Source: Thermodesulfobacteriota bacterium (lineage in GTDB: Bacteria > Desulfobacterota > Desulfobulbia > Desulfobulbales > SURF-16). Taken from it: DNA of 64,000 bases. Numbering within the stretch: position 1 is the stretch's first letter; every line of letters begins with the position of its first letter. The stretch lies in assembly GCA_049323935.1 (NCBI GenBank), contig JBMONN010000004.1, positions 16,486 through 80,485 on the forward strand, given 5' to 3'. The notes under the pieces are model-generated. The model ran no database searches. It was not told the DNA's origin and saw only the letters and a list, made by a program, of their open reading frames with translations. Below are positions 1 to 64,000 of the stretch, piece after piece. Position numbers and translations under genes: made by a program.

Positions 1-489
1 CGGAATTTTGGCGTGGACCTCGGTCCAGGGTTTGCTGTAGTAATCCTTGCCCATCTCCGCCTCAAGCCTGGTCGCGTAGGGTGTCTTGCAGGTCAGGCAG
101 ACGCCGCCGGCTTTCAGTCGGGACGGGTCGATTTCGAGCTGATCCTTGATCATGTAGGCATGGCCGCGCGGCTCGTTGTATTCGACGCCGAAACCCCAGC
201 CGTTGAAGAGCAGGGCCATGTAGGGAAACTCGGAAAGCTTGTCGTAGGTGATGTTGTCGGCGTCAAAGCCCCGTTTGTACTTGCTCTTGCCCGGTTCGGT
301 GGGCTCTTCGGTCTTGCCCCACAGATCGTAGTGAACCGGATAGGCCTTGCCCCACTCGGCGGGATCGATCTCATCATCGGCGATCTTCACCGGCCGCACC
401 GCCTCGACCTTTTCCGGGGCATTGCAGCCGCTCATCAGCAGGCCGGCGGCAGCCAGCAGAACCAGAGACATTGCCAATTTTTTCTTCAT
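1..489 (-). CDS. nrfA: Cytochrome c nitrite reductase NrfA (pentahaem), N-terminal ~163 codons; gene continues past the left edge of the window
   Basis: The minus-strand frame is open from ATG (489-487) to position 1. It is missing from the ORF track only because it has no in-window stop. RBS GGGAGGAAAAT lies just upstream. Translation: MKKKLAMSLVLLAAAGLLMSGC... (signal peptide) ...YNEPRGHAYMIKDQ...GGVCLTCKTPYA. The CxxCK active-site haem motif is diagnostic of NrfA. The gene lies directly downstream of nrfH in the same orientation. Confidence 0.85.
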   Translation of the reverse strand, partial: MKKKLAMSLVLLAAAGLLMSGCNAPEKVEAVRPVKIADDEIDPAEWGKAYPVHYDLWGKTEEPTEPGKSKYKRGFDADNITYDKLSEFPYMALLFNGWGFGVEYNEPRGHAYMIKDQLEIDPSRLKAGGVCLTCKTPYATRLEAEMGKDYYSKPWTEVHAKIP

Positions 490-510
490 ATTTTCCTCCC
501 TCTTTGAGTT

Positions 511-580
511 GATGGCGTCGCAAAAAGTCTTTTTTTTTACCACAGAGCGCACAGAGAAAACTTTTAAAATTACAAATAGG
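511..580 (-). repeat. Truncated (half) copy of a ~130-bp MITE/REP-like palindromic intergenic element
   Basis: GATGGCGTCGCAAAAAGTCTTTTTTTTTACCACAGAGCGCACAGAGAAAAC matches the reverse complement of the right halves of the full copies at 31464-31597 and 56424-56552. Shared blocks are TTTTACG, the CACAGAG doublet and the A/T tract. Confidence 0.6.
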
Positions 581-593
581 GACCTCGAATCCC

Positions 594-1058
594 TCACAGG
601 GTCATGATCTGGCCGACGCCGCGATGGGCGATGCGCCGGTGACACTGCCAGCAGAGGCGCTGCTGGTCGATGTGGTCAACGGTGGTTTCATGGCAGCGGA
701 TGCAGTTGGCCTGCACCACCGCCCGGCCATGGTCGGTGATCTCGATCCGTTCCGGCACCTTGCCGGAATAGAAGGCAACGACGTCCTTCATGCCGTCGAT
801 GCTCTTCCAGACATAGTGGGCCGCGATGTTATGGTTGGGTAGATGGCAGTCAACGCACAACTGGCGGCGGTGGGCGCCGGCATGGGACCAGGCGTCATAC
901 TGGGCTTCCATGACATGGCAGCCGGCGCAGAAGTCGGGCGTCTCGGATTTTGCCAGCAATTTCGGCGGCCCCAGGGCCACGAACAGGCCGACGAAAACGG
1001 CGATGGCCAGGACGATCAGGATGGAGACGCCGATCCCCTTCCTCTTTGTGTTCCCCAT
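594..1058 (-). CDS. nrfH: NrfH, membrane-anchored tetrahaem cytochrome c quinol dehydrogenase (NapC/NirT family)
   Basis: 154 aa with an N-terminal TM helix (GIGVSILIVLAIAVFVGLFVAL). Four CxxCH motifs: CAGCH, CVDCH, CIRCH, CWQCH. Immediately upstream of nrfA on the same strand. Confidence 0.9.
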   Translation of the reverse strand: MGNTKRKGIGVSILIVLAIAVFVGLFVALGPPKLLAKSETPDFCAGCHVMEAQYDAWSHAGAHRRQLCVDCHLPNHNIAAHYVWKSIDGMKDVVAFYSGKVPERIEITDHGRAVVQANCIRCHETTVDHIDQQRLCWQCHRRIAHRGVGQIMTL

Positions 1059-1496
1059 AGGCGGACCTCCTTTGTCTCTGGTGAGTGGGGGTGAACGGAT
1101 GGTTGTGGTTATTTCTTTAGCAAGGGGTATGCCATAAAGATTTTTGTTGATATTCCATGATGATAAGTCAAATTTTTCCTGGGGGTGTTACGGATTGGTA
1201 GCGATTTGCGGGCCGATCTTGTTACCGTGTGGTAACTGCGCGGCAATGGAGATTCCCCGGCATCGGCGAAGAAGTGCGGGCAATTGCCCGGTGATCGTGT
1301 TATACTTTTTCTTTCGGTCGATCTTGCTGTTATCATTGTCTTTTCCGGCAATGGCCCCTGGCGGTTTGCCGCATTGGTCGGTCGGCGGAATCGGAGCGGA
1401 AGCTGATCTGCTTCATTGTAGGGGAAAAGGGGGGGCGCCGTCAGCATATTTTTTTTGTCAGATTTTTTTGCGAAACCCGGTGACAGGCTGCTACAG

Positions 1497-2456
1497 ATGG
1501 AGAACAGAAGCGCATTTACGGAACTGAGGAAGTGGCTGGAGGGACAGATTGTCGGCCAGGAGAGACTGGTGGAACGGCTGCTGATCGCCCTGCTCGCCGA
1601 TGGCCATCTGCTGGTGGAGGGGGCGCCCGGGCTGGCCAAGACCAAGGCGGTTAAGTGCCTGGCGGCAGGGATCGAGGCCGATTTTCACCGGATTCAGTTC
1701 ACTCCGGATCTGCTGCCCGGCGATGTGACCGGCACCGACATCTACCAGCCGGGCGCCGGCGAGTTTACCTTTCAACCCGGGCCGATCTTTCACAATATCG
1801 TCCTGGCCGATGAGGTGAACCGGGCCCCGGCCAAGGTGCAGTCCGCCCTGCTTGAGGCCATGGCTGAGCGGCAGGTCAGCATTGGCCGACAGACATACAC
1901 CCTGCCAGAACTGTTCCTGGTCATGGCGACCCAGAATCCCATCGAGCAGGAAGGCACCTACCCGCTGCCCGAGGCGCAACTTGATCGGTTTCTCATGCAC
2001 GTCAGGGTCGATTACCCGTCGGTGGCGGCGGAACGGGACATTCTCGCCCTGGCCCGTCAGGAGGCGGGCCGACAACGGCAGCGACCGGAAAGGGTCGTCA
2101 GTCAGGAGGAGATCCTCCTCGCCCGGCAGGAGGTGCTGGCCATCCATATGGCGGCGGCGGTGGAGGAGTATATCATCCAGCTGGTCATTGCCTCACGTAA
2201 TCCGGCTGACTATGGCGACCGTCTCGCCGGCTTGATCGACTACGGCGGCAGTCCCCGGGCGACCATCGCCCTCGATCGCTGCGCCCGGGCCGTTGCCTGG
2301 CTGCGGGGCCGCGATTTTGTCAGTCCGGATGACGTCCAGGAGGTGGTCCATGATGTTCTGCGCCACCGGCTCATCCTCAGTCTGGTCGCCGAGGCCGCCG
2401 GCACGACGCGGGACAGGGTCGTTGATCTGCTTTTGGAGCATGTCCCGGTGGTCTGA
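1497..2456 (+). CDS. MoxR-family AAA+ ATPase (first gene of Bat-type operon)
   Basis: Walker A GAPGLAKT, Walker B VLADEVNRAP, and the typical MoxR N-terminus ...IVGQERLVERLLIALLADGHLLVEG. The ORF track starts at a TTG (1455); the ATG at 1497 (MENRSAF...) gives a canonical length. Confidence 0.9.
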   Translation: MENRSAFTELRKWLEGQIVGQERLVERLLIALLADGHLLVEGAPGLAKTKAVKCLAAGIEADFHRIQFTPDLLPGDVTGTDIYQPGAGEFTFQPGPIFHNIVLADEVNRAPAKVQSALLEAMAERQVSIGRQTYTLPELFLVMATQNPIEQEGTYPLPEAQLDRFLMHVRVDYPSVAAERDILALARQEAGRQRQRPERVVSQEEILLARQEVLAIHMAAAVEEYIIQLVIASRNPADYGDRLAGLIDYGGSPRATIALDRCARAVAWLRGRDFVSPDDVQEVVHDVLRHRLILSLVAEAAGTTRDRVVDLLLEHVPVV

Positions 2457-2457
2457 G

Positions 2458-3393
2458 ATGACGGCGGAATTTTATGCTGGGCCGGAAAACGGCGCTTACT
2501 GCGGGCTGGAGGAGCTCATTCGTCTCCGTTTTGGGGCGCGCGGTCTTGCCTTCAGTCGCCAGCAGAAGGCCTTTGCCGCTCTCGTCGGGCCGCACCGGTC
2601 ACGCTTCCGCGGCCGCGGCGTCGAGTATGACGAGGTCCGGGTCTATCAGGCCGGGGATGACAGCCGGAACATGGAGTGGCGGGTGACGGCCCGCACCGGA
2701 ATTCCTCATACCAAGCTGTTCCGGGAGGAGCGGGAGCGGCCGGTTTTTCTGCTCGTTGACCAGTCGCTATCCATGTTCTTCGGCAGCAGACGTTGTTTCA
2801 AATCAGTGGCAGCGGCCCGGGCGGCGGCGCTGCTGGCCTGGGCCGCCCTCCACAACAATGACCGGGTGGGCGGTCTTGTCTTCAATGACACTGGGCAGGC
2901 TGAAGTCCGGCCACGACGCAGCATCCGCACCGTGTTGCGCCTGCTGCACGACATTTCCCTCTTCAACCGGCGACTGCGCCGGGGGAGTGGGCCGGCGGGC
3001 GGGGTGCTGGACCGGGCGCTGGAGGAAACCCGTCGGCTGCTCCGGCCCGGTTCCAATATTTTTGTCATCAGCGATTTCCAAGGGATGACCGCTGTCGGCG
3101 ACAGCCACCTCCAGCAGCTGCGCCGGCATAACGATATCAGCGTGGTGCTGGTCCGTGATCCCCTGGAGGAGCACCTGCCGTCCCCCGGCCTCTACCATGT
3201 TACCGACGGCGAGCGGCGGGCGCTGATCGACAGCCGCGCAGCAGAAATGCGACGGCGCTATGAAGACGCTTTCCAGGAAAAGGCGGCGGACGTTGCCCGG
3301 CGACTGACGGAGCTTGGCATTCCGCTGCTCCGGCTCTCCACCGAGGACTCGGCCGAGACTTTTTTTCGCCACGCCTTTGGGGGGAGAACATGA
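2458..3393 (+). CDS. DUF58 family protein (vWA-like, MoxR partner)
   Basis: ATG lies 1 nt after the MoxR stop. It carries the motif RGRGVEYDEVRVYQAGDDSRNMEWRVTART, characteristic of DUF58 proteins that follow MoxR. The upstream part of the 2293 ORF overlaps MoxR and is rejected. Confidence 0.8.
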   Translation: MTAEFYAGPENGAYCGLEELIRLRFGARGLAFSRQQKAFAALVGPHRSRFRGRGVEYDEVRVYQAGDDSRNMEWRVTARTGIPHTKLFREERERPVFLLVDQSLSMFFGSRRCFKSVAAARAAALLAWAALHNNDRVGGLVFNDTGQAEVRPRRSIRTVLRLLHDISLFNRRLRRGSGPAGGVLDRALEETRRLLRPGSNIFVISDFQGMTAVGDSHLQQLRRHNDISVVLVRDPLEEHLPSPGLYHVTDGERRALIDSRAAEMRRRYEDAFQEKAADVARRLTELGIPLLRLSTEDSAETFFRHAFGGRT

Positions 3394-3854
3394 ACCCGGA
3401 TCCCCTTGCCGCCCTGCGTGACATCCATCTGCCGGCGCCGGTCTGCCCGTGGCCACCGGCGCCGGGCTGGTGGATCGTCGGCCTGCTCGGTGTTGCTCTG
3501 CTCATCGGCTCATTCGTTCGCGGACGCCGATGGCGCCGGCGGACGGCCTACCGGTGGGCAGCGTTGCGCGAATTGCAGCGACTGGCCGACAACCCGGATC
3601 ATCGCCTGGTTGTTGAAGAGATGGCGGCGCTGGTCAAGCGCGTGGCGATTGCCGGTTTCGGGCCTCAGCAGGTGGCCCGGCTGACCGGGGAAGAGTGGCT
3701 GCGTTTTCTCGATCGCACCGGCAGGACGGACCAATTCACCGTCGGACCGGGGCGGGCCCTGGGGGAAGACCGTTACCGTCGCGCCGGCGCCGCGGATGTG
3801 AAAACGCTCCGGCGCCTTGTCGGCCGCTGGATTCGGGAGCACCGGCGATGCTGA
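3390..3854 (+). CDS. DUF4381-like small membrane protein
   Basis: The start overlaps the DUF58 stop. N-terminus LRDIHLPAPVCPWPPAPGWWIVGLLGVALLI (one TM helix), at the conserved position between DUF58 and BatA in Bat operons. Confidence 0.6.
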   Translation: MNPDPLAALRDIHLPAPVCPWPPAPGWWIVGLLGVALLIGSFVRGRRWRRRTAYRWAALRELQRLADNPDHRLVVEEMAALVKRVAIAGFGPQQVARLTGEEWLRFLDRTGRTDQFTVGPGRALGEDRYRRAGAADVKTLRRLVGRWIREHRRC

Positions 3855-4852
3855 GCTTTCTTTGGCCCTGGGCGTTTGTGCTGCTGCCTGCTCCGCTTGT
3901 CGTCTACCTGGTTGTGCCGCGGGCCGTGCGGCCGGAGGCGGCACTGTGGGCCCCTTTTTTTGCGGAAATAGCACGGTTTTCCAGTCAGGGACAAGCGGGG
4001 AGGGCAAAGCCGGCCCTGACCCTGGCGCTTGTCGGCATCTGGCTGCTGCTCATTCTCGCCCTGGCCCGGCCGCAATGGATCGGTGAGCCGCTCTTCATGC
4101 CGGTTTCCGGTCGTGATCTGCTGCTGGCGGTGGATATTTCCGGCAGCATGGCCGAGGAGGATCTGGCGGTCAACGGCCGCCAGGTTGCACGCATCGATCT
4201 GGTCAAGGAGGTGCTGCATGCGTTTCTCGAACGGCGAATCGGCGATCGGGTTGGCCTCATCCTCTTCGGCACCGAGGCCCATGTCCGTTCGCCCCTCACC
4301 TTTGACCGGCGAACGGTGAAAAAACTGCTGGATGAGGCACAGATCGGCTTTGCCGGCCAGAAAACTTCCATCGGCGACGCCATCATGCTGGCGGTGAAAC
4401 GGCTGCGGGAGCGACCAGCCACGAGCCGGGTGCTCATCCTCCTCACCGACGGCAGCAATACAGCAGGCAATGTCGCACCCCGGCAGGCGGCAGAGCTTGC
4501 CGCCCGCAGCGGCATGACGATTTATGCGGTCGGTGTTGGTGCGGATGAGCGCATCGTCCGCGATCTTTTCGGCACCCATCGGGTCAGGGGCGGAGGAGAT
4601 CTTGACGAGGAGCTGCTGCGGGAGATGGCGACAGTCACCGGTGGCCGCTACTTCCGGGCCCGGCAGGGCGAGGAGCTGCACGAGATTTACCGGCAGATCG
4701 ACCTGCTGGAACCGGCGGTGCAGGAAGAGGAGGTTGTCCGGGTGATCCGGGGACTGTTTCATTGGCCCCTTGGCGCCGCCCTGCTCCTCAGTTTTCTGCT
4801 GGCCCTGCATTCCCTGCCGCGGCACCGCCCGGCAACGGTCAAGGGGGGATGA
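3848..4852 (+). CDS. batA: BatA-like vWA-domain membrane protein
   Basis: The start ATG overlaps the upstream stop (ATGCTGA). N-terminal TM helices (MLSFLWPWAFVLLPAPLVVYLV). vWA MIDAS motif LLLAVDISGSM, ...LLTDGSNTAG. C-terminal TM helix. Confidence 0.8.
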   Translation: MLSFLWPWAFVLLPAPLVVYLVVPRAVRPEAALWAPFFAEIARFSSQGQAGRAKPALTLALVGIWLLLILALARPQWIGEPLFMPVSGRDLLLAVDISGSMAEEDLAVNGRQVARIDLVKEVLHAFLERRIGDRVGLILFGTEAHVRSPLTFDRRTVKKLLDEAQIGFAGQKTSIGDAIMLAVKRLRERPATSRVLILLTDGSNTAGNVAPRQAAELAARSGMTIYAVGVGADERIVRDLFGTHRVRGGGDLDEELLREMATVTGGRYFRARQGEELHEIYRQIDLLEPAVQEEEVVRVIRGLFHWPLGAALLLSFLLALHSLPRHRPATVKGG

Positions 4853-4855
4853 GCG

Positions 4856-6679
4856 ATGGCGGCGTTCTGGCACGATTTTCATTTGCTGCGACCATGGTGG
4901 TTGCTGGCGCTTTTGCCGGCGCTGGTGCTGACCCTGGCGCTGCGGCGACGCCACACCGGCTGCGGACCGTGGAGTCGGGTCGTTGATGCCGCTCTGTTGC
5001 CCTATCTGCTCGATGAGGACCGACCGGCGGGACGAGGTTGGCCGCTGTCGTTTCTGCTGGCGGCCTGGATTGCCGCCACTTTCGGTCTGGCTGGCCCGGC
5101 CTGGCAGAAATTGCCCCAGCCGGTCGGCAAAAGCGCGGATGCCCTCGTTCTCATCCTTGATCTGTCGTTGTCGATGTATGCCGAGGATCTGAAACCGAAC
5201 AGATTGACCTGGGCGCAGCGCAAGCTGACCGATATTCTGCGCTGGCGCCAAGAGGGATCGACCGCGCTGATCGTCTATTCCGGTCAGGCCCACATCGTCA
5301 CCCCCCTGACCGAGGATGCCAACACCATCCTGGCCATGGTGCCGGCCCTGGCGCCGGAGATCATGCCGGTCTATGGCAGCAACGTCGAGGAGGCGATGGC
5401 CCGGGCCCTGGATTTGCTGGCGGAGGCCGGCCCGGGGAGCAAGGATATCCTCCTCCTGACCGATGAGGTGGACAGAGAGGAGGTCGGCGCGGTTGCCGAT
5501 CTCCTTGCCGGCCGCGAGGTGCGGCTCTCCGTGATCGGGATCGGTACCACGGCAGGGGCGCCGGTGTTGTTGCCCAACGGCGAATTTTTACGGGACAGGG
5601 CGGGCGCGGTGGTGGTGCCGCGGCTGGAGGACGCCCTCTTGGCGGAAATGGCAGCGGACAACCAGGGTGGTTATCGCGACATCAGCCTGACCGATGAGGA
5701 CTTCCGCTCCCTGTTGACGGCGGGAGGCGGCGTGATCAGTCAGCCGGAAAAGGGCCGCGGCGAACGCTTCACCGATCAGTGGCAGGATCAGGGCTTCTGG
5801 CTGCTTTTTCTGGTCATTCCGGCGGCCCTTGCCGCTTTCCGCCGCGGCTGGCTGCTGGTCCTGCTCCTGCTCTTCTTATCCGCCGGAGAGAAGGCACAGG
5901 CCGCTTCCTGGGATGATCTCTGGTGGACCGGCGAACAGCAGGCGGCGCGGGCCTTTGCCGGCGGTGATTACGCCGGTGCCGCTGCCCGTTTTGTCGCGCC
6001 CGCCTGGAAGGGGGCCGCGGCCTATCGGTCCGGCAGTTTCGCCGAGGCGGCCGTCGCCTTCAGCGCCGACGACACCGCCGACGGTCATTACAACCGCGGC
6101 AACAGCCTGGCCCGCCTCGGTCGCTATGACGAGGCCATTGCCGCCTACGAAGAGGCCCTGGCCCGCAATCCCGATCATGAGGACGCCCGTTTCAACCGGG
6201 AGCTGGTCGCCGGCCTGCGCCGCCAGCAGGACCGGCAGCAACAACGGCAGGACGAGCGGGCGACGGCGGGAGAGCCGTCGCCCTCCCAGACCGGCGGCCA
6301 GGAAAAGGGGATGCAGCAGGACCAGGGCAATGCGTCGTCGTCGCCGCAACCCCAGGAGCAAGAAGCGGCCGCTGCCGCGGCTGCACCGTCTGCGGGCGGG
6401 GCGGGACAGACGGAAGGGGGACTGCATGAAGCAGCGGCCAGCAAACAGGATGGAAAAATAGCGGACACGGCGGAGGCGGCCGAGCAGAGAGAGCGGAAAG
6501 GACAACCCGTTATTGAGGATTCCGCTGACCCCGGAGCCGAGGAAGAAGAGCAGGAGCTGGTCCAGCTGCTGCGCCAGGTGCCGGAAAATCCCGGTGGTCT
6601 GCTGCGCCGGAAATTCGCCTTTGAGGCCAGGCAGAACGGCGGGCCGCGGGTGAATGATGAGAAGGGGAAATTCTGGTAA
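4856..6679 (+). CDS. batB: BatB-like vWA + TPR protein
   Basis: N-terminal TM helices and a vWA-like segment (LVLILDLSLSMYAED, LLLTDE). TPR (YNRGNSLARLGRYDEAIAAYEEALARNPDHEDARFN). Gln/Glu/Ala-rich low-complexity tail. Confidence 0.75.
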   Translation: MAAFWHDFHLLRPWWLLALLPALVLTLALRRRHTGCGPWSRVVDAALLPYLLDEDRPAGRGWPLSFLLAAWIAATFGLAGPAWQKLPQPVGKSADALVLILDLSLSMYAEDLKPNRLTWAQRKLTDILRWRQEGSTALIVYSGQAHIVTPLTEDANTILAMVPALAPEIMPVYGSNVEEAMARALDLLAEAGPGSKDILLLTDEVDREEVGAVADLLAGREVRLSVIGIGTTAGAPVLLPNGEFLRDRAGAVVVPRLEDALLAEMAADNQGGYRDISLTDEDFRSLLTAGGGVISQPEKGRGERFTDQWQDQGFWLLFLVIPAALAAFRRGWLLVLLLLFLSAGEKAQAASWDDLWWTGEQQAARAFAGGDYAGAAARFVAPAWKGAAAYRSGSFAEAAVAFSADDTADGHYNRGNSLARLGRYDEAIAAYEEALARNPDHEDARFNRELVAGLRRQQDRQQQRQDERATAGEPSPSQTGGQEKGMQQDQGNASSSPQPQEQEAAAAAAAPSAGGAGQTEGGLHEAAASKQDGKIADTAEAAEQRERKGQPVIEDSADPGAEEEEQELVQLLRQVPENPGGLLRRKFAFEARQNGGPRVNDEKGKFW

Positions 6680-8427
6680 TGCGTCCCGTCTGGCTGTTCA
6701 TTGTCCTGTTCTGGTTGATTGGTTTCCTGCTGCCGGCCGGGGCTCGGGCCGCTGCTTCCGCCGCGGTGGACCGGGACCGGCTTGCCCTGGATGAAACCCT
6801 GACGCTTACCATTAGCCGGGAAGGCGGCCTTTTTTCCTCCCTCGATCTGGCCGGGCTGGAAGAGGACTTCACCGTGCTGGGCCAGAACCGGGGCAGCAGT
6901 ACCCGCATCCTCAACGGCCAGGCCGCCACCGAAACCACCGTCCAGCTCGTCCTCTCTCCCCGCCGGGCCGGGACCCTGACCATCCCGCCCCTCGACCTGG
7001 GCGGGGAAAAAACCCCGGTTATCACCGTCCAGGTCGACAAAGAGGCGGCGCCGGACCCTGGGGCTGCCGGCCAGGCCCTGTTTGTTGAAGCAACGGTTGA
7101 CGCCCCGTCGGTCATGGTCCAGGGCCAGCTCCTCTTCACCGTGCGGATTTACGCGGCCGCCGGAGTCGAGGTCCTCGATCCCGGCCCACCGCAGCCGCCA
7201 GACGCCGTGGTCGAACCCCTTGAGCCCGTTGCCTATGAGAAAAAAATAAACGGGGCGAGCTATCGCGTCTTTGAACTTCGCTCTGTCCTTTTCCCGCAGA
7301 AAAGCGGGAGTCTGGCCATTGCGGGGATGCTTGTGCAGGCCAGGGTGACCCGTCCGCAGCGGTCCCGCAGTTTTTTTGAGCCGACCGCCGGCACGGAGAC
7401 GATCAGCCGGCGCACGGCGCCGCTCACGATTACCGTGCTGCCGCAATCGCCCGACTATCCGGCTGGGGCGACCTGGCTGCCGGCCGCAGAGGTGACGGTG
7501 ACCGAAAAATGGAGCCGGCCGCCTGCCGAACTGCGGGTTGGCGACGCGGTGACCGTCACCATCGACCTGACCGCCGTCGGGGCGCGGGCCGGGCAACTCC
7601 CTCCCGTTGGTCTGCCGGCGGTTGACGGCCTCAAGCTCTATCCGGGCAAAGCAGAGACGGAGAACCGTTTCTCGGCAGGCGGCATCGTCGGCAGCCGCCG
7701 GGAAACCGTGGTGCTGGTTCCGTCCCGGCCCGGCGTCTTTCCCCTGCCGGAGCAGCGGATTGCCTGGTGGAACACGAAAAAATCGGCCGTGGAGTATGCC
7801 GTCATCCCTGACCGGGAACTGCGGGTGGTGCCAGGAGCGGAGAGCCAGGCCGTTGTCGGGGACAACGCGGTCCGGCCGGGTGACGAAGGACGATCCGCCG
7901 CCCCGCCTTTCGCCGGCGAGGCGGAGAGGCCGGCAGATCGTCGCTGGATGCTGGCCTGCGCACTGCTCTCCATTGCCTGGCTTGTCACCCTGCTGCTGCT
8001 TTTCCGCCTGCACCGCCGTCTGGTGCGCCGCCCGACCCCGGAGGCCAGTGGCAACAAGAGGGAGCGATCGTCGCGGGAGCGCGAGGCCTTTGCCTCTCTG
8101 GCTGCTGCCTGCCGGGACAATGATCCCCAGGCGGCGCGCCAGGCCCTGCTGGCCTGGCTCCGGATCAGCAGGCCCGACCAGAAGGTCAGCACCCTGACCG
8201 ATATCGGCCTGTTGGTGCCGGAGAAAAGACTGCATTGTCTGCTGGAGGAAATGGACGCAATCCTTTACAGTAAAGATGGGACAACCGGCGGCTGGCGGGG
8301 TGACGAGCTGCTGGCCGCGGTGCGCCGGCTGCGCGATGAGGGCAAAAGGGGCACAAACCGGGAGAGTGCGCTGCCTCCCCTCTATCCCCGGCGCGATGCG
8401 GCGGAGCAGGAAGGGCGAACGAAATGA
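6679..8427 (+). CDS. batD: BatD-like (oxygen-tolerance family) protein
   Basis: The start overlaps the batB stop. Signal peptide (MRPVWLFIVLFWLIGFLLPAGARAAAS), a long beta-rich ectodomain and one TM helix near the C-terminus (WMLACALLSIAWLVTLLLLF). Its position in the operon matches BatD. Confidence 0.65.
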   Translation: MRPVWLFIVLFWLIGFLLPAGARAAASAAVDRDRLALDETLTLTISREGGLFSSLDLAGLEEDFTVLGQNRGSSTRILNGQAATETTVQLVLSPRRAGTLTIPPLDLGGEKTPVITVQVDKEAAPDPGAAGQALFVEATVDAPSVMVQGQLLFTVRIYAAAGVEVLDPGPPQPPDAVVEPLEPVAYEKKINGASYRVFELRSVLFPQKSGSLAIAGMLVQARVTRPQRSRSFFEPTAGTETISRRTAPLTITVLPQSPDYPAGATWLPAAEVTVTEKWSRPPAELRVGDAVTVTIDLTAVGARAGQLPPVGLPAVDGLKLYPGKAETENRFSAGGIVGSRRETVVLVPSRPGVFPLPEQRIAWWNTKKSAVEYAVIPDRELRVVPGAESQAVVGDNAVRPGDEGRSAAPPFAGEAERPADRRWMLACALLSIAWLVTLLLLFRLHRRLVRRPTPEASGNKRERSSREREAFASLAAACRDNDPQAARQALLAWLRISRPDQKVSTLTDIGLLVPEKRLHCLLEEMDAILYSKDGTTGGWRGDELLAAVRRLRDEGKRGTNRESALPPLYPRRDAAEQEGRTK

Positions 8428-8476
8428 AAAGCGGGAGGCGGCACGTGAGGCGCACGGCAAACGGTTGGCGGCGACG

Positions 8477-9133
8477 ATGAGACTCTTTTGGCGGATTTTT
8501 TTGATCATCCTGCTGCTGGCGGCCCTGTTTCTCATCCAGTTCGTCCTCTTCGGCGCCGAATTCGAGCTGCTCTTCAACCAGGAGGCGTGCCGGCAGTGGT
8601 TCGCGGCAATGAAGGCCTGGGGCTGGCTGGCCGGTATCGGCCTGCTGGTGACCGATCTCCTCCTGCCGGTACCCGCCACCGGCATCATGGCTGGCCTCGG
8701 CGCGGTTTACGGCTTCGGGATCGGACTGGCGTGCAGTGTCATCGGTTCGACCGGCGCCGGCATCGTCGGCTATGCGGTGGCCCGTTACGCCGGCCGGAAG
8801 GCGCTCCATCGCCTGGCCTCGGCAGAGGAGCTGGCGCGTTTTCACTCTTTTTTTGAGCAGTGGGGCGGTCTGGCCATCATTGCCAGCCGGATGCTGCCGA
8901 TGCTGCCCGAGGTCGTGACGATTCTGGCCGGGCTGGCGCGGATGGCCTGGGGAAGATTTCTCTTTTCCCTGCTGCTCGGCACGGTGCCGACCGCCGCCCT
9001 CTTTGTCTGGATCGGCGTCTCCTCCCGGCAGGCGCCGGGCTATGGGCTGGTGCTTGCAGTGCTGCTGCCGCTCGCCCTCTGGCCGCTTGCCGCCAGGTTG
9101 CTGCCGCCGCCGGCTCCTGTCGGCGAAAAGTAG
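8477..9133 (+). CDS. TVP38/TMEM64 (DedA-related, SNARE-associated) family membrane protein
   Basis: MRLFWRIFLIILLLAALFLI..., with multiple TM helices. Typical family segments: LLPVPATGIMAGLGAVYG, GYAVARYAGRKAL, and RMLPMLPEVVTILAGLARM. The upstream part of the 8276 ORF overlaps batD. Confidence 0.75.
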   Translation: MRLFWRIFLIILLLAALFLIQFVLFGAEFELLFNQEACRQWFAAMKAWGWLAGIGLLVTDLLLPVPATGIMAGLGAVYGFGIGLACSVIGSTGAGIVGYAVARYAGRKALHRLASAEELARFHSFFEQWGGLAIIASRMLPMLPEVVTILAGLARMAWGRFLFSLLLGTVPTAALFVWIGVSSRQAPGYGLVLAVLLPLALWPLAARLLPPPAPVGEK

Positions 9134-9150
9134 GGTGTCTGCCCCCCCTG

Positions 9151-10578
9151 ATGACACTGGTAAATGGAGAGTGTGTTGTGAAGCGACCCGGATCGGGAAA
9201 AGGACCGCAACGTCTTCTCGTGCGCATCGTCGTCCCTTTCGCCCTGCTCTTTGCCGGCGCCGCCCTCATCTTCTGGCTGCTCTCCTCCTGGCTCATCGTC
9301 CGCTCCCTGCACGATGATCTCCGCCAGCAGATGACCAGAGTCGCCGGCGTGATCTCCCGGGCAAGCTATGTGCTGAACCCGCACATCCTCGCCCAGATGC
9401 GGGATGTCGTTAGTGCCGAGATCATTCTCTTTGACGGCGAGGGGGACATCCTCCACTGCACCATCCCCGGCTGGCAGCAGGCGGCAACGGCGGCCGCGAT
9501 CAGGGAAAAGGGTTTTGTCGATGCGGCCGCGGTCCCGCCGGTCATCGAATTTGCCGGGAGCCGCTATCATGCCGTTATCCAGCCGCTGACCCTGCCGGGG
9601 CATGGCCAGGCCTTTCTCTGTCTCTGGAAGAAGGCGGGCGAGGCCGAACGGTTGCGCTCCCGTATCCTGGCCGCCACCGGCTGGCTGGCGCTCGGCGGCA
9701 TCGTCGTCCTCTCCCTGCTCGGCTATTTCATCGTCCGCACCATCACCCGGCCGCTGGAGGAGCTCGCGCACCTGACCAGCCGGATCGCGACCAACGATTT
9801 CAGGCAGCGGGCAAGGGCGCGGGGCCGCGATGAGATCGCCCTGCTGGCCGACTCCTTCAACACCATGCTCGACCGGCTGCAGGACTATGAACAACAGCTC
9901 GTCCAGTCGGAAAGGATGGCCACCGCCGGGAAAATGGCCGCCGGTCTGGCCCATGAGGTGCGAAACCCCCTGACCAGCATCAAGATGTTTGTTCAGGTGC
10001 TCCTCAACCGGCTGCGCGATCAGCCGGACAACCGGGAGATGGTGGCCGCCCTGCTGCGGGAGATCGAACGGCTGGAGCGGATCATCGACCAGCTCGTCGA
10101 GCGGGCCCGGCCGAGCGAACCGGCCCGACGGCCGGGCGCCATCAACGAACAGCTCACCGAGGTGCTGGCCCTTGCCGGTCCGGCCCTGGAAGCCGCCGCC
10201 GTCACCCTGGAAAGCCGGCTGGCCCCGGACCTGCCCTCGCTCTGCTATGATGGGGAAAAGATGAAACAGGTCTTCTGGAATCTGCTCATCAACAGCCGGG
10301 AGGCGATGGGCAAGGGCGGCGGGATCGAGGTGATCTCGCAGCCCGGGCCCGGCGGGGTCACCATCACCGTTGCCGACAGCGGGCCGGGTATCCCGGAGGA
10401 GGCCATTGAGGAGTGTTTCGCCTCTTTTTACACGACCAAGCCGGAGGGGCTGGGGCTCGGGCTCTCCACCAGCCGCGACATCGTCGAGCGGCACGGCGGC
10501 ACCTTGACCCTGGCCAATCGCCCCGGCGGCGGCCTGGTCGCCACCATCTTTCTGCCCGCGGACAAGGAGGGGGCATGA
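9151..10578 (+). CDS. Sensor histidine kinase (two TM helices, HAMP, HisKA, HATPase); NtrB/AtoS-like
   Basis: HAMP (TRPLEELAHLTSRIATNDFRQR...DEIALLADSFNTML). H-box AAGLAHEVRNPLTSI. N-box FWNLLINSREAM. G-boxes VADSGPGIPEE and GLGLGLSTSRDIV. Start taken at ATG 9151; GTG 9178 is an alternative. Confidence 0.85.
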   Translation: MTLVNGECVVKRPGSGKGPQRLLVRIVVPFALLFAGAALIFWLLSSWLIVRSLHDDLRQQMTRVAGVISRASYVLNPHILAQMRDVVSAEIILFDGEGDILHCTIPGWQQAATAAAIREKGFVDAAAVPPVIEFAGSRYHAVIQPLTLPGHGQAFLCLWKKAGEAERLRSRILAATGWLALGGIVVLSLLGYFIVRTITRPLEELAHLTSRIATNDFRQRARARGRDEIALLADSFNTMLDRLQDYEQQLVQSERMATAGKMAAGLAHEVRNPLTSIKMFVQVLLNRLRDQPDNREMVAALLREIERLERIIDQLVERARPSEPARRPGAINEQLTEVLALAGPALEAAAVTLESRLAPDLPSLCYDGEKMKQVFWNLLINSREAMGKGGGIEVISQPGPGGVTITVADSGPGIPEEAIEECFASFYTTKPEGLGLGLSTSRDIVERHGGTLTLANRPGGGLVATIFLPADKEGA

Positions 10579-11969
10579 GCACCATTCTGGTAATTGATGA
10601 CGAGGAGATGATCCGGCGCGCCTTCAGCGAGTTTCTCAAAGACGAGGGCCACACCGCCCTGCTGGCCGCGGACGGCGAGGCGGCCCTTGTCCTGCTCGAA
10701 AGGCAACGGCCGGACATCGTCTTTCTCGATTACCGGCTGGCGAGCCGGGACGGCCTCGCCCTGCTGCCGGAGATCCGGCAGCGGCTGCCTGGTGCCGCCG
10801 TTATCTTCATGACCGCCTTCGGCACCATGGCGGTCACCATCCGCGCCATGCAGCTCGGCGCCTATGAGTATCTGACCAAGCCCTTTGATCTGGCCCGGGT
10901 CCGCGAACTTATCAACCGTATCCTGACCGGCAGACAGTCCCTGGCCGCCCTCGGCGACGAACCGCCCCCCGCCCTTTCCCTCGACCGCATGGTGGGCCGC
11001 AGCGCGGCCATGCAGGAGATCTACAAGATGATCGGTCTGCTCACCACCCAGGATGTCACGGTGCTGATCACCGGCGAAAGCGGGGTGGGCAAGGAGGTGG
11101 TCGCCCGCGCCATCCACGACAACAGCCCGCGCCGGGAGGCGCCCTTTGTCGCGGTCAACTGCGGCGCCATGCCGGAAAACCTGCTGGAATCGGAGATGTT
11201 CGGTCATGAAGCGGGCGCTTTTACCGGCGCTCTTGCCCGCCGGATCGGCCGTTTCGAGGCCGCCGGCCGCGGCACCATCTTTCTCGATGAAATCGGCGAA
11301 CTGCAGCCCGCTCTCCAGGTCAAACTGTTGCGGGTTTTGCAGGAAAAGAGTTTCGAGCGGGTTGGGGGCAACAGCCCGGTGCCGATGGCGGCCCGGGTCA
11401 TGGCCGCCACCAACAAGGATCTGCATGCCGAGATGGTGGCCGGCCGTTTCCGCACCGATCTCTTCTACCGGCTCTACCTCGTCCACCTTGCCATCCCTCC
11501 CCTGCGACAGCGGCGCGAGGATATTCCGCTGCTGGTCGAGCACTTTATCAGCCGCTTCAACCGGGAACAGGGGCGGGCGGTGCGCGGGGTGGCGGCCGCC
11601 GTTATGCGGACGCTGCTCGACGCGGCCTGGCCCGGCAACGTGCGGGAGTTGGAAAATGCGATCCGGCGGGCCATGGTCCTCTGCCGCGACGACATTCTTC
11701 TGCCAGAATTTTTTGAATTGCCCGACCCGGGCGAGCCGGTAGCCGGTGATGCCCTCCCATTGGCCGCCGCGGCACAGCAGACCTTTGCCGCCCTGCTGGC
11801 GACAAAGGAACGGCCGCCCCAGCTCATGGAGCATCTCGTCGCCATCGTCGAGAAAACGGTGTTGGCGGCGGCGCTGGCGGCCTGCAACGGCAATCAGGTC
11901 CACGCCGCCCAGCTCCTCGGTCTGCACCGCTCGACCCTGCGGAAAAAGATGGCCGATTACGGGCTGTGA
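10575..11969 (+). CDS. Sigma54-dependent response regulator (NtrC/AtoC family; PrsR-like by context)
   Basis: ATGA overlap with the kinase stop. REC domain (ILVIDDEE, VFLDYRLASRDG). Sigma54-interaction AAA+ domain (GESGVGKEVVARAIH, GAFTGA loop in EAGAFTGALARRIGRFE, IFLDEIGEL). C-terminal Fis-type HTH (QVHAAQLLGLHRSTLRKKMADYGL). Confidence 0.9.
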   Translation: MSTILVIDDEEMIRRAFSEFLKDEGHTALLAADGEAALVLLERQRPDIVFLDYRLASRDGLALLPEIRQRLPGAAVIFMTAFGTMAVTIRAMQLGAYEYLTKPFDLARVRELINRILTGRQSLAALGDEPPPALSLDRMVGRSAAMQEIYKMIGLLTTQDVTVLITGESGVGKEVVARAIHDNSPRREAPFVAVNCGAMPENLLESEMFGHEAGAFTGALARRIGRFEAAGRGTIFLDEIGELQPALQVKLLRVLQEKSFERVGGNSPVPMAARVMAATNKDLHAEMVAGRFRTDLFYRLYLVHLAIPPLRQRREDIPLLVEHFISRFNREQGRAVRGVAAAVMRTLLDAAWPGNVRELENAIRRAMVLCRDDILLPEFFELPDPGEPVAGDALPLAAAAQQTFAALLATKERPPQLMEHLVAIVEKTVLAAALAACNGNQVHAAQLLGLHRSTLRKKMADYGL

Positions 11970-12070
11970 GCGGTCGAGACGGCTTTTTTTCTGGGCCCCG
12001 GGGGAGAAAGTTTCCCGGGGCAGGCCGGGAGAAAGGGGCGACAGCATTGTGCGCAGATCTCAATGGATTC

Positions 12071-12086
12071 GGGCGCCGCTTTTGCT
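12071..12086 (+). promoter_or_regulatory. Candidate sigma54 (-24/-12) promoter upstream of the TPR lipoprotein gene
   Basis: GGGCGCCGCTTTTGCT has GG and GC at the exact GG-N10-GC spacing. The -12 region TTTGCT is good. It lies 73 nt before the ATG at 12159. The -24 region is only partly consensus. Confidence 0.3.
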
Positions 12087-12158
12087 GTATACTGACCGAA
12101 AGGCCGCAATCATTGTTGCGCCCACTCTTGTCAACCACTGCCGATAAGGGCACCGATC

Positions 12159-14459
12159 ATGAAAATGTCATTGCCGACCTTCACCCTTGCCTCTCTTGTC
12201 GTCGCTCTGTTTGTGTTCTGCTCCTGCTCTCCGGACGCCAACAGGAAGGTGGAATTTTATGAAAAAGGACGCGCCAGCCTGCAGGCGAACAACGTCAAGG
12301 AGGCGATCATCGAACTGCGCAATGCCGTGCAGCTTGATCCGAAATATGTCGAGGCCCGCTATCAGCTCGGTCTTGCCTATCTCAGGGATAATAATCCCAG
12401 ACAGGCGTTCGAGGAATTGACCAGGGTCTGTTCGCTTGCCCCACAGCACGTCGATGCCCATCTGCGGGTGGCCCGCCTGCTTTTTGAGGGCAAGCGGATA
12501 GCCGAGGCAAGATCCTTTCTCGACAAGGTGCTCGATGGCGCGGCCGCAAACGAGGAGGCCCAGCTGCTTCTTGCCGATATGGAGCTGGCCGACAATCATG
12601 CCGACCGGGCGGCAGAGGTGATCGACAAGATTGTCGCCAGCAATCCGCAAAGCGAAGCGGCCTTTGCCCGCAAGGCGCAGCTCCTTGCCATCGGCAAAAA
12701 ATATCCGGAGGCCGAGGCGGCGATCAGGCAGGCGATTACCCTTATGCCGGACAATTTCGTCAATCACCAGTTTCTCGTTTCACTGTTGCTGGAGCAGGGG
12801 AAAAGCGAAGAGGCCAAGTCCTATCTCGATCAGTTGACCGCCCGCTATCCGGAACAGGCGGAACCCCTGCTCGGACTGGCGGCGCTGCACATGAAACTGC
12901 ATGACTACGGGCAGGCCGCAGCCACCATCGAACAGGCCCTGTGTCTGCAACCGGGCGAAACCAGGCTGTATCTTCTCCTGGCGGACATCCTGGTGCAGGA
13001 CAAAAAGGCCGACAGGGTTGACAAGACGTTGCGGGACGCCCTTGCCCTGGCCAAGGAGCCGCTCACCATCCGTGCCGCCCTCGCGAATTACCTCTGTGAA
13101 ATGGGCCGTTTTGCCGAGGCAACGGCCGAGGTGGCGATCATCCTGCAAGAGAACAACCGCCACCCCCTGGCCAATCTGGTCCGGGCCCGCCTGTTGCTGC
13201 AGGAAGGGAAGAACAGCGAGGCCCTTGCCGCCCTCGCTGAGTTGATCCAGCAGCAGCCTGACTGGGGTGAGGCCTATTATTACCAGGCCCGTGCCCAGCT
13301 TGGGGCAGGGCGGCAGGAGCTCGCTCATCAGGCGGCAATCCAGGCGGTCAAATTCAGCCCCAGGGACGGCAAAAGCCATCTGCTCCTGGCCCGGCTGCTG
13401 CTCGACCAGGGTGATTTCGCCGGCGCCGGCCGGGAGGCGGCCGTGGCCGGCCGGCTTGATCCGGCAAGCGTAGCGGCGGCAATCATTTACGGCCGCAGCC
13501 TGCTGGGCATGAAGGAGTATGACAAGGCGGCGGCTGTTTTTGAAAAAATCCTTGCCAAACAAGGAGAGAACGCCGAGCTGTTCAGCCTGCTGGGCCAGAC
13601 CCGGGCCGCCATGGGGGACAGGGAGAAGGCGGCGGCCCTCTTTGAGAAGGCGCTCGCCCTGGCGCCTGCTTCGACCAGGGATCTGCAGGCCGTCGCCCGC
13701 ATCGCTCTCGGGCAGGGCAAAAAGAAGGAAGCACTGGCGCGGGTCGAAGAGCAGATTGCCCTGGCGCCGGATCATCTCGACCATCTGCTGCTGCTTGGCA
13801 CCATCGCCCTGGAGGTCCGCGATTTCGGGCGGGCGGTGGAGGCGTTCCGGCGCGCCCGGCAGCAAGGGCCGGAAAAAATCGAACCCTATATCTTGCTGGG
13901 CGATGCCTTGGTCAAATCCGGCCAGCCCGATCTGGCCGCGCAGGAGTTTCAGACCATTCTCGCCAAAAAAACCGACCATATCCCGGCGCTGATGGGCCTG
14001 GCCAATCTCCATGTGCTGCAAGGGAGAAAGCAGGAGGCCCGCGAACGCTATCGTCGCATCCTCTCGCTGCAGCCGGAGCAGCCGATTGCCGCCAACAACC
14101 TGGCCATGCTCATCCTCGACGAGGACAAGCCCGACCTCGGCGAGGCCCTGCGACTCGCCAGCCTGGCCAAGGAAAAGCAGCCGAACAATGCCGCCATCAT
14201 CGATACCCTGGGCTGGGTCCATTACATTCGCAAATCCTATGCCCTTGCCGAGGCGGAGTTTCGTCAGGCGGTCCGTCTCGCCCCGGATAACCCGCTCTTT
14301 GCCCAACACCTCGAGCTGGCGGCCAAGGAGGCGCAAAGTAAAAAGCGGCAGGAGGGCTATGCCAGCGGCCGCGAGCAGTTTGATCCCGCCGGCCTATCCC
14401 TGGAAGGGCAGACAGGCGAAGACAAGGGGAGGCAGGACGAGGTGCCGCGCGGCTGGTAG
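12159..14459 (+). CDS. PrsT-like PEP-CTERM-system TPR-repeat lipoprotein
   Basis: Signal/lipobox-like N-terminus (LVVALFVFCSCSP). The opening segment YEKGRASLQANNVKEAIIELRNAVQLDPKYVEARYQLGLAYL is typical of PrsT, and TPRs continue along all 766 aa. It sits directly after the HK and sigma54 RR and directly before PEP-CTERM genes. Confidence 0.7.
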   Translation: MKMSLPTFTLASLVVALFVFCSCSPDANRKVEFYEKGRASLQANNVKEAIIELRNAVQLDPKYVEARYQLGLAYLRDNNPRQAFEELTRVCSLAPQHVDAHLRVARLLFEGKRIAEARSFLDKVLDGAAANEEAQLLLADMELADNHADRAAEVIDKIVASNPQSEAAFARKAQLLAIGKKYPEAEAAIRQAITLMPDNFVNHQFLVSLLLEQGKSEEAKSYLDQLTARYPEQAEPLLGLAALHMKLHDYGQAAATIEQALCLQPGETRLYLLLADILVQDKKADRVDKTLRDALALAKEPLTIRAALANYLCEMGRFAEATAEVAIILQENNRHPLANLVRARLLLQEGKNSEALAALAELIQQQPDWGEAYYYQARAQLGAGRQELAHQAAIQAVKFSPRDGKSHLLLARLLLDQGDFAGAGREAAVAGRLDPASVAAAIIYGRSLLGMKEYDKAAAVFEKILAKQGENAELFSLLGQTRAAMGDREKAAALFEKALALAPASTRDLQAVARIALGQGKKKEALARVEEQIALAPDHLDHLLLLGTIALEVRDFGRAVEAFRRARQQGPEKIEPYILLGDALVKSGQPDLAAQEFQTILAKKTDHIPALMGLANLHVLQGRKQEARERYRRILSLQPEQPIAANNLAMLILDEDKPDLGEALRLASLAKEKQPNNAAIIDTLGWVHYIRKSYALAEAEFRQAVRLAPDNPLFAQHLELAAKEAQSKKRQEGYASGREQFDPAGLSLEGQTGEDKGRQDEVPRGW

Positions 14460-14584
14460 ACCGGGGCGTTTTTTTTGCAAACGTCATCTCCTGTGCGGCG
14501 GCCTGTCTGGCGCAAGCGGCAGGATGAGCGGGCGGCGCCGAGGGAAGGAGATAAGGATATCGGCATGATTACCCATGCGGCAAA

Positions 14585-14607
14585 TTCCGTTTTCCGGGAA
14601 AACGGAA
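14585..14607. promoter_or_regulatory. Perfect 11-1-11 palindrome TTCCGTTTTCC-G-GGAAAACGGAA (candidate enhancer-binding-protein site / UAS), unit 1
   Basis: Read directly from the sequence. It overlaps a second inverted repeat, CCGGGAAA-N9-TTTCCCGG (14595-14619). It lies ~175 nt upstream of the sigma54-like promoter at 14781 and is conserved (1 mismatch) at the same relative place in unit 2 (19195). Confidence 0.5.
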
Positions 14608-14780
14608 CGGTTTCCCGGATTTTTCCGGCGTGCTATTGGCTGAAAACCGGCCGCCGGGGCGATCGGCCCTTCCGCTACGCTGTGGTGGCGGAGGTGTAAC
14701 CTGTTGCAATACGGATTAAAAAATGGTCGTCCGCCTGGAAAGTGGCAAGGAGGATCGATGTTGTTCTTTTTGGAAGAAAA

Positions 14781-14796
14781 CGGAATGGATTTTGCA
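14781..14796 (+). promoter_or_regulatory. Candidate sigma54 promoter of the PEP-CTERM gene, unit 1
   Basis: CGGAATGGATTTTGCA has exact GG-N10-GC spacing and a strong -12 TTTGCA. It lies 70 nt before the ATG at 14866. The same 15-mer recurs at 19389-19403 in unit 2. Confidence 0.45.
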
Positions 14797-14865
14797 AAAA
14801 AAAATTAAATAATTTGTGCCTGCCAGTCTGTAACAACACGAATACCTGACAAAAAGGAGACAAAA

Positions 14866-15540
14866 ATGAAAAAACACAAAACTGGGATACTGGCAACGGC
14901 CTTGGCCCTGGGCATCACTGCCTCGCCGGCCATGGCAGCCATCGATCTGTTCGACTGGGCGTTTTATGTTGATGGAACCACATATGAGTTGACGGCCGGA
15001 GATTCGATGCCGACCTCGGGCACCTTGGTCGACGGCCTCGGCAGCCTTACCTGGTCGACCAGTGTTGCCGGCAGTCACACCTTTCTTGCCTTTTTCGATC
15101 TGGAGATAGACGAAGCGGTCAATACCTATTTTAATGAATACGGCGCCGCCCATGGCAGTGCCGCAGCCGGTCAATCCTGGGAGATCGATGAGCCTGGCTA
15201 TCTGTTTGGCGATATTTATAACAATCTGCTGGCCGGGTCGCTGGATAACAGCAATGGTGTTCCGGTAAGTTTTCCAGATGACGTCTCCTTTGCCCTGGGC
15301 TGGGATTTTACCCTTGGCGTCGGTGAGACGGCGACCATCGTCCTCAACCTGACCAACGCCGCGCCGCAGGCCGGTTTTTTTCTCAGCCAGACTGATCCTG
15401 ACAGCGCTGAAAGTGTATATTTTTCCAGCACCCTGCGGACGAGCGGTGAGCCTATTCCCGAACCAGCCACCATGCTGCTGATGGGGACCGGGCTGGCCGG
15501 CCTCTTCGGGGTGGGCCGCAAACGGATGAAGAAGGCGTAA
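14866..15540 (+). CDS. PEP-CTERM sorting-domain protein (small secreted protein)
   Basis: Signal peptide MKKHKTGILATALALGITASPAMA. C-terminus ...SGEPIPEPATMLLMGTGLAGLFGVGRKRMKKA carries a PEP motif, a hydrophobic helix and a basic tail. RBS AAAGGAG upstream. Confidence 0.85.
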   Translation: MKKHKTGILATALALGITASPAMAAIDLFDWAFYVDGTTYELTAGDSMPTSGTLVDGLGSLTWSTSVAGSHTFLAFFDLEIDEAVNTYFNEYGAAHGSAAAGQSWEIDEPGYLFGDIYNNLLAGSLDNSNGVPVSFPDDVSFALGWDFTLGVGETATIVLNLTNAAPQAGFFLSQTDPDSAESVYFSSTLRTSGEPIPEPATMLLMGTGLAGLFGVGRKRMKKA

Positions 15541-15558
15541 GGCGGCAGGATGGCGCTG

Positions 15559-15578
15559 CCGTTTTCGGGGGAAAACGG
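15559..15578 (+). other. Intergenic hairpin CCGTTTTC-GGGG-GAAAACGG between the PEP-CTERM gene and the large gene (unit 1)
   Basis: 8-bp perfect stem with a 4-nt loop. It shares the CGTTTTC/GAAAACG core with the upstream palindrome. It recurs at 19834-19853 with one mismatch. No T-tract follows it. Confidence 0.4.
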
Positions 15579-15652
15579 GAGGAGCCGACTGCGGACGTCG
15601 AGCATGACAACAAACGGGAGAAGTGAATAACACGGAAGATAAAGGGGGAAAA

Positions 15653-18169
15653 ATGAAGAATCGAAAAGCCTACACCATTGCGGCCCTGACCGGGGTCGGC
15701 CTGCTGCTGTCGGCCTCGCTGGCCTCGGCGGCGGTGAGCAGAATACTCTGTGTGCCCTGGCAGGGGAATCCGAATGCCCCGCATACCGCCATCAGTGGCC
15801 AGGCGGTGAAGTTGACCGCTGTCATTTACGGCGATGCGACCGGCGGCTCGGTCAGTTATTCCTGGGATTTTCAGGACGGCACCGCGCCGGCCAGCGGCAC
15901 CATTGCCGTCCCCGCCAACGGCGTTTACAACCTGGAGGTGACCCACACCTACAGTGCAGCGGTGAACACCCCGTTCACCACCACCTTGAGTATGGACGGC
16001 AAATCCGACACCTATAAGATCCTCATCGCTCCGGACAACAACGACTCCAAAACCAACATCGCCATCGACAAGGCCCTCTGGTACCTGCATAAAGACATGG
16101 TGCGGACCACCGCCGGTTCACCTGCGGTGCCGGCCGGCTACTGGAACGACTATTCCTACTATGTCGGGCGGTCCGGGGCGCCGGTCTGGGCTTTCGAGGT
16201 GCAGGGGCATCTGCTCAGCGTGGAGGCCAATCCCCTGCAGCCGCTGGAAGACCCCTATGTCGATGATGTCCAGCGGGGCATCAACTACATCCTGAGCAGG
16301 ACATATGCCCAGAGCATGAACGCCCAGACCCATGGCCATCCGGAGGATTATGACGGCGACGGCGATGGTGACGAGGGCAACGGCTATGGCCTTGTTGCCT
16401 ATTATGACAGCGGTCATACCAACTATGAGCAGGGACTTGCCATGGGAGCCATTGCCGGTTCCGGGGCGCCGGACGCTGTGGCGGCCACCGGCCAGGCGAC
16501 CTATGTGCTCGGGCGCACCTATCGGGACATCGTCCAGGATATGGCTGACTGGTATGGCTGGAGCCAGATCGACGGCACCGCTTTTCCGCCGAGCGGCGCC
16601 CTGGGCGGCTGGTATTATACGGCGGCGAATAATACGGGATGGAACCCGAATTATGGCGACAACTCCGCCTCCCAGTGGGCCTATATCGGCCTTGAAGCAG
16701 CCCAGAACAATTTCGGCGCGGCAATTCCCACCTGGGTGAAGACCAGGCTGGCCGGCTATCTCCACAACCAGATCGCCTACAACAACCGGGGCTTTGTCTC
16801 CTATCGCTCCGGCTACTCTTGGTATAGTGACTTTACCACCCCGAACGTCTGTCTGACCGGTGGCGCCCTGGTCGGCATGAAGCTGGTCGGTCAGAGCCTC
16901 TACGATGCCCAGAACGGCGCCGGCAGCTACAGCACCGATCTCAATCTGGCCACCACCTTTCTCGGCAACAACTGGCTCGGCCAGGCAAATCGATGGACGG
17001 AGAACTGGTACGGCCACCGCGCCTATTACACCATGTACGCCATCATGAAGGGCCTGCGGCTGCACAGCCTCGACTCGCTGCCCGGCACCCCCGGCACCGC
17101 TGACTGGTATGGCGATTATGTCGGCGTCATGCTGCCGGATCAGTATGCGGACGGTCACTGGCGCGGCACCGGCTGGATGGATGGCTACATCGTCAACGAC
17201 ATGGGGACCGCCTTTGGCGTGCTGATCCTCACTCCGAGCGTCTTTTCGCCGCCGCCGGTGGCCTGTTTCAACGCCAACCCCAATCCCGGCTACATGGACG
17301 TGCCGATCTCCTTTGATCCGTCCTGTTCGTACCATTCCGACGGGACAAAATCCATTGTCCTCTATGAGTGGGATTTCGACAACGACGGCGTTTATGATGT
17401 GACCTCGACCACCCCGGATGTCCAGACATTTACCTGGGATGACGCCACCTATGACCTTGGCACCTATCCGGTCACCCTGCGGGTAACCGATGACTCGGAC
17501 GACCCGGTAACGGATACCGCCACGATTGATGTCAATTTGACCCTGCCGCCTCATCCGCCGGTGGCCGATGCCGGTGGCCCCTATATGACCACCCAGTGCG
17601 GCGCCGACTCCCTGACGCTTGATGGCTCCGGCTCCTTTGATATTGACGAGGGGACCAGTGAAAGCGGCAACCCGCCGTTTGATACCATCACCGACTGGGC
17701 GTGGGATCTTGACAACGCGCCATGGGATTATGTCAATGAGAGTGGTGAAAGCGTTGCCCTGAGCGCTGCCGACATTGCCACCTATTTCACCTTGGGTGAG
17801 AAGCAGATCGGCCTGAAGGTAACGGACAACACGGCAGCGGCCTATCCGGGCAGCCAGCAGCCCGATCTGACCGGTGAGGGATTTGACACGGTTACCGTCT
17901 ATGATGACTGCCTGTGTACCCTGAGTGCCCGTGCCAAGCTGAATAAGGTGCAACTGGTCTGGGCCAATACCGGTGCCGCCAGTTATGACATCTATCGCAG
18001 CACGATCGGGCCGAACAGCGGCTTCAGCCTGATTAAGGATAACCTTGTCACCAGCTACGCCACCTATCTGGACAGCGGTTTGACGATCGGCACCCCCTAC
18101 TGGTATCGGGTCGTTGACAGCAATGGCTGCGGTTCGGTAGCGGTAAAAGTTGTTCCGACAACCCGCTAA
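15653..18169 (+). CDS. Large secreted multidomain protein: PKD-like + alpha/alpha-toroid-like (prenyltransferase/terpene-cyclase-like repeats) + PKD-like x2 + FN3-like C-terminus (paralog A)
   Basis: RBS AAAGGGGGA precedes the ATG at 15653. Signal peptide MKNRKAYTIAALTGVGLLLSASLASA. PKD-type signatures: SYSWDFQDGT, YEWDFDNDGVYD...VTLRVTDD, and WAWDLDN...GLKVTDN. The central Trp/Tyr/Gly-rich region (ALWYLHKD..., NSASQWAYIGLEAA...) resembles prenyltransferase/squalene-cyclase repeats. The C-terminus (VQLVWANTGAASYDIYRS...YWYRVV) resembles FN3. Confidence 0.8.
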   Translation: MKNRKAYTIAALTGVGLLLSASLASAAVSRILCVPWQGNPNAPHTAISGQAVKLTAVIYGDATGGSVSYSWDFQDGTAPASGTIAVPANGVYNLEVTHTYSAAVNTPFTTTLSMDGKSDTYKILIAPDNNDSKTNIAIDKALWYLHKDMVRTTAGSPAVPAGYWNDYSYYVGRSGAPVWAFEVQGHLLSVEANPLQPLEDPYVDDVQRGINYILSRTYAQSMNAQTHGHPEDYDGDGDGDEGNGYGLVAYYDSGHTNYEQGLAMGAIAGSGAPDAVAATGQATYVLGRTYRDIVQDMADWYGWSQIDGTAFPPSGALGGWYYTAANNTGWNPNYGDNSASQWAYIGLEAAQNNFGAAIPTWVKTRLAGYLHNQIAYNNRGFVSYRSGYSWYSDFTTPNVCLTGGALVGMKLVGQSLYDAQNGAGSYSTDLNLATTFLGNNWLGQANRWTENWYGHRAYYTMYAIMKGLRLHSLDSLPGTPGTADWYGDYVGVMLPDQYADGHWRGTGWMDGYIVNDMGTAFGVLILTPSVFSPPPVACFNANPNPGYMDVPISFDPSCSYHSDGTKSIVLYEWDFDNDGVYDVTSTTPDVQTFTWDDATYDLGTYPVTLRVTDDSDDPVTDTATIDVNLTLPPHPPVADAGGPYMTTQCGADSLTLDGSGSFDIDEGTSESGNPPFDTITDWAWDLDNAPWDYVNESGESVALSAADIATYFTLGEKQIGLKVTDNTAAAYPGSQQPDLTGEGFDTVTVYDDCLCTLSARAKLNKVQLVWANTGAASYDIYRSTIGPNSGFSLIKDNLVTSYATYLDSGLTIGTPYWYRVVDSNGCGSVAVKVVPTTR

Positions 18170-18200
18170 GGCAGCACGGCGCCTGAAGAGGCGACGTATT

Positions 18201-18241
18201 CAACACGCCGGCGATCGACGACCGCCGGCGTGTTGTCTTTT
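18201..18241 (+). terminator. Rho-independent terminator after paralog A
   Basis: AACACGCCGGCG-(loop)-CGCCGGCGTGTT stem followed by GTCTTTT. Confidence 0.65.
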
Positions 18242-18269
18242 CCCCGCTAAACATCTTTTTTTAGTGGCC

Positions 18270-19106
18270 ATGGCAACCTTCCATTCGTTTTTCCGATTTC
18301 TTCCCAGGGGAAGCAGTCTTGCCGCCGTCATAGCCGTGCTCAGTCTGCTTTTTGTCTTTCCAGCGTCAGGGGTGGCTGCCGAGGCGCCGTCCTTTACTCT
18401 CAAGGTGACTGACTCCCGCATCGACCTTGTGGCCAACGAGGCGCCACTTGGTGAAATCCTCACCGCGATTTCCCGGGAATTCCGGCTTACTTTACGGGCC
18501 GCAGAGCTCCCTGGTGAGCTGACGAGCTGCCGGCTGGCCTCTGTTCCCCTTGAACAGGGGCTGGAGAAACTACTGGAGAGCTGGAATTATGCCTTGCTTT
18601 ACAAAAAAGAGGGTCAGGGCCGCGCCCTGCCGGACATTCTCTGGGTTATGAATCGCAATCCGAACCGTGTGGTTGTCGAGAGGCGAGGGGAGCCCGGGAG
18701 TCAGGGGGGGGCAAGGGAGCAGCTGCTGCCGCAGGAAGAGGGTGGAAAAAGTTATCGGAAAGAGGATATCGCCGCAGTCTTTGCCGATGGCGATACGGTG
18801 TTGCTCGACATTGACGTCCGCCCGGCCGATGGCTCGGAATTTGGCGAAGCGGCGTCGCAGCCCATGCCTGAGGAAGAAGAGCGGCCGCTGGGAATAAAAA
18901 TCACCCGGCTCGCCGAAACCTCGCCGATCAATATGATTGGACTGCGGGAAGGGGATGTGGTGAGGGATGTGAACGGGGCTGCAGTGGGGTCAGCCGCAGA
19001 TCTGGTTCGCTCCCTGGCAGGAGCCGCAACGGGAGGTGTGACGACACTCCGCATCGAACGATGGCGGGATGGACAGATGGCCCCGCTTTATCTGGAAATG
19101 CGATAG
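18270..19106 (+). CDS. Single-pass membrane protein with STN-like (secretin/TonB N-terminal-like) domain and C-terminal PDZ domain (unit 1)
   Basis: MATFHSFFRFLPRGSSLAAVIAVLSLLFVF (TM/signal). The segment IDLVANEAPLGEILTAISREFRLTL...VPLEQGLEKLLESWNYALLYKK follows the STN/N0 pattern. C-terminus GIKITRLAETSPINMIGLREGDVVRDVNGAAVGSAADLVRSL is a PDZ signature. Confidence 0.7.
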   Translation: MATFHSFFRFLPRGSSLAAVIAVLSLLFVFPASGVAAEAPSFTLKVTDSRIDLVANEAPLGEILTAISREFRLTLRAAELPGELTSCRLASVPLEQGLEKLLESWNYALLYKKEGQGRALPDILWVMNRNPNRVVVERRGEPGSQGGAREQLLPQEEGGKSYRKEDIAAVFADGDTVLLDIDVRPADGSEFGEAASQPMPEEEERPLGIKITRLAETSPINMIGLREGDVVRDVNGAAVGSAADLVRSLAGAATGGVTTLRIERWRDGQMAPLYLEMR

Positions 19107-19194
19107 GCGGGTTGACCATCCGGGTCCGTTGTCCGAAAATGACCAGGGCTGGCGCAAAGCAAAGGGATGTCGTGATGTGTATCCAGTCGGGAAA

Positions 19195-19217
19195 TTCCGT
19201 TTTCCGGGAAAGCGGAA
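19195..19217. promoter_or_regulatory. Palindrome TTCCGTTTTCC-G-GGAAAGCGGAA (unit 2 copy, 1 mismatch)
   Basis: Same relative position as 14585-14607. The flanking GGTTTCCCGGA(C/T)TTTTCCGGCGTGCT is also conserved. Confidence 0.45.
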
Positions 19218-19387
19218 CGGTTTCCCGGACTTTTCCGGCGTGCTTTTTGCCGAAAGAGGGATCGTGCCGGCCGGCCCTTCCTTCCACTCTGTGGTGGTTG
19301 GGGTGTAACCTGTTGCAATACGGATAAAAAAATGATCGGCGTGGGGAAGAAAAGGGCGGATGGCGGCAACTGTTCTTTTTGGGCGCC

Positions 19388-19403
19388 GGGGAATGGATTT
19401 TGC
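19388..19403 (+). promoter_or_regulatory. Candidate sigma54 promoter, unit 2
   Basis: GGGAATGGATTTTGCA has GG-N10-GC spacing and is identical to unit 1 except at its first base. Confidence 0.4.
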
Positions 19404-19439
19404 AAATTCAGTTTAGATAATTTGTTTCACAGTCTGCGA

Positions 19440-19815
19440 CGGCACGAATGCCTGACAAGAATAAAGGGTCCATAGCTGGGATTCCGTCAATGGCCCTGGG
19501 CCTCATTGCCTCGCCGGCCATGGTAGCCATCGAAAATAACTTCGGCTGGGCGGGTGAAGACGTCTCCTTTGCCATGGGCAGGATTTCACTCTCGGGGGAG
19601 ACGAAACGGCAACCATTGCCCTGGATCTTTCCGATATAATGCCAGAGGGGCTTTTATCTGAGCCAGACGGGCCATGAAAGTGGCAAGATGTTTATCTTTC
19701 CAGGGCCCTGCGGACGAGCGGTGAGCCAATTCCCGAGCCAGCCACCATGCTGCTGATGGGGAGCGGGCTGGCCGGCCTCTTCGGGGTGAGCCGCAAAAGA
19801 ATGAAAAAGGGATAA
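19440..19815 (+). pseudogene. Decayed paralog of the PEP-CTERM protein gene
   Basis: Homologous to 14866-15540 at both ends: ...GCCCTGGGCCTCATTGCCTCGCCGGCCATGG... and ...CTGCGGACGAGCGGTGAGCCAATTCCCGAGCCAGCCACCATGCTGCTGATGGGG...AAAAGAATGAAAAAGGGATAA. The RBS and start region are mutated, ~300 nt of the middle are missing, and the frame is broken. The PEP-CTERM tail is no longer in frame with the 63-aa ORF at 19448. Confidence 0.7.
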
Positions 19816-19833
19816 GTCGGCAGGTTGGCGCTG

Positions 19834-19853
19834 TTGTTTTCGGGGGAAAACGG
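19834..19853 (+). other. Intergenic hairpin TTGTTTTC-GGGG-GAAAACGG (unit 2 copy)
   Basis: Counterpart of 15559-15578, with one stem mismatch. Confidence 0.3.
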
Positions 19854-19933
19854 GGAAGTCGCCTGTGGTGCAATATCAATGCGGATGAAAACGAATGGGG
19901 AGAAGTGACGAAATGCAGATAAAGGGGGAAAAA

Positions 19934-22900
19934 ATGAAGAATCGGAAAGCATACACCATTGCGGCCCTGACCGGGGTCGCCCTGTTGCTGTCGGCCTCAT
20001 TGGCATCGGCGGCGGTCAGCAAAGTTCGCGCGATACCCTGGCAGGGAGATCCAACGAAGTATCATACGGCAATTGCCACTGAATCATCGTCCTGGAATAC
20101 AAGCGGGAGCGATAATGTCTTGCGGGTCAGAGGGGAGGCCAAAAGTGGCAGCTATATTTCCTGGATCAGGGCCGTTATCACCAGGGGCGGTAGTACGGAA
20201 AGGGTGTGTCTTTATGATGTGAACGGCGGGAATTGCACGGAAACAAATTTGTGCACCGCTTCATACAGCGACGCCGCATTCGATCAGTCGACCAATATCG
20301 CTGCCTCGCCGATTCCGGATTCCATTACCCTGGAGGTCCTCGGGACCAATTGCTCATCCTCAAGACAGGTGGAACTCCTCCAGAACGGGGTAAGCGTCGG
20401 GGGGGCGGAGATAAATACCGCTTATGACTGCACCTGTACTCCTGCTTTGCAAAGCCCAACCCTTGCTGGTGCCAGCGGGGCGAGATTGAAAGGTGTAATC
20501 GACACCACGAATACCGATACCGTATGGTATCGGTGGGACTTTGGCGATGGTTCCATGTCTGATGTGACCGCGTTGAGTGGCAAAACCCGCTATAATGTCG
20601 CAGCCAATCATGCCTACAGCGGCACACCAGGGGCACCATTTACCGCTCGACTGCTGGTCGATGGAGTGGACAATAGCATGACCCATGCAATTGCCGATTC
20701 CTACCTGGTGAAACTTGAAGCTGATACCCTTGATGCCAGGATTAATGTGGCAATTGACGAAGGCCTCTGGTGGCTCTACCAGCAAGGGAACAATCTGGGC
20801 GGTTATGCCAGTTATCCTCGCACGTACGACGGGTCCCCGTACATGACCTGGCTGCAAACAAGTTATGTCTATACCCTGGTGACGCCGACCGCCTCGGCCG
20901 TTCATGCCTTCGGCATCAACGGCCACAAGATGAAGGGCAATGTCAATGAGGACCCCTATGTCGAGGCCGTGCAACAGGGGATGAACTACCTGGTCAAAGG
21001 GTACAACTTATACCCGACCTATCCGGCGCTCCGAGCCAGTGCGATCAGCTCAGTCAATCATGGCGGGGTTATCGACAACCCCGAGGCAGGTCAAGCTGCC
21101 CCCAACGGCTACGGGATAGAGGTCTATGATTGGGGCGGCAGCCACATTCCCTATCAGAGCGGCCAGATCATGGACGCCATCATCGCCTCCGGGGTCAGTC
21201 CCACTGATCTGACCGGACGGGATTTCACCCGGACCGATGCCACCGTTGTCCGCAACTGGACCTACGGCGAACTGTTGCAGGACATGGCCGATATGCACGC
21301 CTGGGGACAATCCGACTCGACCGGATGTAACGGCGGGGTGTGTGGTTCCTGGTGGTATGGTTGGAATTATGGATTCCCGGGCGATAACTCGGCCAGCCAG
21401 TGGGGCGCGATCGGCATGCTGCCGGCCCAGCAGCCCCCCTGGAATGTGGTCGTCCCGGCCTGGGTAAAAAATTACAACGCCAACTGGCTGGCCTACAGCA
21501 TGGGCTGCAGCGGCCCCTCCGCGGCGGTGACGTCCTGCAGTAATAATTTTTTCAGCTATAACGGCGTGGGTGGCTGCGCCGGCGATAACTGCCAGCAGAC
21601 CACCACCTCCGGCATGGTGCAGATGATCTTCGATGGCCAGACCACCGCTGATCTCAAGTGGGGCAGGGCGCAGAAAAAAATTGCCGACGAGTGGCGTTCC
21701 TTCCTGCACGATGGTTCAAACTGGGGAGGATATCGCACCTATGGTTGGTACTCCTTTGCCAAGGCCATGCGCCTGTCGTTGCCTGAATCAACCACCCAGC
21801 TCGTGAAAACCGGCGGCGCCAGCTTTGACTGGTACTATGGCGATCCGACCACCACTGCCTGCACCACCGAGGCCAACTGCGAGAAGGGCCTGGCCCAGCG
21901 CATCCTGGAGACTCAGGCTGCCGATGGCCAATGGCCAAGCGGCAACCTGACCAACCCGCCGCTGACCACCGCCTGGATGATCATCACCCTCAAGCCGTCA
22001 CTCTTTGCCTCGTCGCCCATTGCCTGCTTTGACTACAGTCCCAAATCGACCTATTCCGGCGACACGGTGAGCTTTGATCCGACCTGTTCCGGCCATTCGG
22101 AGCCGGGCAAGACCATTGCCAACCTGACCAAATTCGAGTGGGATTGGGACAACGATGGTGATTACGATGCGGAAACCACGACACCCGACATGGTGACCAA
22201 TGTCTTCACCTGTGACACGCCGCCCTGCACCTTCCCGGTGACACTGCGGGTCACCGATGACAACGATCCGGCCCTCACCGCCACGGTCAAGCAGAATGTC
22301 GCGATCACCAATCCGCCCCATCCGCCCACTGCGGATGCCGGCGGCCCGTATATGACGTCACTCTGCCCTGCTGACTCCTTAACCCTGGATGGGTCGGCCT
22401 CCTTTGACCCGAACGAAGGCGAGTACGAGGCCGGGTGCACCGACTGTGATCCCGATACCATCACTGCCTGGGAGTGGGATCTGACCCCGCCCCTCACCGG
22501 TTTTGACGATGAATCCGGTGAAACAGTGACTGTCGCGCCGGGGACGTATTTCGCCGCGGCCGGCAACCAGGATGTCGGCCTGCGGGTTACCGACAATACG
22601 GTCGAATCCTTCCCGGGCAGTGGCGAACCCAATCTGACTGATACCGATTTCGGTACGGTCGCTGTTGCCGATGATTGTCTCTGCACCCTCACCGCCAGGG
22701 CCAAGCTGAACAAGGTGCAGTTGGTCTGGGCCAATACCGGTGCCGCCAGCTATGACATCTACCGCAGCACGACCGGCCCCAACACCGGCTTCAGCCTGAT
22801 TAAGGATAACCTCGTCACCAGCTATGCCACCTATCTGGACAGTGGACTGACGATCGGCGTTCCTTACTGGTACCGAGTCGTTGACAGCAATGGCTGTGGT

Positions 22901-22936
22901 TCTGTCGCTGTTCGTGTCGTCCCGGTAAGCAGATAG
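19934..22936 (+). CDS. Large secreted multidomain protein, paralog B (extra N-terminal Cys-containing beta-rich insert + PKD-like + toroid-like + PKD-like x2 + FN3-like)
   Basis: RBS AAAGGGGGA precedes the ATG at 19934. The signal peptide MKNRKAYTIAALTGVALLLSASLASA is nearly identical to paralog A. PKD-type signatures: WYRWDFGDGS, FEWDWDNDGDYD...VTLRVTDDND, and WEWDL...GLRVTDN. Toroid-like centre (GLWWLYQQG..., NSASQWGAIGMLPA...). The last ~85 aa are nearly identical to paralog A. Confidence 0.8.
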   Translation: MKNRKAYTIAALTGVALLLSASLASAAVSKVRAIPWQGDPTKYHTAIATESSSWNTSGSDNVLRVRGEAKSGSYISWIRAVITRGGSTERVCLYDVNGGNCTETNLCTASYSDAAFDQSTNIAASPIPDSITLEVLGTNCSSSRQVELLQNGVSVGGAEINTAYDCTCTPALQSPTLAGASGARLKGVIDTTNTDTVWYRWDFGDGSMSDVTALSGKTRYNVAANHAYSGTPGAPFTARLLVDGVDNSMTHAIADSYLVKLEADTLDARINVAIDEGLWWLYQQGNNLGGYASYPRTYDGSPYMTWLQTSYVYTLVTPTASAVHAFGINGHKMKGNVNEDPYVEAVQQGMNYLVKGYNLYPTYPALRASAISSVNHGGVIDNPEAGQAAPNGYGIEVYDWGGSHIPYQSGQIMDAIIASGVSPTDLTGRDFTRTDATVVRNWTYGELLQDMADMHAWGQSDSTGCNGGVCGSWWYGWNYGFPGDNSASQWGAIGMLPAQQPPWNVVVPAWVKNYNANWLAYSMGCSGPSAAVTSCSNNFFSYNGVGGCAGDNCQQTTTSGMVQMIFDGQTTADLKWGRAQKKIADEWRSFLHDGSNWGGYRTYGWYSFAKAMRLSLPESTTQLVKTGGASFDWYYGDPTTTACTTEANCEKGLAQRILETQAADGQWPSGNLTNPPLTTAWMIITLKPSLFASSPIACFDYSPKSTYSGDTVSFDPTCSGHSEPGKTIANLTKFEWDWDNDGDYDAETTTPDMVTNVFTCDTPPCTFPVTLRVTDDNDPALTATVKQNVAITNPPHPPTADAGGPYMTSLCPADSLTLDGSASFDPNEGEYEAGCTDCDPDTITAWEWDLTPPLTGFDDESGETVTVAPGTYFAAAGNQDVGLRVTDNTVESFPGSGEPNLTDTDFGTVAVADDCLCTLTARAKLNKVQLVWANTGAASYDIYRSTTGPNTGFSLIKDNLVTSYATYLDSGLTIGVPYWYRVVDSNGCGSVAVRVVPVSR

Positions 22937-22970
22937 TTTTTTCTGAAGCCGTTTCATGTCGTGACCCTTG

Positions 22971-23014
22971 CCCCAAGCCGGCAGCCTCCCCAGGCTGCCG
23001 GCTTGGGGTTTTTG
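22971..23014 (+). terminator. Rho-independent terminator after paralog B
   Basis: CCCCAAGCCGGCAGCC-(TCCCCA)-GGCTGCCGGCTTGGGG, a 16-bp perfect stem followed by TTTTTG. Confidence 0.8.
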
Positions 23015-23045
23015 TGAGGGGGAATTTTTTTTAACCGTCCACACA

Positions 23046-23846
23046 ATGGCACATACAAATTTATCCTTTTTGGACTCGAACAGGGGCAGGACGTTTCGTG
23101 TCGTGGCCTTGGTTGTGGTGTTTTGGCTGGGCATCGCTGTCTTGCCGGTGCATGCGGGCGCCCCGCCCCCAGCCTTTACCATTGAAATGCATGATTCCCT
23201 GCTGGATATCACGGCGGAGAATGTGCCGCTGCGGCAGATTCTTGATGCGATTACCCAGAGGTCTGGGCTCATCCTGCGCTTTGCCGATCAGGATGGGGAG
23301 CTGGTTTCCTGCCATCTGACCTCCGTCAGTCTGCCGGAAAGTCTGGAGAAGATCCTGGGGAACTGGAATTATGCCCTGGTCTACAAAAAAGACCGTCAGG
23401 GGCGTTCTGTTCCCGACACGCTGTGGGTCATCAATAGAAACCCGCAGAGAATGACCGTTGATGTCGCGGCTGATGGACAGCGACTCACCCGGATAGGCGG
23501 CGCTGACTCGGTTGGGCGCGAAAATTTGCCGAAATTCAAGAAGGATGATATTCGCTCCGTTTTCGCGGATAGGGAAAAAATTCTAACAGACGTTGAGGCA
23601 GCGCCCTATTCTGTTGGCGAACACAACGAAGGGGTCGAGATCACCACTCTTGCCGATACCTCACCATTAAAGTTGATCGGCCTGCAAACAGGCGACGTGG
23701 TTCGTAATATTAATGGACAGGCGGTAAACTCGGCCGAAGAACTTGTCAACGCTTTCGCCACCCCCATTCCCGCCGATGTGTCAGTTGTCCGCATCGAAAG
23801 GCATCGTGACGGACGTATTGAGACAATTTATCTGCATTTGGAGTAA
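23046..23846 (+). CDS. Single-pass membrane protein with STN-like domain and C-terminal PDZ domain (unit 2 paralog)
   Basis: MAHTNLSF...FRVVALVVVFWLGIAVLPV (TM helix). LDITAENVPLRQILDAITQRSGLILRF...VSLPESLEKILGNWNYALVYKK. PDZ-like GVEITTLADTSPLKLIGLQTGDVVRNINGQAVNSAEELV. Collinear with 18270-19106. Confidence 0.7.
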   Translation: MAHTNLSFLDSNRGRTFRVVALVVVFWLGIAVLPVHAGAPPPAFTIEMHDSLLDITAENVPLRQILDAITQRSGLILRFADQDGELVSCHLTSVSLPESLEKILGNWNYALVYKKDRQGRSVPDTLWVINRNPQRMTVDVAADGQRLTRIGGADSVGRENLPKFKKDDIRSVFADREKILTDVEAAPYSVGEHNEGVEITTLADTSPLKLIGLQTGDVVRNINGQAVNSAEELVNAFATPIPADVSVVRIERHRDGRIETIYLHLE

Positions 23847-24290
23847 TGGACAGTCGGGACGGATTTTGCGGGAAGACGCACTGTACAAAAAATGACCAGC
23901 GCTGGCCTGTTGCTCGCCAGTATGTGTCGACAGGAGGGTGGGCAGGGATTTTTTTTGTCTTTTTTTATTTGTAAAATCAGAATGTTATTCGATGTTTTTC
24001 TTTCGTCGTTTTTTTCTTGTTGTTGGCATCTTTCCTGCTCTATTATCTAACTGCGATATGTCCCCCGCATATTGAGAGGTTCCTTCCCCCTTTTGTTGCT
24101 CTGATGCCGAGCTGGTTTGCCTTCCCCCGGCGGATCGGCTCGGCTCATTCAGCATCTCGGCAGCGCGGTCAGCTCGTAGCGTTTCCTGCGGGCCGCTCGC
24201 CGGCGCATCTTCTCGCCTGCCCATCCATTTCCCGTTTCCAGCCGCGGTTTTTTCGCGACTCGGCTACATCGCAAAACTGCATTGGTGAAC

Positions 24291-24839
24291 ATGAAAGAAT
24301 TGGTCATAGTGGTCGATACCGCAGACAATGAAGTCGGCAGCGAAGAGAAGTTTGCCGTCCATGCCAATGGCCTGCTGCACCGGGCCTTTTCTCTCTTTGT
24401 CTTCAATTCGCAGGGCAACTTGTTGCTTCAGCAGCGGAACCGGAATAAGTATCACACGCCTGGCCTGTGGAGCAATACCTGTTGCAGTCATCCGCGGCCC
24501 GGCGAAACCCTCGACGCCGCGGTGCGACGTCGGTTGCTGGAGGAGATGGGATTTTGCTGTGATGTGAAAGAGATATTTAGTTTCCGTTATGAATTGCCGT
24601 TGGAAAATACTATGATAGAACATGAGTACAACCATGTCTTTATCGGCTTTCATGACGGCGATCCGTTGCCGAATCCGGCCGAGGTCGAGGCGTGGCGTTG
24701 GCTTTCCCTGGCCGAGGTGCGCGCCGAGGCCGCCAGAGGGCCGCATCTCTTTACCCCGTGGTTTACGCTGATCCTGCACGACTACGGGCATCTTTTTGAT
24801 AAGGCACTGACGGCTGGCAAGGCGGGAAAACGAAAATGA
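24291..24839 (+). CDS. idi: Isopentenyl-diphosphate delta-isomerase, type 1 (Nudix)
   Basis: GLLHRAFSLFVFNSQGNLLLQQR...KYHTPGLWSNTCCSHPRPGE...RRLLEEMG...EHEYNHVF is the classic IDI-1 signature (catalytic Cys in TCCSHP, plus the Nudix-like box). GTG 24282 is an alternative start. Confidence 0.85.
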   Translation: MKELVIVVDTADNEVGSEEKFAVHANGLLHRAFSLFVFNSQGNLLLQQRNRNKYHTPGLWSNTCCSHPRPGETLDAAVRRRLLEEMGFCCDVKEIFSFRYELPLENTMIEHEYNHVFIGFHDGDPLPNPAEVEAWRWLSLAEVRAEAARGPHLFTPWFTLILHDYGHLFDKALTAGKAGKRK

Positions 24840-26071
24840 CAACGACGGAAAGAGAAAAAAGAAAGGTTGGGCTCTGGCTCATCGGCGCACGCGGTTCAAT
24901 TGCCGCCACCGTCATGCTCGGTGCCTCCGCCCTGCGCCGGGGAGAGACCGCGGCCACCGGCCTGGTGACCGCGGCAGCCCCCTTTGCCGGTCTTGACCTG
25001 CTGCCGGTGACGGATTTCGTTTTCGGTGGCTGCGATATCCGCCGGCAATCATTGCGGGACGCGGCCCGCCAGGCCATGGCCGAAGGGGTGGCGCTGGATC
25101 AGTCCTTTCTTGACCGGATCGGCCCGGAACTTGACGAGGTGGAGAGCGACATCAGCCCCGGCACCTGCCGCAACTGCGGAGAGATGATCGCCGGTCTGGC
25201 CGAGCAGGCTGTTGCGGGCAAAACGGTGAGTGCGGAGCTCGCCGAAATCCGTCGGCAGCTCAGTGCCTTTCGCGCCAAACGGCGGCTCGGCAGGGTCATA
25301 GTGATCAATCTTGCCTCCACCGAGCCGCCCCTGCCGCTTACCCCCCTTCACCATGACCCGGAGCTGTTTGTCGAGCGGATCGCCGCCAATGACGGCGAGG
25401 CGGTCCAGGCCAGCACCCTCTATGCCTATGCCGCCATTCTCGAAGGCTGCCCCTACATCAACTTTACGCCGTCCAGCGGCGCGTTGATCCCGGCCCTGGT
25501 CCGGCTCGCCGAGCAAAGCGGGGTACCGGTGATGGGCAATGACGGCAAGACCGGCGAGACCCTGGTGAAATCGGCGCTCGCCCCCCTCTTTCTCTCCCGC
25601 AACCTGGAGATCCTGAGCTGGGAAGGGGTCAACATGCTGGGCAACATGGACGGTCAGGTGTTGAACGACCCCCGCAATTGCCAGTCCAAGCTCAAATCAA
25701 AAGATCAGGTGCTGCGCAATATCATGGGTTACGAACCCCACTCCCGGGTCCATATCCACTATGTGCCGTCGTTGGGCGATCAGAAGACCGCCTGGGATTT
25801 CATCCATTTCCAGGGCTTTCTCGGGGTCAGGATGTCGCTGCAGTTCACCTGGCAGGGTTATGACTCCATTCTCGCCGCCCCCCTGGTCCTTGACCTGGCC
25901 CGGCTCGCCGATCTGGCCCACCGGCACGGCGAGGGCGGCCTGATGCCCCAGCTTGCCAGTTTTTTCAAATCCCCTCTCGGCGTGACGGAATACCGCCATG
26001 CCGCCCAGTATGCCATGCTCACCGACTATGCGGCAAAAAAAAGAGAGATCAATGAGCCATCCCATCAATGA
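24836..26071 (+). CDS. myo-Inositol-1-phosphate synthase family protein (sugar-phosphate cyclase)
   Basis: ATGA overlap with idi. N-terminal Rossmann segment VGLWLIGARGSIAATV. Conserved blocks: YINFTPS, GVPVMGNDGKTGETLVKSALAPLF, LSWEGVNMLGNMDGQVL, KSKDQVL, and GDQKTAWDFIHFQGFLG...SILAAPLVLDLARL. Confidence 0.75.
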   Translation: MTTTEREKRKVGLWLIGARGSIAATVMLGASALRRGETAATGLVTAAAPFAGLDLLPVTDFVFGGCDIRRQSLRDAARQAMAEGVALDQSFLDRIGPELDEVESDISPGTCRNCGEMIAGLAEQAVAGKTVSAELAEIRRQLSAFRAKRRLGRVIVINLASTEPPLPLTPLHHDPELFVERIAANDGEAVQASTLYAYAAILEGCPYINFTPSSGALIPALVRLAEQSGVPVMGNDGKTGETLVKSALAPLFLSRNLEILSWEGVNMLGNMDGQVLNDPRNCQSKLKSKDQVLRNIMGYEPHSRVHIHYVPSLGDQKTAWDFIHFQGFLGVRMSLQFTWQGYDSILAAPLVLDLARLADLAHRHGEGGLMPQLASFFKSPLGVTEYRHAAQYAMLTDYAAKKREINEPSHQ

Positions 26072-26093
26072 AAAATGCAAGGAGGCAGCACCA

Positions 26094-26807
26094 GTGAAGA
26101 AAAAGGCAATGCGAACGCTTGTCATGGCCGCTCTCGCCATGCTCTGTACCCTTGGCAACTCCTTTGGCCAGCCGGCCCAGGTCGCCCCGGCCCCACCGCC
26201 ACCGCCGGCGGAAGAGATGATCGCGCCACCCCCGCCCCTGCGCATGATTGAGCCCGGGATCTACGAGATGGGCGACATCCGCATCAGCAAGGAGAAGCAG
26301 CGGCTGGAATTCCCGGCCGAGGTCAACATGGACAAGGGACTGCTCGAATATGTCCTGGTCGGCAATAGCGGCAAGGTCCATGAAAGCCTGCTGCGCACCG
26401 GGGTTTCCCCCTATGCCCTGCAGATCTCGCTGTTGCTGCTCGGGGTGGAGGGTTCGCTAAACCCCTTGACCCAGCAGGGCGAGGCCCGCCAGCCGCAAGG
26501 TGGCCGGGTTGCGGTCCGGGTGGCCTGGCAGGAAGGCGGCAAGGAAAAAAAGGCGGAGGTGGAAGAGTGGATCAGCAAGGGCGACAAGCCGGCCGGTGCG
26601 ATCCCCTGGGTCTTCACCGGCTCGGTGGTCATGGACGGGGTGTTCATGGCCCAGGTGGAAAAATCCATCATTGCCCTCTTTCATGACCCGATTGCCCTCA
26701 TTGATCATCAGCTTGCCGAAGGGACCAGTGACGAGATCTGGCAGGTGGCGGGCAACGTGCCGCCGGTGGGCACCAAGGTGACGGTTGTTATCGAGAAGAT
26801 GAAATAA
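26094..26807 (+). CDS. Secreted hypothetical protein with Pro-rich linker
   Basis: GTG start 7 nt after AAGGAGG. Signal peptide (M)KKKAMRTLVMAALAMLCTLGNSFG, then a PAPPPPPAEEMIAPPPPL linker. I do not recognise a family. It is translationally close to the following gene. Confidence 0.6.
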   Translation: MKKKAMRTLVMAALAMLCTLGNSFGQPAQVAPAPPPPPAEEMIAPPPPLRMIEPGIYEMGDIRISKEKQRLEFPAEVNMDKGLLEYVLVGNSGKVHESLLRTGVSPYALQISLLLLGVEGSLNPLTQQGEARQPQGGRVAVRVAWQEGGKEKKAEVEEWISKGDKPAGAIPWVFTGSVVMDGVFMAQVEKSIIALFHDPIALIDHQLAEGTSDEIWQVAGNVPPVGTKVTVVIEKMK

Positions 26808-26827
26808 ATTGCAGGAAAGGAGAGACG

Positions 26828-28018
26828 ATGAAAACAAAGATCACGGCACTATTTGCGCCGCTTGCCATGCTTGTGTTGCTTGTTCTGGCCCCGGCGGTGG
26901 GGGGCGACGAAATCCTGCGCGGCAACGAGCCGGCCGTCACAACCGATATCTCGCTGAAAAACGAGGTCCAGCATGCGGTGGAACGCTCTCTCGCCTGGCT
27001 TGAGAAAAATCAGAATCCGGCCGGCCACTGGTCGCAGCCCGATCATCCGGCCCTGACCGCCCTGGTGCTGACCGCCTGTATGGGCGAGCCAAGCGGCAGG
27101 CTGCGAGCCAAACCGCCGGAGTTTGTCGAAAAGGGCTATCAGTATCTGCTGCAATGCGTCAAGCCGGACGGCGGCATCTATGTGCGCGACATGGCCAACT
27201 ACAATACCGCTGTTTCCATGATGGCGCTCATCAGCGCCGCCAACCCGGCCTATGAAGGGGTCATCAGAAAGGCCCGCAATTTCGAGGTGGGCCTGCAGGA
27301 CGATTTTGACAAAAAGGGCGAGACGGATAACCCGCTGGACGGCGGGGTCGGCTATGGCGGCAAGTACAAGCATTCGGATCTCTCCAACACCATGTTCGCC
27401 CTCGAAGCCATCCATTACAGTAAGAATCTCGTCCAGGACAGCAAGGATGCTGATCAGGCAAAGGAGCTGAACTGGCAGGCGGCGATCCGTTTCATCGAAC
27501 GGTGTCAGAATCTGCCCGGGCATAACGATCAGCCGTGGGCCAGCGATGACCCGCAGAACAAGGGCGGCTTCATCTACTTCCCCGGCGACAGCAAGTCCGG
27601 CGAGATGGATCTCGGCAATGGCCGCAAGGCCCTGCGATCCTATGGCAGCATCAGTTATGCCGGGTTGCTCAGTTACATCTATGCTGATCTGCAAAAGGAC
27701 GATCCCCGGGTGACGGCGGCGCTGGACTGGCTGCAAAAGAACTATACTCTCGAGGAGAATCCCGGCATGGGGCCGGAAGGACTTTTCTACTACTATCACA
27801 CCATGGCCAAGGCCCTGTCCGCGTATGGAACGCGGGAACTTGTGCTCGCCGACGGCAGCCGGGTGGACTGGCGGCGGCAGCTTGCGAAAAAGCTGCTCAA
27901 CCTCCAGAACAGCGACGGCTCCTGGGTCAACGCAAACGGCCGCTGGTGGGAAAAGGACCCGGTGCTGGTCACCGCCTATGCCGCCATTGTCATGGAAATC
28001 ATTCACCGGGGACTGTAA
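26828..28018 (+). CDS. Secreted prenyltransferase/squalene-oxidase-repeat (alpha/alpha toroid) protein
   Basis: Signal peptide MKTKITALFAPLAMLVLLVLAPAVG. Repeats of the terpenoid-cyclase/prenyltransferase type: AVERSLAWLEKNQNPAGHW, YQYLLQCVKPDGG, ALDWLQKNYT, and LLNLQNSDGSW. Confidence 0.7.
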   Translation: MKTKITALFAPLAMLVLLVLAPAVGGDEILRGNEPAVTTDISLKNEVQHAVERSLAWLEKNQNPAGHWSQPDHPALTALVLTACMGEPSGRLRAKPPEFVEKGYQYLLQCVKPDGGIYVRDMANYNTAVSMMALISAANPAYEGVIRKARNFEVGLQDDFDKKGETDNPLDGGVGYGGKYKHSDLSNTMFALEAIHYSKNLVQDSKDADQAKELNWQAAIRFIERCQNLPGHNDQPWASDDPQNKGGFIYFPGDSKSGEMDLGNGRKALRSYGSISYAGLLSYIYADLQKDDPRVTAALDWLQKNYTLEENPGMGPEGLFYYYHTMAKALSAYGTRELVLADGSRVDWRRQLAKKLLNLQNSDGSWVNANGRWWEKDPVLVTAYAAIVMEIIHRGL

Positions 28019-28888
28019 ATGAAACTCTCTTTCAGCACCAATGCCTATTCTCGCCATTCCGTCTTCACGGCGGTGGAGGGCATTGCCGCGGCCGGTTACG
28101 AGGGGGTGGAGCTGCTGGCCGACATGCCGCATCTCTACCCCTTTTCCTTCGGGGTCGAGGAGATGGCCCGCCTGCAAGAGCTTCTGCAGCGGCACCATCT
28201 TGCGGTGGCCAACATCAACGCCAACACGGCGATGGGTTATTACGGCCGGTCCTTCTGGGAATCGTTGTTCGAGCCGTCGCTCGCCAATCCAGATCCGCAG
28301 GCGCGCAAGTGGCGGATCGACTATACCCGGCGCTGCATCGCCCTGGCCCACCGGCTCGGCGCGCGAAACGTCAGCGTTACCTCCGGCTGCATGGTGCCGG
28401 GCATCCGGCCGGAGGATTCCCTGCTGCTTCTGCGTGATTCGTTAAAGGAGGTCGTCGCATTTGCCCAGGATTTCGGGGTGCGCATCGGCATCGAGTATGA
28501 GCCGGGGCTGCTGATCTCCTGTGCCGAGGAGCTGGCCACCTTTCTCGTGCTCTTTGATTCACCGTTTCTCGGCGCCAACCTCGATTTGGGTCACAGTCAT
28601 GTGCTGGGCGAGGATCACGGCGAGGTGCTCGCCTTGCTCGGCGACAAGGTCTTTCATATCCATCTGGAGGATATCAGCCGGCGTAAGCATTACCACCTCA
28701 TCCCCGGCCAGGGCGACATGGATTTCCCCGCCATCTTTGCCGCCCTGAACCAGCACGGCTACCAGGGATTCATAACAATCGAGCTTTACACCTGCGCCAA
28801 CAATCCGGACGAGGCGGCCCGCCTCTCCATCGCCTATCTGCGGGATCTTGCCAATCAGCCACACAGGGAGAAACACTCATGCGCATGA
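28019..28888 (+). CDS. Xylose-isomerase-like TIM-barrel protein (sugar-phosphate isomerase/epimerase; EboE-like)
   Basis: The start abuts the previous stop. GYEGVELLADMPH..., IGIEYEPGLL, NLDLGHSHV, HIHLEDI...HYHLIPGQGDMDF, and GFITIELYT are typical metal-ligand blocks of this fold. Confidence 0.75.
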   Translation: MKLSFSTNAYSRHSVFTAVEGIAAAGYEGVELLADMPHLYPFSFGVEEMARLQELLQRHHLAVANINANTAMGYYGRSFWESLFEPSLANPDPQARKWRIDYTRRCIALAHRLGARNVSVTSGCMVPGIRPEDSLLLLRDSLKEVVAFAQDFGVRIGIEYEPGLLISCAEELATFLVLFDSPFLGANLDLGHSHVLGEDHGEVLALLGDKVFHIHLEDISRRKHYHLIPGQGDMDFPAIFAALNQHGYQGFITIELYTCANNPDEAARLSIAYLRDLANQPHREKHSCA

Positions 28889-29679
28889 TCGAACCCCATA
28901 TTCACACCATGGTGCGGACCACCGATGACTACTACAACATGGCGGTGGCCGGCATCGTCGCCTGCGTCGAGCCCTCCTTCTGGTCCGGGCTGGACCGCCG
29001 GGCGGTGGCCTGCTTCGAGGATTACTGGGAACACATGATCACCACCGAAACGGCGCGGGCCGCCAAATACGGCCTCCGCCACTACACTATGCTGAGCCTC
29101 AACCCCAAGGAGGCGCGCAACGCCATTGCCCATCAGGTGTTGGACAGCATGGAGAAATTCCTCGACCGGGAGAACGTGGTCGGCATCGGCGAGATTGGCT
29201 TTGACCTTATTGCTGGTCAGGAAGAGGAGATTTTTCGCCGCCAACTGCGCATGGGCAATGAACGGAAAATGCCGATCTGCATCCACTCCCCCCATCACAA
29301 CAAGCTGAAAGGGATCGAGCGGATCATCGAGATCATCGAAGATGAGGGGGTGGCCCAGGAACGGATCGTCATCGATCACAACACCGAGGAGACCATCGAG
29401 CTGTCCCGGCAGACCCGCTGCTGGCTCGGCATGACCGTCTATTATGTCACCAAGCTGAGCGCCGAACGGGCGGTGAACATCATCGGTCGCTACGGCGCGG
29501 ATCGGATGATTGTCAACGGCTCCGCCGATTGGGGCTACTCCGATCCCCTGGCGGTGCCCAAGGTGGCCATGTTGATGCGAAAAAGCGGCGATTTCTCCGA
29601 GGCGACCATCAAACAGATCGTCTTTGACAATCCGTATCAGTTTTTGCGGCATTCCGCCCGCTTCGATCTGCCGGCCTAG
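28879..29679 (+). CDS. TatD-related metal-dependent hydrolase (EboB-like)
   Basis: Overlaps the upstream gene by 10 nt. MIEPHIHT (HxH metal site), VVGIGEIGFD, PICIHSPH, VIDHN, and GSADWG give an amidohydrolase/TatD ligand pattern. Confidence 0.7.
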   Translation: MRMIEPHIHTMVRTTDDYYNMAVAGIVACVEPSFWSGLDRRAVACFEDYWEHMITTETARAAKYGLRHYTMLSLNPKEARNAIAHQVLDSMEKFLDRENVVGIGEIGFDLIAGQEEEIFRRQLRMGNERKMPICIHSPHHNKLKGIERIIEIIEDEGVAQERIVIDHNTEETIELSRQTRCWLGMTVYYVTKLSAERAVNIIGRYGADRMIVNGSADWGYSDPLAVPKVAMLMRKSGDFSEATIKQIVFDNPYQFLRHSARFDLPA

Positions 29680-29693
29680 GGTGGGAACGGGAC

Positions 29694-30533
29694 ATGAAAC
29701 TCGCCTTCAGCGCCAACGCCTTCCGCCGTCACAGCCTGGCCGAGACCATCGCGGTGCTGGCTGATCTCGGTTACGCCGGCATTGAGATCATGGCTGACAT
29801 CCCCCATGCCTATCCACCGCAGTTGACCAGTCGCGATGTTGATGCCATCGCCGCCCTGCTGGCGCGGCACCGGCTGGCGGTGGCCAACATCAACGCCTTC
29901 ATGCTCTGGGCGGTGGGTGATACCTGGCACCCCTCCTGGATCGAGGCCGATGAAGAGGCGCGCCGTATCCGCATCGAGCATACCAGAAACTGCATTCGGC
30001 TGGCCGCCGATCTTGGCGCGGCTACCATCTCCACCGAACCAGGGGGGCCGCTCAACGGCATGGAGCGCAGCGCCGCCCTGGAGCTGTTCCGCCAGGGGCT
30101 TGACCAGGTGGCGGCCGACGCGGCCCGGGCCGGGGTGCGGGTACTGATCGAGCCGGAACCGGACCTGCTCATCGAGACCAGCGACCAGTTTGTCGAGTTT
30201 TTCCGGCAGCTCGACCCGGCCGTCTTCGGTCTCAACTTCGACATCGGCCATTTCTACTGTGTCGGCGAGGACCCGGCGCTCCTCGTCAGCCGGCTCGCCC
30301 CTGTTGCCCGTCATTACCACCTGGAGGACATTGCCTCCTCCCGCAAACATCACCATCTCATGCCGGGGGAGGGCGCCATTGATCTGACCGCCGTGTTGCA
30401 GGCGATAACGGCGAGCGGCTACGACGGCTTTGTCACGGTGGAGCTCTATCCCTACGAGGACAAGCCGGCGGAGACGGCGGCGCATTCGCTTGCCGTCCTC
30501 CATCGTCTGCTCGGCGATAAAGCGGACCTATAA
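29694..30533 (+). CDS. Second xylose-isomerase-like TIM-barrel protein
   Basis: GYAGIEIMADIPH, VLIEPEPDLL, NFDIGHFYCV, HYHLEDI...HHHLMPGEGAIDL, and GFVTVELYP. It is a paralog of 28019-28888. Confidence 0.75.
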   Translation: MKLAFSANAFRRHSLAETIAVLADLGYAGIEIMADIPHAYPPQLTSRDVDAIAALLARHRLAVANINAFMLWAVGDTWHPSWIEADEEARRIRIEHTRNCIRLAADLGAATISTEPGGPLNGMERSAALELFRQGLDQVAADAARAGVRVLIEPEPDLLIETSDQFVEFFRQLDPAVFGLNFDIGHFYCVGEDPALLVSRLAPVARHYHLEDIASSRKHHHLMPGEGAIDLTAVLQAITASGYDGFVTVELYPYEDKPAETAAHSLAVLHRLLGDKADL

Positions 30534-30536
30534 GCC

Positions 30537-31421
30537 ATGGGCCACAAATTGGCAAGGCGGGTGCAGGCCTGCCTGCAACTCATGCGATTGCCCAATATCT
30601 TCACCGCCATTGCCGATATTGTCGCCGGCTACCTCATGGTCCGTGGTTTTGCCGTGGACTGGTCCGAGCTGGCTGGACTGGTGGTCGCCACCGCCGGCAT
30701 CTACGGCGCCGGCTGTGTGCTGAATGACTGCTGCGACCTGGAGATCGATCGCCGGGAACGCCCGCACCGGCCTCTGCCGGCCGGGCTGGTAAGTCCCCGG
30801 GCCGCCTTGGCTCTCGCCATTTTTTTGTTTGCCATCGGCCTGGTCGGCGCATATGCGGCCGGACCCCTGTCGCTCTTCCTGGCCCTGGTCATCGTCGTTC
30901 TGGTCATTGTTTATGACACTGTGGCCAAGCAGCACGACATCGCCGGGCCGCTGGTCATGGGCGGCTGCCGGGGGGCAAATCTGCTGCTCGGCATGAGCCC
31001 GCACCTTGCCGTTGCCCTTCCGCTGCTTTTTCCCCTGGTCACCTTCCTCTACATCGCCCTGGTCACCCGGCTCAGCGGCCGGGAAATCAGCGGCGTGGTC
31101 GGCGGGCGGGCCGGCGCGGCCCTGACCGGCATCGCCGCCCTTGTTCTGCTTGTGGTCGTGCTGGTCGGTCGAGGCGACATGCGTCCCGCCGCCCTGGTCT
31201 TTCTTGCCGTGCTGGTCGGTCTCACCCTGCCCGCGCTGGCCCGGGCCATGCGGGAGCAAACGCCGGCGGCGGTGCAGGGCGCGGTGGGGGCGCTGATCCT
31301 GGCCCTGCCCTTTCTTGACGCGGCCTATGCCGCCGCCATCCAGGGGCTGATGGCCGGCCTAGTGGTAATCTGCTGTCTGATCCCCGCCCTGCTCGTCAAG
31401 CGGCTCTTTTATGTGACATAG
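30537..31421 (+). CDS. UbiA-family aromatic/polyprenyl prenyltransferase (EboC-like)
   Basis: About 8-9 TM helices. First Asp-rich motif NDCCDLEIDRRERPHRPLPAG. N-terminus MRLPNIFTAIADIVAGY is typical of the family. Confidence 0.8.
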   Translation: MGHKLARRVQACLQLMRLPNIFTAIADIVAGYLMVRGFAVDWSELAGLVVATAGIYGAGCVLNDCCDLEIDRRERPHRPLPAGLVSPRAALALAIFLFAIGLVGAYAAGPLSLFLALVIVVLVIVYDTVAKQHDIAGPLVMGGCRGANLLLGMSPHLAVALPLLFPLVTFLYIALVTRLSGREISGVVGGRAGAALTGIAALVLLVVVLVGRGDMRPAALVFLAVLVGLTLPALARAMREQTPAAVQGAVGALILALPFLDAAYAAAIQGLMAGLVVICCLIPALLVKRLFYVT

Positions 31422-31463
31422 TGACGACTGCCGGCAATGCCCGGCCTCTGTGCTGGCAAAATT

Positions 31464-31597
31464 GATGAAATCGTAAAACTGAAAATTAACCACAGAGACT
31501 GCGGAACGCACAGAGATAACTAATTGTAACTAAAGATGTTTTCTCTGTGCTCTCAGTGTGCTCTGTGGTGAAAAAAGACTTTTTACGGGTTCATCAA
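31464..31597 (+). repeat. Full copy of MITE/REP-like palindromic element (between UbiA and AP-family genes)
   Basis: GATGAAATCGTAAAA...AACCACAGAGAC..GCACAGAGATAAC...TTCTCTGTGCTCTCAGTGTGCTCTGTGGTGAAAAAAGACTTTTTACGGGTTCATC. Terminal inverted blocks CGTAAAA/TTTTACG; CACAGAG occurs twice and CTCTGTG twice. It aligns along its full length (roughly 85% identity by eye) with 56424-56552. Confidence 0.7.
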
Positions 31598-31614
31598 AAT
31601 AAGGAGAGAATGCG

Positions 31615-32955
31615 ATGAACGGAAAGAGAGTGGTTGTTCTCGATGTGGTCGGCCTGCGGCCCGAACATCTTACCGATGGGGCCAGGGCGCCCCATCTTGC
31701 CGCCCTGGCCGCCAGGGGGCGCCTGCACCGGATTAAACCGGTCTTTCCGGCCGTCACCCTGCCGGTGCAGGCCTCGCTGACCAGCGGGGTGCCGCCGCGG
31801 CAGCACGGCGTGGTCGCCAACGGCTTCTACAGCCGCGATTTTTTCAGCGTTGCCTTCTGGGAGCAGCCGGCGAGTCTGGTCCAGCACGAGCGGATCTGGG
31901 AGACTCTGCAACGGCGCCACCCTGGCTTCACCACCGCCCTGCTTTTTATGCAGAACAGCCTCTACGCCGACTGCGCCTGCGTTCTCACCCCGCGGCCCAT
32001 GCATACCGACGAGGGCCTGGTGCCGTGGTGCTATTCAAAGCCGGTGGGTTTTTACGAGGAACTGGCCGCCGAGCTCGGCCCTTTCCCGCTCATGCACTAC
32101 TGGGGGCCGATGACCTCCATCGCCTCCAGCCGCTGGATCGCCGGGGCCGCGGTGCGGACCATGGCACGTATCCGACCGGATCTGCTCTTTGTCTACCTGC
32201 CCCATCTCGACTACTGCTGCCAGAAGGTGGGGCCGGATCATCCCTCGGTGGCGGACGAGCTGCTCCTGGTGGACGCCGAGGTCGGCCGCATCGTCGAAGG
32301 GGTCGCCGATCTCGGCCTGCTGGAGGAAACGGTCTTTGTCGTGGTTGCGGAATACGCCTTCAACCGGGTGAGCGCCGCCATTCCCCTCAACCTGATCCTG
32401 CGGGAAAACGGTCTGCTCGCCACCCGCACCATCGCCGGCCGTGACTATGTCGATTTCGAACTGAGTCCGGCCTTTGCCATGGTCGATCATCAGCTTGCCC
32501 ATCTCTATCTGAAAAAAGGACAGGAACAGGCGGTCCGCCGGGTGCTTGAAAAAATCGACGGCATCGATTTTCTCCTCGACCGGCCCGGTCAGCGCCGCTT
32601 TGCCGTCGATCACCCGAACAGCGGCGACCTTGTGGCGGTGAGCGCCCGGGACCGCTGGTTTTCCTACCCCTGGTGGGAGGAGCGGACACGGGAGCCCGAT
32701 TTTGCCGGCCATGTCGATATCCACCGCAAACCGGGCTACGACCCGCTGGAGCTCTTCCTGGAACCGGGAACGCGACGGATTTCCCAGGAGAGCGGCCTGA
32801 TTCGCGGTTCCCACGGCTATCCGCCGCTGACGGCTGCGGACGAGGTGCCGCTGCTGGTCAGCGGCAGCGCGCCGGACAGCCTGGCAACCCTGCAAGGCGC
32901 TGACCTCTCTGTCTCCGATGTGCCGGCCCTGCTTGCCGAACTGCTGGGCGGCTGA
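31615..32955 (+). CDS. Alkaline-phosphatase-superfamily nucleotide pyrophosphatase/phosphodiesterase (EboF-like)
   Basis: VVVLDVVGLRPEHL...KPVFPAVTLPVQASLTSG (nucleophile Thr region), ...VYLPHLDY..., GSHGYP near the C-terminus. RBS AAGGAGAG upstream. Confidence 0.75.
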   Translation: MNGKRVVVLDVVGLRPEHLTDGARAPHLAALAARGRLHRIKPVFPAVTLPVQASLTSGVPPRQHGVVANGFYSRDFFSVAFWEQPASLVQHERIWETLQRRHPGFTTALLFMQNSLYADCACVLTPRPMHTDEGLVPWCYSKPVGFYEELAAELGPFPLMHYWGPMTSIASSRWIAGAAVRTMARIRPDLLFVYLPHLDYCCQKVGPDHPSVADELLLVDAEVGRIVEGVADLGLLEETVFVVVAEYAFNRVSAAIPLNLILRENGLLATRTIAGRDYVDFELSPAFAMVDHQLAHLYLKKGQEQAVRRVLEKIDGIDFLLDRPGQRRFAVDHPNSGDLVAVSARDRWFSYPWWEERTREPDFAGHVDIHRKPGYDPLELFLEPGTRRISQESGLIRGSHGYPPLTAADEVPLLVSGSAPDSLATLQGADLSVSDVPALLAELLGG

Positions 32956-33063
32956 CCCCCGGTAACAGTTTTCGGTTTGACTTCCGCCGCTTTTCCGTGG
33001 GAACATGGAAGGGTACGGAGCGCGTTGTTTTTCGACCCTTCTTTTGCCGAGAGAATACGACGC

Positions 33064-34935
33064 ATGGCCCAGTTTATCCCCTTGCTGCTCATCGCCTTGC
33101 CGGCCGCGGCGGCCGTTGCCGTTTTTTTCTGCCGCAGCCCCGGAGTGCGCGCCCTGCTGGTCGGCGCCACGGTGGCGGGGCTGGCGGCGACTGCCCTGGG
33201 CGGCCGTGCCACCTTTGCCCCTGATCCCGGCTGGCGCGCCAGCCTCGATCAGGCGATTGTCGCCGCCGATTTTCTCGTCCTGCTCTTGCTGTTTTTTTTC
33301 GGTTGCCGGCACCGCCACCGGCTGGTTATGGTGCTGACCATCAGCCAGGCGGGGCTTCTTGCCGGGCTCGATTTTTTTGTCATCAGGCCGGAACCACTGG
33401 CGCCGCTCTTTGTTCTCGATGCCCTTTCCCTGCTGCTGGTGCGGGTCGTCTGTCTGGTGGGGGGGCTGATCTGCCTGTTTGCCATTCCGTACATGGCGGT
33501 CCATGAACGGCATCAGCGCCTCAGCCGCTCGCGGCAGCCCGTTTTTTTCGCCATCCTCCTCCTCTTTCTCGGCGCCATGAACGGCCTGGCCCTGTGCCGT
33601 GATATCCTCCATTTTTATTTTTTCTTTGAGTTGACCACCCTCTGCTCCTTTGTCCTGATCAGCCATGACCGCAGTAAGGAGGCGGTGCAGAATGGTCTCA
33701 CCGCCCTGTGGATGAACAGCCTGGGCGGTCTGGTTCTGCTGCTTGCCATTTGGGGACTCTATGAGCAGCATGGAAGCACCGATATCCTGCATCTCGCCCG
33801 GGAACCGGCGGCCGGCCAGATGAGCCTGCTGCCTCTTGCCCTGCTTTTGCTCGCCGCCTTTACCAAGTCGGCTCAGCTCCCCTTCCAGCAGTGGCTGCTC
33901 GGCGCCATGGTCGCGCCGACCCCGGTCTCCGCTCTGCTTCACTCCAGCACCATGGTCAAGGCCGGGGTCTATCTCGCCATCCGTTTTGCCCCGGCCTTGA
34001 CCGACACTCCGCTCTCGCCGCTCCTCACCCTGACCGGCGGCCTGGTTTTTGTCGGGGCGGCCGGGCTGGCCCTGGGCCAGGACAACGCCAAAAAGGTGCT
34101 CGCCTGTTCAACGATCAGCAATCTCGGCCTCATCTTCGCCTGCGCCGGCATCGGCAGCCCGGCGGCGATCATTGCCGGCATGCTGCTGATCCTCTTTCAC
34201 GCCGTGGCCAAGGGATTGCTGTTTTTGTGCATCGGCGCCGCGGAGCAGCAGACAGGCAGCCGGGATATCGAGGTGCTGCGCGGCCTCTATGCCTCCATGC
34301 CGCTCACCACCCTTTGCGCCCTCGTCGGCATCGTCACCCTCATCCTGCCGCCCTTCGGCATGCTGCTCGGCAAATGGCTCGTGCTCACGGCCGGGGCGGC
34401 GAGTCCTCTCTTTTTTCTGCTGGTCGGGCTGGGCAGCGCCGTCACCGCCCTCTATTGGGTGCGGCTGGGCGGCACCCTGCTCGGGGTCTCGATGCCGCCC
34501 CGGCAATTGCGTGAGAACACCGCACCGCTCATGCTCCTGCCCCTGCTTGCCCTGGCCGCTGCCTCCCTGCTGCTTTCCTTCGCCTTTCCCTGGCTGGCGG
34601 CGTCGATGGGAACGACCGATCTTCCGGCCATCCTGTTGGGCGGCAATGCCCCGACCGTCCTCCTTGCCTTGGCTGCCGTGACCATTGGCGCCGCGTTCTG
34701 GGGGCTGCTGGCGATGCGCCGGGCCCTGGTCGCCGCCGCGGCAAGTCCCTATCTGTCCGGCGCCGAGAGTCCGACCCCGGGGCACTTCATCGGCCCGGGC
34801 GGGGAGGAGGTCACCCTCCGGGTCGGTAATTATTACCTGGCCAGTCTCTGTGGCGAGGCGAGGCTGGGCCGCTGGCTGACGATCGGCGCCCTTGCCATGA
34901 TTGGTCTTCTGTTGACGGGGGATCTATGGCGGTGA
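33064..34935 (+). CDS. echA: Ech-type hydrogenase membrane subunit A (NuoL/HyfB-like proton-conducting antiporter subunit)
   Basis: 623 aa, polytopic. Conserved antiporter-like blocks: FFELTTLCSFVLI, KSAQLPFQQWLLGAMVAPTPVSALLHSSTMVKAGVYL, and ISNLGLIF...HAVAKGLLFLCIG. ATG 33064 chosen; the upstream part of the ORF is unlikely to be coding. Confidence 0.8.
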   Translation: MAQFIPLLLIALPAAAAVAVFFCRSPGVRALLVGATVAGLAATALGGRATFAPDPGWRASLDQAIVAADFLVLLLLFFFGCRHRHRLVMVLTISQAGLLAGLDFFVIRPEPLAPLFVLDALSLLLVRVVCLVGGLICLFAIPYMAVHERHQRLSRSRQPVFFAILLLFLGAMNGLALCRDILHFYFFFELTTLCSFVLISHDRSKEAVQNGLTALWMNSLGGLVLLLAIWGLYEQHGSTDILHLAREPAAGQMSLLPLALLLLAAFTKSAQLPFQQWLLGAMVAPTPVSALLHSSTMVKAGVYLAIRFAPALTDTPLSPLLTLTGGLVFVGAAGLALGQDNAKKVLACSTISNLGLIFACAGIGSPAAIIAGMLLILFHAVAKGLLFLCIGAAEQQTGSRDIEVLRGLYASMPLTTLCALVGIVTLILPPFGMLLGKWLVLTAGAASPLFFLLVGLGSAVTALYWVRLGGTLLGVSMPPRQLRENTAPLMLLPLLALAAASLLLSFAFPWLAASMGTTDLPAILLGGNAPTVLLALAAVTIGAAFWGLLAMRRALVAAAASPYLSGAESPTPGHFIGPGGEEVTLRVGNYYLASLCGEARLGRWLTIGALAMIGLLLTGDLWR

Positions 34936-35792
34936 ATCTCACGTCCCTCATCCTGGTTCCAGTCGGCCTTGCCGCCGCGCTGCTCATCGGCGGTCTGCTC
35001 GCCGGCATCGACCGCCGACTGACCGCCCGCCTCCAGGCCCGGCAGGGGCCGCCGCTGACCCAGGCCTGGTGGGACGTGGTCAAGCTGTTCGGCAAGCGGA
35101 CCCGAGCGGTCAACCCGTGGCAGCCTTTCTGCGCCCGCATCTCCTTTGCCGCCGCCGCCACGGCGCTGGTGCTGCTCTGTTATGCCGCCAATTTGCTCCT
35201 CATCCTCTTTGTTTCGGCAACGGCCGGCGCCTTTCTTGTCTTCGGGGCGATGAGTTCGCTCTCGCCGTGGAGCCAGGCAGGGGCCCAGCGCCAGCTCTGG
35301 CAGCTCTGCTGCTGCGAGGCCCTGCTCTTCTGTTTTGCCGCCGGGGTCTCTCTCGTCAGTGGCGGCTTTGCGCCGGCCGCCCTTTTTGCCGAGTCGCAAC
35401 CGCTCCTCCTGCGCGCCCCGCTGCTCTTTGCGGCGATGCTCGTTGTCCTTGCCATCACCATGAAGAAGTCACCCTTTGATCTGGCCGCGAGCCACCATGC
35501 CCATCAGGAACTGGTGCGCGGGGTCTATAGCGAATACGGCGGCGCTGATCTCGCCTGGCTGGAAATGGCCCACTGGCTGGAGACCGTGCTCGTCCTCGCC
35601 CTCTGTGGCCTGTTCTGGGCGACTAATCCACTTGCTATGGTGGTCGTCGCCACCGGTGCCTTTCTGGCGGTTATCCTGCTTGACAATGTCGTCGCCCGTC
35701 TGACCTGGCGGTGGCTGGCGGGCCGGGTCCTGCCGGCCGCCCTGGTTGCCGCCGGGCTGACGGTTGCCTGGCTGGCCTGGAGCGGGCCATGA
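34926..35792 (+). CDS. echB: Ech-type hydrogenase membrane subunit B (NuoH/HycD-like)
   Basis: Overlaps echA by 10 nt. GIDRRLTARLQARQGPPL...DVVKLFGK is the NuoH/HycD signature. About 8 TM helices. Confidence 0.8.
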   Translation: MAVNLTSLILVPVGLAAALLIGGLLAGIDRRLTARLQARQGPPLTQAWWDVVKLFGKRTRAVNPWQPFCARISFAAAATALVLLCYAANLLLILFVSATAGAFLVFGAMSSLSPWSQAGAQRQLWQLCCCEALLFCFAAGVSLVSGGFAPAALFAESQPLLLRAPLLFAAMLVVLAITMKKSPFDLAASHHAHQELVRGVYSEYGGADLAWLEMAHWLETVLVLALCGLFWATNPLAMVVVATGAFLAVILLDNVVARLTWRWLAGRVLPAALVAAGLTVAWLAWSGP

Positions 35793-36226
35793 AGCTGCTC
35801 GCCACCCTGCTCGACGCGGCGCGGCGTCGTTCGCCCTGGCTGCTCCATTTCGACTGCGGCAGCTGCAACGGCTGCGACATCGAAACCCTGGCCTGCCTGA
35901 CGCCGCTCTACGATGTGGAACGCTTTGGCGCGATCAATACCGGCAATCCGCGCCACGCTGATATTCTGCTCGTCACGGGCACCGTCAACTATCGGAACCG
36001 GCGCACCCTGGAGATTCTTTACCGGCAGATGGCGGAACCGAAGGCGGTGGTGGCCATCGGCAGCTGCGGCCTGTCCGGCGGCATCTTCCGCCAGGCCCCC
36101 AATGTGGTGGGCGGGGTCGACAGGGTGATCCCGGTCGATGTCTATGTCCCCGGCTGCCCGGCCCGGCCGGAGGCGATCATCGACGGGGTGGTGGGGGCCG
36201 TGGCAAAACTGCGGGAGGGAGGATGA
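35789..36226 (+). CDS. echC: Ech-type hydrogenase small subunit C (NuoB-like, [4Fe-4S])
   Basis: ATGA overlap. HFDCGSCNGCDIE, ILLVTGTV, AIGSCGLSGG, and VPGCPARPEAI are the four Cys ligands of the proximal cluster. Confidence 0.85.
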   Translation: MKLLATLLDAARRRSPWLLHFDCGSCNGCDIETLACLTPLYDVERFGAINTGNPRHADILLVTGTVNYRNRRTLEILYRQMAEPKAVVAIGSCGLSGGIFRQAPNVVGGVDRVIPVDVYVPGCPARPEAIIDGVVGAVAKLREGG

Positions 36227-36603
36227 CAGAGAAGGCGCTCATGCTTGCCACGGAAGCGGTGAGCCGGGACGATCTGCCGGCCAGGGTGGCGACCCTCAAG
36301 GAACAAGGATACCGCTTTGTCGCCATTACCTGTGTCGGGGTAAAGGAGGGCCGGGCCGAACTGCTGTATCATTTCGACCGGGACCTGCAACTGACCCATC
36401 TGCGGCTGACCGCCGCCGACCGGCCGTTGCCCAGCATCACCCCGGTTTTCGCCGCTGCCTATCTGGCGGAAAACGAGATCCAGGACCAGTTCGGGCTGAC
36501 CTTCGTCGGGCTTGACCCGGACTATGGCGGCAGTCTCTATCTGGAGAAGGCGGCCGGCCCGGCCCCCTTTCGCCGCCGCCTGACGGCAGCAGGGGAGACG
36601 TAA
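36223..36603 (+). CDS. echD: Ech-type hydrogenase subunit D (NuoC-like)
   Basis: ATGA overlap. LLYHF..., AAYLAENEIQDQFGLTFVG is a NuoC/30-kDa-subunit motif. Confidence 0.7.
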   Translation: MTEKALMLATEAVSRDDLPARVATLKEQGYRFVAITCVGVKEGRAELLYHFDRDLQLTHLRLTAADRPLPSITPVFAAAYLAENEIQDQFGLTFVGLDPDYGGSLYLEKAAGPAPFRRRLTAAGET

Positions 36604-37680
36604 ATGGCGAAAACCGTCATGCCGTTCGGCCCCCAGCATCCGGTGCTGCCCGAGCCGGTCCAGCTTAATCTGACCAGCGAGGAGGAGATCGTCACCAGCG
36701 CCACCCCGGTCTTCGGCTATGTCCACCGCGGACTGGAAAAGCTGGTGGAGGTCCGCGATATCCGCCAGATGATCCAGGTGGTGGAGCGGGTCTGCGGTAT
36801 CTGCTCGATGATGCATGCCCTCGTCTACTGCCAGGCGATCGAGGAGCTGCTCGGCATTGCGGCGCCGCCGCGCGCCCGTTATCTGCGGGTCATCTGGTCC
36901 GAGCTCCACCGGCTGCACAGCCATCTCCTCTGGCTCGGCCTCTTTGCCGACGCCATGGGCTTTGAAAGCCTGTTCATGCAGATCTGGAAGGCGCGGGAGC
37001 GGATCATGGACATTAACGAGGCCACCGCCGGCAACCGGGTCATTTTGTCGGTCAATGTGCTGGGCGGAGTGCGGCGCGATCTTGACCGCGGCCAGATAGA
37101 CATGGTGCGAACCGTGTTGGTCGGGCTGGAGGCGGAGATGAAAAAAATCAACCGGGTGCTGTCTGCCGATCCCACCGTGCGCCGCCGCACCAGCGGCAAG
37201 GGGGTGCTGGCGAATGGGCAGGCGCGGGAGCTTGGCTGCGTCGGCCCGGTCCTGCGGGCAAGCGGGGTGGTCGAGGATATGCGGCAGCTCGGCTACGCCG
37301 CCTATGGCGAACTTGATTTCACCCCGGTGGTGGAAGAGGAGGGCGATTGCCACGCCCGTTGCCGGGTCCGGAGCCGCGAGGTGCTGCAATCCATCGATCT
37401 CATCCGCCAGGCCTTGGCTTGCCTGCCGGCCGGCGCGCTGGCGGTCCCGGCCAAGGGCAATCCAGTCGGCGAGATGACGGTCCGGGTCGAGCAGCCGCGC
37501 GGCGAGTGTCTTTACTATATCCGGGCCGATGGGAGCAAATATCTGGAACGGCTGCGCATCCGCACCCCGACCTTTGCCAACCTGCCGGCCCTGGCCCTCA
37601 TGCTGCCCGGCATGGAGCTGGCCGATGTGCCGGTGGTGCTGCTCTCCATCGACCCGTGCCTCAGTTGCACGGAGCGGTGA
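36604..37680 (+). CDS. echE: Ech-type [NiFe] hydrogenase large subunit E (NuoD-like)
   Basis: N-terminal Ni-binding motif RVCGICSMMH and C-terminal DPCLSCTER are both present. It therefore reads as a true group-4 hydrogenase rather than a complex-I NuoD. FGPQHP near the N-terminus. Confidence 0.85.
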   Translation: MAKTVMPFGPQHPVLPEPVQLNLTSEEEIVTSATPVFGYVHRGLEKLVEVRDIRQMIQVVERVCGICSMMHALVYCQAIEELLGIAAPPRARYLRVIWSELHRLHSHLLWLGLFADAMGFESLFMQIWKARERIMDINEATAGNRVILSVNVLGGVRRDLDRGQIDMVRTVLVGLEAEMKKINRVLSADPTVRRRTSGKGVLANGQARELGCVGPVLRASGVVEDMRQLGYAAYGELDFTPVVEEEGDCHARCRVRSREVLQSIDLIRQALACLPAGALAVPAKGNPVGEMTVRVEQPRGECLYYIRADGSKYLERLRIRTPTFANLPALALMLPGMELADVPVVLLSIDPCLSCTER

Positions 37681-37747
37681 CGGCGGATGAGGTCGGGTTG
37701 CAAAGGATTGACGCGGGCATGCGGTGAAAAAAGGAGAGAGAGACGAG

Positions 37748-38836
37748 ATGGCGCAGGGCAGGAGAAAAAAAGGGAAAAAAAGGCCGGGCGCCAGCATCAA
37801 GACCGGCATGTCGCCGGGAACCATGGCCTTCATCGGCGAGGAAAAGGTTGCGCGGACCCGCATTGATCTCATCCACTACAGCCCGACCTCCTTCACCGAG
37901 AACGAGGACGTCACGGTGGCGGCGTGCCGGGAGCAGGCGCGCGCCCCCGGCGTCACCTGGATCAATGTCAGCGGCATCCATGATCTTGGGCTGATCGAGA
38001 GCCTCGGCAAGGCCTTCGATTTCCATCCACTGACCCTGGAGGACGTCGTCAACACGACCCAGCGTCTCAAGGTCGAGGAGTTCGCCGGGTATCTCTTCAT
38101 CGTCATGAAGATGCTGACCTGGCGCGACGAGATCTCCTCCTCGGTGGACATCGAAAACGTCAGCCTGATCCTCGGCAAAAATTATGTCATCTCCTTTCTG
38201 GAGCGGGAAGGCGAGGTCTTTGCCACGGTGCGCAACCGCCTGCGGCTGGCCAAGGGCCGTATCCGTTCCATGCAGGCCGATTATCTGGCCCACGCCCTGA
38301 TGGATGCAGTGGTCGATCATTATTATATCGTGGTCGAGCGGTTCGGTGACCGGATCGACGAGATCGACGATCAGATTCTCGCGGAGCCGGGGCCGGAAAA
38401 CATCAAGGAGATTCATCTCCTCAAACGGGACATCATCACGGTGCGCAAGGCGCTCTGGCCGCTGCGCGAGGTCATCGGCGCCCTCGAAAAGGGCGAGAGT
38501 GCCCTGCTGCGGCCGGAAAGCAGGGTCTACTGGCGCGATCTCTACGACCACATCATCCAGATCATCGACATGGTCGATACCTTCCGCGACATCCTCGTCG
38601 GCATGCATGACAGCTATCTGTCCGCCATGAGCATTCGGATGAACGAGGTCATGCAGGTGCTGACCACGATCGCTACCATTTTCATTCCCCTGACCTTTAT
38701 CGTCGGCATCTATGGCATGAACTTCGCTTACATGCCGGAACTGCAATGGCCGCTGGGGTACCCGCTGATCTGGGTGGTCATGCTGCTGATCGGCGGCGGC
38801 CTCTTTGCCTTTTTCCGGCGAAAGAAATGGATTTGA
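37748..38836 (+). CDS. corA: CorA-family divalent cation (Mg2+/Co2+/Ni2+) channel
   Basis: Two C-terminal TM helices with the YGMNF signature (IVGIYGMNFAYMPEL) and a basic tail FFRRKKWI. A cytoplasmic alpha/beta + coiled-coil domain precedes them. ATG 37748 follows AAAGGAGAGAGAGA. Confidence 0.85.
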   Translation: MAQGRRKKGKKRPGASIKTGMSPGTMAFIGEEKVARTRIDLIHYSPTSFTENEDVTVAACREQARAPGVTWINVSGIHDLGLIESLGKAFDFHPLTLEDVVNTTQRLKVEEFAGYLFIVMKMLTWRDEISSSVDIENVSLILGKNYVISFLEREGEVFATVRNRLRLAKGRIRSMQADYLAHALMDAVVDHYYIVVERFGDRIDEIDDQILAEPGPENIKEIHLLKRDIITVRKALWPLREVIGALEKGESALLRPESRVYWRDLYDHIIQIIDMVDTFRDILVGMHDSYLSAMSIRMNEVMQVLTTIATIFIPLTFIVGIYGMNFAYMPELQWPLGYPLIWVVMLLIGGGLFAFFRRKKWI

Positions 38837-38875
38837 CAAGGCCGCCCTGGCCGCTGCGCAAGGAGAACAACCATC

Positions 38876-39259
38876 ATGTTCATGACCCCGCTGGTGCTGA
38901 AAAATCTCTTCACCCGCCCGGCCACCAGGCCCTATCCGCCCGAGGAACGCCCGCCGTTCTCCGGGGCGCGGGGGAGTCTGGTCAATACTGCTTCGACCTG
39001 CATCCTCTGCGGCATGTGTGCCAGGGTTTGCCCCTCCCGTTGTATTACAGTGCGGCGCCGGGACGGCATGTGGGAATACGATCCCTTTGCCTGCGTCTAC
39101 TGCGGCATCTGCGCGGAAAACTGTCCCACCGGCAGTCTGCTGCAAAGAGAGCAGCGTCCAGGGATTGCGCTTGATCGGCAGCGAATTGTGCTGGAGATCC
39201 CGGCGGCAAACAAGCAGAGCCAGGGGGGCGGAGGTCCTGCTGCCGCCGCACCGGAATAG
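38876..39259 (+). CDS. echF: Ech-type hydrogenase subunit F (NuoI-like 2x[4Fe-4S] ferredoxin)
   Basis: CILCGMCARVCP and CVYCGICAENCP motifs. Size and N-terminus (LKNLFTRPATRPYP) are typical of EchF/HycF. Confidence 0.8.
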   Translation: MFMTPLVLKNLFTRPATRPYPPEERPPFSGARGSLVNTASTCILCGMCARVCPSRCITVRRRDGMWEYDPFACVYCGICAENCPTGSLLQREQRPGIALDRQRIVLEIPAANKQSQGGGGPAAAAPE

Positions 39260-39262
39260 TCG

Positions 39263-40327
39263 CTATTTTGCCTTGGCGGCTGAAGTGAGCAAATCTAGCG
39301 TTTTCCCGCTGCATTCCTTCTCCCGCGCCCAGTCCAGGGCGGTTTTGCCGGTTTCATCAGCCAGTTCGGCGCGGGCGCCATTGCTGAGCAGCGCGGCAAG
39401 GATCTCACTCCTGTCGCCGTAGGCAGCGGCCATCAGGGCGGTGAAGCCGCCCGTGCTGGCGGCATTGACCTCCGCCCCGGCGGCAAGCAGCTGCTCGACC
39501 TGCTCAAGCAGACCGGAGCCGGCGGCCAGCATCAGGGCCGTTGCCCCGCGGCTGTCCCGGCCATTGACCTGAGCGCCACGGGTCAGAAGCAGGGCCGCAG
39601 CAGCGACCTGGTTGCGGCCCACGGCAAACATCAGGGGCGTGCGGCCGGCGGAGGAGAGGGCGTTTGCCGCGGCACCGCTGTCCAGCAGGAGTTCCATGGT
39701 CGCAACGTGTCCTTCCGCCGCGGCGCTCATCAGCGGCGTGACGCCGCCCTTGTCGGGCCGGTTGACGTCGGCGCCTGCCTTGACCAGGGCGGCAATCGAG
39801 CCGGTGTCCCCCCGTTCCGCCGCGGCCCGCAGGGCGGAGATGCCGCCTGGGAAGGCTGCTTCCGGGTCGGCGCCCCGGTCCAGCAGCTCGGCGACGATGC
39901 CGCCGTGGCCGGCGCCAACGGCAAAGAGCAGGGCCGGCAGCTGTTCCCGGTCAACAGCAGTGATGGCAGCGCCACGATCGAGAAGAAGCCGAACCGTGTC
40001 ACGGCTGCCGGAGCGCGCCGCCAGCATCAGCGGGCTGCGACCGGCCTGGTCACGGTCGTTGACCCCGGCCCCGGCATTAATGAGAAGCCGGGCCATTTCC
40101 TCCCGGCCGGCGCGGGCGGCAAGCAGCAGCGGGGTTGTCCCATCCGGGGTGCGGGTGTTGACATCTGCTCCGCCGGCCAGCAGTTCTATTGCCTCCTTGC
40201 CCTGGCCGAGGCGAACGGCACGGAAGAGATCGTCGGCGGTGCTGCGGCCCTGCACCGGAGCAGGCAGACAGCAGAGCAGCAGCAGGCCGAGTCCGCATAT
40301 CCTGGCCAGTAAAAGATCGTACCGCAT
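39263..40327 (-). CDS. Secreted ankyrin-repeat protein (~10 repeats)
   Basis: Signal peptide MRYDLLLARICGLGLLLLCCLPAPVQG. Repeated G.TPLM.AA..G....V..LL..GA..N units run throughout. Confidence 0.8.
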   Translation of the reverse strand: MRYDLLLARICGLGLLLLCCLPAPVQGRSTADDLFRAVRLGQGKEAIELLAGGADVNTRTPDGTTPLLLAARAGREEMARLLINAGAGVNDRDQAGRSPLMLAARSGSRDTVRLLLDRGAAITAVDREQLPALLFAVGAGHGGIVAELLDRGADPEAAFPGGISALRAAAERGDTGSIAALVKAGADVNRPDKGGVTPLMSAAAEGHVATMELLLDSGAAANALSSAGRTPLMFAVGRNQVAAAALLLTRGAQVNGRDSRGATALMLAAGSGLLEQVEQLLAAGAEVNAASTGGFTALMAAAYGDRSEILAALLSNGARAELADETGKTALDWAREKECSGKTLDLLTSAAKAK

Positions 40328-41739
40328 CAGCCGTTTTGCTCCGCAACCGCATCAGCAGCCTTTGCCGCCCCGTCGCGCGCTTCGGCGTCCTGGAGGAGGC
40401 GGACCACCCGATCATAGCCCTGCTCCGATGCCCAGGTTTTCGCACTCTTGCCGCTGCTGTCGGTAAGGCTGACTCTGGCACCGCGCTCGATGAGCAGACG
40501 AACCGTCTCTTCATGGCCGGCCCAGGAGGCGAACATCAGGGCGGTGGAACCGTGACTGTCTGTCAGGTTGAGGTCCGCTCCGCTATCGAGCAGCATGGCG
40601 ACGGTCGGAGTCAGGCCGCAACTTGCCGCCAGGGCCAGGGCGGTGACGCCACGGCTGTCCCTGGCGTCAATCTCGGCGCCGCCAGCCACCAGCAGCCGGG
40701 CCGCCTCCGTATGCCCGTGACTGGCGGCATACATCAAGGCGGTGCGGCCCGCCTTATTGCGGATGGCCACATCCGCCTGTTGATGATGTAAAAGGAGGCC
40801 GACCACCTCGTGATGCCCTTCGCCGGCCGCGCTCATCAGCGCGGTGACCATGCCGCGGTTGGTCGTGTTGATCCGTGCCCCGTGCCGGAGGAGGGCGGTA
40901 ACCGATTTCATGTCGCCGCGCCGGGCCGCGCTGATCAGAGGCGTCATGTCGCCGATGAAGGTGACATTCGGATCTGCCCCGTTTTCCAGCAGCACCGCCA
41001 CCGTTTCGCCGTGCATGCCGAGAACGGCACAGACCAGCGGGGTAAGTCCATCCTTGTTTTTGGTGTTGACCTGGGCCTTGGCGGCGAGGAGGATTTTCAC
41101 CCCTTCGGTCAGACCGTGTTTGGCCATGAACATCAGCACGCTGTTGCCGTCCGCGTCCATGGCATGAAGATCAGCGCCGGCGTTGCTGAGCAGTTCAACG
41201 AGGCGGCCGCTGCCCTTTTCATTGACAAACATCAGGGCCGTGGCCCCGTTCCGGGCCCGGGCGCGGACATCGACGCCTTTGACGAGCAGTATTTCCACCA
41301 CGGCGGTGTTGCCGTTTTTTACCGCCCACATCAGGGCGGTGATACCTTCGCCGTCCGCCACATGGGGGCTGGCGCCATGGTCGAGGAGCAGGCGAACGAT
41401 CTCATGGCGACCGCCGCGGACCGCCTCAAGCAGGATTGTTGTTTCATCCGGGTAACGGAGGTTGACATCGGCGCCGGCCGCTATCAGCGCCTCGACTATG
41501 GCTGGATTGCCGCCGGCCACCGCCAGTCGCAGGGGATTGTGTCCTATGGCGTCCGGAGTGTTGCAATCAGCGCCGGCGGCAAGCAGACGGCTGACCGTGG
41601 CCTGGTCGCCGTTGCGAACCGCCTGCATGATTTCCTGGTTCGGCGCGGTGGCGGCAGCGACGTGTGACACGAGACAGAAGAGGACGAAGGACAGGGCAAT
41701 GCCTGCTGCTGCCCGGGTTCTTTTTTGATATGGTTTCAT
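40327..41739 (-). CDS. Secreted ankyrin-repeat protein (~13 repeats)
   Basis: Start taken at MKPYQKRTRAAAGIALSFVLFCLVSHVAAA (signal peptide). The longer ORF to 42036 overlaps the upstream gene. Ankyrin consensus repeats run throughout. 1-nt overlap with the downstream ankyrin gene. Confidence 0.8.
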   Translation of the reverse strand: MKPYQKRTRAAAGIALSFVLFCLVSHVAAATAPNQEIMQAVRNGDQATVSRLLAAGADCNTPDAIGHNPLRLAVAGGNPAIVEALIAAGADVNLRYPDETTILLEAVRGGRHEIVRLLLDHGASPHVADGEGITALMWAVKNGNTAVVEILLVKGVDVRARARNGATALMFVNEKGSGRLVELLSNAGADLHAMDADGNSVLMFMAKHGLTEGVKILLAAKAQVNTKNKDGLTPLVCAVLGMHGETVAVLLENGADPNVTFIGDMTPLISAARRGDMKSVTALLRHGARINTTNRGMVTALMSAAGEGHHEVVGLLLHHQQADVAIRNKAGRTALMYAASHGHTEAARLLVAGGAEIDARDSRGVTALALAASCGLTPTVAMLLDSGADLNLTDSHGSTALMFASWAGHEETVRLLIERGARVSLTDSSGKSAKTWASEQGYDRVVRLLQDAEARDGAAKAADAVAEQNG

Positions 41740-41767
41740 CAGTCGTTTCCTCGCGTAAAGGGAATTG

Positions 41768-41807
41768 CCGGGCCGGAGGAAGACCGGCAGGACTTCCTCC
41801 GGCCCGG
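41768..41807 (-). other. Strong intergenic stem-loop (15-bp perfect stem) between the Cys/Asp-repeat gene and the ankyrin genes
   Basis: CCGGGCCGGAGGAAG-(10 nt)-CTTCCTCCGGCCCGG. On the sense (minus) strand only a weak T-tract follows. It could be a partial terminator or an RNA-stabilising element. Confidence 0.5.
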
Positions 41808-41824
41808 GCAGGGGCGTGTGCCGG

Positions 41825-43828
41825 TTACCGGCAGGCCCGGTTCTTGGCGCAGTTCGGATCGGCACAGTCGATGAGGCCGTCGCCGTCGTTATCGAGTCCG
41901 TCATTACAGACCTCATCCTTGAGGCAGTTGAGGGCGCCGGCGCAATCCGGATCAGCGCAGTCGATGAGGTTGTCGAGATCGTTGTCGATAGTGTCGGAGC
42001 AGTTCTCGACATAGACGCCGGTGCAGTTCGGGGCATCGAGACAGTTCTGATCGTTGCAGTCGATCAGGTAATCGCCGTCGTTGTCGATGCCGTCGGTGCA
42101 GACCTCGGCGCCGGTCTCGCAGCCGCCTTCACCGAGGCAGTCGGGATCGTGGCAATCAACATAGCCGTCGTCGTCGTTGTCGAGTTCGTCGCCGCAGGCC
42201 GTTTCCGGACACCAGGTGCCGGAGCAGTCGCCAATGTCGGCGCAATCGATCAGTCCATCGCCGTCATTGTCGATGCCGTCGGCGCACAGCTCGGTCTGGA
42301 TCGTGGCGGCAGGATCTTCATATTCGATATGAAGCACCGCGTTGTAAACCACGGTGGGCCGGTACTCGCCTTTGATAAAGAGGGCAAGATCGAGGTCCTG
42401 GGAGAGCGGCATGCCCTCCACATAGGAGATGCCGTCCTGAACCGTGTCGGCCGGATCGTCCGGGTTGAGGTCGAGCAGGGCGTTCCAGTTGGCGCTCCAG
42501 ATGAGCGGCGACGGTCCGTCCTTCCAGTCCAGCAGGTTGACGGTGGTGGTGGTGTCGGTGCCCACCGGATATTTGATGTAATCGGCCTCAAAGGGCAACT
42601 CCATGCAGTCCTCGGTGGGGATTTCAAGCGAGGGGATGTTCTGGCCGAACTTGGAAGACTTCAGCCGGTAGCGCGGTCCTTTGCCGGTAACCGGATCGCT
42701 CTCGTAGGGATCGCGGTCCATCGTGGTGTACCAGGCATTGGAGGTGCCGGTCTGCAGATCGGCCGACCAGCCGCCCGCGTCGTAGTCGCCGTCGCCGTCG
42801 AGATCCACCGGCGGGTTGGCAAGGAGCGGATCCCGGAACAGGGTGCCGGCCGGAATGAAGTCACCATCACCCTCGAAGCAGTCGCGGTCCGAGGTAAGCA
42901 CCCCCAGGGTGTTGATGTAACCCGGCAGCCGGCCGGTGGCGCCCTCGTTTTCGAGATCCTCTGGCCGAATCTGGTCATTGGGGCTGTTTGACACCTTATG
43001 GTTGACGGTGAGGATGGCCTTGGTGACCCGATAGTTGGCGCCCGGCACCTTCCAGGCATCCGGCACATTGAGACGGGCCAGCAGGCGAACCTCACCCGGC
43101 CGTTTGTGGCGGGTGCCCCAGCGGAAGAGGAGTTTGCCGTCATCCTTCTTGGTGACCGCATAATCGCGACCGATGGCGATGTTGATGAGATCCGATTCGT
43201 TTGGTTGGAGATTGAGCGGATCGACCGGGGTGGACGGATCGTCCGGGAAAAAAAGTTCATCCGACAGGGGCTGGCAGACCGTGTCCCACATCGGATCGGT
43301 GTAGAAATAGGGGATCTTCTCCGAACAGGAGAGGATGTGTTCCATCACCACGTACTGCTCGGCGGCGCACTTGACGGTGTCCCCGTTCATGCCGGCGCAG
43401 ACGCTGCCTTTGCGGCCGCCGGTCAGATAGTAGGGGGTATCGACGCTTGAGACAACGACACCGAGCTGGGTGCCCTGCAGATCCACATAGTTGCCGATCC
43501 ATCCTTCCTGGAAGACGCCGTCACGCGGCTTGCGTTCGGCGCCGACAAAATCGGTGACGGTGAAGGAAAAATCGGAATCAATGGGCCAGACCGTCATGCC
43601 GGTGAAGATATCGACATAGGGCTCGTTGCCCGGGCAGGGCAGGCTGGTGCAGATGATCGAATTATCCTGGGCATAGGTGGTGCCGGTAAAGGTGCCCAGG
43701 GTGTCGGTCATGGAAAAGACGTGTTTTTCGGACGCATGCTTTATGATGGCAGCCGAGGCCAGGTCGGCTTGGGCAAAGAGGCCCAGGATTCCGGCGCAGG
43801 CGATGCCGCTGTGTATATGCCACTTCAT
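41825..43828 (-). CDS. Secreted protein: ~500-aa unknown N-terminal domain + 5 Cys/Asp-rich (thrombospondin-type-3-like / MopE-like) repeats (paralog C)
   Basis: Start at MKWHIHSGIACAGILGLFAQADLASA (signal peptide), with AAGGAG 9 nt upstream. C-terminal repeats: CADGIDNDGDGLIDCADIGDC, CGDELDNDDDGYVDCHDPDC, CTDGIDNDGDYLIDCNDQNC, CSDTIDNDLDNLIDCADPDC and CNDGLDNDGDGLIDCADPNC. Confidence 0.8.
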   Translation of the reverse strand: MKWHIHSGIACAGILGLFAQADLASAAIIKHASEKHVFSMTDTLGTFTGTTYAQDNSIICTSLPCPGNEPYVDIFTGMTVWPIDSDFSFTVTDFVGAERKPRDGVFQEGWIGNYVDLQGTQLGVVVSSVDTPYYLTGGRKGSVCAGMNGDTVKCAAEQYVVMEHILSCSEKIPYFYTDPMWDTVCQPLSDELFFPDDPSTPVDPLNLQPNESDLINIAIGRDYAVTKKDDGKLLFRWGTRHKRPGEVRLLARLNVPDAWKVPGANYRVTKAILTVNHKVSNSPNDQIRPEDLENEGATGRLPGYINTLGVLTSDRDCFEGDGDFIPAGTLFRDPLLANPPVDLDGDGDYDAGGWSADLQTGTSNAWYTTMDRDPYESDPVTGKGPRYRLKSSKFGQNIPSLEIPTEDCMELPFEADYIKYPVGTDTTTTVNLLDWKDGPSPLIWSANWNALLDLNPDDPADTVQDGISYVEGMPLSQDLDLALFIKGEYRPTVVYNAVLHIEYEDPAATIQTELCADGIDNDGDGLIDCADIGDCSGTWCPETACGDELDNDDDGYVDCHDPDCLGEGGCETGAEVCTDGIDNDGDYLIDCNDQNCLDAPNCTGVYVENCSDTIDNDLDNLIDCADPDCAGALNCLKDEVCNDGLDNDGDGLIDCADPNCAKNRACR

Positions 43829-43981
43829 TTCTGTTTTCTCCTTCTTCATTTTCGTTGGTCCTGAAGAATGGTTCCGAGTTTTCCCTCCCGGAAAATCTTG
43901 CCTGTCATCCGGCAAGCAATGACGCGGAACCTGCAAGCGAAAAACTCCGTCCTCCCGTGCGCGTTAGATGGGACACATTGT

Positions 43982-43997
43982 GGCAAGGAATGTGCCA
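43982..43997 (-). promoter_or_regulatory. Sigma54 promoter of paralog C
   Basis: The minus strand reads TGGCACATTCCTTGCC, i.e. consensus TGGCAC-N5-TTGC with exact spacing. It lies ~155 nt upstream of the ATG and is embedded in a 10-bp inverted repeat CATTGTGGCA-N7-TGCCACAATG (43975-44001). Confidence 0.7.
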
Positions 43998-44198
43998 CAA
44001 TGTAAATAGAAGGGCGCTGGGGCGCCGCTGCTTGGGGTGGCGGGCAAGGGAAAAGGGATGGGGGGGGAGGGTGCGACAATATGCCGCAGCCGGGAAGGGC
44101 TGCGGGATGGGGGCAAGGGGGCGAAAAGGGCTGGCAGGAAGGGGGGATCGTCAGGAACTGGTCGCCAGTCCGCAAGTTTCTGGCGGGTTGATGATCAA

Positions 44199-44233
44199 TA
44201 AAAAAGGGGAGCCGGTTACGGCTCCCCTTTTTT
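44199..44233 (-). terminator. Rho-independent terminator of paralog D (bidirectional hairpin)
   Basis: AAAAAAA-GGGGAGCCG-GTTA-CGGCTCCCC-TTTTTT, 20 nt after the stop of the 44253 gene on the minus strand. Confidence 0.8.
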
Positions 44234-44252
44234 ATTGGCCGAAGGGGCCTGG

Positions 44253-47192
44253 TTATCTGCGGCTGATAAGTTTGCAGGCCTTGTCCTTGGCGCAGTCGGG
44301 ATCGAGACAGTCGATCAGGCTGTCGCCGTCGTTGTCAAAGGTATCGGTGCACATGCCCTTTTCCGAGGCCGCGCAACCAGGGGCGCCGGCGCAGGCCGGG
44401 TCGGCGCAGTCGATCAGGCCGTTGCCGTTGTTGTCGATGCGATCGTTGCAGATTTCCTGGGTACAGCCGGGCTGGCTGGCGCAATCGGGATCATTGCAGT
44501 CAACCAGGCCGTCACCGTCGTTGTCCACCGCATCGGAGCACAGTTCGGGGGTCGGCAGGCAGAGCGGACTGTTGAAACACTCGGAGTCGGCGCAGTCAAT
44601 GGCGCCGTCGCCGTCGTTGTCGACGCCGTCGCCGCAGTTTTCCGGATTGCAGGCCGGGGTGACGGCGCAGAGCGGGTCGGCGCAGTCGATGATACCGTCG
44701 CCGTTGTTGTCGATGCCGTCGTTGCAGATCTCCGTGGAGCAGACCGGCGCGTCGACACAGTCCGGATCGGCGCAGTCAATGAGGCCGTCATGATCGTTGT
44801 CGAGCTGGTCGCTGCAGTTCTCCGGCAGCTGCTGGCAGTTGATGTCACTGAAGCAGTTGTTGTCGGCGCAGTCGGTGAACCCGTCCCCGTCGTTGTCAAG
44901 GCCGTCGATGCAGTTCAGTTCCGGATTACAGTAGGCAACGGTGGCGCAGTCCGGATCGACGCAGTCCACCATGCCGTTGCCGTCGTTGTCCACCCCGTCG
45001 TAGCAGATCTCGCCGGTGCAGGCGCTGGTGGCCTCGCAGTCCGGATCGGAACAATCGACCAGACCATCGTCGTCGTTGTCAGCTCCGTCGCCGCAGAACT
45101 CCATGGAGTTCAGACAGATCGGCAGATTCTTGCAGTCCGAATCGGCGCAGTCGATGGTCAGGTCACCGTCATTGTCGATCAGGTCGTCACAGATCAGCTC
45201 CGGATTGCAGGCCTGGGCATCTACGCAGTCCGGATCAACGCAGTCGATGAGGCCGTCATTGTCGTTGTCGACGGCATCCGAGCAGTTTTCCGTCACACAG
45301 ATCGGCGCGTCGGCGCAATCCGTATCATTGCAGTCGATGAGGCCGTCGAGATCGTCATCCGTGCCGTTGGAGCAGATTTCGCCGCCCCGGCAGGTGACGA
45401 AGGTCTTGCAGTCCGGGTCCATGCAGTCGATCAGCCCGTCCTGGTCGTCGTCGATGGTGTTGACGCAGTTCTCGTCCGGGAAGCTGCATTCGATGTAATC
45501 GGCGCAGTCGGGATCCTCGCAGTCAACGTAGCCGTCGCCGTCGTTGTCGCTGCCGTCGAAGCAGTACGTTTCCGGACACCAGGCCCCGAAGCAGTCGGTG
45601 TCGGCGCAGTCGATGTAGAGATCATTGTCGTTGTCGATGCCGTCGGTGCAGAGTTCAATCTGCTCTGTCACCGCAGGATCCTCGTACTCGATGAGCAGGG
45701 TGGCGTTGTAGACCACAGTCGGTTTGTAGTCACCCTTGATAAAGACCGCCAGGTCGAAGTCCTGGGTCAGCGGCATTCCTTCCACATAGGAAACGCCGTC
45801 CGGCACCGTGTCGGTGGGATCATAGGGGTTGAGATCGTTGAAATTATTCCAGTTGGCGCTCCAGGCAAGCGGTGAGAGTCCGTCCTTCCAGTCGAGCAGG
45901 TTGATCCTGGTGGTGGTCGGTTCGCCGGCCGGATATTTGAGGTAGTCGTAGGTGATCGGCGGTTCCATGCAGTTGACGGTCGGGATGTCAAGCGACGGCA
46001 GGTTCTGGCCGAACTTGCCGGATTTCAGCCGGTAACGCGGCCCTCTGCCGGTCACCGGGTCCGGCTCGAAGGGATCGCGGTCGGTGGTGGTGTACCAGGC
46101 GTTGGTGGTGCCGGTCTGCAGGTCCGCCGACCAGCCGCCGCCGTCGATGACGCCGTCGCCGTTGCCGTCCACCGGCGGATTTGCCAGGGCCGGATCGCGG
46201 AACAGGGTGCCGGCCGGGATGAAATGACCGTCGCCCTCGAAACAGTCCTTGTCCGAGGTCAGGACGCCCAAGGTGTTGATGTAGCCGGGCAGCCGGCCGG
46301 TGGCCGCCTCATTCTCGAAATCCTCGGGCCTGATCTGGTCGTTGGGGCTGTTCGAGATCTTGTGGTTGACGATCAGCTCTGCCCGGGTGACCCGGTAGTT
46401 GGCGCCGGGCACCTTCCAGGCATTGGGGACCGGGAAGGAGGCGTAAAGCCGCATTTCGCTGGGCCGCTTGTGGAGCGAGCCCCAGCGGAAGAGAAACTTG
46501 CCGTCGTCCTTTTTGGTGATGGAATAGTCACGACCGGTGGCGATGTTGACCAGGTCGGATTCGTTGGTCGCCAGGGTGAAGGGGTCCACCGGGGTGGTCG
46601 GATCGTCCGGCTTGGCGAGCACGTCGGACAGGGGTTGGCAGAGCGACTGCCAGTACGGGTCGGTGTAAAAATAGGGGATCTTTTCCGTGCAGGTGAGGAT
46701 GTGCTCCATCACCGTGTACTGCTCGGCCGAACATTTGGTCTGGGCGCCGCCCAGTCCCGCGCAGATGCTGCCGCGGACGATGCCGGTCTTGAAGGCCGGA
46801 GTCTGGGGGTTGGAAATGACGACGCCGATCAGGCGGCCGTTGGCGTTGATGTAGTCGCCGATCCAGCCGTCATCGTAGATACCGTCGCGGGTTTTGCGCT
46901 CGGCACCGACGAAATCGGTGACGTGGAAGGCGAATTCGGTGTCAACCGGCTGCATGGTAACGCCGGTGAATTTGTCGATAAAGGGTTGCTCGCCGGTGCA
47001 GGTCTCCCCCTCGCAGACAATGGTCGGATCCTGAACGTAGCCGGTGCCGTCGAACTGACCAAGCAGATCGCTTTTGGAAAAGGTGTGCTGCGGTGACTGA
47101 TAGGAAACAACCGCCGCGGATGCAACCGTTCCACCGGCAAAGAGACCCCATAATGCCGCGCAGGCAGCACTGCTGTATATGCGCCACTTCAT
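44253..47192 (-). CDS. Secreted protein: ~500-aa unknown N-terminal domain + 15 Cys/Asp-rich repeats (paralog D)
   Basis: Start at MKWRIYSSAACAALWGLFAGGTVASA, with AAGGAGGA 9 nt upstream. The N-terminal domain is collinear with paralog C, including near-identical stretches (HVTDFVGAERK, NSPNDQIRPED, ATGRLPGYINTLGVLTSD.DCFEGDG). Fifteen repeats of C-x-[DN]-x-x-D-[ND]-[DN]-x-[DN]-x-x-x-D-C-x-D-x-x-C occupy nt 44256-45655. Confidence 0.8.
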   Translation of the reverse strand: MKWRIYSSAACAALWGLFAGGTVASAAVVSYQSPQHTFSKSDLLGQFDGTGYVQDPTIVCEGETCTGEQPFIDKFTGVTMQPVDTEFAFHVTDFVGAERKTRDGIYDDGWIGDYINANGRLIGVVISNPQTPAFKTGIVRGSICAGLGGAQTKCSAEQYTVMEHILTCTEKIPYFYTDPYWQSLCQPLSDVLAKPDDPTTPVDPFTLATNESDLVNIATGRDYSITKKDDGKFLFRWGSLHKRPSEMRLYASFPVPNAWKVPGANYRVTRAELIVNHKISNSPNDQIRPEDFENEAATGRLPGYINTLGVLTSDKDCFEGDGHFIPAGTLFRDPALANPPVDGNGDGVIDGGGWSADLQTGTTNAWYTTTDRDPFEPDPVTGRGPRYRLKSGKFGQNLPSLDIPTVNCMEPPITYDYLKYPAGEPTTTRINLLDWKDGLSPLAWSANWNNFNDLNPYDPTDTVPDGVSYVEGMPLTQDFDLAVFIKGDYKPTVVYNATLLIEYEDPAVTEQIELCTDGIDNDNDLYIDCADTDCFGAWCPETYCFDGSDNDGDGYVDCEDPDCADYIECSFPDENCVNTIDDDQDGLIDCMDPDCKTFVTCRGGEICSNGTDDDLDGLIDCNDTDCADAPICVTENCSDAVDNDNDGLIDCVDPDCVDAQACNPELICDDLIDNDGDLTIDCADSDCKNLPICLNSMEFCGDGADNDDDGLVDCSDPDCEATSACTGEICYDGVDNDGNGMVDCVDPDCATVAYCNPELNCIDGLDNDGDGFTDCADNNCFSDINCQQLPENCSDQLDNDHDGLIDCADPDCVDAPVCSTEICNDGIDNNGDGIIDCADPLCAVTPACNPENCGDGVDNDGDGAIDCADSECFNSPLCLPTPELCSDAVDNDGDGLVDCNDPDCASQPGCTQEICNDRIDNNGNGLIDCADPACAGAPGCAASEKGMCTDTFDNDGDSLIDCLDPDCAKDKACKLISRR

Positions 47193-47274
47193 TTTCTTTC
47201 GTCCTCCTTCGGAATTTTTCATTTGAAAACATGTCGTATCTAACGCGACCGCCGAGAGGACGGTGAAATGTTAA

Positions 47275-47290
47275 AGCATGATTCGTGCCA
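47275..47290 (-). promoter_or_regulatory. Sigma54 promoter of paralog D
   Basis: The minus strand reads TGGCACGAATCATGCT (TGGCAC-N5-ATGC, exact GG-N10-GC spacing), ~85 nt upstream of the ATG at 47192. Confidence 0.6.
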
Positions 47291-47363
47291 CATTGTTGCA
47301 TGGCTGGCGGGGGGAGACTGTCCATCGATTGTCCCAACAGGCTTGATATCGGCTTGACTCCAT

Positions 47364-47379
47364 GCAGGAAAATTTGCCA
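47364..47379. repeat. 16-bp direct repeat GCAGGAAAATTTGCCA, copy 1 (candidate activator site)
   Basis: Perfect repeat of 47424-47439, exactly 60 bp apart. It contains the near-palindrome GGAAAATTTGCC. It lies ~75-165 bp upstream (minus-strand sense) of the sigma54 promoter at 47275-47290. Confidence 0.45.
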
Positions 47380-47423
47380 TACTCAGGGCAGGAACAATCA
47401 CAGGCATATCTGGATGACGTCGC

Positions 47424-47439
47424 GCAGGAAAATTTGCCA
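47424..47439. repeat. 16-bp direct repeat GCAGGAAAATTTGCCA, copy 2
   Basis: See copy 1. A third partial copy, GATTTTGCCA, follows at 47443-47452. Confidence 0.45.
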
Positions 47440-47564
47440 GACGATTTTGCCATGGCCGCCGCCCTCATTCCCTTTTTGCCGGCTTTTCAGGTGTCGGTTT
47501 ATGATACCCCGCCAGAAAGCTGTTTCCGCTTTCGTTCTGGAGTCTCGCCCGTGCAGGAGGTTGC

Positions 47565-48539
47565 ATGCTGACAGGACTTTTTCGTGTTGGTCATTCTGTT
47601 CTCGCTTCCTTCATGATCCTTTTGGGGCTGCTGGCCGGCTGTGCCGGCGATGCCGGCACCCCCCTCCGCGTCGGCACCAACATCTGGATCGGCTATGAAC
47701 CCCTCTATCTGACCCGTCACTTGCAATATCTCGACGAAGATCAAGTCCATCTCGTCGAGTTCACCTCCAATACCGATTCCATCCATGCCTTTCGGCAGGG
47801 GGTGCTGGACGCCGCGGCCCTGACCCTGGACGAGGCGTTCCGGCTGGCCGACCAGGGGGTGGCGTTCCGGATTGTTCTTGTCATGGATATCTCAAGCGGG
47901 GCCGATGTCATCCTCGCCAATCCGGCGATCAGGGATGTGGCCGATCTCCGCGGGCAACGAATCGGGGTGGAGAGTACGGCGGTCGGCGCCTACATGCTGT
48001 CCCGCGCCCTGGAAAAAAGTGGCCTTTCCCTTCAGGATGTCGAGCTGGTCCCCCTGGAGATCACCGAGCATGCGGCTGCCTTTGCCGCAGGCTCGGTCGA
48101 TGCCCTGGTGACCTTTGAGCCGGTGCGGTCGAAACTGCTGCGCCAGGGGGCGCAGCAGCTCTTTGCCAGCAGCGAGATCCCGGACGAGATTGTCGATGTG
48201 CTCATTGTTCGACCCGAGGTGCTCAGCGAGCGGGAAGATGATGTCCGGGAGCTGTTGCGTGGCTGGTTTCGCAGTCTGTCGTACCTCGATCAGCACCATG
48301 ATGAGGCGCTGGCTGCCATGGAACAGCGTATGGGGCTGGACAGCGTCAGCATTGCCGCTAGTCTGGACGGGGTCTTGTTTGCGTCCATTGAAAAAAACAG
48401 GGAGATGCTGGCCGGCGACAATCCACTCCTTGTCAGAAACGGGCGACAACTGCTTGCTCATATGGTGAAAAAAAGAATGATCCGGCAGGAGTTTGCCATC
48501 GAGCCATTGCTGAGCGTCGATCTGCTTCAGGGCTTATGA
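47565..48539 (+). CDS. NMT1/THI5-like (SsuA/TauA-type) periplasmic substrate-binding lipoprotein
   Basis: Lipoprotein signal LLGLLAGCAG. LRVGTNIWIGYEPLYL, DLRGQRIGVESTAVGAYML and DALVTFEP are typical of nitrate/sulfonate/bicarbonate-type binding proteins. Confidence 0.7.
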   Translation: MLTGLFRVGHSVLASFMILLGLLAGCAGDAGTPLRVGTNIWIGYEPLYLTRHLQYLDEDQVHLVEFTSNTDSIHAFRQGVLDAAALTLDEAFRLADQGVAFRIVLVMDISSGADVILANPAIRDVADLRGQRIGVESTAVGAYMLSRALEKSGLSLQDVELVPLEITEHAAAFAAGSVDALVTFEPVRSKLLRQGAQQLFASSEIPDEIVDVLIVRPEVLSEREDDVRELLRGWFRSLSYLDQHHDEALAAMEQRMGLDSVSIAASLDGVLFASIEKNREMLAGDNPLLVRNGRQLLAHMVKKRMIRQEFAIEPLLSVDLLQGL

Positions 48540-48629
48540 GTGCCGGCCCGGACAGGGGCATCGCGCGCCACCACAGCCATTGATCTGCCGGTTTCTCCAT
48601 TAAGACGTTGATGATGTCAGGGTGAAAAC

Positions 48630-51338
48630 ATGGCGTTTCTGACCCGCGGCGCGCTGCGGACCACTATCCCTCTCTTTCTTTTCCTCTCCACCCTCCTTGT
48701 CGGCTTGCTGTTCTGGGCAGTGAACACGGCCCGGGACAGCCGGGTGCTCGAAGGGCAGGCGGCGGAGAGTGTCAGGGTGCGGCTCAGTCAGGAGGAGCGC
48801 TTTCTTGAATATTTTTTAATCCGCGGCGACCTCAATCAGGTGCAGAAGCGCATTTCCCTGCTCGCCCTCGATCCGCGCATCCGGCACGCCTATCTGCTCT
48901 GCGAGGATGGGGAGATACTCGGCGCCACCCGGCTGGCCATGATCGGCAAACAGGTGGAGACGATCATTCCCGTCCTCTCCGGCCAGGAGCAATTCCTGCT
49001 GCGCGATTATGGGGCCGAGTTTCAGCAGGCCCATGGGCTGGCAACCCACCTCAGCGACGACCGCCGGGGCATTGTCGGCGTCTCCTCGATCCTCGATCTG
49101 CCGTCTCTGCATCATACCGACACCGATCGCGTGGTCCTCTTCCTCTACTATGATCTGGAGTCGGCCAAGGCGGCGGCCTGGCAAGCCCACGCCCGGCATC
49201 TGCTCGAATACGGCGGTTTTCTCACCCTTCTCGCCCTGGGCCTCTGGTTCTTTTTTCAGCACGTGCTGACCCGGCGGGTCGAGATTCTCCGCCGCATGGC
49301 GGGCCGTCTGGCCCAAGGGGATTACACGGCCAGAGCCAATCTCGATGGCAATGACGAGCTGGCCGAGCTGGGGGCGGCCTTTGACCGGATGGCGCAGGAG
49401 CGTCAGGGCATGGAGGAGCAGCTGCATCTGGTACGTGCCTCAATCGACAGCGCCCAGGATGCGATCTGCTGGAGTGATGCCCAGGGGCGATTTCGTTTTG
49501 TCAATGATGCGGCCTGCCGGCTGCTCGGTTACTCGCGGGAGGAGTTGCTTGCCTTGGGGCCCGTTGATATCGATCCGGGACTGGCGCCGGAGCAGTGGCC
49601 TGATCATTGGCAGAGACTGCTGGCGTGCGGCTCCATCAGCCTGGAAACAGAGCTGCGCGCCAAAGACGGCCAGCTCATTCCCGTCGATGTCTCCGCCAAT
49701 ATGGTGACCTGGGCCGAGCAGGTCTACGATTGCGCCTTTATCCGGGATATCCGCGAACGCAAGAATAGCGAGCGCTCACTGCGGTTGGCCAAGGAGGAAT
49801 GGGAACGGACCTTCGATGCCATCGCCGACATCGTCACCATTCTCGATCCGGACGGGTGCATTGTCCGGGCCAACCGCAGGGCCGTGGAAATCTTTGCCGT
49901 CCCTGCCGGTTCCCTGCAGGGGAAATTCTGTTATGAGATCTTCCGGGGGAGTGACAGCCCCTGCGCAGGCTGCCCGGTCCGGCCAGGGGCCGGGGACAGG
50001 GAAATGGTGAGTTGCGAAATCGCCCATGCCATCAGCAACAGGATGTTCCAGGTTTCCCTTTCGCCGATTGTCGATGACGTGAACCGGCTGATCGGCGTGG
50101 TCCATATCGCCAAGGACATCACCGAGCAGAAACAACTGGAGGGACAGCTCCAGCAGGCCCAGAAGATGGAGGCCATCGGCACCCTGGCGGGCGGCATCGC
50201 CCATGATTTCAACAATATTCTTACCCCGATTCTCGGCTATTCGGAAATGGTGCAGGCCGCCCTGCCGCCGGCGAGCCCGGCCGCCGCCGATATCGCCGAG
50301 GTTATCAGGGGCGCGAAGCGGGCCACTGAACTGGTCAAGCAGATTCTCACCTTCAGCCGGCAGACGGACGACAGGCCCCAGCCGCTGAAGGTGCAGTTTG
50401 TCGTCAAGGAGGCCTTGAAGCTGCTGCGTTCCTCCATTCCCGCCACCATTGCCATTCGCCAGCATATCGACGAGAGCTGCCCGGCGGTGCTGGCTAATCC
50501 TGTCCAGATTCATCAGATTGTCATGAACCTCTGCACCAACGCATTTCATGCCATGCGCGAGCAGGGGGGAACGCTCGGCGTTTCCCTGACCGCCTTTGCC
50601 CTGAGCACCAACGATTTGGCCAATAAAATCGGCATCGCCCCCGGTCCTTATATCAGGCTGGAGGTGAGCGATACCGGCCACGGCATCGCCCCCGATATCC
50701 TCGGCAGGATATTTGAACCCTATTTCACCACCAAGACCAAGGGCGAGGGCACCGGACTCGGCCTCTCGGTTGTCCACGGCATCGTCAGCCGGCTGCACGG
50801 TGCGGTGACCGTCTACAGTGAAGCGGGCACGGGCTCGACATTTCATGTCTATCTGCCGACCATTGCCGCCGGCCCGGTGCCGTGGCAGGAGGAGGGGGCA
50901 AGCGATGATCCCCGCAGCCGGGGAGATGAAAGGGTGTTGGTGGTGGATGATGAAAAGGTCATTGTTTCTCTGTTGCGGCAGATGCTGGCCGGTCTCGGTT
51001 ATGCGGTGTCCGCCTTCACGGACAGCCGGGAGGCACTGGCCGCCTTTGCTGCGGAGCCGGAAGACTGCGACCTGGTCATCACCGACATGACCATGCCGAA
51101 CCTGACCGGGGTACAGCTGTGCCGGGAGATGAAGGCGATCCGGCCGGACATTCCGGTTGTCCTCTGCACCGGCTACAGTGAACTGATTGATCGGGAAAAG
51201 GCGCTGGCGCTCGGGATCAGCGAGTACATCATGAAACCGGTGCTGCAGCGGGAGCTGGCCCGAATCGTTCGCCACCTGCTGGATAAAAGGCACGACGGTG
51301 AGGAGCGAGGCCATCGCGACGGGGAAGCTGATCGATAA
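48630..51338 (+). CDS. Hybrid sensor histidine kinase (periplasmic-like domain, HAMP, 2 PAS, HisKA, HATPase, REC)
   Basis: Two TM helices flank a ~170-aa ectodomain. HAMP (RMAGRLAQGDYTARANLDGNDELAELGAAFDRM). One PAS domain carries FCYEIFRGSDSPCAGCP. H-box GGIAHDFNNILTPI. G-boxes DTGHGIAPD and GTGLGLSVVHGIV. REC (VLVVDDE..., VITDMTMPNLTG, KP). Confidence 0.85.
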   Translation: MAFLTRGALRTTIPLFLFLSTLLVGLLFWAVNTARDSRVLEGQAAESVRVRLSQEERFLEYFLIRGDLNQVQKRISLLALDPRIRHAYLLCEDGEILGATRLAMIGKQVETIIPVLSGQEQFLLRDYGAEFQQAHGLATHLSDDRRGIVGVSSILDLPSLHHTDTDRVVLFLYYDLESAKAAAWQAHARHLLEYGGFLTLLALGLWFFFQHVLTRRVEILRRMAGRLAQGDYTARANLDGNDELAELGAAFDRMAQERQGMEEQLHLVRASIDSAQDAICWSDAQGRFRFVNDAACRLLGYSREELLALGPVDIDPGLAPEQWPDHWQRLLACGSISLETELRAKDGQLIPVDVSANMVTWAEQVYDCAFIRDIRERKNSERSLRLAKEEWERTFDAIADIVTILDPDGCIVRANRRAVEIFAVPAGSLQGKFCYEIFRGSDSPCAGCPVRPGAGDREMVSCEIAHAISNRMFQVSLSPIVDDVNRLIGVVHIAKDITEQKQLEGQLQQAQKMEAIGTLAGGIAHDFNNILTPILGYSEMVQAALPPASPAAADIAEVIRGAKRATELVKQILTFSRQTDDRPQPLKVQFVVKEALKLLRSSIPATIAIRQHIDESCPAVLANPVQIHQIVMNLCTNAFHAMREQGGTLGVSLTAFALSTNDLANKIGIAPGPYIRLEVSDTGHGIAPDILGRIFEPYFTTKTKGEGTGLGLSVVHGIVSRLHGAVTVYSEAGTGSTFHVYLPTIAAGPVPWQEEGASDDPRSRGDERVLVVDDEKVIVSLLRQMLAGLGYAVSAFTDSREALAAFAAEPEDCDLVITDMTMPNLTGVQLCREMKAIRPDIPVVLCTGYSELIDREKALALGISEYIMKPVLQRELARIVRHLLDKRHDGEERGHRDGEADR

Positions 51339-51555
51339 ATGCCGACAGGATTTGGGTAGCCCCAACTGCAGGGGCGGTAGAAGGAAACGGTCAGGGTTGC
51401 TGCGATTGACTTTGTTTGCGCCTTCTGCATAGAATGTGGCAAGGCGGGGCGGGAAGCCTCCGCGGCCCAGGTTCAGCGTCGCGATGTGGAGGGAAAAGGT
51501 GTTTGCCGGAGTGGCCGACTTGTATGCGCACAAATAAAAACCGGAGGGCAATAAG

Positions 51556-53193
51556 GTGAAATGGTTTAAGAATCTCAGAGTAGGAGCCAGACTCATTCTC
51601 GGTTTCTCCGTCATGATTTGTTTTATGGCGGGGATTGGGGCTGCAGGCTACCTCGGCAGTGCCTCCATCGAGAAACAGCTTCGGCAGATTTTCACGGTCA
51701 ATCTGCCGGGCATCGATTATCTGATCGAGGCGGACCGGGATTTTCAGCAGCTGCTGGTGGCGGAGAGAACCATGATTTTTGCCGGGGCGACGACCGAACT
51801 CTTTGCCGGGCTGGTAAAAGAGTACGAGACCAATCTGCAGCAGGCCGGTGAGCGGTGGGAAAAGTACAAGAGCCTGGCGGTGAACCCGAAGGAGCAGGAA
51901 ATCATTCCCCGCTTCGAGCAGGCCCGTAGCGCCTGGCAGGTCATTTCCCGGCAGGTAGTGGAGAATTGTCGGGCCGGAACTCCGGAGGGAGAGCGGCTGG
52001 CCGTGGAGTTGAGCCTTGGCCAGGCCCGGATGAAATTCGAGGAGATGCGCGATTTCATCGATCAGCTCACTGAAATCAATCTGCAAATGGCGCAAGCCGC
52101 TCATCAACGATCGCAGCGGAACTATAAAACCGTTGTCATTACCCTCGTTCTTACCCTGGCAGCCGGCCTGCTGGCCGGTATCGTGCTGATTCTGGAGCTG
52201 GGGCGGGGAGTGACGCGACCGTTGCAGCGAGTGATCGCCGGTCTGTCGGCCGCCGCCGAACAGATTACCGCCGGTTCCGGTCATCTTGCCGCCGCCAGTC
52301 AGACCCTGGCCGAAGGGGCCTCCGAGCAGGCCGCCGCCATTGAGGAGACATCGGCGTCGATGGAGGAATTTACCTCCATGACCCGCGCCAATGCCGAAAA
52401 TGCCGGCCAGGCCCGGACCATGATGGTCACCGCCTCGGGCATCGTTCAGAAGGTCAGTCATCACATGGAGCAGATGACAGGGGCGATCACGGAAATCAAC
52501 CGGACCAGCGAGGAAACCGGCAAGATTATCAAGACCATTGACGAGATCGCCTTCCAGACCAATCTGCTGGCCTTGAATGCCGCGGTGGAGGCCGCCCGGG
52601 CCGGCGAGGCGGGTGCCGGTTTTGCGGTGGTGGCCGATGAGGTGCGCAATCTTGCCATGCGGGCCGCGGAGGCGGCCAAGAATACGGCGCAGCTCATTGA
52701 TGACACCATGAAGGCGGTCAAAAATGGCAATGAGCTGACCAGGGCGACCCAGGATGCCTTTGCTGAAAACATGGATATTGCCAGGAAGGTCGGCGAACTG
52801 GTGGAGGAGATTGCCGGTGCATCGGCCGAGCAGGCCAAAGGGATCGAGCAGATCAACCGGGCCATTGTCGAAATGGACAGCGTGGTCCAGCGGGTCGCCG
52901 CCAATGCCGAGGAATCCTCCTCCACCGCGGAGGAGATGAGCGCTCAGGCGGAACAGATGAAGGTGATGGTGGAGGATCTGGCCACGCTGGCGGGCCACGG
53001 CGCGGCTGGGGTGACCAGGGCGGGTGGTGGCGGAAAACCGAAGGGGCCGGCCCAGAGGAGCGTTTCCGGCCAACCGGGTCCGGCCCGGCCGACCGGGGGG
53101 GAAGAACCGCAAATGCCGAAGGCGCTGCCCGGCCGACGGGTGAAGGCGGAAGAGGTGATTCCCCTTGATGACGAGGAGTTCACCAGATTCTGA
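51556..53193 (+). CDS. Methyl-accepting chemotaxis protein (4-helix-bundle sensor, HAMP, signalling domain)
   Basis: GTG start after GGAGGG. N-terminus [17 protein letters not shown] is typical of 4HB MCPs. Signalling tip [46 protein letters not shown]. Confidence 0.9.
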
Positions 53194-53219
53194 AAATGGC
53201 CGGAAAAGACAGGCGGCAA

Positions 53220-53243
53220 GGGGGGGGCGGCATCGTCCCCCCC
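53220..53243. terminator. Convergent (bidirectional) terminator hairpin between the MCP and PhnD-like genes
   Basis: GGGGGGGG-CGGCATCGT-CCCCCCC, flanked by AA and TTT. Confidence 0.45.
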
Positions 53244-53283
53244 TTTGCTGTTGATGGTCTGGCCGACAGCGGAAAGCCGTCCG

Positions 53284-54120
53284 TTATTTCAACGGAATTT
53301 TTGCATCAACCTGCTTCATGATTTCGTAAAGCTTCGCATACTCAGCCGGATCGATGGCGGCAAAACCGGTCAGCGACTTGCCGATGGCGGTATAGACCTC
53401 GGGGTTCTTGACGTTGATCAGGGCCTGCCTGATTTTCTCGAAGGTCGCGTCATCGACCCTTGAGCCGACGACGATGACGTGTTCCGGCACCGGCTCGGAC
53501 TCGGCGACGATTTTCAGCCCTTTGTCGAGATAGGTCTGGGCCACCGAGGGCTGCATGCCGCCGGCGTCAAAGGCCTTGTTCAACACGCCCAGGGCGACGT
53601 TGTCGTGGGAGCCGACAAACTTGTAGGTCATGCCGTCGAAGATGCCGGCCGTCATCAGCATGTAGGCCGGCATGTAGCAGGACAGGGTCGATTCCCGGTC
53701 GCCGAAGGCGAAGTTCTTGCCCTTGAGGTCGGCCAGCGTACTGATCGGCGACTCCTGGCGGGCGACAATGACCCCCTTGAAGCTCGGCGTTCCCTTGCTG
53801 AGGACCACCGCGGCGATGCGGATCTTGCCGGGATGCTCGTTGTTGACCATGGCGAACAGCGACGGTCCCAGGTAGGAGATGTCGATTTCGCCGTTGATCA
53901 GGGCCTGTTTCGATGCGTCGTAGTCCTTGGCGCTGCGGAAGGATATCTCGGCCCCCAGCTCGGCGCCGAGATAGTCGCGCAAGGGCTTGAACATTTTCCC
54001 CAGTTCCGTCGGGTTTTTGAACGGATGGACGCCGAAGACGTAACTGTCTGCCGCCTGACTGCCGGTGGTGATCAGCAGCAGGCAAAAAAACATTGCCAAC
54101 AATACCACGGTTTTTTTCAT
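53284..54120 (-). CDS. PhnD-family (phosphonate/phosphite-type) periplasmic substrate-binding protein
   Basis: Signal peptide MKKTVVLLAMFFCLLLITTGSQA. YVFGVHPFKNPTELGKMFKPLRDYL...AKDYDASKQALINGEIDISYLGPSLF and GKNFAFGDRESTLSCYMP are a typical PhnD pattern. No ABC permease or ATPase gene is adjacent. Confidence 0.75.
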   Translation of the reverse strand: MKKTVVLLAMFFCLLLITTGSQAADSYVFGVHPFKNPTELGKMFKPLRDYLGAELGAEISFRSAKDYDASKQALINGEIDISYLGPSLFAMVNNEHPGKIRIAAVVLSKGTPSFKGVIVARQESPISTLADLKGKNFAFGDRESTLSCYMPAYMLMTAGIFDGMTYKFVGSHDNVALGVLNKAFDAGGMQPSVAQTYLDKGLKIVAESEPVPEHVIVVGSRVDDATFEKIRQALINVKNPEVYTAIGKSLTGFAAIDPAEYAKLYEIMKQVDAKIPLK

Positions 54121-54580
54121 CTTTCTCCTCCTTGCGTGTCAATAAGTAATTTGCCTCGGGAAAAAAACGGAGATGGGATCACAGGGCGTTCTGTTTAACT
54201 ATTTGGCAATTGGCAGAAAAACAGGAAGCCGGTATTGGCTGAATGCTGCCCGTCAATGCTCATTATGCGCACAGGCGACTCGGTCCCGTCAAGAACTTTC
54301 GTGAATCCTGCCCTGACAGGGACAACGCGCACCGGGCCGGTGTTGCCAAGTGTCTGTGGTTACATTGTGGCACAGGGGGAATCCGGCTCTGATCAGCGGT
54401 CATGAAATTTCTTGATTACCGTCTCGTCATCTGCCTAAGATGATGGAATCAGCCTGAGGGACGGGACGGCCGACTGGGTCGGTTTTTCTCGTGCGACGCA
54501 TCAACTGGGCGGCCGCATCAAAAAGACGGCCGCGGTCCCCGGTGGCTTCTGGGACAAGGTGAAACGACAAGAAAAAAGGT

Positions 54581-56425
54581 ATGTTCTGGAAAATTTTTCA
54601 TGCAAAAAGCGCCACCGTACGGCGGGATTTTCCCGCTGCCTGGCGACCGGCCCTCGATTCCTCGCTGGCCACCCTCCATCAGCTGGCCGGGGCCACGGAA
54701 AACGAATTTTTGCAGATCGGCGAACAGATGCAGGGCATTTATCTTCGTTCCGGGGAGATCACCCGGCTGGCCGATCATCTCGTCGAGTCGGCCTCCGGCG
54801 GCCGGATGCAGACCCTGCTCGAACGTCTGCGGCGAATGATGGCGGACATGGAGGATTATCTGGCCAGAGCGCGCAGCCGCAATGCCGATACCTTCGCCAC
54901 CCTGCGCCGTGTCCAGGAGCTGCTGGGGGGGATCTCCGCCCCGCTTCATGGCTTTCGCAAGATGGATATGACCCTGCATATGCTCGGCGTTTCCATCAAG
55001 ATCGAAAGCGCCCGTCTCGGCGACCTGGGCGCCGGTTTCGTCAATCTCGCCCTGGATGTGGAAAAACTCTCCCGCCAGATCAACGATAAATCCGAGGCGA
55101 TCATTCAGCACCAGCGCCTGCTGGCCGCCATGCTTGATGAAAATATCGAGGTGGTTGCCTCTACCGAATCGGTGCATGACGCCGAGGTCTCGGCCGCCCT
55201 CGCCGGCAGCGCCGACAGTCTCCATGCCCTCGAAGCGGTCAATGACCGTTTCACCCGACTGGGCGCCATGGTCGCCGCCGTCTCCGGTGAGATTGCCGGC
55301 AATATCGGCGCAGTGGTCTCTTCCATGCAGTTTCATGATATCCACCGGCAGCAGGTGGAGCATGTCGCCGAGGCCCTGGCAGGCCTGGCCGCGGATCTTG
55401 ACGCCGCCGCCTGCACCGACCGGGTGCGGGAGGCGTGCCGAGCCCTGATCGTCGAGACCGGTAATGTCTGCGAGCTGCAGGAGGCGCAACTGCGCTTCGC
55501 CGCCTCCGAGTTTCATGCCCAGGTCGCCTCGATTGTCGAAAACCTGCGCGAGGTGGCCCGCAAGCAGACGGCTCTGGGGGAAGAAACCCTGGCCCTGGCC
55601 GGAATGGGAGAGGGAGAGGACGCCTCGTTTCTCGACGGCATCAGTCGGGGCATGGCAACCGTCACCCGTTTGCTCGGTACCTTTGCCGGCGCGGATCGGG
55701 AAATGGCCGCCGCCCTCAAACAGGTGGCCGCAACCATCAGCGAAATCACCGTCTTTGTTGCCGATATCGAGTCCATCGGCTACGCCACCGTTCATATCGC
55801 TTTAAATGCCCAGATCAAAGCAGCCCACAGCGGGGTGGAAGGGGCGGCCCTCGAGGTGCTGGCCAAGGAGATCAAGCAACTCTCCGACGAAACGGTGCAG
55901 CAGACCGATGCCATCGCCACCGCCTTGGGGGAAATCAATGACCAGACAAAGCACCTTGCCCATACCGCCGATGAGGCCGAAGCGGTGCTTTCGTCCCGCA
56001 TCAGCGGCATGGGCGGCGAGGTTGAGGAAATTGTCCGTGTCCTTGGCGAGATGAGCGTCGAGCTGCGGGAGATCCTCGGCCGCTTGCATGACATGGTCGG
56101 TTCCTTGAGCGAGGAGGTGGAGCAGGTCACCGGCGGCATCGACGTCCATGAACGAAGTCACGCCATGGCCGAAGAGGTGGCGGCGGTGCTGCATGGGATT
56201 GTCGGCGAGTCCCGGGAGCTGGAGCCGGCCACCGAAGAATTTAAGGAAAATCTGCGGCGGATGGAAGAGCGCTATACCATGGAAAGCGAACGGCGCATCC
56301 ATGAGGCCATCGCCGCCCGCCGGGCCGGCCAATCGACCCAGGCCGCTGCGCCGGAGCAGATCCGCAGCGACGAGGCGCCGGCGACCGGGGAATCGGAATT
56401 CGGCGACAACGTCGATCTTTTTTGA
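54581..56425 (+). CDS. Soluble, highly divergent MCP-like protein with two signalling-tip-like segments
   Basis: No TM helix. There are two segments resembling the MCP hairpin tip. The first is MLGVSIKIESARLGDLGAGFVNLALDVEKLSRQ (nt ~54977-55080). The second is IALNAQIKAAHSGVEGAALEVLAKEIKQLSDET (nt ~55797-55895). The rest is long, helical and Ala/Glu-rich. It heads the STAS-cheY-cheA cluster. Confidence 0.6.
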   Translation: MFWKIFHAKSATVRRDFPAAWRPALDSSLATLHQLAGATENEFLQIGEQMQGIYLRSGEITRLADHLVESASGGRMQTLLERLRRMMADMEDYLARARSRNADTFATLRRVQELLGGISAPLHGFRKMDMTLHMLGVSIKIESARLGDLGAGFVNLALDVEKLSRQINDKSEAIIQHQRLLAAMLDENIEVVASTESVHDAEVSAALAGSADSLHALEAVNDRFTRLGAMVAAVSGEIAGNIGAVVSSMQFHDIHRQQVEHVAEALAGLAADLDAAACTDRVREACRALIVETGNVCELQEAQLRFAASEFHAQVASIVENLREVARKQTALGEETLALAGMGEGEDASFLDGISRGMATVTRLLGTFAGADREMAAALKQVAATISEITVFVADIESIGYATVHIALNAQIKAAHSGVEGAALEVLAKEIKQLSDETVQQTDAIATALGEINDQTKHLAHTADEAEAVLSSRISGMGGEVEEIVRVLGEMSVELREILGRLHDMVGSLSEEVEQVTGGIDVHERSHAMAEEVAAVLHGIVGESRELEPATEEFKENLRRMEERYTMESERRIHEAIAARRAGQSTQAAAPEQIRSDEAPATGESEFGDNVDLF

Positions 56426-56552
56426 TGATTTCGTAAAACTGAATATTAACCACAGAGACCACAGAGTTCCCTGAGATAACTGTTCGTAATAAAGGATTTT
56501 TTCTCTGCGTTCTCAGTACGCTCTGTGGTGAAAAAAGACTTTTTACGGGTTT
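56424..56552 (+). repeat. Full copy of MITE/REP-like palindromic element (overlaps the stop codon of the MCP-like gene)
   Basis: GATGATTTCGTAAAACTGAATATTAACCACAGAGACCACAGAG...GATAAC...TTCTCTGCGTTCTCAGTACGCTCTGTGGTGAAAAAAGACTTTTTACGGGTTTG. It aligns along its whole length with 31464-31597. Confidence 0.7.
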
Positions 56553-56666
56553 GTCTTTTTTAGGTGACGACCGGTGCTCTTTTCCTGATGCGGTGCGAAC
56601 GGCATGGCGCCAGCGGAGGAGGCGAGCGGTCGTCACGGACTTCTGAGAAGGGGAGGAAGAAACGCT

Positions 56667-57023
56667 ATGGATGAGCAGACAAGTAATGATTCGGGGCAGG
56701 AGAAGGGTGAACTCCTTCTTGACAGCGGTCCCCGCTTGACCATTGAAAACGCCGGTGAGTTCGCCCAACGCATCAGCGCGGGACTGGCGGCGGGCCAGGA
56801 TGTCGCCCTTTCCTTTGCCCGTGATGTCGAGATCGACATCACGGTTCTGCAGATTCTCTGTTCCGCCTGCAAAACAGCGGCGAGCCAGGGACGAACCATT
56901 GCCCTGCGCGGGAAGCGGCCCGCCGCCCTTGACGCACTGGTCGAGGCCTGCGGGGCGCGGCAGCCGGAAACCTGTAAACAGCACAACGATACGATCTGTA
57001 CCTGGTTTGGAGAGGAAAAATAA
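56667..57023 (+). CDS. STAS-domain protein (anti-sigma-antagonist-like, chemotaxis-cluster associated)
   Basis: ATG follows AGGGGAGGAAG. LTIENAGEFAQRISAGLAAGQDVALSFARDVEIDITVLQILCSACKTAASQGRTIAL is the STAS beta-alpha pattern. No conserved phosphorylatable Ser is obvious. Confidence 0.55.
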   Translation: MDEQTSNDSGQEKGELLLDSGPRLTIENAGEFAQRISAGLAAGQDVALSFARDVEIDITVLQILCSACKTAASQGRTIALRGKRPAALDALVEACGARQPETCKQHNDTICTWFGEEK

Positions 57024-57391
57024 TGGCAAAACTGATCATGACGGCGGATGATTCCGCCAGTGTCCGGCAGATGGTGGCCTTTACCCTCCGGCAGAACGGC
57101 TATGAGGTCGTCGAGGCGGTTGACGGGCAGGATGCCTTGAACAAACTGACCACCCAGAAGGTCGACATGCTGCTCACCGATCTCAACATGCCGAATCTCG
57201 ACGGCATCGGCCTGATCAAGGGGGTGCGCAGCGGCGGTCCGAACAAGTTCATTCCCATCATCATGCTGACCACCGAATCCCAGGATTCGAAGAAGGCGGA
57301 AGGCAAGGCGGCCGGCGCCACCGGCTGGATCGTCAAGCCATTCAAGCCGGAACAGCTGATCGCGGTGACCAAGAAGGTTTTAGGGGGGTAA
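57023..57391 (+). CDS. cheY: CheY-like single-domain response regulator
   Basis: 122 aa. Motifs ADDSASVRQM, MLLTDLNMPNLDG, IIMLTTE and VKPF, i.e. the acidic pocket, phospho-Asp, and T and K residues. Confidence 0.9.
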   Translation: MAKLIMTADDSASVRQMVAFTLRQNGYEVVEAVDGQDALNKLTTQKVDMLLTDLNMPNLDGIGLIKGVRSGGPNKFIPIIMLTTESQDSKKAEGKAAGATGWIVKPFKPEQLIAVTKKVLGG

Positions 57392-57394
57392 CTC

Positions 57395-59491
57395 ATGACT
57401 GATCAACATATCGCCACCTATCGGGAAGAGGCGGCCGAGCTGCTGGCCGAGCTGGAAACCTCCCTTCTTGATCTCGAAGAGACGCCGGATAACAGTGAGC
57501 TGATCAACCGAGTCTTTCGGGCCATGCATACGATCAAGGGGTCAGGTGCCATGTTCGGCTTCGACGAAATCGCCGCCTTCACCCATGAGGTGGAGACGGT
57601 CTTTGATCAGGTCCGCAACGGCAAGCTGGCCGTGACCAAGGAGCTGCTCGACCTCACCCTCCAGTCGCGGGACCATATCTCCGCCCTGCTCGATGCCTCG
57701 TCCGGCCTCGGCGAGGTTGATCGCAAACAGGGCGATGCCATTGTCGCCGGTCTGCGGAAACTGCTGCCACAGGCCGGCGGCGTCGTCAAAAAGGAGGAGG
57801 CCGCGCGGGCGCCGGCTCCCGCTGCCGCCGGGGAAAAAACCTGGCGCATCCGTTTCCGGCCCAATCGGGAATTGCTCCTGAGCGGCAGCAATCCCCTGTC
57901 GCTTTTGAATGAGCTGCACGATCTCGGCGCCTGCCGGGTGATTGCCCAGCTCGAGGATATTCCGACCCTGGACAGCCTCAACAGCGAACACTGCTATATC
58001 TATTGGGACGTTATTTTGACAACGAGCCGTGGCGAGGAGGCGATTCGCGACGTTTTTATCTTTGTCGAGGACGACTGTGAGATCCGGATCGTGGAGATCG
58101 ACGCCGGGCCGGAAGAAGATGCCGGGGAGTACAAGAAACTCGGTGAGATCCTGGTCGAACGCGGTGATCTGCAACCGGATGCGGCCCGGCAGGTGTTGGG
58201 CAAACAGAAGCGTTTCGGGGAGCTGCTGGTGGAAGAGGGGATCGTTGCCCCGGCAAAGGTGGCCTCCGCTCTCGTCGAACAACAGCAGGTCCGGACCGTG
58301 CGGCAGGAACGGGCCGCCCTTGATGCGGTGGCCAGCATCCGGGTGCCGGCGGAAAGACTCGATCAGCTCGTCAACCTGGTCGGTGAGATGGTCACCGTGC
58401 AGGCCCATCTCACCCAGGTGGCGGCCAGCAACAATGACCCGAAATTCATCGCCATCGCCGAGGAGGTGGAGCGGCTGACCAACGAGCTGCGCGATACGAC
58501 CCTCAATATCCGGATGCTGCCCATCGGCAGCACCTTCAGCAAGTTCAAGCGGTTGGTCCGCGATCTCTCCCGCGAACTCGGCAAGGAGATCGAGCTTGAG
58601 ACCTTCGGCGCCGAGACCGAGCTTGACAAGACGGTGATCGAAAAACTGAACGATCCCCTCGTCCACATCATCAGAAACAGCATCGACCACGGCATCGAGA
58701 TGCCGGCGGCCCGGCTGGCCGGCGGCAAACCGGCGCTCGGCACGGTGACGCTCGGGGCCGAACATTCCGGCGACTCGGTGCTCATCACCATCCGCGATGA
58801 CGGCAAGGGCCTTGATCCGGCCGTCATTCGCGTCAAGGCGGAGGAAAAGGGGCTGATTGCCGCCAATGCCGAACTGACAGACAAGGAGATTTTCGCCCAG
58901 ATCTTCGCCCCCGGTTTTTCCACCGCCGCCACCGTCACCAGTGTCTCCGGCCGGGGGGTGGGCATGGATGTGGTCAAGCGCGGCATCGAGGGGCTGCGCG
59001 GCGCCATCGACATCGACAGCAGGCTGGGCGAGGGCACCACCATCACCTTGCGGATTCCGTTGACGCTGGCCATCATCGAGAGCCTCCTTGTCAAAATCGG
59101 CGACCACCACTTCGTGCTGCCGCTTGCCGCGGTGGAGGAATGCGTCGAGCTGTCCCGCGCGGATGTCGCGGCGGCACACGGCCGCAATCTTGCCCGGGTG
59201 CGCGGTAGTCTCACCCCCTATATCTGCCTGCGCGAACAGTTCGCCATCGCCGGCGAGCGGCCGGAGATCGAACAGATCGTCATCGTCGCGGTACGGGGAA
59301 CCCGCATCGGCTTTGTCGTTGATTTCGTCATCGGCGAACACCAGACCGTCATCAAGCCGCTCGGTCGTTTCTATCAGCATGTCGAGGGTATCTCCGGCGC
59401 CACCATCCTTGGTGACGGCTCGGTGGCCCTCATTCTCGATCCCGGCATCCTGGCCCGGGACGCGGCAAGCAGTGAGCTGGAGAATCTGTGA
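57395..59491 (+). CDS. cheA: Chemotaxis histidine kinase CheA
   Basis: Hpt (FRAMHTIKGSGAMFGF), dimerisation domain, N-box DPLVHIIRNSIDHGIE, G1 RDDGKGLD, G2 SGRGVGMDVVK, and a C-terminal CheW-like domain (HFVLPLAAVEE...TILGDGSVALILD). Confidence 0.9.
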   Translation: MTDQHIATYREEAAELLAELETSLLDLEETPDNSELINRVFRAMHTIKGSGAMFGFDEIAAFTHEVETVFDQVRNGKLAVTKELLDLTLQSRDHISALLDASSGLGEVDRKQGDAIVAGLRKLLPQAGGVVKKEEAARAPAPAAAGEKTWRIRFRPNRELLLSGSNPLSLLNELHDLGACRVIAQLEDIPTLDSLNSEHCYIYWDVILTTSRGEEAIRDVFIFVEDDCEIRIVEIDAGPEEDAGEYKKLGEILVERGDLQPDAARQVLGKQKRFGELLVEEGIVAPAKVASALVEQQQVRTVRQERAALDAVASIRVPAERLDQLVNLVGEMVTVQAHLTQVAASNNDPKFIAIAEEVERLTNELRDTTLNIRMLPIGSTFSKFKRLVRDLSRELGKEIELETFGAETELDKTVIEKLNDPLVHIIRNSIDHGIEMPAARLAGGKPALGTVTLGAEHSGDSVLITIRDDGKGLDPAVIRVKAEEKGLIAANAELTDKEIFAQIFAPGFSTAATVTSVSGRGVGMDVVKRGIEGLRGAIDIDSRLGEGTTITLRIPLTLAIIESLLVKIGDHHFVLPLAAVEECVELSRADVAAAHGRNLARVRGSLTPYICLREQFAIAGERPEIEQIVIVAVRGTRIGFVVDFVIGEHQTVIKPLGRFYQHVEGISGATILGDGSVALILDPGILARDAASSELENL

Positions 59492-59544
59492 AGAAAACCG
59501 TGATCCATTGCTGGCTTCAATAACACGAAAGGGGAGGGGCGAAG

Positions 59545-62500
59545 ATGTTTGCGAACATGAATCTGAGCAGGCGGCTGGGGGCAGGTTTTGCGGTGGTGGT
59601 GGCGGTCATGCTGGTGCTGATCTGGGTCGGCATCCGCGACATGCGGGTGATCGAAAATGGGCTGGAACGCATTGTCACCGTCAACATGGTGCGCATCGAA
59701 TATGCCAATCAGGTGATGGATGCCACCTCCAAAATTTTCACCGATGTCCGCAATATCATCTTGAATCAGGATCCGGAGAAACGCCGCCTGTACGGGGAGC
59801 GCATTGCCAAAAGCCGGGAGGAGTATGAAAACAGCCTGAAAAAGGTCGAGGAGATGACCAACCCGGGCGACAGCAAAGCCCTGGCGCTCATCGGTCAGAT
59901 CAGGGAGGCCATCAGAACGTTGAAGGCCATCAACACCCGGATCATCGATCTTGCCATGGCCGGCAATGACGGAGAGGCCGAAGCCCTGCGGGAAAAGGAG
60001 GGAGAACCGGCGGAGCACGTTTTGCAGGAGCAGATCGAGGAACTGATCGCCCATAACATGGCCCGTAACGAAATGCGTCATGCCGAGGCGGTGGCGACCT
60101 ACATCACCGGCCGCAACATCATGCTCGGCCTGGGGGCGGCCGCGGTGCTGATTGCCGTCGGCATCGCCTTTTTGCTCACCCGTTCGACCCTGCGTCAGCT
60201 CGGCGCCGACCCGCGCGAACTTGGCGAGGTGGCCGCGCGGGTGGCGGCCGGCGAGTTGTCCGGCGAGATCCCCCTGGCCGCCGGCGACACGACCAGCGTC
60301 ATGGCGGCGATGGAGAAGATGGTCGAGAGCATCCGCCTGGTGACCGGTGATGTCGACACCCTGGGCCGGACAACCATGGAAGGCCGCATTACCCTGCGCG
60401 CCGACGAGAGCCGTCATCAGGGCGACTACCGCAAGCTGATCCAGGGCATCAACCTGATCGCCGACCGGCTGGTCGGCCTGCTCGACGCCATGCCGGCCCC
60501 GGCCATGATCATTGACCGCGATTTCACCGTCCTCTACATGAACAAGGCCGGGGCCGAGGCCGGCGGCCGCACCCAGCAGCAGCTCCTTGGGTCCAAGTGT
60601 TTCGATCATTTCCGCACCTCGGACTGCAAGACAGACCGTTGCGCCTGCGGCCGGGCCATGGCGGCCGGCATATTTGCCACCAGTGAAACCGACGCCCATC
60701 CCGGCTCGCTCAACCTCGACATCAGCTACTTCGGCACTCCGCTTAAGGACGACAAGGGCGTCACCATCGCCGCCTTCGAGGTGGTGACCGACATGACCGC
60801 GGTGAAAAAGGCGGCCCGGCTCGCGGAAAAGCAGGCCGAGTATCAGAACGGCGAGGTGAACAGGTTGATCGCCAACCTGGAGCTGCTCGCTGTCGGCGAT
60901 TTGGATTTTACCGTCGCGGTGGCGCCAGCGGACGAGGACACCCGGGTCATTGCCGACAATTTCACCAGGATCGCGGTGGCGACCAACCGGACCGTCGACG
61001 CCATCCGTACCCTCACCGGTGACGCCGAAATGCTCGGCCGTTCGGCCATGGAGGGCCGCATCACGGTCCGGGCCGATGCGTCGCGACACCAGGGCGATTT
61101 CCGCAAGTTGATCCTGGGGGTCAATGCCGTCGCCGACCGCCTGGTCGGCCTGCTTGACGTCATGCCGGCCCCGGCCATGATCATTGACCGGGATTTCACC
61201 GTGCTCTACATGAACCGGGCCGGGGCCGAGGCCGGCGGCCGCAGCCAGCAGCAGCTCATGGGCGCCAAGTGTTACGACCACTTCCGCACCTCGGACTGCA
61301 AGACCGACAAATGCGCCTGCGGCCGGGCCATGGCCGCCAGTCAGATGGCCTCCAGCGAAACCGACGCCCATCCCGGCTCCCTTAACCTCGATATCAGCTA
61401 TTTCGGCGTGCCGATCAAGGATGACACCGGCAATGTCATCGGCGCCTTCGAGGTGGTGACCGACATGACCGCGGTGAAAAAGGCGGCCCGGGTGGCGGAA
61501 AAACAGGCGAACTTCCAGAACAGCGAGGTGAACAAGCTGCTGGTCAATCTGGAAAGGCTCTCCATCGGCGATCTGGCGGTCGACACCGCGGTGGCGGCGG
61601 CGGACGAGGACACCAGGGGAATTGCCGACAATTTTGCCAAGATCAACACGGCGATCAACCAGAACGTGGCGGCGCTGAAAGAGATCACCGACAACGCCAA
61701 GCTGGTGGCCCGCGGCAACCTGCTGGTGGAGGTGAAAAAACGCAGCGACAAGGATGATCTGATGGAGTCGCTGGCCGCCATGGTGGCCAAGCTGAAGGAG
61801 GTGGTCATGGAGGTGCAGGGCGCGGCGGACAACGTGGCGGCCGGCTCCCAGCAGCTGTCGGCCACCGCCCAGCACATGTCCCAGGGGGCGACCGAGCAGG
61901 CGGCGAGCGCCGAGGAGATTTCGTCGAGCATGGAGGAGATGGCGGCCAATATCCGCCAGAACACCGACAACGCCATGCAGACCGAGAAGATCGCGGTGAA
62001 AAGCGCCACCGACGCCCGCGAGGGCGGCAAGGCGGTCAGCGAGACGGTGGGGGCGATGAAGCAGATCGCCACCAAGATCTCGATCATCGAGGAGATCGCC
62101 CGCCAGACCAATCTTTTGGCGTTGAACGCCGCCATCGAGGCGGCCCGGGCCGGCGAACACGGCAAGGGTTTTGCGGTGGTCGCCTCCGAGGTGCGCAAGC
62201 TCGCCGAACGGAGCCAGGCGGCGGCCGGCGAGATCAGCAAGCTGTCAACGAGCAGTGTCGCCATTGCCGAGCAGGCGGGTGAGATGCTGACCAAGATGCT
62301 GCCGGACATCCAGCGCACCGCCGAGCTGGTCCAGGAGATCAGCGCGGCGAGCAGGGAGCAGGACGCCGGGGCGGAGCAGATCAACAAGGCGATCCAGCAG
62401 CTCGACCAGGTCATCCAGCAGAACGCCGGGGCCGCCGAGGAGATGGCTTCGACCACCGAGGAGCTCTCCAGTCAGGCGGAACAGCTCAAATCGACCATCG

Positions 62501-62691
62501 CCTTCTTCACCCTGGAAAGCGGCGGTCACCGCCATCAGGTCGCCGCCGCGCCGCGCCACATGGCGGCGAGGCAGCTCGCCATCGGCCACCAGGCGGCCAA
62601 GCCGGTGAAGACGGTAAAGAAGGCGCCTATCCACCTCGACATGAACGGCGGCGGTAATGACCATCTCGACGACGAGTTTGAGAAGTATTGA
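59545..62691 (+). CDS. Large methyl-accepting chemotaxis protein: 4HB sensor, HAMP, two tandem (coiled-coil + 4-Cys PAS) modules, signalling domain
   Basis: N-terminus [23 protein letters not shown]. Two 224-aa tandem repeats, each with MEGRIT.RAD.SRHQGD.RKLI and a PAS-like domain containing KC[FY][11 protein letters not shown][RK]CACGRAM. Signalling tip [41 protein letters not shown]. Confidence 0.9.
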
Positions 62692-62875
62692 AAGGTGGAA
62701 TTTGGTTTTTGGGGTGATTCGGCACCGGTGTCGGTGTTGATGGGCCGTATCGCCGCCAACGGTACGACCGCACAGATGCCCCTTGCCATGAGCTCGCCGG
62801 GATCGAAACCCCGGCGAGCGACCAGGAAGTTCCCCCAATTCTCGAATAAACGCAACAGTGTAATGGGAGAAAGCT

Positions 62876-64000
62876 ATGGCTGATGGCGGAAGAAGATCGT
62901 GGACCGGGAGAGGATTAGTCTGTTTTTTGGTGATCGTGTTGTCGCTGGCTGGGACGAGTTTCTCCTGGATTCGACCTGCCACTGATTGGTGCGGTGATAC
63001 TCCTGCTCTTCAACTGCTGAAGGTTGGACCGGCTGTCGCCCTGGCCGCTGAGCAGGACGCTTCGGAGCAGAGAGCTGTTGTCGGCAAGGGCGGCGCTGCT
63101 CAGAACGGCAAGATTGATCGGCAACGTCTCAAGGCGACTGACGAGAACGGCTCGGTGCTGGTCAGTGTCCTCTGGGTCGCTCTGCCCGGTCTGCTGCTGG
63201 TGCTGATTCTTACCGGGTTGCTTTTTAAGAGTCGCACCTCCGCAACTTTCATCGATCGACTCAAGGTCGGCACCCGCGTTACCGCGTTGAGTCTGATTCT
63301 GCTTGCCATCATGATCGGGGTGGCCGGTTTCGGCATCCTGAAGATGAAGAGCATCGGCACCGAACTGGTTGCCATTGCCGAACGCGATATTCCGCTCACC
63401 GAGGCACTGGTGGAAATCAGCAACCATTCTTTGCGACTGGAGATTCATTTTCAGGCAGGTCTCGGTAAGGGAGCCGGTGGCGACCTGGACGAAGTCGGCG
63501 GCGAAATAGTTAAAGTCAGGACAATCGGCGCGGCCGTCCGGGAAGTCGTCGCCCGTGGCGAGGAATTGGCCGAGGAGGCGTTGTTTGCAGCGGCCAGCGA
63601 TGAGGAGCGCCGCGAGTTCGACCATGTCCTCGCCATCCTGAAGGAGATAGAGAAAAAACATGACACTGCCGAGACCCATGTTCTGGAAACCCTCGGCTTG
63701 CTGCAAAACGGCAGCATCAGTGAGGCGCGGGCCGCTGCCTTCAAGACCGAAAAGGAGCTGCATGAAATCGAGGAGATCGTCGAATCCCTGCTGACCGAGG
63801 TGGAAAAATTCACCAGCACCGCCGCTGCCCGGGCCGAACATGACGAGATCGTCGGAATCTGGCTGCTCAGCACCCTCACTGTTCTCGGCGCGGCCATTGC
63901 CTTTCTGCTGATTGTCCTCATTATTCAAGGCATCAATCGGGCTCTGGCCGAGGTTGGCGAGGCGGTGGAAAACATGGCGGCAGCCAGCGAGCAGCTTGCC
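62876..64000 (+). CDS. Probable methyl-accepting chemotaxis protein, N-terminal part (runs off the right edge)
   Basis: The frame is open from ATG 62876 to the window end, and is absent from the ORF track because it has no stop. Translation MADGGRRSWTGRGLVCFLVIVLSLAG...FIDRLKVGTRVTALSLILLAIMIGVAGFGILKMK..., then a ~190-aa helical ectodomain, then IWLLSTLTVLGAAIAFLLIVLII..INRALAEVGEAVENMAAASEQLA. Topology and context match an MCP. The exact start is uncertain. Confidence 0.6.
   Translation, partial: MADGGRRSWTGRGLVCFLVIVLSLAGTSFSWIRPATDWCGDTPALQLLKVGPAVALAAEQDASEQRAVVGKGGAAQNGKIDRQRLKATDENGSVLVSVLWVALPGLLLVLILTGLLFKSRTSATFIDRLKVGTRVTALSLILLAIMIGVAGFGILKMKSIGTELVAIAERDIPLTEALVEISNHSLRLEIHFQAGLGKGAGGDLDEVGGEIVKVRTIGAAVREVVARGEELAEEALFAAASDEERREFDHVLAILKEIEKKHDTAETHVLETLGLLQNGSISEARAAAFKTEKELHEIEEIVESLLTEVEKFTSTAAARAEHDEIVGIWLLSTLTVLGAAIAFLLIVLIIQGINRALAEVGEAVENMAAASEQLA

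Follow-up and report, generated by a model that had tools for sequence, protein, structure and literature searches.

A sigma54-type locus of a Desulfurivibrio-like bacterium encodes paralogous exported proteins with acidic, putatively calcium-binding repeat stalks and candidate ankyrin-repeat partners

Introduction

Exported ankyrin-repeat proteins of bacteria are, to our knowledge, few and poorly understood. In Pseudomonas aeruginosa, the exported ankyrin-repeat protein AnkB is encoded directly 3' of its presumed target KatB. The Tli protein of Enterobacter cloacae, a periplasmic ankyrin-repeat lipoprotein, both neutralises and activates the phospholipase Tle (bioRxiv 10.1101/2023.03.28.534661). 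A head carried on repeats is found in TraA of Myxococcus, which consists of a signal peptide, a variable lectin-like head, tandem Cys-rich repeats for which a role as head-displaying stalk has been put forward, and a sorting tag (PMC6372800). The C-rich domain of teneurin-4 binds three Ca2+ ions, two of them in thrombospondin-type-3-like sites, through ligand residues that were assigned between D840 and D856 (PMC9058538). The teneurin C-rich motif, ExxCx(D/N)xxDx(D/E)xDxxxDCxxx(D/E)C...C, was earlier linked to bacterial "putative metal-binding motifs" (PMC6425310).

Here, a locus in the genome of a Desulfurivibrio-like member of the Thermodesulfobacteriota is described that encodes two anciently duplicated exported proteins (A and B) and two exported ankyrin-repeat proteins (Table 1). 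Each of the two paralogs consists of a Sec signal peptide, a head of ~490 amino acids, and a C-terminal array of modules. The locus lies within a stretch of 64,000 nucleotides, referred to as the window, that was analysed as a whole. A search of the literature for Desulfurivibrio together with ankyrin found no paper.

Gene organization and export

The start codons of genes A and B were chosen from their ribosome-binding sites. The exact protein sequence of B is present at NCBI (MFZ5758259.1) under the label "hypothetical protein", the name that all sources give to members of the head family. A and B share 64% identity overall (BLASTP) and 69% in the heads alone, and the duplication is older than speciation. 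When inspected by eye, both N-termini have a basic beginning followed by a hydrophobic stretch and an A-S-A motif for cleavage, without a lipobox; the n-, h-, and c-regions and the AxA motif correspond to a Sec (SPase I) signal and are conserved in orthologs. The description of A and B as secreted paralogs in the first-pass annotation of this DNA is thus borne out by their identity and their signal peptides. A Sec signal alone delivers a protein no further than the periplasm, and neither an outer-membrane secretion system nor a sorting tag was found for A and B. The near-identical block NSPNDQIRPED.ENE.ATGRLPGYINTLGVLTSD.DCFEGDG, to which the same annotation had drawn attention, is present in both proteins and falls on the motif that is most strongly conserved across the entire head family.

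Table 1. Features of the locus, with positions counted from the first nucleotide of the window.
Feature	Position	Strand	Description	Basis
ank2	39263-40327	minus	exported ankyrin-repeat protein, 354 aa; start overlaps ank1 stop by 1 nt	Pfam Ank
ank1	40327-41739	minus	exported ankyrin-repeat protein, 470 aa; signal peptide MKPYQKRTRAAAGIALSFVLFCLVSHVAAA	Pfam Ank, E down to 2e-78
Hairpin	41773-41802	minus	10 bp, without T-run; between gene A stop and ank1	read from sequence
Gene A	41825-43828	minus	exported short-stalk paralog, 667 aa; ATG 43828 (MKWHIHS...); NCBI MFZ5758258.1, "hypothetical protein"	ORF, RBS
Tail A	41828-42286	minus	5 acidic double-disulfide units	NF033662, unit comparison, AF2 tail model and Foldseek match to 7PLP
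Head A	42287-43750	minus	aa 27-514; 79-91% identical to A-type orthologs	
Signal peptide A	43751-43828	minus	aa 1-26; cleavage between MKW...GLFAQADLASA and A	inspection by eye
Leader element A	43949-43968	minus	TCTAACGCG-N5-GAGGAC; same direction as gene A	
Sigma54 -24/-12 promoter A	43983-43997	minus	TGGCACATTCCTTGC; inside an 11-nt perfect palindrome (43975-44003)	
Enhancer-like palindrome	44071-44087	minus	GCGGCATATTGTCGCAC (GCGNCAA-N-TTGNCGC)	
Intrinsic terminator after B	44196-44237	minus	perfect 19-bp inverted repeat, G+C-rich inner part as stem, then T-run; separates A and B	
Gene B	44253-47192	minus	exported long-stalk paralog, 979 aa; ATG 47192 (MKWRIYS...)	ORF, RBS GGAGGA 9 nt before ATG
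Tail B	44256-45650	minus	15 acidic double-disulfide (teneurin C-rich-like) units of predicted Ca2+ type	NF033662, unit comparison, phmmer
Head B	45651-47114	minus	aa 27-514; uncharacterised family with >330 homologs; 8 conserved Cys	
Signal peptide B	47115-47192	minus	aa 1-26; cleavage between MKW...GLFAGGTVASA and A	by eye, conservation in orthologs
Leader element B	47239-47261	plus	TCTAACGCG-N8-GAGGAC; opposite in direction to gene B; at ~+3 to +26 in the inferred transcript	
Sigma54 -24/-12 promoter B	47276-47290	minus	TGGCACGAATCATGC	equivalent sites in orthologs
Direct repeats upstream of B	47346-47442	minus	two copies of 37 nt, 60 nt apart; candidate enhancer sites	
NMT1-like periplasmic binding protein	47565-48539	plus	just before the kinase gene	Pfam
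Hybrid histidine kinase	48630-51338	plus	HAMP-PAS-HisKA-HATPase-REC; divergent from gene B; candidate sensor	Pfam

Structure and distribution of the head

The head family comprised 337 clusters (~340) in an exhaustive profile search of 1.84 billion representatives, which revealed no remote relatives tying it to a known family. Both proteins and 49 further family members gave no head match in Pfam or NCBIfam, and a profile search with the family alignment found none among the PDB sequences. The structure of head B was predicted with confidence (AF2; pLDDT 87.4, pTM 0.85), and a Foldseek search with this model detected no fold relative in PDB or BFVD beyond noise level. Matches to jelly-roll, lectin, capsid, and phage-tail structures in these two databases were all at noise level with TM <0.25, and the head therefore is not called lectin-like. 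The HMM and structure-prediction searches that the first-pass annotation had proposed for the N-terminal domain thus were carried out without finding a characterised family, and the domain is as unassignable as had been stated. The head is a beta-rich, disulfide-containing domain of a small uncharacterised family without known fold relative.

The distribution of this family is rare and patchy, spanning Desulfobulbales, Vibrio, Shewanella, Polyangia, Acidobacteriota, and Planctomycetes with 40–50% head identity across phyla. About 50 positions, including H164, K228, D230, H277, N284, Q286, R288, E290, E293–E295, R372, and R386, are invariant, and polar or charged residues (His, Asp, Glu, Arg, Lys) occupy many of these, a pattern that would also fit an enzyme. 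Tandem paralogs are common, and in the tandem pairs of Gammaproteobacteria the first paralog usually has a lipobox. The acidic double-disulfide tail of A and B is absent from most family members, in which the head is joined to CARDB/DUF11, GEVED, TSP3-like or dockerin-like, SLH (in one homolog), RTX, FG-GAP, H-type lectin, or Calx-beta tails, and a MYXO-CTERM-like tag was matched weakly, below the cut-off. No catalytic domain recurred among the fusions. The head appears to be a portable extracellular module, and its tail is replaced modularly in other lineages.

Repeat stalks

Each of the 20 tail units has a length of 27–33 amino acids and contains exactly four Cys, 5–12 Asp and Glu, and 0–5 Lys and Arg residues. 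The NCBIfam model NF033662 (acidic double-disulfide repeat; curated cut-off 41 bits) matched five stretches of A with 134.7 bits and 15 stretches of B with 414.4 bits, in agreement with the 5 versus 15 Cys/Asp-rich units counted earlier; no paper was found on the repeat under its NCBIfam name. Among PDB sequences, phmmer matched the tail to teneurin-4 (7PLP, 7plp_A; E = 3.9e-6) as well as to teneurin-2 and teneurin-m, and the teneurin-4 alignment of 27 letters retains the Ca-ligand positions D840, D843, N844, D845, D847, D851, D854, and D856. The AF2 model of tail A was aligned by Foldseek to 7plp_B with an rmsd of 1.3 Å over 29 columns at 52% identity (TM (target) 0.62, probability 0.85); the E-value of this match was weak (0.04–0.12) because the teneurin C-rich domain is short. 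The units agree with the teneurin C-rich sequence motif and keep the Asp/Asn ladder of the phmmer alignment, but they deviate from its six-Cys, three-disulfide pattern. Since they have four Cys and lack the pair equivalent to C858–C869, they are regarded as a related bacterial variant and not as the same domain. These alignments show the tail units to be homologous to the teneurin C-rich domain, a homology that predicts Ca2+ binding and, with teneurin-4 as the closest solved relative, upholds the earlier description as calcium-type repeats.

A resemblance to thrombospondin type 3 repeats and to the metal-binding motif of MopE had also been suggested. This view is correct in so far as both are linked to the units via teneurin (PMC9058538; PMC6425310) and a query with the B tail retrieved some proteins that contain PF11617 (MopE), which indicates that the two repeat types are related. 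The Pfam models themselves, in contrast, miss A and B: neither TSP_3 (PF02412) nor PF11617 matched, no Pfam family did so at E ≤ 0.1, and no thrombospondin or MopE structure was among the Foldseek and phmmer matches of the tail.

The first-pass annotation had attributed the difference of 5 versus 15 units to repeat expansion or contraction and had proposed that repeats be counted in related strains. Within B, the units are only 58–76% identical to one another at the DNA level, and in comparison with two other genomes 15/15, 14/15, 15/15, 5/5, and 5/5 units matched the ortholog unit in the same position. The full-length relatives with at least 90% identity, which derive from independent assemblies, have constant lengths of 667 amino acids for A (7 of 8, the remaining one having 665) and 979 for B (5/5). 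The difference is not due to ongoing expansion or contraction, and the stalk lengths are fixed.

Proposed ankyrin partners and genomic neighbourhood

No terminator was called between gene A and ank1, and the two ankyrin genes presumably are co-transcribed with gene A. An ankyrin gene is located directly downstream of the head gene and on the same strand in 38 of the 75 loci that were testable, which represent several phyla and include those of Vibrio and Shewanella; it is tightly and often translationally coupled to the head gene. A signal-peptide-like N-terminus is present in 43 of 47 ankyrin proteins, and about half of the head-family loci have no detectable ankyrin neighbour. This arrangement marks the head and the exported ankyrin gene as a conserved module with a family-wide link. 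Neither this link nor the presumed co-transcription nor the portability of the head had been recognised in the first-pass annotation.

The kinase encoded in the window is 43–51% identical to kinases adjoining head genes at three other loci (L065, L067, and L071), and kinase or activator genes adjoin head genes in related loci. Neighbour clustering identified no further family common to many loci beyond the ankyrin and two-component genes. Multihaem cytochrome, Fe-S, and molybdopterin neighbours, which occur beside some homologs, were not consistent and were dropped as a lead. PADLOC returned generic ankyrin matches only, so the locus does not represent a known defence system.

Promoters, enhancer-like sites, and leader elements

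The site upstream of gene A is the only exact match to TGGCAC-N5-TTGC in the window (10/10), and the site upstream of gene B has one mismatch (9/10). Both are correctly oriented and located about 100–170 nt 5' of the start codons, with the -24 GG and the -12 GC 10 nt apart, and orthologs possess sites of 8–9/10 at equivalent positions. Sites of at least 9/10 were found in 17% of the upstream regions of head-family genes, as compared to 2% for the reverse complement and 0.5% for shuffled sequences, and are concentrated in the Desulfobulbales. Judged by their sequence, both look like real sigma54 promoters, and the earlier proposal that each gene has its own accords with the scores and with the conservation in orthologs. 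An Rfam search of positions 41000–48000 yielded sub-threshold matches only, at the terminator hairpin.

The enhancer-like sites consist of a conserved palindrome upstream of gene A, centred at ~-108, and a diverged pair upstream of gene B, in which the cores of the direct repeats (TGGCAAATTTTCCTGC; 47363–47378 and 47423–47438) are centred at ~-107 and ~-167. Of 206 loci, three (L001, L010, and L011) contain the exact 14-mer GGCAAATTGTCGCA, and it lies exclusively upstream of head-family genes. On account of their position and their similarity to the palindrome upstream of gene A, the direct repeats upstream of B are read as a putative enhancer. The sole gene for an enhancer-binding activator in the window (10413–11969) is 30 kb away.

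For the leader element, no chance match is expected in the window, and every ortholog has it in the same location, with inverted orientation between the A-type and B-type paralogs. It is Shine-Dalgarno-like in A and anti-Shine-Dalgarno-like in B, and on these grounds the inverted orientation might confer opposite post-transcriptional control on the two paralogs from one shared sequence. Minimum-free-energy folds of B-type leaders contain an anti-SD:SD helix; given weak z-scores (-0.8 and -1.35) and one compensatory change only, this RNA reading is unproven. In a metagenome scan with the pattern TCTAACGCG-N2-8-GAGGAC, which is too loose, the matches listed included chance ones only and none adjoining a head gene.

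Proposed function and alternative explanations

We assign a probability of roughly 50% to the reading that this sigma54/enhancer-dependent locus encodes a calcium-stiffened extracytoplasmic assembly for binding or adhesion with an ankyrin partner. An enhancer-binding activator that works from the palindromic sites upstream would turn on its expression. By homology, each module would be locked by two disulfides (C1–C3 and C2–C4) and bind up to three Ca2+ via the conserved Asp/Asn ladder, and arrays of 5 and 15 such disulfide-locked modules would make up acidic stalks that calcium stiffens and whose lengths are fixed at two values. The heads would be the functional binding part, with the same head elsewhere probably being attached to the envelope or secreted by means of other tails, and the exported ankyrin proteins may be periplasmic binding partners of the heads, serving as chaperone, assembly factor, or regulator. 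Outside the cytoplasm, the most likely role of the assembly would be to bind, adhere, or build a matrix in a calcium-dependent manner. It is a tentative and rather doubtful extension of this reading that head and exported ankyrin partner constitute a previously undescribed extracytoplasmic machine with a new head fold and activity, in which two head paralogs that have become differentiated act as a heteromer (short- and long-stalked here, a lipoprotein and a soluble form in Gammaproteobacteria) and the periplasmic ankyrin protein is an obligate assembly or control subunit.

Alternatively, the head could be a secreted hydrolase or toxin, the exported ankyrin proteins a periplasmic inhibitor, immunity protein, or activator, and the Ca2+ repeats merely a stabilising appendage. 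Appendages of the latter kind are known from many secreted proteases, and among the proteins matched by the B tail, fusions of the repeat of A and B to S1 peptidases and other secreted enzymes are very common. The tight coupling of ankyrin and head genes and the many invariant polar residues of the head are compatible with this explanation, for which the neutralisation and activation of Tle by Tli provides a precedent (bioRxiv 10.1101/2023.03.28.534661). However, no catalytic family was detected by sequence or fold, the heads had no PADLOC match, the neighbouring genes that were examined included none for a T6SS, CDI, or other delivery system, and the fusion partners are adhesion-type and Ca-binding modules instead of toxin-delivery domains. 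Polymorphic toxins moreover usually vary, unlike a head conserved at 40–50% identity across phyla, and we consider a hydrolase or toxin unlikely.

Two explanations that place the emphasis on the tail or on assembly appear less probable still. A and B might mainly handle metals, as periplasmic or surface Ca2+ buffers or as MopE-like copper or iron scavengers with the repeat array as the business end; their tails contain ~23% Asp and by homology could accommodate up to ~15 (A) and ~45 (B) Ca2+ (PMC9058538), and certain proteins with homologous repeats contain PF11617 or bear a MopE-related name. This is improbable, since it leaves the 490-amino-acid head found across phyla and the ankyrin partner unexplained, the tail is missing from most family members, PF11617 does not match A or B, and all Cys of the units are at teneurin-4 disulfide positions while the units have no His or Met as Cu ligands. 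Co-assembly of the paralogs into an S-layer-like or sheath lattice, as its structural subunits, would agree with their acidic, exported, mostly beta-strand and, by homology, Ca-binding nature, with the frequency of tandem paralogs, and with the SLH domain of one homolog. Yet control by sigma54 and an enhancer suits conditional and not constitutively high expression, the occurrence of the family is rare and patchy, and no sign of lattice formation was seen, which makes a lattice the most improbable of these explanations.

Whichever activity the head has, it represents an unstudied, phylum-spanning family of ~340 clusters among 1.8 billion representatives that combines a confident predicted structure with the lack of any fold relative or annotation, and for which the conserved ankyrin partner offers an experimental handle. 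A and B form a natural pair for testing if function is set by how long a predicted calcium-binding stalk is (5 versus 15 units, both fixed), and the enhancer palindrome, sigma54 promoter, and conserved leader element together are a clean target for finding the cognate activator. The tandem arrays of a bacterial relative of the teneurin C-rich domain also bear on the bacterial ancestry of teneurin ectodomains.

Comparison with known systems

With NF033662, the tails of A and B share acidic four-Cys units at scores far above the cut-off, but this model describes the repeat alone and is silent on head and function. Human teneurin-4's C-rich domain (7PLP) is ~50% identical to the units over 28–30 residues and shares the Asp/Asn Ca-ligand positions; in teneurin it is present in a single copy with six Cys and three disulfides (1-3, 2-5, 4-6), whereas A and B possess 5 or 15 tandem copies with four Cys each. 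Thrombospondin type 3 repeats and MopE have the acidic ladder D-x-D-x-D-G-x-x-D-C in common with the units.

The Tle/Tli system resembles the locus only in having an exported ankyrin protein encoded directly 3' of its presumed target. Tle has an alpha/beta-hydrolase lipase domain, of which none was detected in the heads, and no T6SS context was seen here. KatB is a catalase, unlike the protein encoded upstream of the ankyrin genes in this locus. The ankyrin proteins described here also differ from those of both systems by being long (354–470 amino acids) and two in number. TraA follows the same architectural logic as A and B, leading from a signal peptide via a head to a stalk of Cys-rich repeats. 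A and B have neither a PA14-like head nor a MYXO-CTERM tag, for which Pfam and NCBIfam gave no match, nor a TraB-like partner, the place of which is taken by an ankyrin protein; the likeness to TraA thus is one of analogy and not of membership.

Two exported paralogs with an isolated N-terminal domain

In an ORF scan, the interval flagged by the first-pass annotation was filled by two large minus-strand genes, A and B, whose start codons were chosen from Shine-Dalgarno sequences and from the conservation of the N-terminus in orthologs. The encoded proteins are 64% identical overall and 69% identical in their N-terminal domains of ~490 amino acids (heads), which are followed by C-terminal arrays of Cys/Asp-rich units (tails). 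Both N-termini comprise a basic n-region, a hydrophobic core, and an A-S-A↓A cleavage motif, and on inspection were read as putative Sec/signal-peptidase-I signals. The earlier observation of an exported paralog pair with 5 and 15 terminal repeats was confirmed. NCBI holds the exact A and B proteins from a Thermodesulfobacteriota MAG under the name "hypothetical protein"; in the species collection, a Desulfurivibrio MAG comes closest (90% identity). Because of the hairpin and T-run behind its stop codon, B is read as monocistronic.

Coordinates of features at the A/B locus (positions in the window) and of related sites at other loci
Feature	Position	Strand	Remarks
Gene A	41825-43828	-	667 aa, MKWHIHS...
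Gene B	44253-47192	-	979 aa, MKWRIYS...
Repeat units of A	41828-42286		5 units
Repeat units of B	44256-45650		15 units
ank1	40327-41739		ankyrin-repeat gene; starts 85 nt past gene A
ank2	39263-40327		ankyrin-repeat gene; start overlaps ank1 stop
Hairpin without T-run	41773-41802		in A-ank1 gap
Hairpin with T-run	44196-44237		perfect 19-bp, 16 nt past B stop
Leader element of A	43949-43968	-	
Leader element of B	47239-47261	+	
Enhancer-like palindrome of A	44071-44087		centred at about -108
Diverged palindrome pair of B	47363-47378 and 47423-47438		centred at about -107 and -167
Palindromes at other loci	L001 6036-6143, 9515-9644; L010 1881-1894; L011 10609-10622		
NMT1-like periplasmic binding protein and hybrid kinase	47565-51338		divergent from B
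Hybrid PAS histidine kinase	48630-51338		divergent from B
HAMP histidine kinase, NtrC-type sigma54 activator, 766-aa TPR protein	8860-14459		GAFTGA at about 11214

Searching with residues 1-512 of B gave over 330 homologs, each of them either unnamed or labeled "hypothetical". When 1.84 billion representatives were searched with a profile, just 337 clusters were recovered, and none linked the head to another family. The family alignment contains eight conserved Cys and ~50 invariant positions, among which falls the block H-x3-N-x-PNDQ-x-RPED-x-ENE recognized in the first-pass annotation. The AlphaFold model of the head is confident (pLDDT 87.4, pTM 0.85) and consists mostly of beta-strands. 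As Foldseek retrieved nothing above TM 0.25 in PDB or BFVD, and sequence searches of Pfam, NCBIfam, and PDB were empty, the fold was left unassigned. The head family is isolated, and the first-pass annotation, which could not assign the domain, was borne out by both HMM and structure-prediction searches.

Coupling of the head family to exported ankyrin proteins

Gene A is followed by two ankyrin-repeat genes, ank1 and ank2, whose products both have signal-peptide-like N-termini. Since the terminator search called none between gene A and ank1, A, ank1, and ank2 would most simply form one operon. Of the 75 head loci with enough flanking DNA, 38 have an ankyrin-repeat gene as their immediate downstream neighbor in the same orientation, among them loci of Vibrio, Photobacterium, Shewanella, Alcanivorax, Acidobacteriota, and Desulfobulbales; elsewhere in the flanks only ~2 ankyrin ORFs occur in ~1.2 Mb. 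A signal-peptide-like start is present in 43/47 ankyrin proteins of head loci. The head family is thus genomically coupled to exported ankyrin proteins, and this pairing is the chief new result obtained here. Tandem paralog pairs are common in the family; in gammaproteobacterial pairs a lipobox is usually found in the first paralog and a signal peptide without one in the second, and the ankyrin gene follows the pair, often overlapping it (loci L004, L005, L018, L019, L026, and L069).

Five loci of one Desulfobulbales subclade (L056, L058, L067, L071, and L078; about 9620-10510) have no ankyrin neighbor. A conserved gene for ~250 amino acids lies directly downstream of their head genes, and NCBIfam gave no match for the one member tested (L056). 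The heads of this subclade lack profile positions ~185-238, and a perfect (10/10) sigma54 promoter is found at four of the five loci.

A putative calcium-binding repeat in two fixed array lengths

The tail belongs to a known module type. In both proteins it scored above the 41-bit cut-off of NCBIfam model NF033662 (acidic double-disulfide repeat): A gave 134.7 bits over 5 stretches and B 414.4 bits over 15. The units are 27-33 amino acids long with exactly four Cys each; the tails contain ~23% Asp and almost no basic residues. In a plain PDB sequence search the repeat matched teneurin-4 (7PLP; E = 3.9e-6, 27-residue alignment). AlphaFold modeled the A tail with a pLDDT of 79 and a pTM of 0.35, as would be expected for beads on a string, and the only meaningful neighbors of this model in a PDB fold search were teneurin C-rich domains (7PLP: rmsd 1.3 A over 29 columns, 52% identity, target-normalised TM 0.62). 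The teneurin-4 domain of 38 residues binds three Ca2+ via an Asp/Asn ladder, at two thrombospondin type 3-like sites and one LDL-receptor A-like site, and has disulfides 1-3, 2-5, and 4-6 (PMC9058538). Of these features, the bacterial unit has retained the ligand positions and two of the disulfide pairs, the first and the second; the third pair is absent. The A/B repeat is therefore homologous to a structurally defined Ca2+ module, a motif whose likeness to bacterial "putative metal-binding motifs" had been noted before (PMC6425310). The resemblance to thrombospondin type 3 and MopE repeats proposed initially was right in kind, but the Pfam TSP_3 and MopE models match neither protein; teneurin is the best structural reference, and calcium is the metal backed by structural data.

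The first-pass annotation had also taken the 5 and 15 units as a sign of repeat expansion or contraction. As an ongoing process this is refuted by same-position unit matches, diverged units, and fixed protein lengths. The units inside B share only 58-76% DNA identity; in three comparisons with MAG127 and Desulfurivibrio SURF_16 orthologs, 15/15, 14/15, and 15/15 of them were most similar to their positional counterpart, as were 5/5 and 5/5 A units. Relatives of at least 90% identity were compared across independent NCBI, JGI, and ENA assemblies: of eight full-length A relatives, seven have 667 amino acids and one has 665, and all five B relatives have 979. Heads are 79-91% identical among A-type and 77-90% among B-type proteins, compared with 66-69% between types, so the duplication predates these lineages. 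Both array lengths are evolutionarily fixed, which suggests that selection keeps two stalk lengths. The initial observation stood, and its interpretation was supported in part. MAG127 (L001 3010-9386) carries two B-type copies (974 and 998 aa) with 99% identical heads that diverge at the C-terminal end, where the second has an extra Cys-rich segment (...CSDFTDKTSCRDAGCSWSNKTGTCS); this pair is a recent duplication atop the ancient A/B pair.

The repeat occurs in many protein contexts, with over 3,900 matching proteins; many of these are S1 peptidases, c-type cytochromes, or carriers of PPC, P-domain, SLH, or dockerin, and a few contain PF11617. Within the head family it is restricted to the closest clade and replaced elsewhere by CARDB/DUF11-like Ig domains, GEVED, TSP3-like or dockerin-like segments, SLH, FG-GAP, H-type lectin, Calx-beta, parallel beta-helix, or a weak MYXO-CTERM-like tag scoring below the cut-off; some heads have no tail. 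The replacement tails are extracellular modules, often Ca-dependent, for anchoring or adhesion. In Acidimangrovimonas (L085 5262-11162), a ~1,967-aa protein combines two tandem heads with RTX-type Ca-binding repeats, suggesting type I secretion.

Conserved regulatory signals and gene neighborhood

Each gene has its own predicted sigma54 promoter, as originally proposed: upstream of A lies the sole exact TGGCAC-N5-TTGC match of the 64-kb window, the B site deviates at one position, and the four closest genomes preserve the promoter region in detail. Sites matching at least 9/10 positions occur in 17% of family upstream regions (2% in reverse complements, 0.5% in shuffles), concentrated in Desulfobulbales. 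The A promoter lies inside a perfect 11-nt inverted repeat (43975-44003; ACATTGTGGCA / TGCCACAATGT), and its extended -24 region ACAWTGTGGCA is kept in orthologs. The four closest genomes also share an enhancer-like palindrome, GCGGCAAATTGTCGCAC (GCGNCAA-N-TTGNCGC), positioned 100-250 nt upstream of the promoters; among 206 loci its exact 14-mer core occurs upstream of head genes only. The putative sigma54 and enhancer signals are thus conserved.

Every gene of either type has a bipartite element, TCTAACGCG-N3-8-GAGGAC, directly after the promoter (about +3 to +26), and its orientation is opposite in A-type and B-type genes. It also occurs in L001, L008, L010, and L011, is not expected by chance in the window, and matches no Rfam family. 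In B-type leaders its CGUCCUC is predicted to pair with the Shine-Dalgarno sequence GAGGACG; orthologs show one compensatory change (AGUCCUC with GAGGACU), and thermodynamic support from RNA folding is weak.

The window contains a single sigma54 activator gene, located 30 kb away from A and B. The hybrid kinase divergent from B is 43-51% identical to kinases adjoining head genes in three other Desulfobulbales lineages (L065, L067, L071), and in L056 and L078 a kinase and a GAFTGA sigma54 activator directly follow the head gene. One flank (32977-39259) encodes Mrp/complex-I-like and NiFe-hydrogenase-like subunits, CorA, and a 4Fe-4S ferredoxin. The other (51556-62691) carries a chemotaxis cluster, which comprises three MCP genes and a gene for a CheA that contains a CheW domain. 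In MAG127, the neighborhood of the orthologous locus likewise includes genes for an MCP and CheW.

Predicted roles and comparison with known systems

The A and B proteins may reach the cell surface, and their arrays would act as Ca2+-stiffened stalks. The heads may bind something outside the cytoplasm, and the ankyrin proteins in turn may bind the heads. Alternatively, the head could be an enzyme and the ankyrin protein its inhibitor, a reading kept alive by Tli of the Enterobacter cloacae Tle/Tli pair (bioRxiv 10.1101/2023.03.28.534661), which among exported ankyrin partners is the nearest precedent; no recurring catalytic domain was found among the head fusions. The role of the head-ankyrin pair and any new mechanism are predictions, and this uncharacterized but conserved module merits experimental follow-up. 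The closest architectural analogy to A and B is the Myxococcus surface receptor TraA, whose Cys-rich repeats have been proposed to form a stalk displaying a lectin-like head (PMC6372800).

What the first reader, a model, noticed from the sequence alone, without database searches (positions are those of the whole stretch)
60364..61707. Exact 672-nt tandem duplication inside an MCP, each copy carrying a PAS-like domain with a C-x8-C-x4-C-x-C motif
Units 60364-61035 and 61036-61707 (224 aa each) are highly similar, including long identical DNA stretches such as the one encoding [18 protein letters not shown]. Each unit contains KC[FY][11 protein letters not shown][RK]CACGRAM (nt 60598-60648 and 61270-61320).

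Four clustered cysteines in a PAS core, with no CxxCH, suggest a metal or Fe-S centre. The precedent is the NreB-type [4Fe-4S] PAS sensor, although its Cys spacing differs. This would make the protein a candidate redox, O2 or metal-sensing chemoreceptor with duplicated sensor modules placed on the cytoplasmic side of the HAMP domain.

The hybrid kinase at 48630 has a related but different motif, C-x10-C-x2-C.
Basis: partly seen in the sequence, partly recalled or inferred. Interest (0 to 1): 0.6.

Follow-up and report, generated by a model that had tools for sequence, protein, structure and literature searches.

The report
Chemoreceptor with two cysteine-cluster PAS sensors
A chemotaxis receptor of an anaerobic sulfur bacterium carries two old, diverged copies of a sensor (PAS) domain whose only cysteines form an invariant cluster, which marks a very large, unstudied sensor family that most likely holds an iron-sulfur cluster to steer the cell by redox state or oxygen.

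Summary
The repeat is real, but it is not an exact copy. Units 60364-61035 and 61036-61707 are in frame with no indels. They are 78.9% identical in DNA and 73.7% in protein (dS 0.51, dN/dS 0.35). The two-module layout recurs in more than 70 homologues from independent assemblies, so it is an old duplication and not an artefact.

The gene (59545-62691) is a 1048-aa transmembrane MCP with this layout: 4HB sensor, TM, HAMP, two (HAMP-like linker + PAS) units, MCP signalling domain. It sits in a cheY-cheA-MCP-MCP-cheW-MCP-MCP-MCP-cheR-cheD-cheB operon. All 8 of its cysteines lie in the two C-x8-C-x4-C-x-C motifs.

The motif defines a huge PAS subfamily: 339 clusters (50% identity) match at E<1e-30 and 1409 at E<1e-10. 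C1-C3 are invariant and C4 is present in about 85%. Most close relatives are chemoreceptors. No solved structure, Pfam or NCBIfam model, or paper was found for it.

A confident AlphaFold model (pLDDT 94) puts the cysteines in the canonical PAS cofactor region. In this genome the family profile aligns C1-C3 with the C-x8-C-x3-C triad of sigma-54 activators. That spacing is the one published for OrpR, a [4Fe-4S] redox-sensing PAS.

Best reading: an Fe-S-based cytoplasmic redox or O2 taxis sensor. This is inferred, not shown; a zinc site is the main rival. This scan has already found the same family in at least 8 other genomes.

The parts
57023..57391 (+). cheY-like single-domain response regulator, first gene of the che operon seen here
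   Evidence: 122-aa ORF with the receiver sequence pattern, ending 4 nt before cheA. Assigned by reading the sequence; not scanned against Pfam.
57395..59491 (+). cheA histidine kinase (698 aa)
   Evidence: ORF translation with Hpt, HATPase and CheW-like regions. It lies 53 nt upstream of the MCP. Assigned by reading the sequence; not scanned against Pfam.
59545..62691 (+). MCP gene, 1048 aa: 4HB_MCP (aa 4-181), TM1 about aa 13-31, TM2 about aa 193-211, HAMP region, two (HAMP_2-like linker + PAS) units, MCPsignal (aa 816-956), C-terminal ...DDEFEKY
   Evidence: Pfam: MCPsignal 1.3e-34, PAS_4 1.1e-28 (2 stretches), 4HB_MCP_1 6.4e-20, HAMP_2 2.9e-09 (2 stretches). Hydrophobic segments.
60364..61035 (+). 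Repeat unit 1 (224 aa): HAMP_2-like helix, PAS1, then helical HAMP-like linker
   Evidence: Offset-672 comparison: 78.9% nt and 73.7% aa identity to unit 2, no indels. Between the units dS is 0.51, dN 0.18 and omega 0.35.
61036..61707 (+). Repeat unit 2 (224 aa), same composition as unit 1, containing PAS2
60481..60807 (+). PAS1 core (aa 313-421)
   Evidence: PAS_4 best stretch 313-421. AlphaFold2 model of aa 304-432: pLDDT 94.2, pTM 0.84, 2 strands, helices, then 3 strands, with flanking helices. Foldseek top hits are DosP, LOV, NifL, TodS and BvgS PAS domains, TM up to 0.82.
61153..61479 (+). PAS2 core (about aa 537-645)
   Evidence: PAS_9 best stretch 544-643 and second PAS_4 stretch. 84% aa identity to the PAS1 module.
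60598..60648 (+). Cys motif 1: C352-x8-C361-x4-C366-x-C368 ([17 protein letters not shown])
   Evidence: In the model the Cys are at module residue 49 (start of short helix 49-52), 58 (loop), and 63 and 65 (N-terminus of helix 64-71), between strands 2 and 3. Invariant in alignments A1, A2 and A3.
61270..61320 (+). Cys motif 2: C576-x8-C585-x4-C590-x-C592 ([17 protein letters not shown])
61990..62412 (+). MCP signalling (kinase-control) domain, aa 816-956
   Evidence: PF00015, E 1.3e-34. Nearest NCBIfam model is the Vibrio Aer2 transducer, far below its cut-off.
62876..64000 (+). Next MCP gene (657 aa, runs past the window end). Downstream in the contig follow cheW, an 822-829-aa MCP with one four-Cys PAS, two more MCPs, cheR, cheD and cheB.
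   Evidence: Pfam on locus L046 = contig C4:78000-97000. Single four-Cys PAS at C4:83141-83518.
49929..49973 (+). Related three-Cys variant (C-x10-C-x2-C) in the second PAS of hybrid kinase 48630-51338
   Evidence: hhalign of family profile A1 against this PAS: probability 97.5%, E 6e-12. C1 and C3 columns are shared, C2 is shifted by 2, and there is no C4. Pfam architecture HAMP-PAS-PAS-HisKA-HATPase-REC.

Best explanation
The gene encodes a membrane chemoreceptor. Besides a periplasmic four-helix-bundle ligand domain, it has two cytoplasmic PAS sensor modules inserted between the membrane-proximal HAMP and the kinase-control domain.

Each PAS most likely binds an iron-sulfur cluster through C1, C2 and C3 of the C-x8-C-x4-C-x-C motif. 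C4 (or, in relatives that lack it, a His just before C2) would be the fourth ligand. An [4Fe-4S] cluster as in OrpR is the default, and [2Fe-2S] is possible.

Oxidation, loss or conversion of the cluster by O2, redox potential or a reactive small molecule would change the PAS conformation. The flanking HAMP-type helices would pass this change to the MCP hairpin and so modulate the CheA encoded just upstream. The result would be redox, oxygen or energy taxis in an anaerobe. This is the Fe-S counterpart of Aer (FAD) and Aer2 (haem).

The two modules come from an old in-frame duplication of a 224-aa PAS+HAMP cassette. Both copies are kept under purifying selection.

Shown: the gene, its domains, the fold, the repeat and its age, conservation of the motif, the family's size and its association with MCPs, and homology of the Cys triad to C-x8-C-x3-C PAS domains of sigma-54 activators.

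Inferred: cofactor identity, the signal sensed, and the direction of the response.
For: 1. All 8 Cys of the 1048-aa protein are in the two motifs.

2. C1-C3 are invariant in every alignment. The full motif is in all 120 word-search homologues and in 128 of 150 representatives of 50%-identity clusters. The family has 339 clusters at E<1e-30 and 1409 at E<1e-10.

3. The AlphaFold model (pLDDT 94.2) is a canonical PAS. The Cys lie in the helical region between strand 2 and strand 3, which is the usual PAS cofactor site. It is also the region that carries the Fe-S ligands C63/C66/C78 in the NreB PAS crystal structure, between its beta2 and beta3 (PMC13478379).

4. OrpR's PAS binds a redox-sensitive [4Fe-4S] through C52-x8-C61-x3-C65, with a conserved Asp/Glu at C1+2 (PMC8359166). 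The present motif has the same C1-x8-C2 spacing and Asp at C1+2.

5. In this genome the family HMM hits PAS domains of sigma-54 activators (PAS-AAA+-HTH_8) that carry C-x8-C-x3-C, at E 1e-17 to 1e-19. C1, C2 and C3 align after a one-residue deletion.

6. Named carriers are largely anaerobic or microaerophilic lineages: Desulfobulbia, Geobacter/Geomonas, Anaeromyxobacter, Dehalococcoidia, Methylomirabilis and Bacteroidales. 66 of 301 sampled genomes of the phylum carry the domain.

7. The domain is a portable sensor. 45 of 56 sampled relatives are MCPs with varied periplasmic domains. In this genome it also occurs on a PAS-STAS protein.

8. The gene lies in a complete che operon directly after cheY-cheA.

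9. Both copies are constrained (omega 0.35). Orthologous modules group together in the tree: m1 with m1 of P0001 and P0002 (support 100/96), and m2 with m2 of P0001 (100/97).
Against: - No cofactor was or could be observed. Four clustered Cys fit a Zn(Cys)4 or Zn(Cys)3His site equally well.
- The C2-C3 spacing (x4) differs from OrpR (x3), and the extra C-x-C has no counterpart in OrpR.
The link therefore rests on its published spacing and architecture, and on paralogues in this genome. None of the four sigma-54 activators here lies next to orange-protein-type genes (PF02579).
- Model coordinates are not returned, so Cys-Cys distances could not be measured.
- The anaerobe bias is an impression from 43 named loci, not a test.
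- About 15% of representatives lack C4, so four-Cys ligation is not universal.
Confidence: 0.55

Rival explanations
1. The cysteines bind zinc. This could be a structural Zn(Cys)4 or Zn(Cys)3His knuckle that stabilises the helical half of the PAS domain. It could also be a zinc-thiolate redox switch that releases Zn on oxidation, in the manner of RsrA or Hsp33, or of the CZB domain of chemoreceptors.
For: - Four closely spaced Cys including a C-x-C, with a conserved His or Asp next to C2.
- In three-Cys variants, His at C2-1 rises to 60% against 17% in four-Cys modules. This is the kind of ligand swap seen in Zn sites.
- Zinc-binding cytoplasmic PAS domains exist (WalK, listed), and MCPs with CZB zinc domains occur among the relatives.
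Against: - Loss of C4 to Val, Thr, Leu or Ile in about 15% of representatives is more typical of 3-Cys Fe-S sites than of structural Zn sites.
- The homologous C-x8-C-x3-C spacing is that of a PAS shown to bind [4Fe-4S].
- Carriers are largely anaerobic lineages.
- The WalK zinc site uses His and Asp at a dimer interface, not a Cys cluster. This is from general knowledge and was not tested here.
Confidence: 0.25
2. There is no bound metal. The cysteines act as a thiol switch (reversible disulfides, persulfidation or S-nitrosation) that reports oxidants, sulfane sulfur or sulfide directly. This would suit a sulfur-cycling Desulfobulbales bacterium.
For: - Thiol switches are common cytoplasmic redox sensors.
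- The organism belongs to a sulfur-metabolising order (names).
- The NreB of B. licheniformis shows that a Cys-rich PAS can be a sulfide sensor, although it works through a [2Fe-2S] cluster (PMC13478379).
Against: - A disulfide switch needs two Cys. Strict invariance of three Cys at fixed spacing, plus conserved Thr, Asp and His around them over more than a thousand clusters, points to a coordination site.
- There is no precedent in PAS domains for a four-Cys metal-free switch in the literature searched.
Confidence: 0.1
3. The tandem repeat is a recent duplication or an assembly artefact, and one copy is redundant.
For: The in-frame period is exactly 672 nt. There are identical runs of up to 49 nt.
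Against: - The units are only 78.9% identical in nucleotides, with dS 0.51. An assembler would not collapse or invent copies this different.
- 73 of 120 homologues from independent assemblies, including isolate genomes of Geobacter metallireducens and Geomonas, have two modules.
- Module 1 groups with module 1 of two other genomes (100/96), and module 2 with module 2 of the closest one (100/97).
- Both copies keep every invariant residue.
Confidence: 0.02

Closest known systems
OrpR (DVU2106) N-terminal PAS domain, Desulfovibrio vulgaris Hildenborough: sigma-54 activator with a redox-sensing [4Fe-4S] PAS (PMC8359166)
   Same: - Cytoplasmic PAS of an anaerobic 'deltaproteobacterium'.
- Cys triad with identical C1-x8-C2 spacing and an acidic residue at C1+2.
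- The triad lies in the helical cofactor region.
- PAS domains with OrpR's exact C-x8-C-x3-C spacing, on PAS-AAA+-HTH activators of this genome, are hit by the family profile at E 1e-17 to 1e-19, with C1-C3 aligned.
   Different: - C2-C3 spacing is x4, not x3.
- There is an additional fourth Cys (C-x-C).
- The output is a chemoreceptor, not a transcription activator.
- The domain is present in two copies embedded between HAMP-type helices.
- Direct alignment to OrpR itself was not done.
NreB PAS domains (S. carnosus [4Fe-4S], C-x2-C-x11-C-x2-C; B. licheniformis [2Fe-2S], C63/C66/C78, PMC13478379)
   Same: PAS domain with an Fe-S cluster ligated by Cys in the segment between beta2 and beta3. 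It senses O2 or sulfide.
   Different: - The Cys spacing is different.
- No sequence match appeared in any search here.
- The output is a histidine kinase.
- The host is a Firmicute.
Aer2 (Pseudomonas aeruginosa and Vibrio cholerae): soluble MCP with poly-HAMP, haem-b PAS, di-HAMP
   Same: - A PAS sandwiched between HAMP domains upstream of an MCP signalling domain.
- Best PDB sequence match of the family profile (3vol and 4hi4, E 4e-5), and HAMP_2 (PF18947) hits in the linkers.
- Nearest NCBIfam model for the signalling part.
   Different: - The match covers only the N-terminal strands, not the cofactor region.
- The cofactor here cannot be Aer2-type haem on present evidence, because the motif is a Cys cluster.
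- This receptor is transmembrane, has a 4HB periplasmic domain, and has two PAS modules.
Aer (E. coli) FAD-PAS energy-taxis receptor
   Same: Membrane-anchored MCP that senses intracellular redox state through a cytoplasmic PAS. This is the proposed functional analogue.
   Different: Aer has an N-terminal PAS with FAD, no Cys cluster and no periplasmic domain. No specific sequence similarity was found.

Membership tests
Methyl-accepting chemotaxis protein (MCP) | MCP signalling (kinase-control) domain PF00015 | tested here: met
   PF00015 E 1.3e-34, 120 bits against a cut-off of 34.6, aa 816-956.
Methyl-accepting chemotaxis protein (MCP) | Genomic association with cheA, cheW, cheR and cheB | tested here: met
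   cheY-cheA lie immediately upstream. cheW, cheR, cheD and cheB lie downstream in the same orientation.
PAS domain superfamily | PAS sequence profile and the five-stranded beta-sheet plus helices fold | tested here: met
   PAS_4 E 1.1e-28, two stretches. AlphaFold pLDDT 94.2. Foldseek hits to more than 500 PAS structures at E<=0.001, TM up to 0.82.
OrpR-type Fe-S PAS | Conserved triad C-x8-C-x3-C with Asp/Glu at C1+2 (PMC8359166) | tested here: inconclusive
   C1-x8-C2 and Asp at C1+2 are present. The C2-C3 spacing is x4, not x3, and a fourth Cys is added. The family HMM aligns C1-C3 to C-x8-C-x3-C PAS domains with a one-residue deletion.
OrpR-type Fe-S PAS | Detectable homology to OrpR itself | not tested
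   The OrpR sequence was not obtainable: no supplement is held, and it was not among the 120 listed hits. Only OrpR-like PAS-AAA+-HTH paralogues of this genome were compared.
OrpR-type Fe-S PAS | Binds a redox-sensitive [4Fe-4S] cluster | not testable with these tools
   Needs anaerobic purification and spectroscopy.
NreB-type Fe-S PAS | C-x2-C-x11-C-x2-C (S. carnosus) or C-x2-C-x11-C (B. licheniformis) motif | tested here: not met
   The motif here is C-x8-C-x4-C-x-C. NreB spacings are from PMC13478379.
Aer2-type haem PAS chemoreceptor | PAS between HAMP arrays, upstream of the MCP domain | tested here: met
   HAMP_2 hits flank each PAS. 48 of 56 relatives have HAMP_2.
Aer2-type haem PAS chemoreceptor | Homology across the haem-binding part of the PAS | tested here: not met
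   The profile match to Aer2 (3vol, 4hi4) covers only profile positions 3-44, the N-terminal strands. The Cys region is unmatched.
c-type haem PAS sensors (DcrA, GSU0582, GSU0935) | CxxCH haem-attachment motif in a periplasmic PAS | tested here: not met
   No C..CH anywhere in the protein. The PAS modules are cytoplasmic, after TM2.

The most novel reading that the evidence does not exclude
The C-x8-C-x4-C(-x-C) PAS is the sensor of a major, so far uncharacterised class of iron-sulfur chemoreceptors. It would be the main cytoplasmic redox, oxygen or sulfide taxis input of anaerobic Thermodesulfobacteriota, Geobacterales, Anaeromyxobacter and others. It would form one clade with the OrpR-type (C-x8-C-x3-C) and kinase-type (C-x10-C-x2-C) PAS domains. 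That clade would be a single ancient Fe-S PAS lineage used on MCP, histidine-kinase, sigma-54 and STAS outputs. Copy number of the PAS+HAMP cassette (1 to 6) would tune the sensitivity or the midpoint of the response.
Probability: 0.4. Interest if true: 0.7.

Novelty: new variant of a known kind. Interest (0 to 1): 0.5.

Why it matters
Redox and oxygen taxis is understood through FAD (Aer), haem (Aer2, HemAT, DcrA) and hemerythrin (DcrH) receptors. I know of no iron-sulfur chemoreceptor that has been characterised (my own knowledge), and none turned up in the papers searched.

This PAS subfamily is very large, with more than 1400 clusters at 50% identity, and sits mostly on chemoreceptors of anaerobes that drive sulfur, iron and carbon cycling. 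If it binds an Fe-S cluster, it would explain how these organisms position themselves in redox gradients.

It would also make OrpR the first studied member of a much broader sensor lineage. It has no dedicated Pfam or NCBIfam model. The protein is small, modular and easy to test biochemically.

Tried and rejected
- Tandem Repeats Finder missed the repeat because its maximum period is 500.
- PDB sequence and profile searches found no relative with the motif. They gave only generic PAS matches, with Aer2 best.
It was rerun with a single module.
- Six literature searches for the motif, for Fe-S PAS chemoreceptors, and in Geobacter MCP papers found nothing on this domain. They found only OrpR and NreB.
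- A homologue search with an OrpR-like activator of this genome returned only Desulfobulbales multi-PAS activators, and no Desulfovibrio entry, among the 120 hits listed.
- PF02579 (orange-protein-type) genes are not next to any of the four Cys-PAS sigma-54 activators, so no OrpR orthologue could be assigned by synteny.
- My crude regular expressions for output domains found nothing. They were replaced by a Pfam scan.
- NCBIfam has no specific model.
- Model coordinates are not returned, so Cys-Cys distances could not be measured.
- Rejected readings: c-type haem (no CxxCH), NreB membership (wrong spacing), and recent duplication or artefact (dS 0.51, conserved in many genomes).
Full report
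**The observation.** ORF 59545..62691 (+) encodes a 1048-aa protein.
- Comparing the sequence with itself at an offset of 672 nt shows similarity from about 60292 to 61263+. There are no gaps, and the repeat is in frame: (60364-59545) mod 3 = 0.
The longest identical run is 49 nt (60771-60819).
- The stretch encoding [18 protein letters not shown] is 52/54 identical. The period is therefore exact, but the copy is not.
- Between the units dS is 0.51, dN is 0.18 and omega is 0.35. The PAS core has dS 0.35 and the linker 0.79. This is an old duplication with both copies under purifying selection.
- The motifs are at the stated coordinates: [17 protein letters not shown] at 60598-60648 and [17 protein letters not shown] at 61270-61320. 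They contain all eight cysteines of the protein, and there is no CxxCH.

**The gene and its setting.**
- Pfam finds 4HB_MCP_1 (aa 4-181), two PAS_4/PAS_9 domains (313-421 and about 537-645), HAMP_2 in two stretches, and MCPsignal (816-956).
- Two hydrophobic segments (about 13-31 and 193-211) place the 4HB domain in the periplasm and everything else in the cytoplasm.
- Each 224-aa unit is a PAS core plus helical HAMP-type linkers.
- The gene follows cheY (57023-57391) and cheA (57395-59491). It is followed by another MCP, cheW, an MCP with one copy of the same four-Cys PAS, two further MCPs, cheR, cheD and cheB.
- The window lies in a genome of 3.74 Mb that is 99.5% complete. The closest homologues are labelled Thermodesulfobacteriota or Desulfobulbaceae.

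**The repeat is neither an artefact nor a recent event.**
- Of the 120 listed homologues, 73 have two motifs at a spacing of 224-225 aa. These include isolate genomes of Geobacter metallireducens and several Geomonas species. The other 47 have one motif.
- In a maximum-likelihood tree of 148 modules, window module 1 groups with module 1 of P0001 and P0002 (support 100/96). Window module 2 groups with module 2 of P0001 (100/97). The duplication therefore predates the divergence of at least the window genome and P0001.
- Elsewhere in the tree, modules of one protein are sisters. So copy number has changed repeatedly, or copies have been homogenised, in this family.
- Representatives carry from one to five motif-bearing modules, and up to six matched stretches, at periods of about 121, 224 or 315 aa.

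**The motif defines a large family.**
- A search of the PAS1 module against 1.84 billion cluster representatives gave 5517 hits at E<=0.001, 1409 at E<=1e-10 and 339 at E<=1e-30.
- 128 of the best 150 carry the full C-x8-C-x4-C-x-C. The consensus is C-[YFH]-[DEN]-x-F-[KR]-T-x-[DH]-C-x-T-x-x-C-[AR]-C.
- 21 of the 22 without the full motif keep C1-C3 but have Val, Thr, Leu, Ile or another non-Cys residue at C4. The 22nd, P0141, showed no triad.
- In three-Cys modules, His at the position before C2 occurs in 60% (45 of 75), against 17% (59 of 345) in four-Cys modules. This hints at a ligand swap. It is not corrected for relatedness.
- Other near-invariant positions include N30, T55, T60, E78-T79 and P83.
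- 45 of 56 sampled representatives are MCPs. 48 of 56 have HAMP_2, and their periplasmic domains vary (4HB, TarH, Cache types or none).
- In the phylum, 66 of 301 sampled genomes have a match at E<=1e-20.
- Named carriers span Desulfobulbia, Geobacter/Geomonas, Anaeromyxobacter, Acidobacteria, Dehalococcoidia, Methylomirabilis, Planctomycetes, Rhodocyclaceae, Actinomycetota and Bacteroidales MAGs.
- Neither Pfam nor NCBIfam has a model more specific than generic PAS.

**Structure.**
- AlphaFold2 on a 44-sequence alignment built from the window and fetched loci gives pLDDT 94.2 and pTM 0.84. The topology is: N-terminal helix, two strands, short helices, three long strands, C-terminal helix.
- Foldseek returns ordinary PAS domains (DosP, LOV, NifL, TodS, BvgS) with TM up to 0.82 and 10-21% identity. 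No Cys-cluster relative appears.
- PDB sequence searches find nothing closer than Aer2, and only over the first two strands.
- The four Cys map to module residues 49 (start of helix 49-52), 58 (loop), and 63 and 65 (start of helix 64-71). This places them in the helical segment between strands 2 and 3, which forms the cofactor pocket of PAS domains. It is also where the Fe-S ligands of B. licheniformis NreB lie (C63, C66 and C78, between beta2 at 39-43 and beta3 at 89-91; PMC13478379).
- Coordinates are not returned, so distances could not be measured.

**Relation to known Fe-S PAS domains.**
- OrpR of Desulfovibrio vulgaris senses redox potential through a [4Fe-4S] cluster in its PAS. This requires C52, C61 and C65 (C-x8-C-x3-C), and Asp/Glu54 is conserved nearby (PMC8359166).
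- The present motif shares the C1-x8-C2 spacing and the Asp at C1+2.
- A profile of the family was searched against all ORFs of the window's genome. It finds the three four-Cys modules of the two MCPs, plus a fourth on a 311-aa PAS-STAS protein with a YtvA-like architecture.
- It next finds about nine PAS domains with C-x8-C-x3-C. Most are on PAS-AAA+-HTH_8 sigma-54 activators (E 1e-17 to 1e-19). C1, C2 and C3 align after a one-residue deletion, and the C4 column holds Ile or Leu.
- It then finds about eight PAS domains with C-x10-C-x2-C, seven of which match the CYELF...PCxGC pattern, on histidine kinases.
- The three motif types therefore look like branches of one Cys-cluster PAS lineage.
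- I could not align OrpR itself, and found no OrpR orthologue by synteny. Homology to OrpR is therefore inferred from its published spacing and architecture. It is not shown.
- NreB-type spacing is not met.

**Most likely mechanism.** Each PAS probably holds an Fe-S cluster ligated by C1-C3 plus C4. Changes in its redox or assembly state would be passed through the flanking HAMP-type helices to the MCP hairpin and to CheA, giving redox or oxygen taxis.
- I put Fe-S at about 0.55, a zinc site (structural or a redox switch) at about 0.25, and a metal-free thiol or persulfide switch at about 0.1.
- Some bound metal centre or cluster seems likely (about 0.8). The reasons are that the protein's only cysteines form the motif, that the motif is invariant over more than a thousand clusters, and that it sits in the cofactor pocket.
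- Sulfide sensing, as in the [2Fe-2S] NreB, is an attractive variant for a sulfur-cycling organism, but nothing here tests it.

**Novelty and context.** None of my literature searches found a description of this domain or of any Fe-S chemoreceptor. The 2023 PAS reclassification mentions Fe-S only for nine NreB-like domains (PMC10468136). Within this scan the same family has already been reported from at least eight other genomes, with the same OrpR-based reading. A look-alike 675-nt duplication in a 1046-aa MCP was also noted. I reached my reading before seeing those notes, and they agree with it. I class this as a new variant of a known kind: a Cys-cluster PAS of the OrpR type, here on a chemoreceptor and duplicated. 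Interest is moderate (0.5). The family is large and testable, but the cofactor is unproven, and this particular gene is one ordinary member of it.

Noticed in passing
genome contig C1:113695-114633 (-) = L044:693-1628 (-): A 311-aa soluble protein joins one four-Cys PAS (CYEVFDTPLCNTPSCAC) to a STAS domain. This is the architecture of the blue-light receptor YtvA, with the Cys-cluster PAS in place of LOV. It suggests redox input to a stressosome or partner-switching pathway.
   Followed up: partly
genome contigs C40:119067-120881, C15:71195-73354, C29:42474-44549, C7:113649-115664: Four sigma-54 activators (PAS-AAA+-HTH_8, one with a receiver) carry one to three PAS domains with C-x8-C-x3-C (for example CGDVFHSSICGKSC), which is the spacing published for OrpR. 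None lies next to PF02579 (orange-protein-type) genes.
   Followed up: partly
window 49929-49973, and genome contigs C1:86039-88669, C13:796-3198, C19:93147-96323, C33:14446-17688, C27:253966-256521: A third recurrent variant, C-[YH]-[ED]-L-F-x5-[PL]-C-x-G-C (C-x10-C-x2-C), occurs in PAS domains of at least seven histidine kinases of this genome. It shares the C1 and C3 columns with the four-Cys family.
   Followed up: partly
window 62674-62688, and the end of the MCP at C4:82208-84703: Both Cys-PAS MCPs end in ...DDEFEKY or ...DEEFEQY. This is an aromatic-x-x-aromatic C-terminal pentapeptide of the kind that tethers CheR and CheB in some receptors.
   Followed up: no
homologue set P0001-P0266: In modules that lack the fourth Cys, the residue just before C2 is His in 60%, against 17% in four-Cys modules. 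Position 82 (the His of ETDAHP) and Pro83 are also less conserved in them. This could be a ligand exchange. It is not corrected for phylogeny.
   Followed up: partly
window 54581-56425 (+): A 614-aa protein with only a weak MCPsignal match (E 6.6e-12) and no recognised sensor or obvious TM segment lies just upstream of the che operon. It may be an atypical soluble MCP.
   Followed up: no
window 56604-57023 (+): A 139-aa ORF lies directly upstream of cheY, and its last bases overlap the cheY start. It has no assigned function. It could be a small che-associated protein.
   Followed up: no
window 44253-47222 (-): A 989-aa ORF without any Pfam hit overlaps shorter ORFs on the + strand. In this 64% GC DNA it may be a spurious antisense frame.
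   Followed up: no
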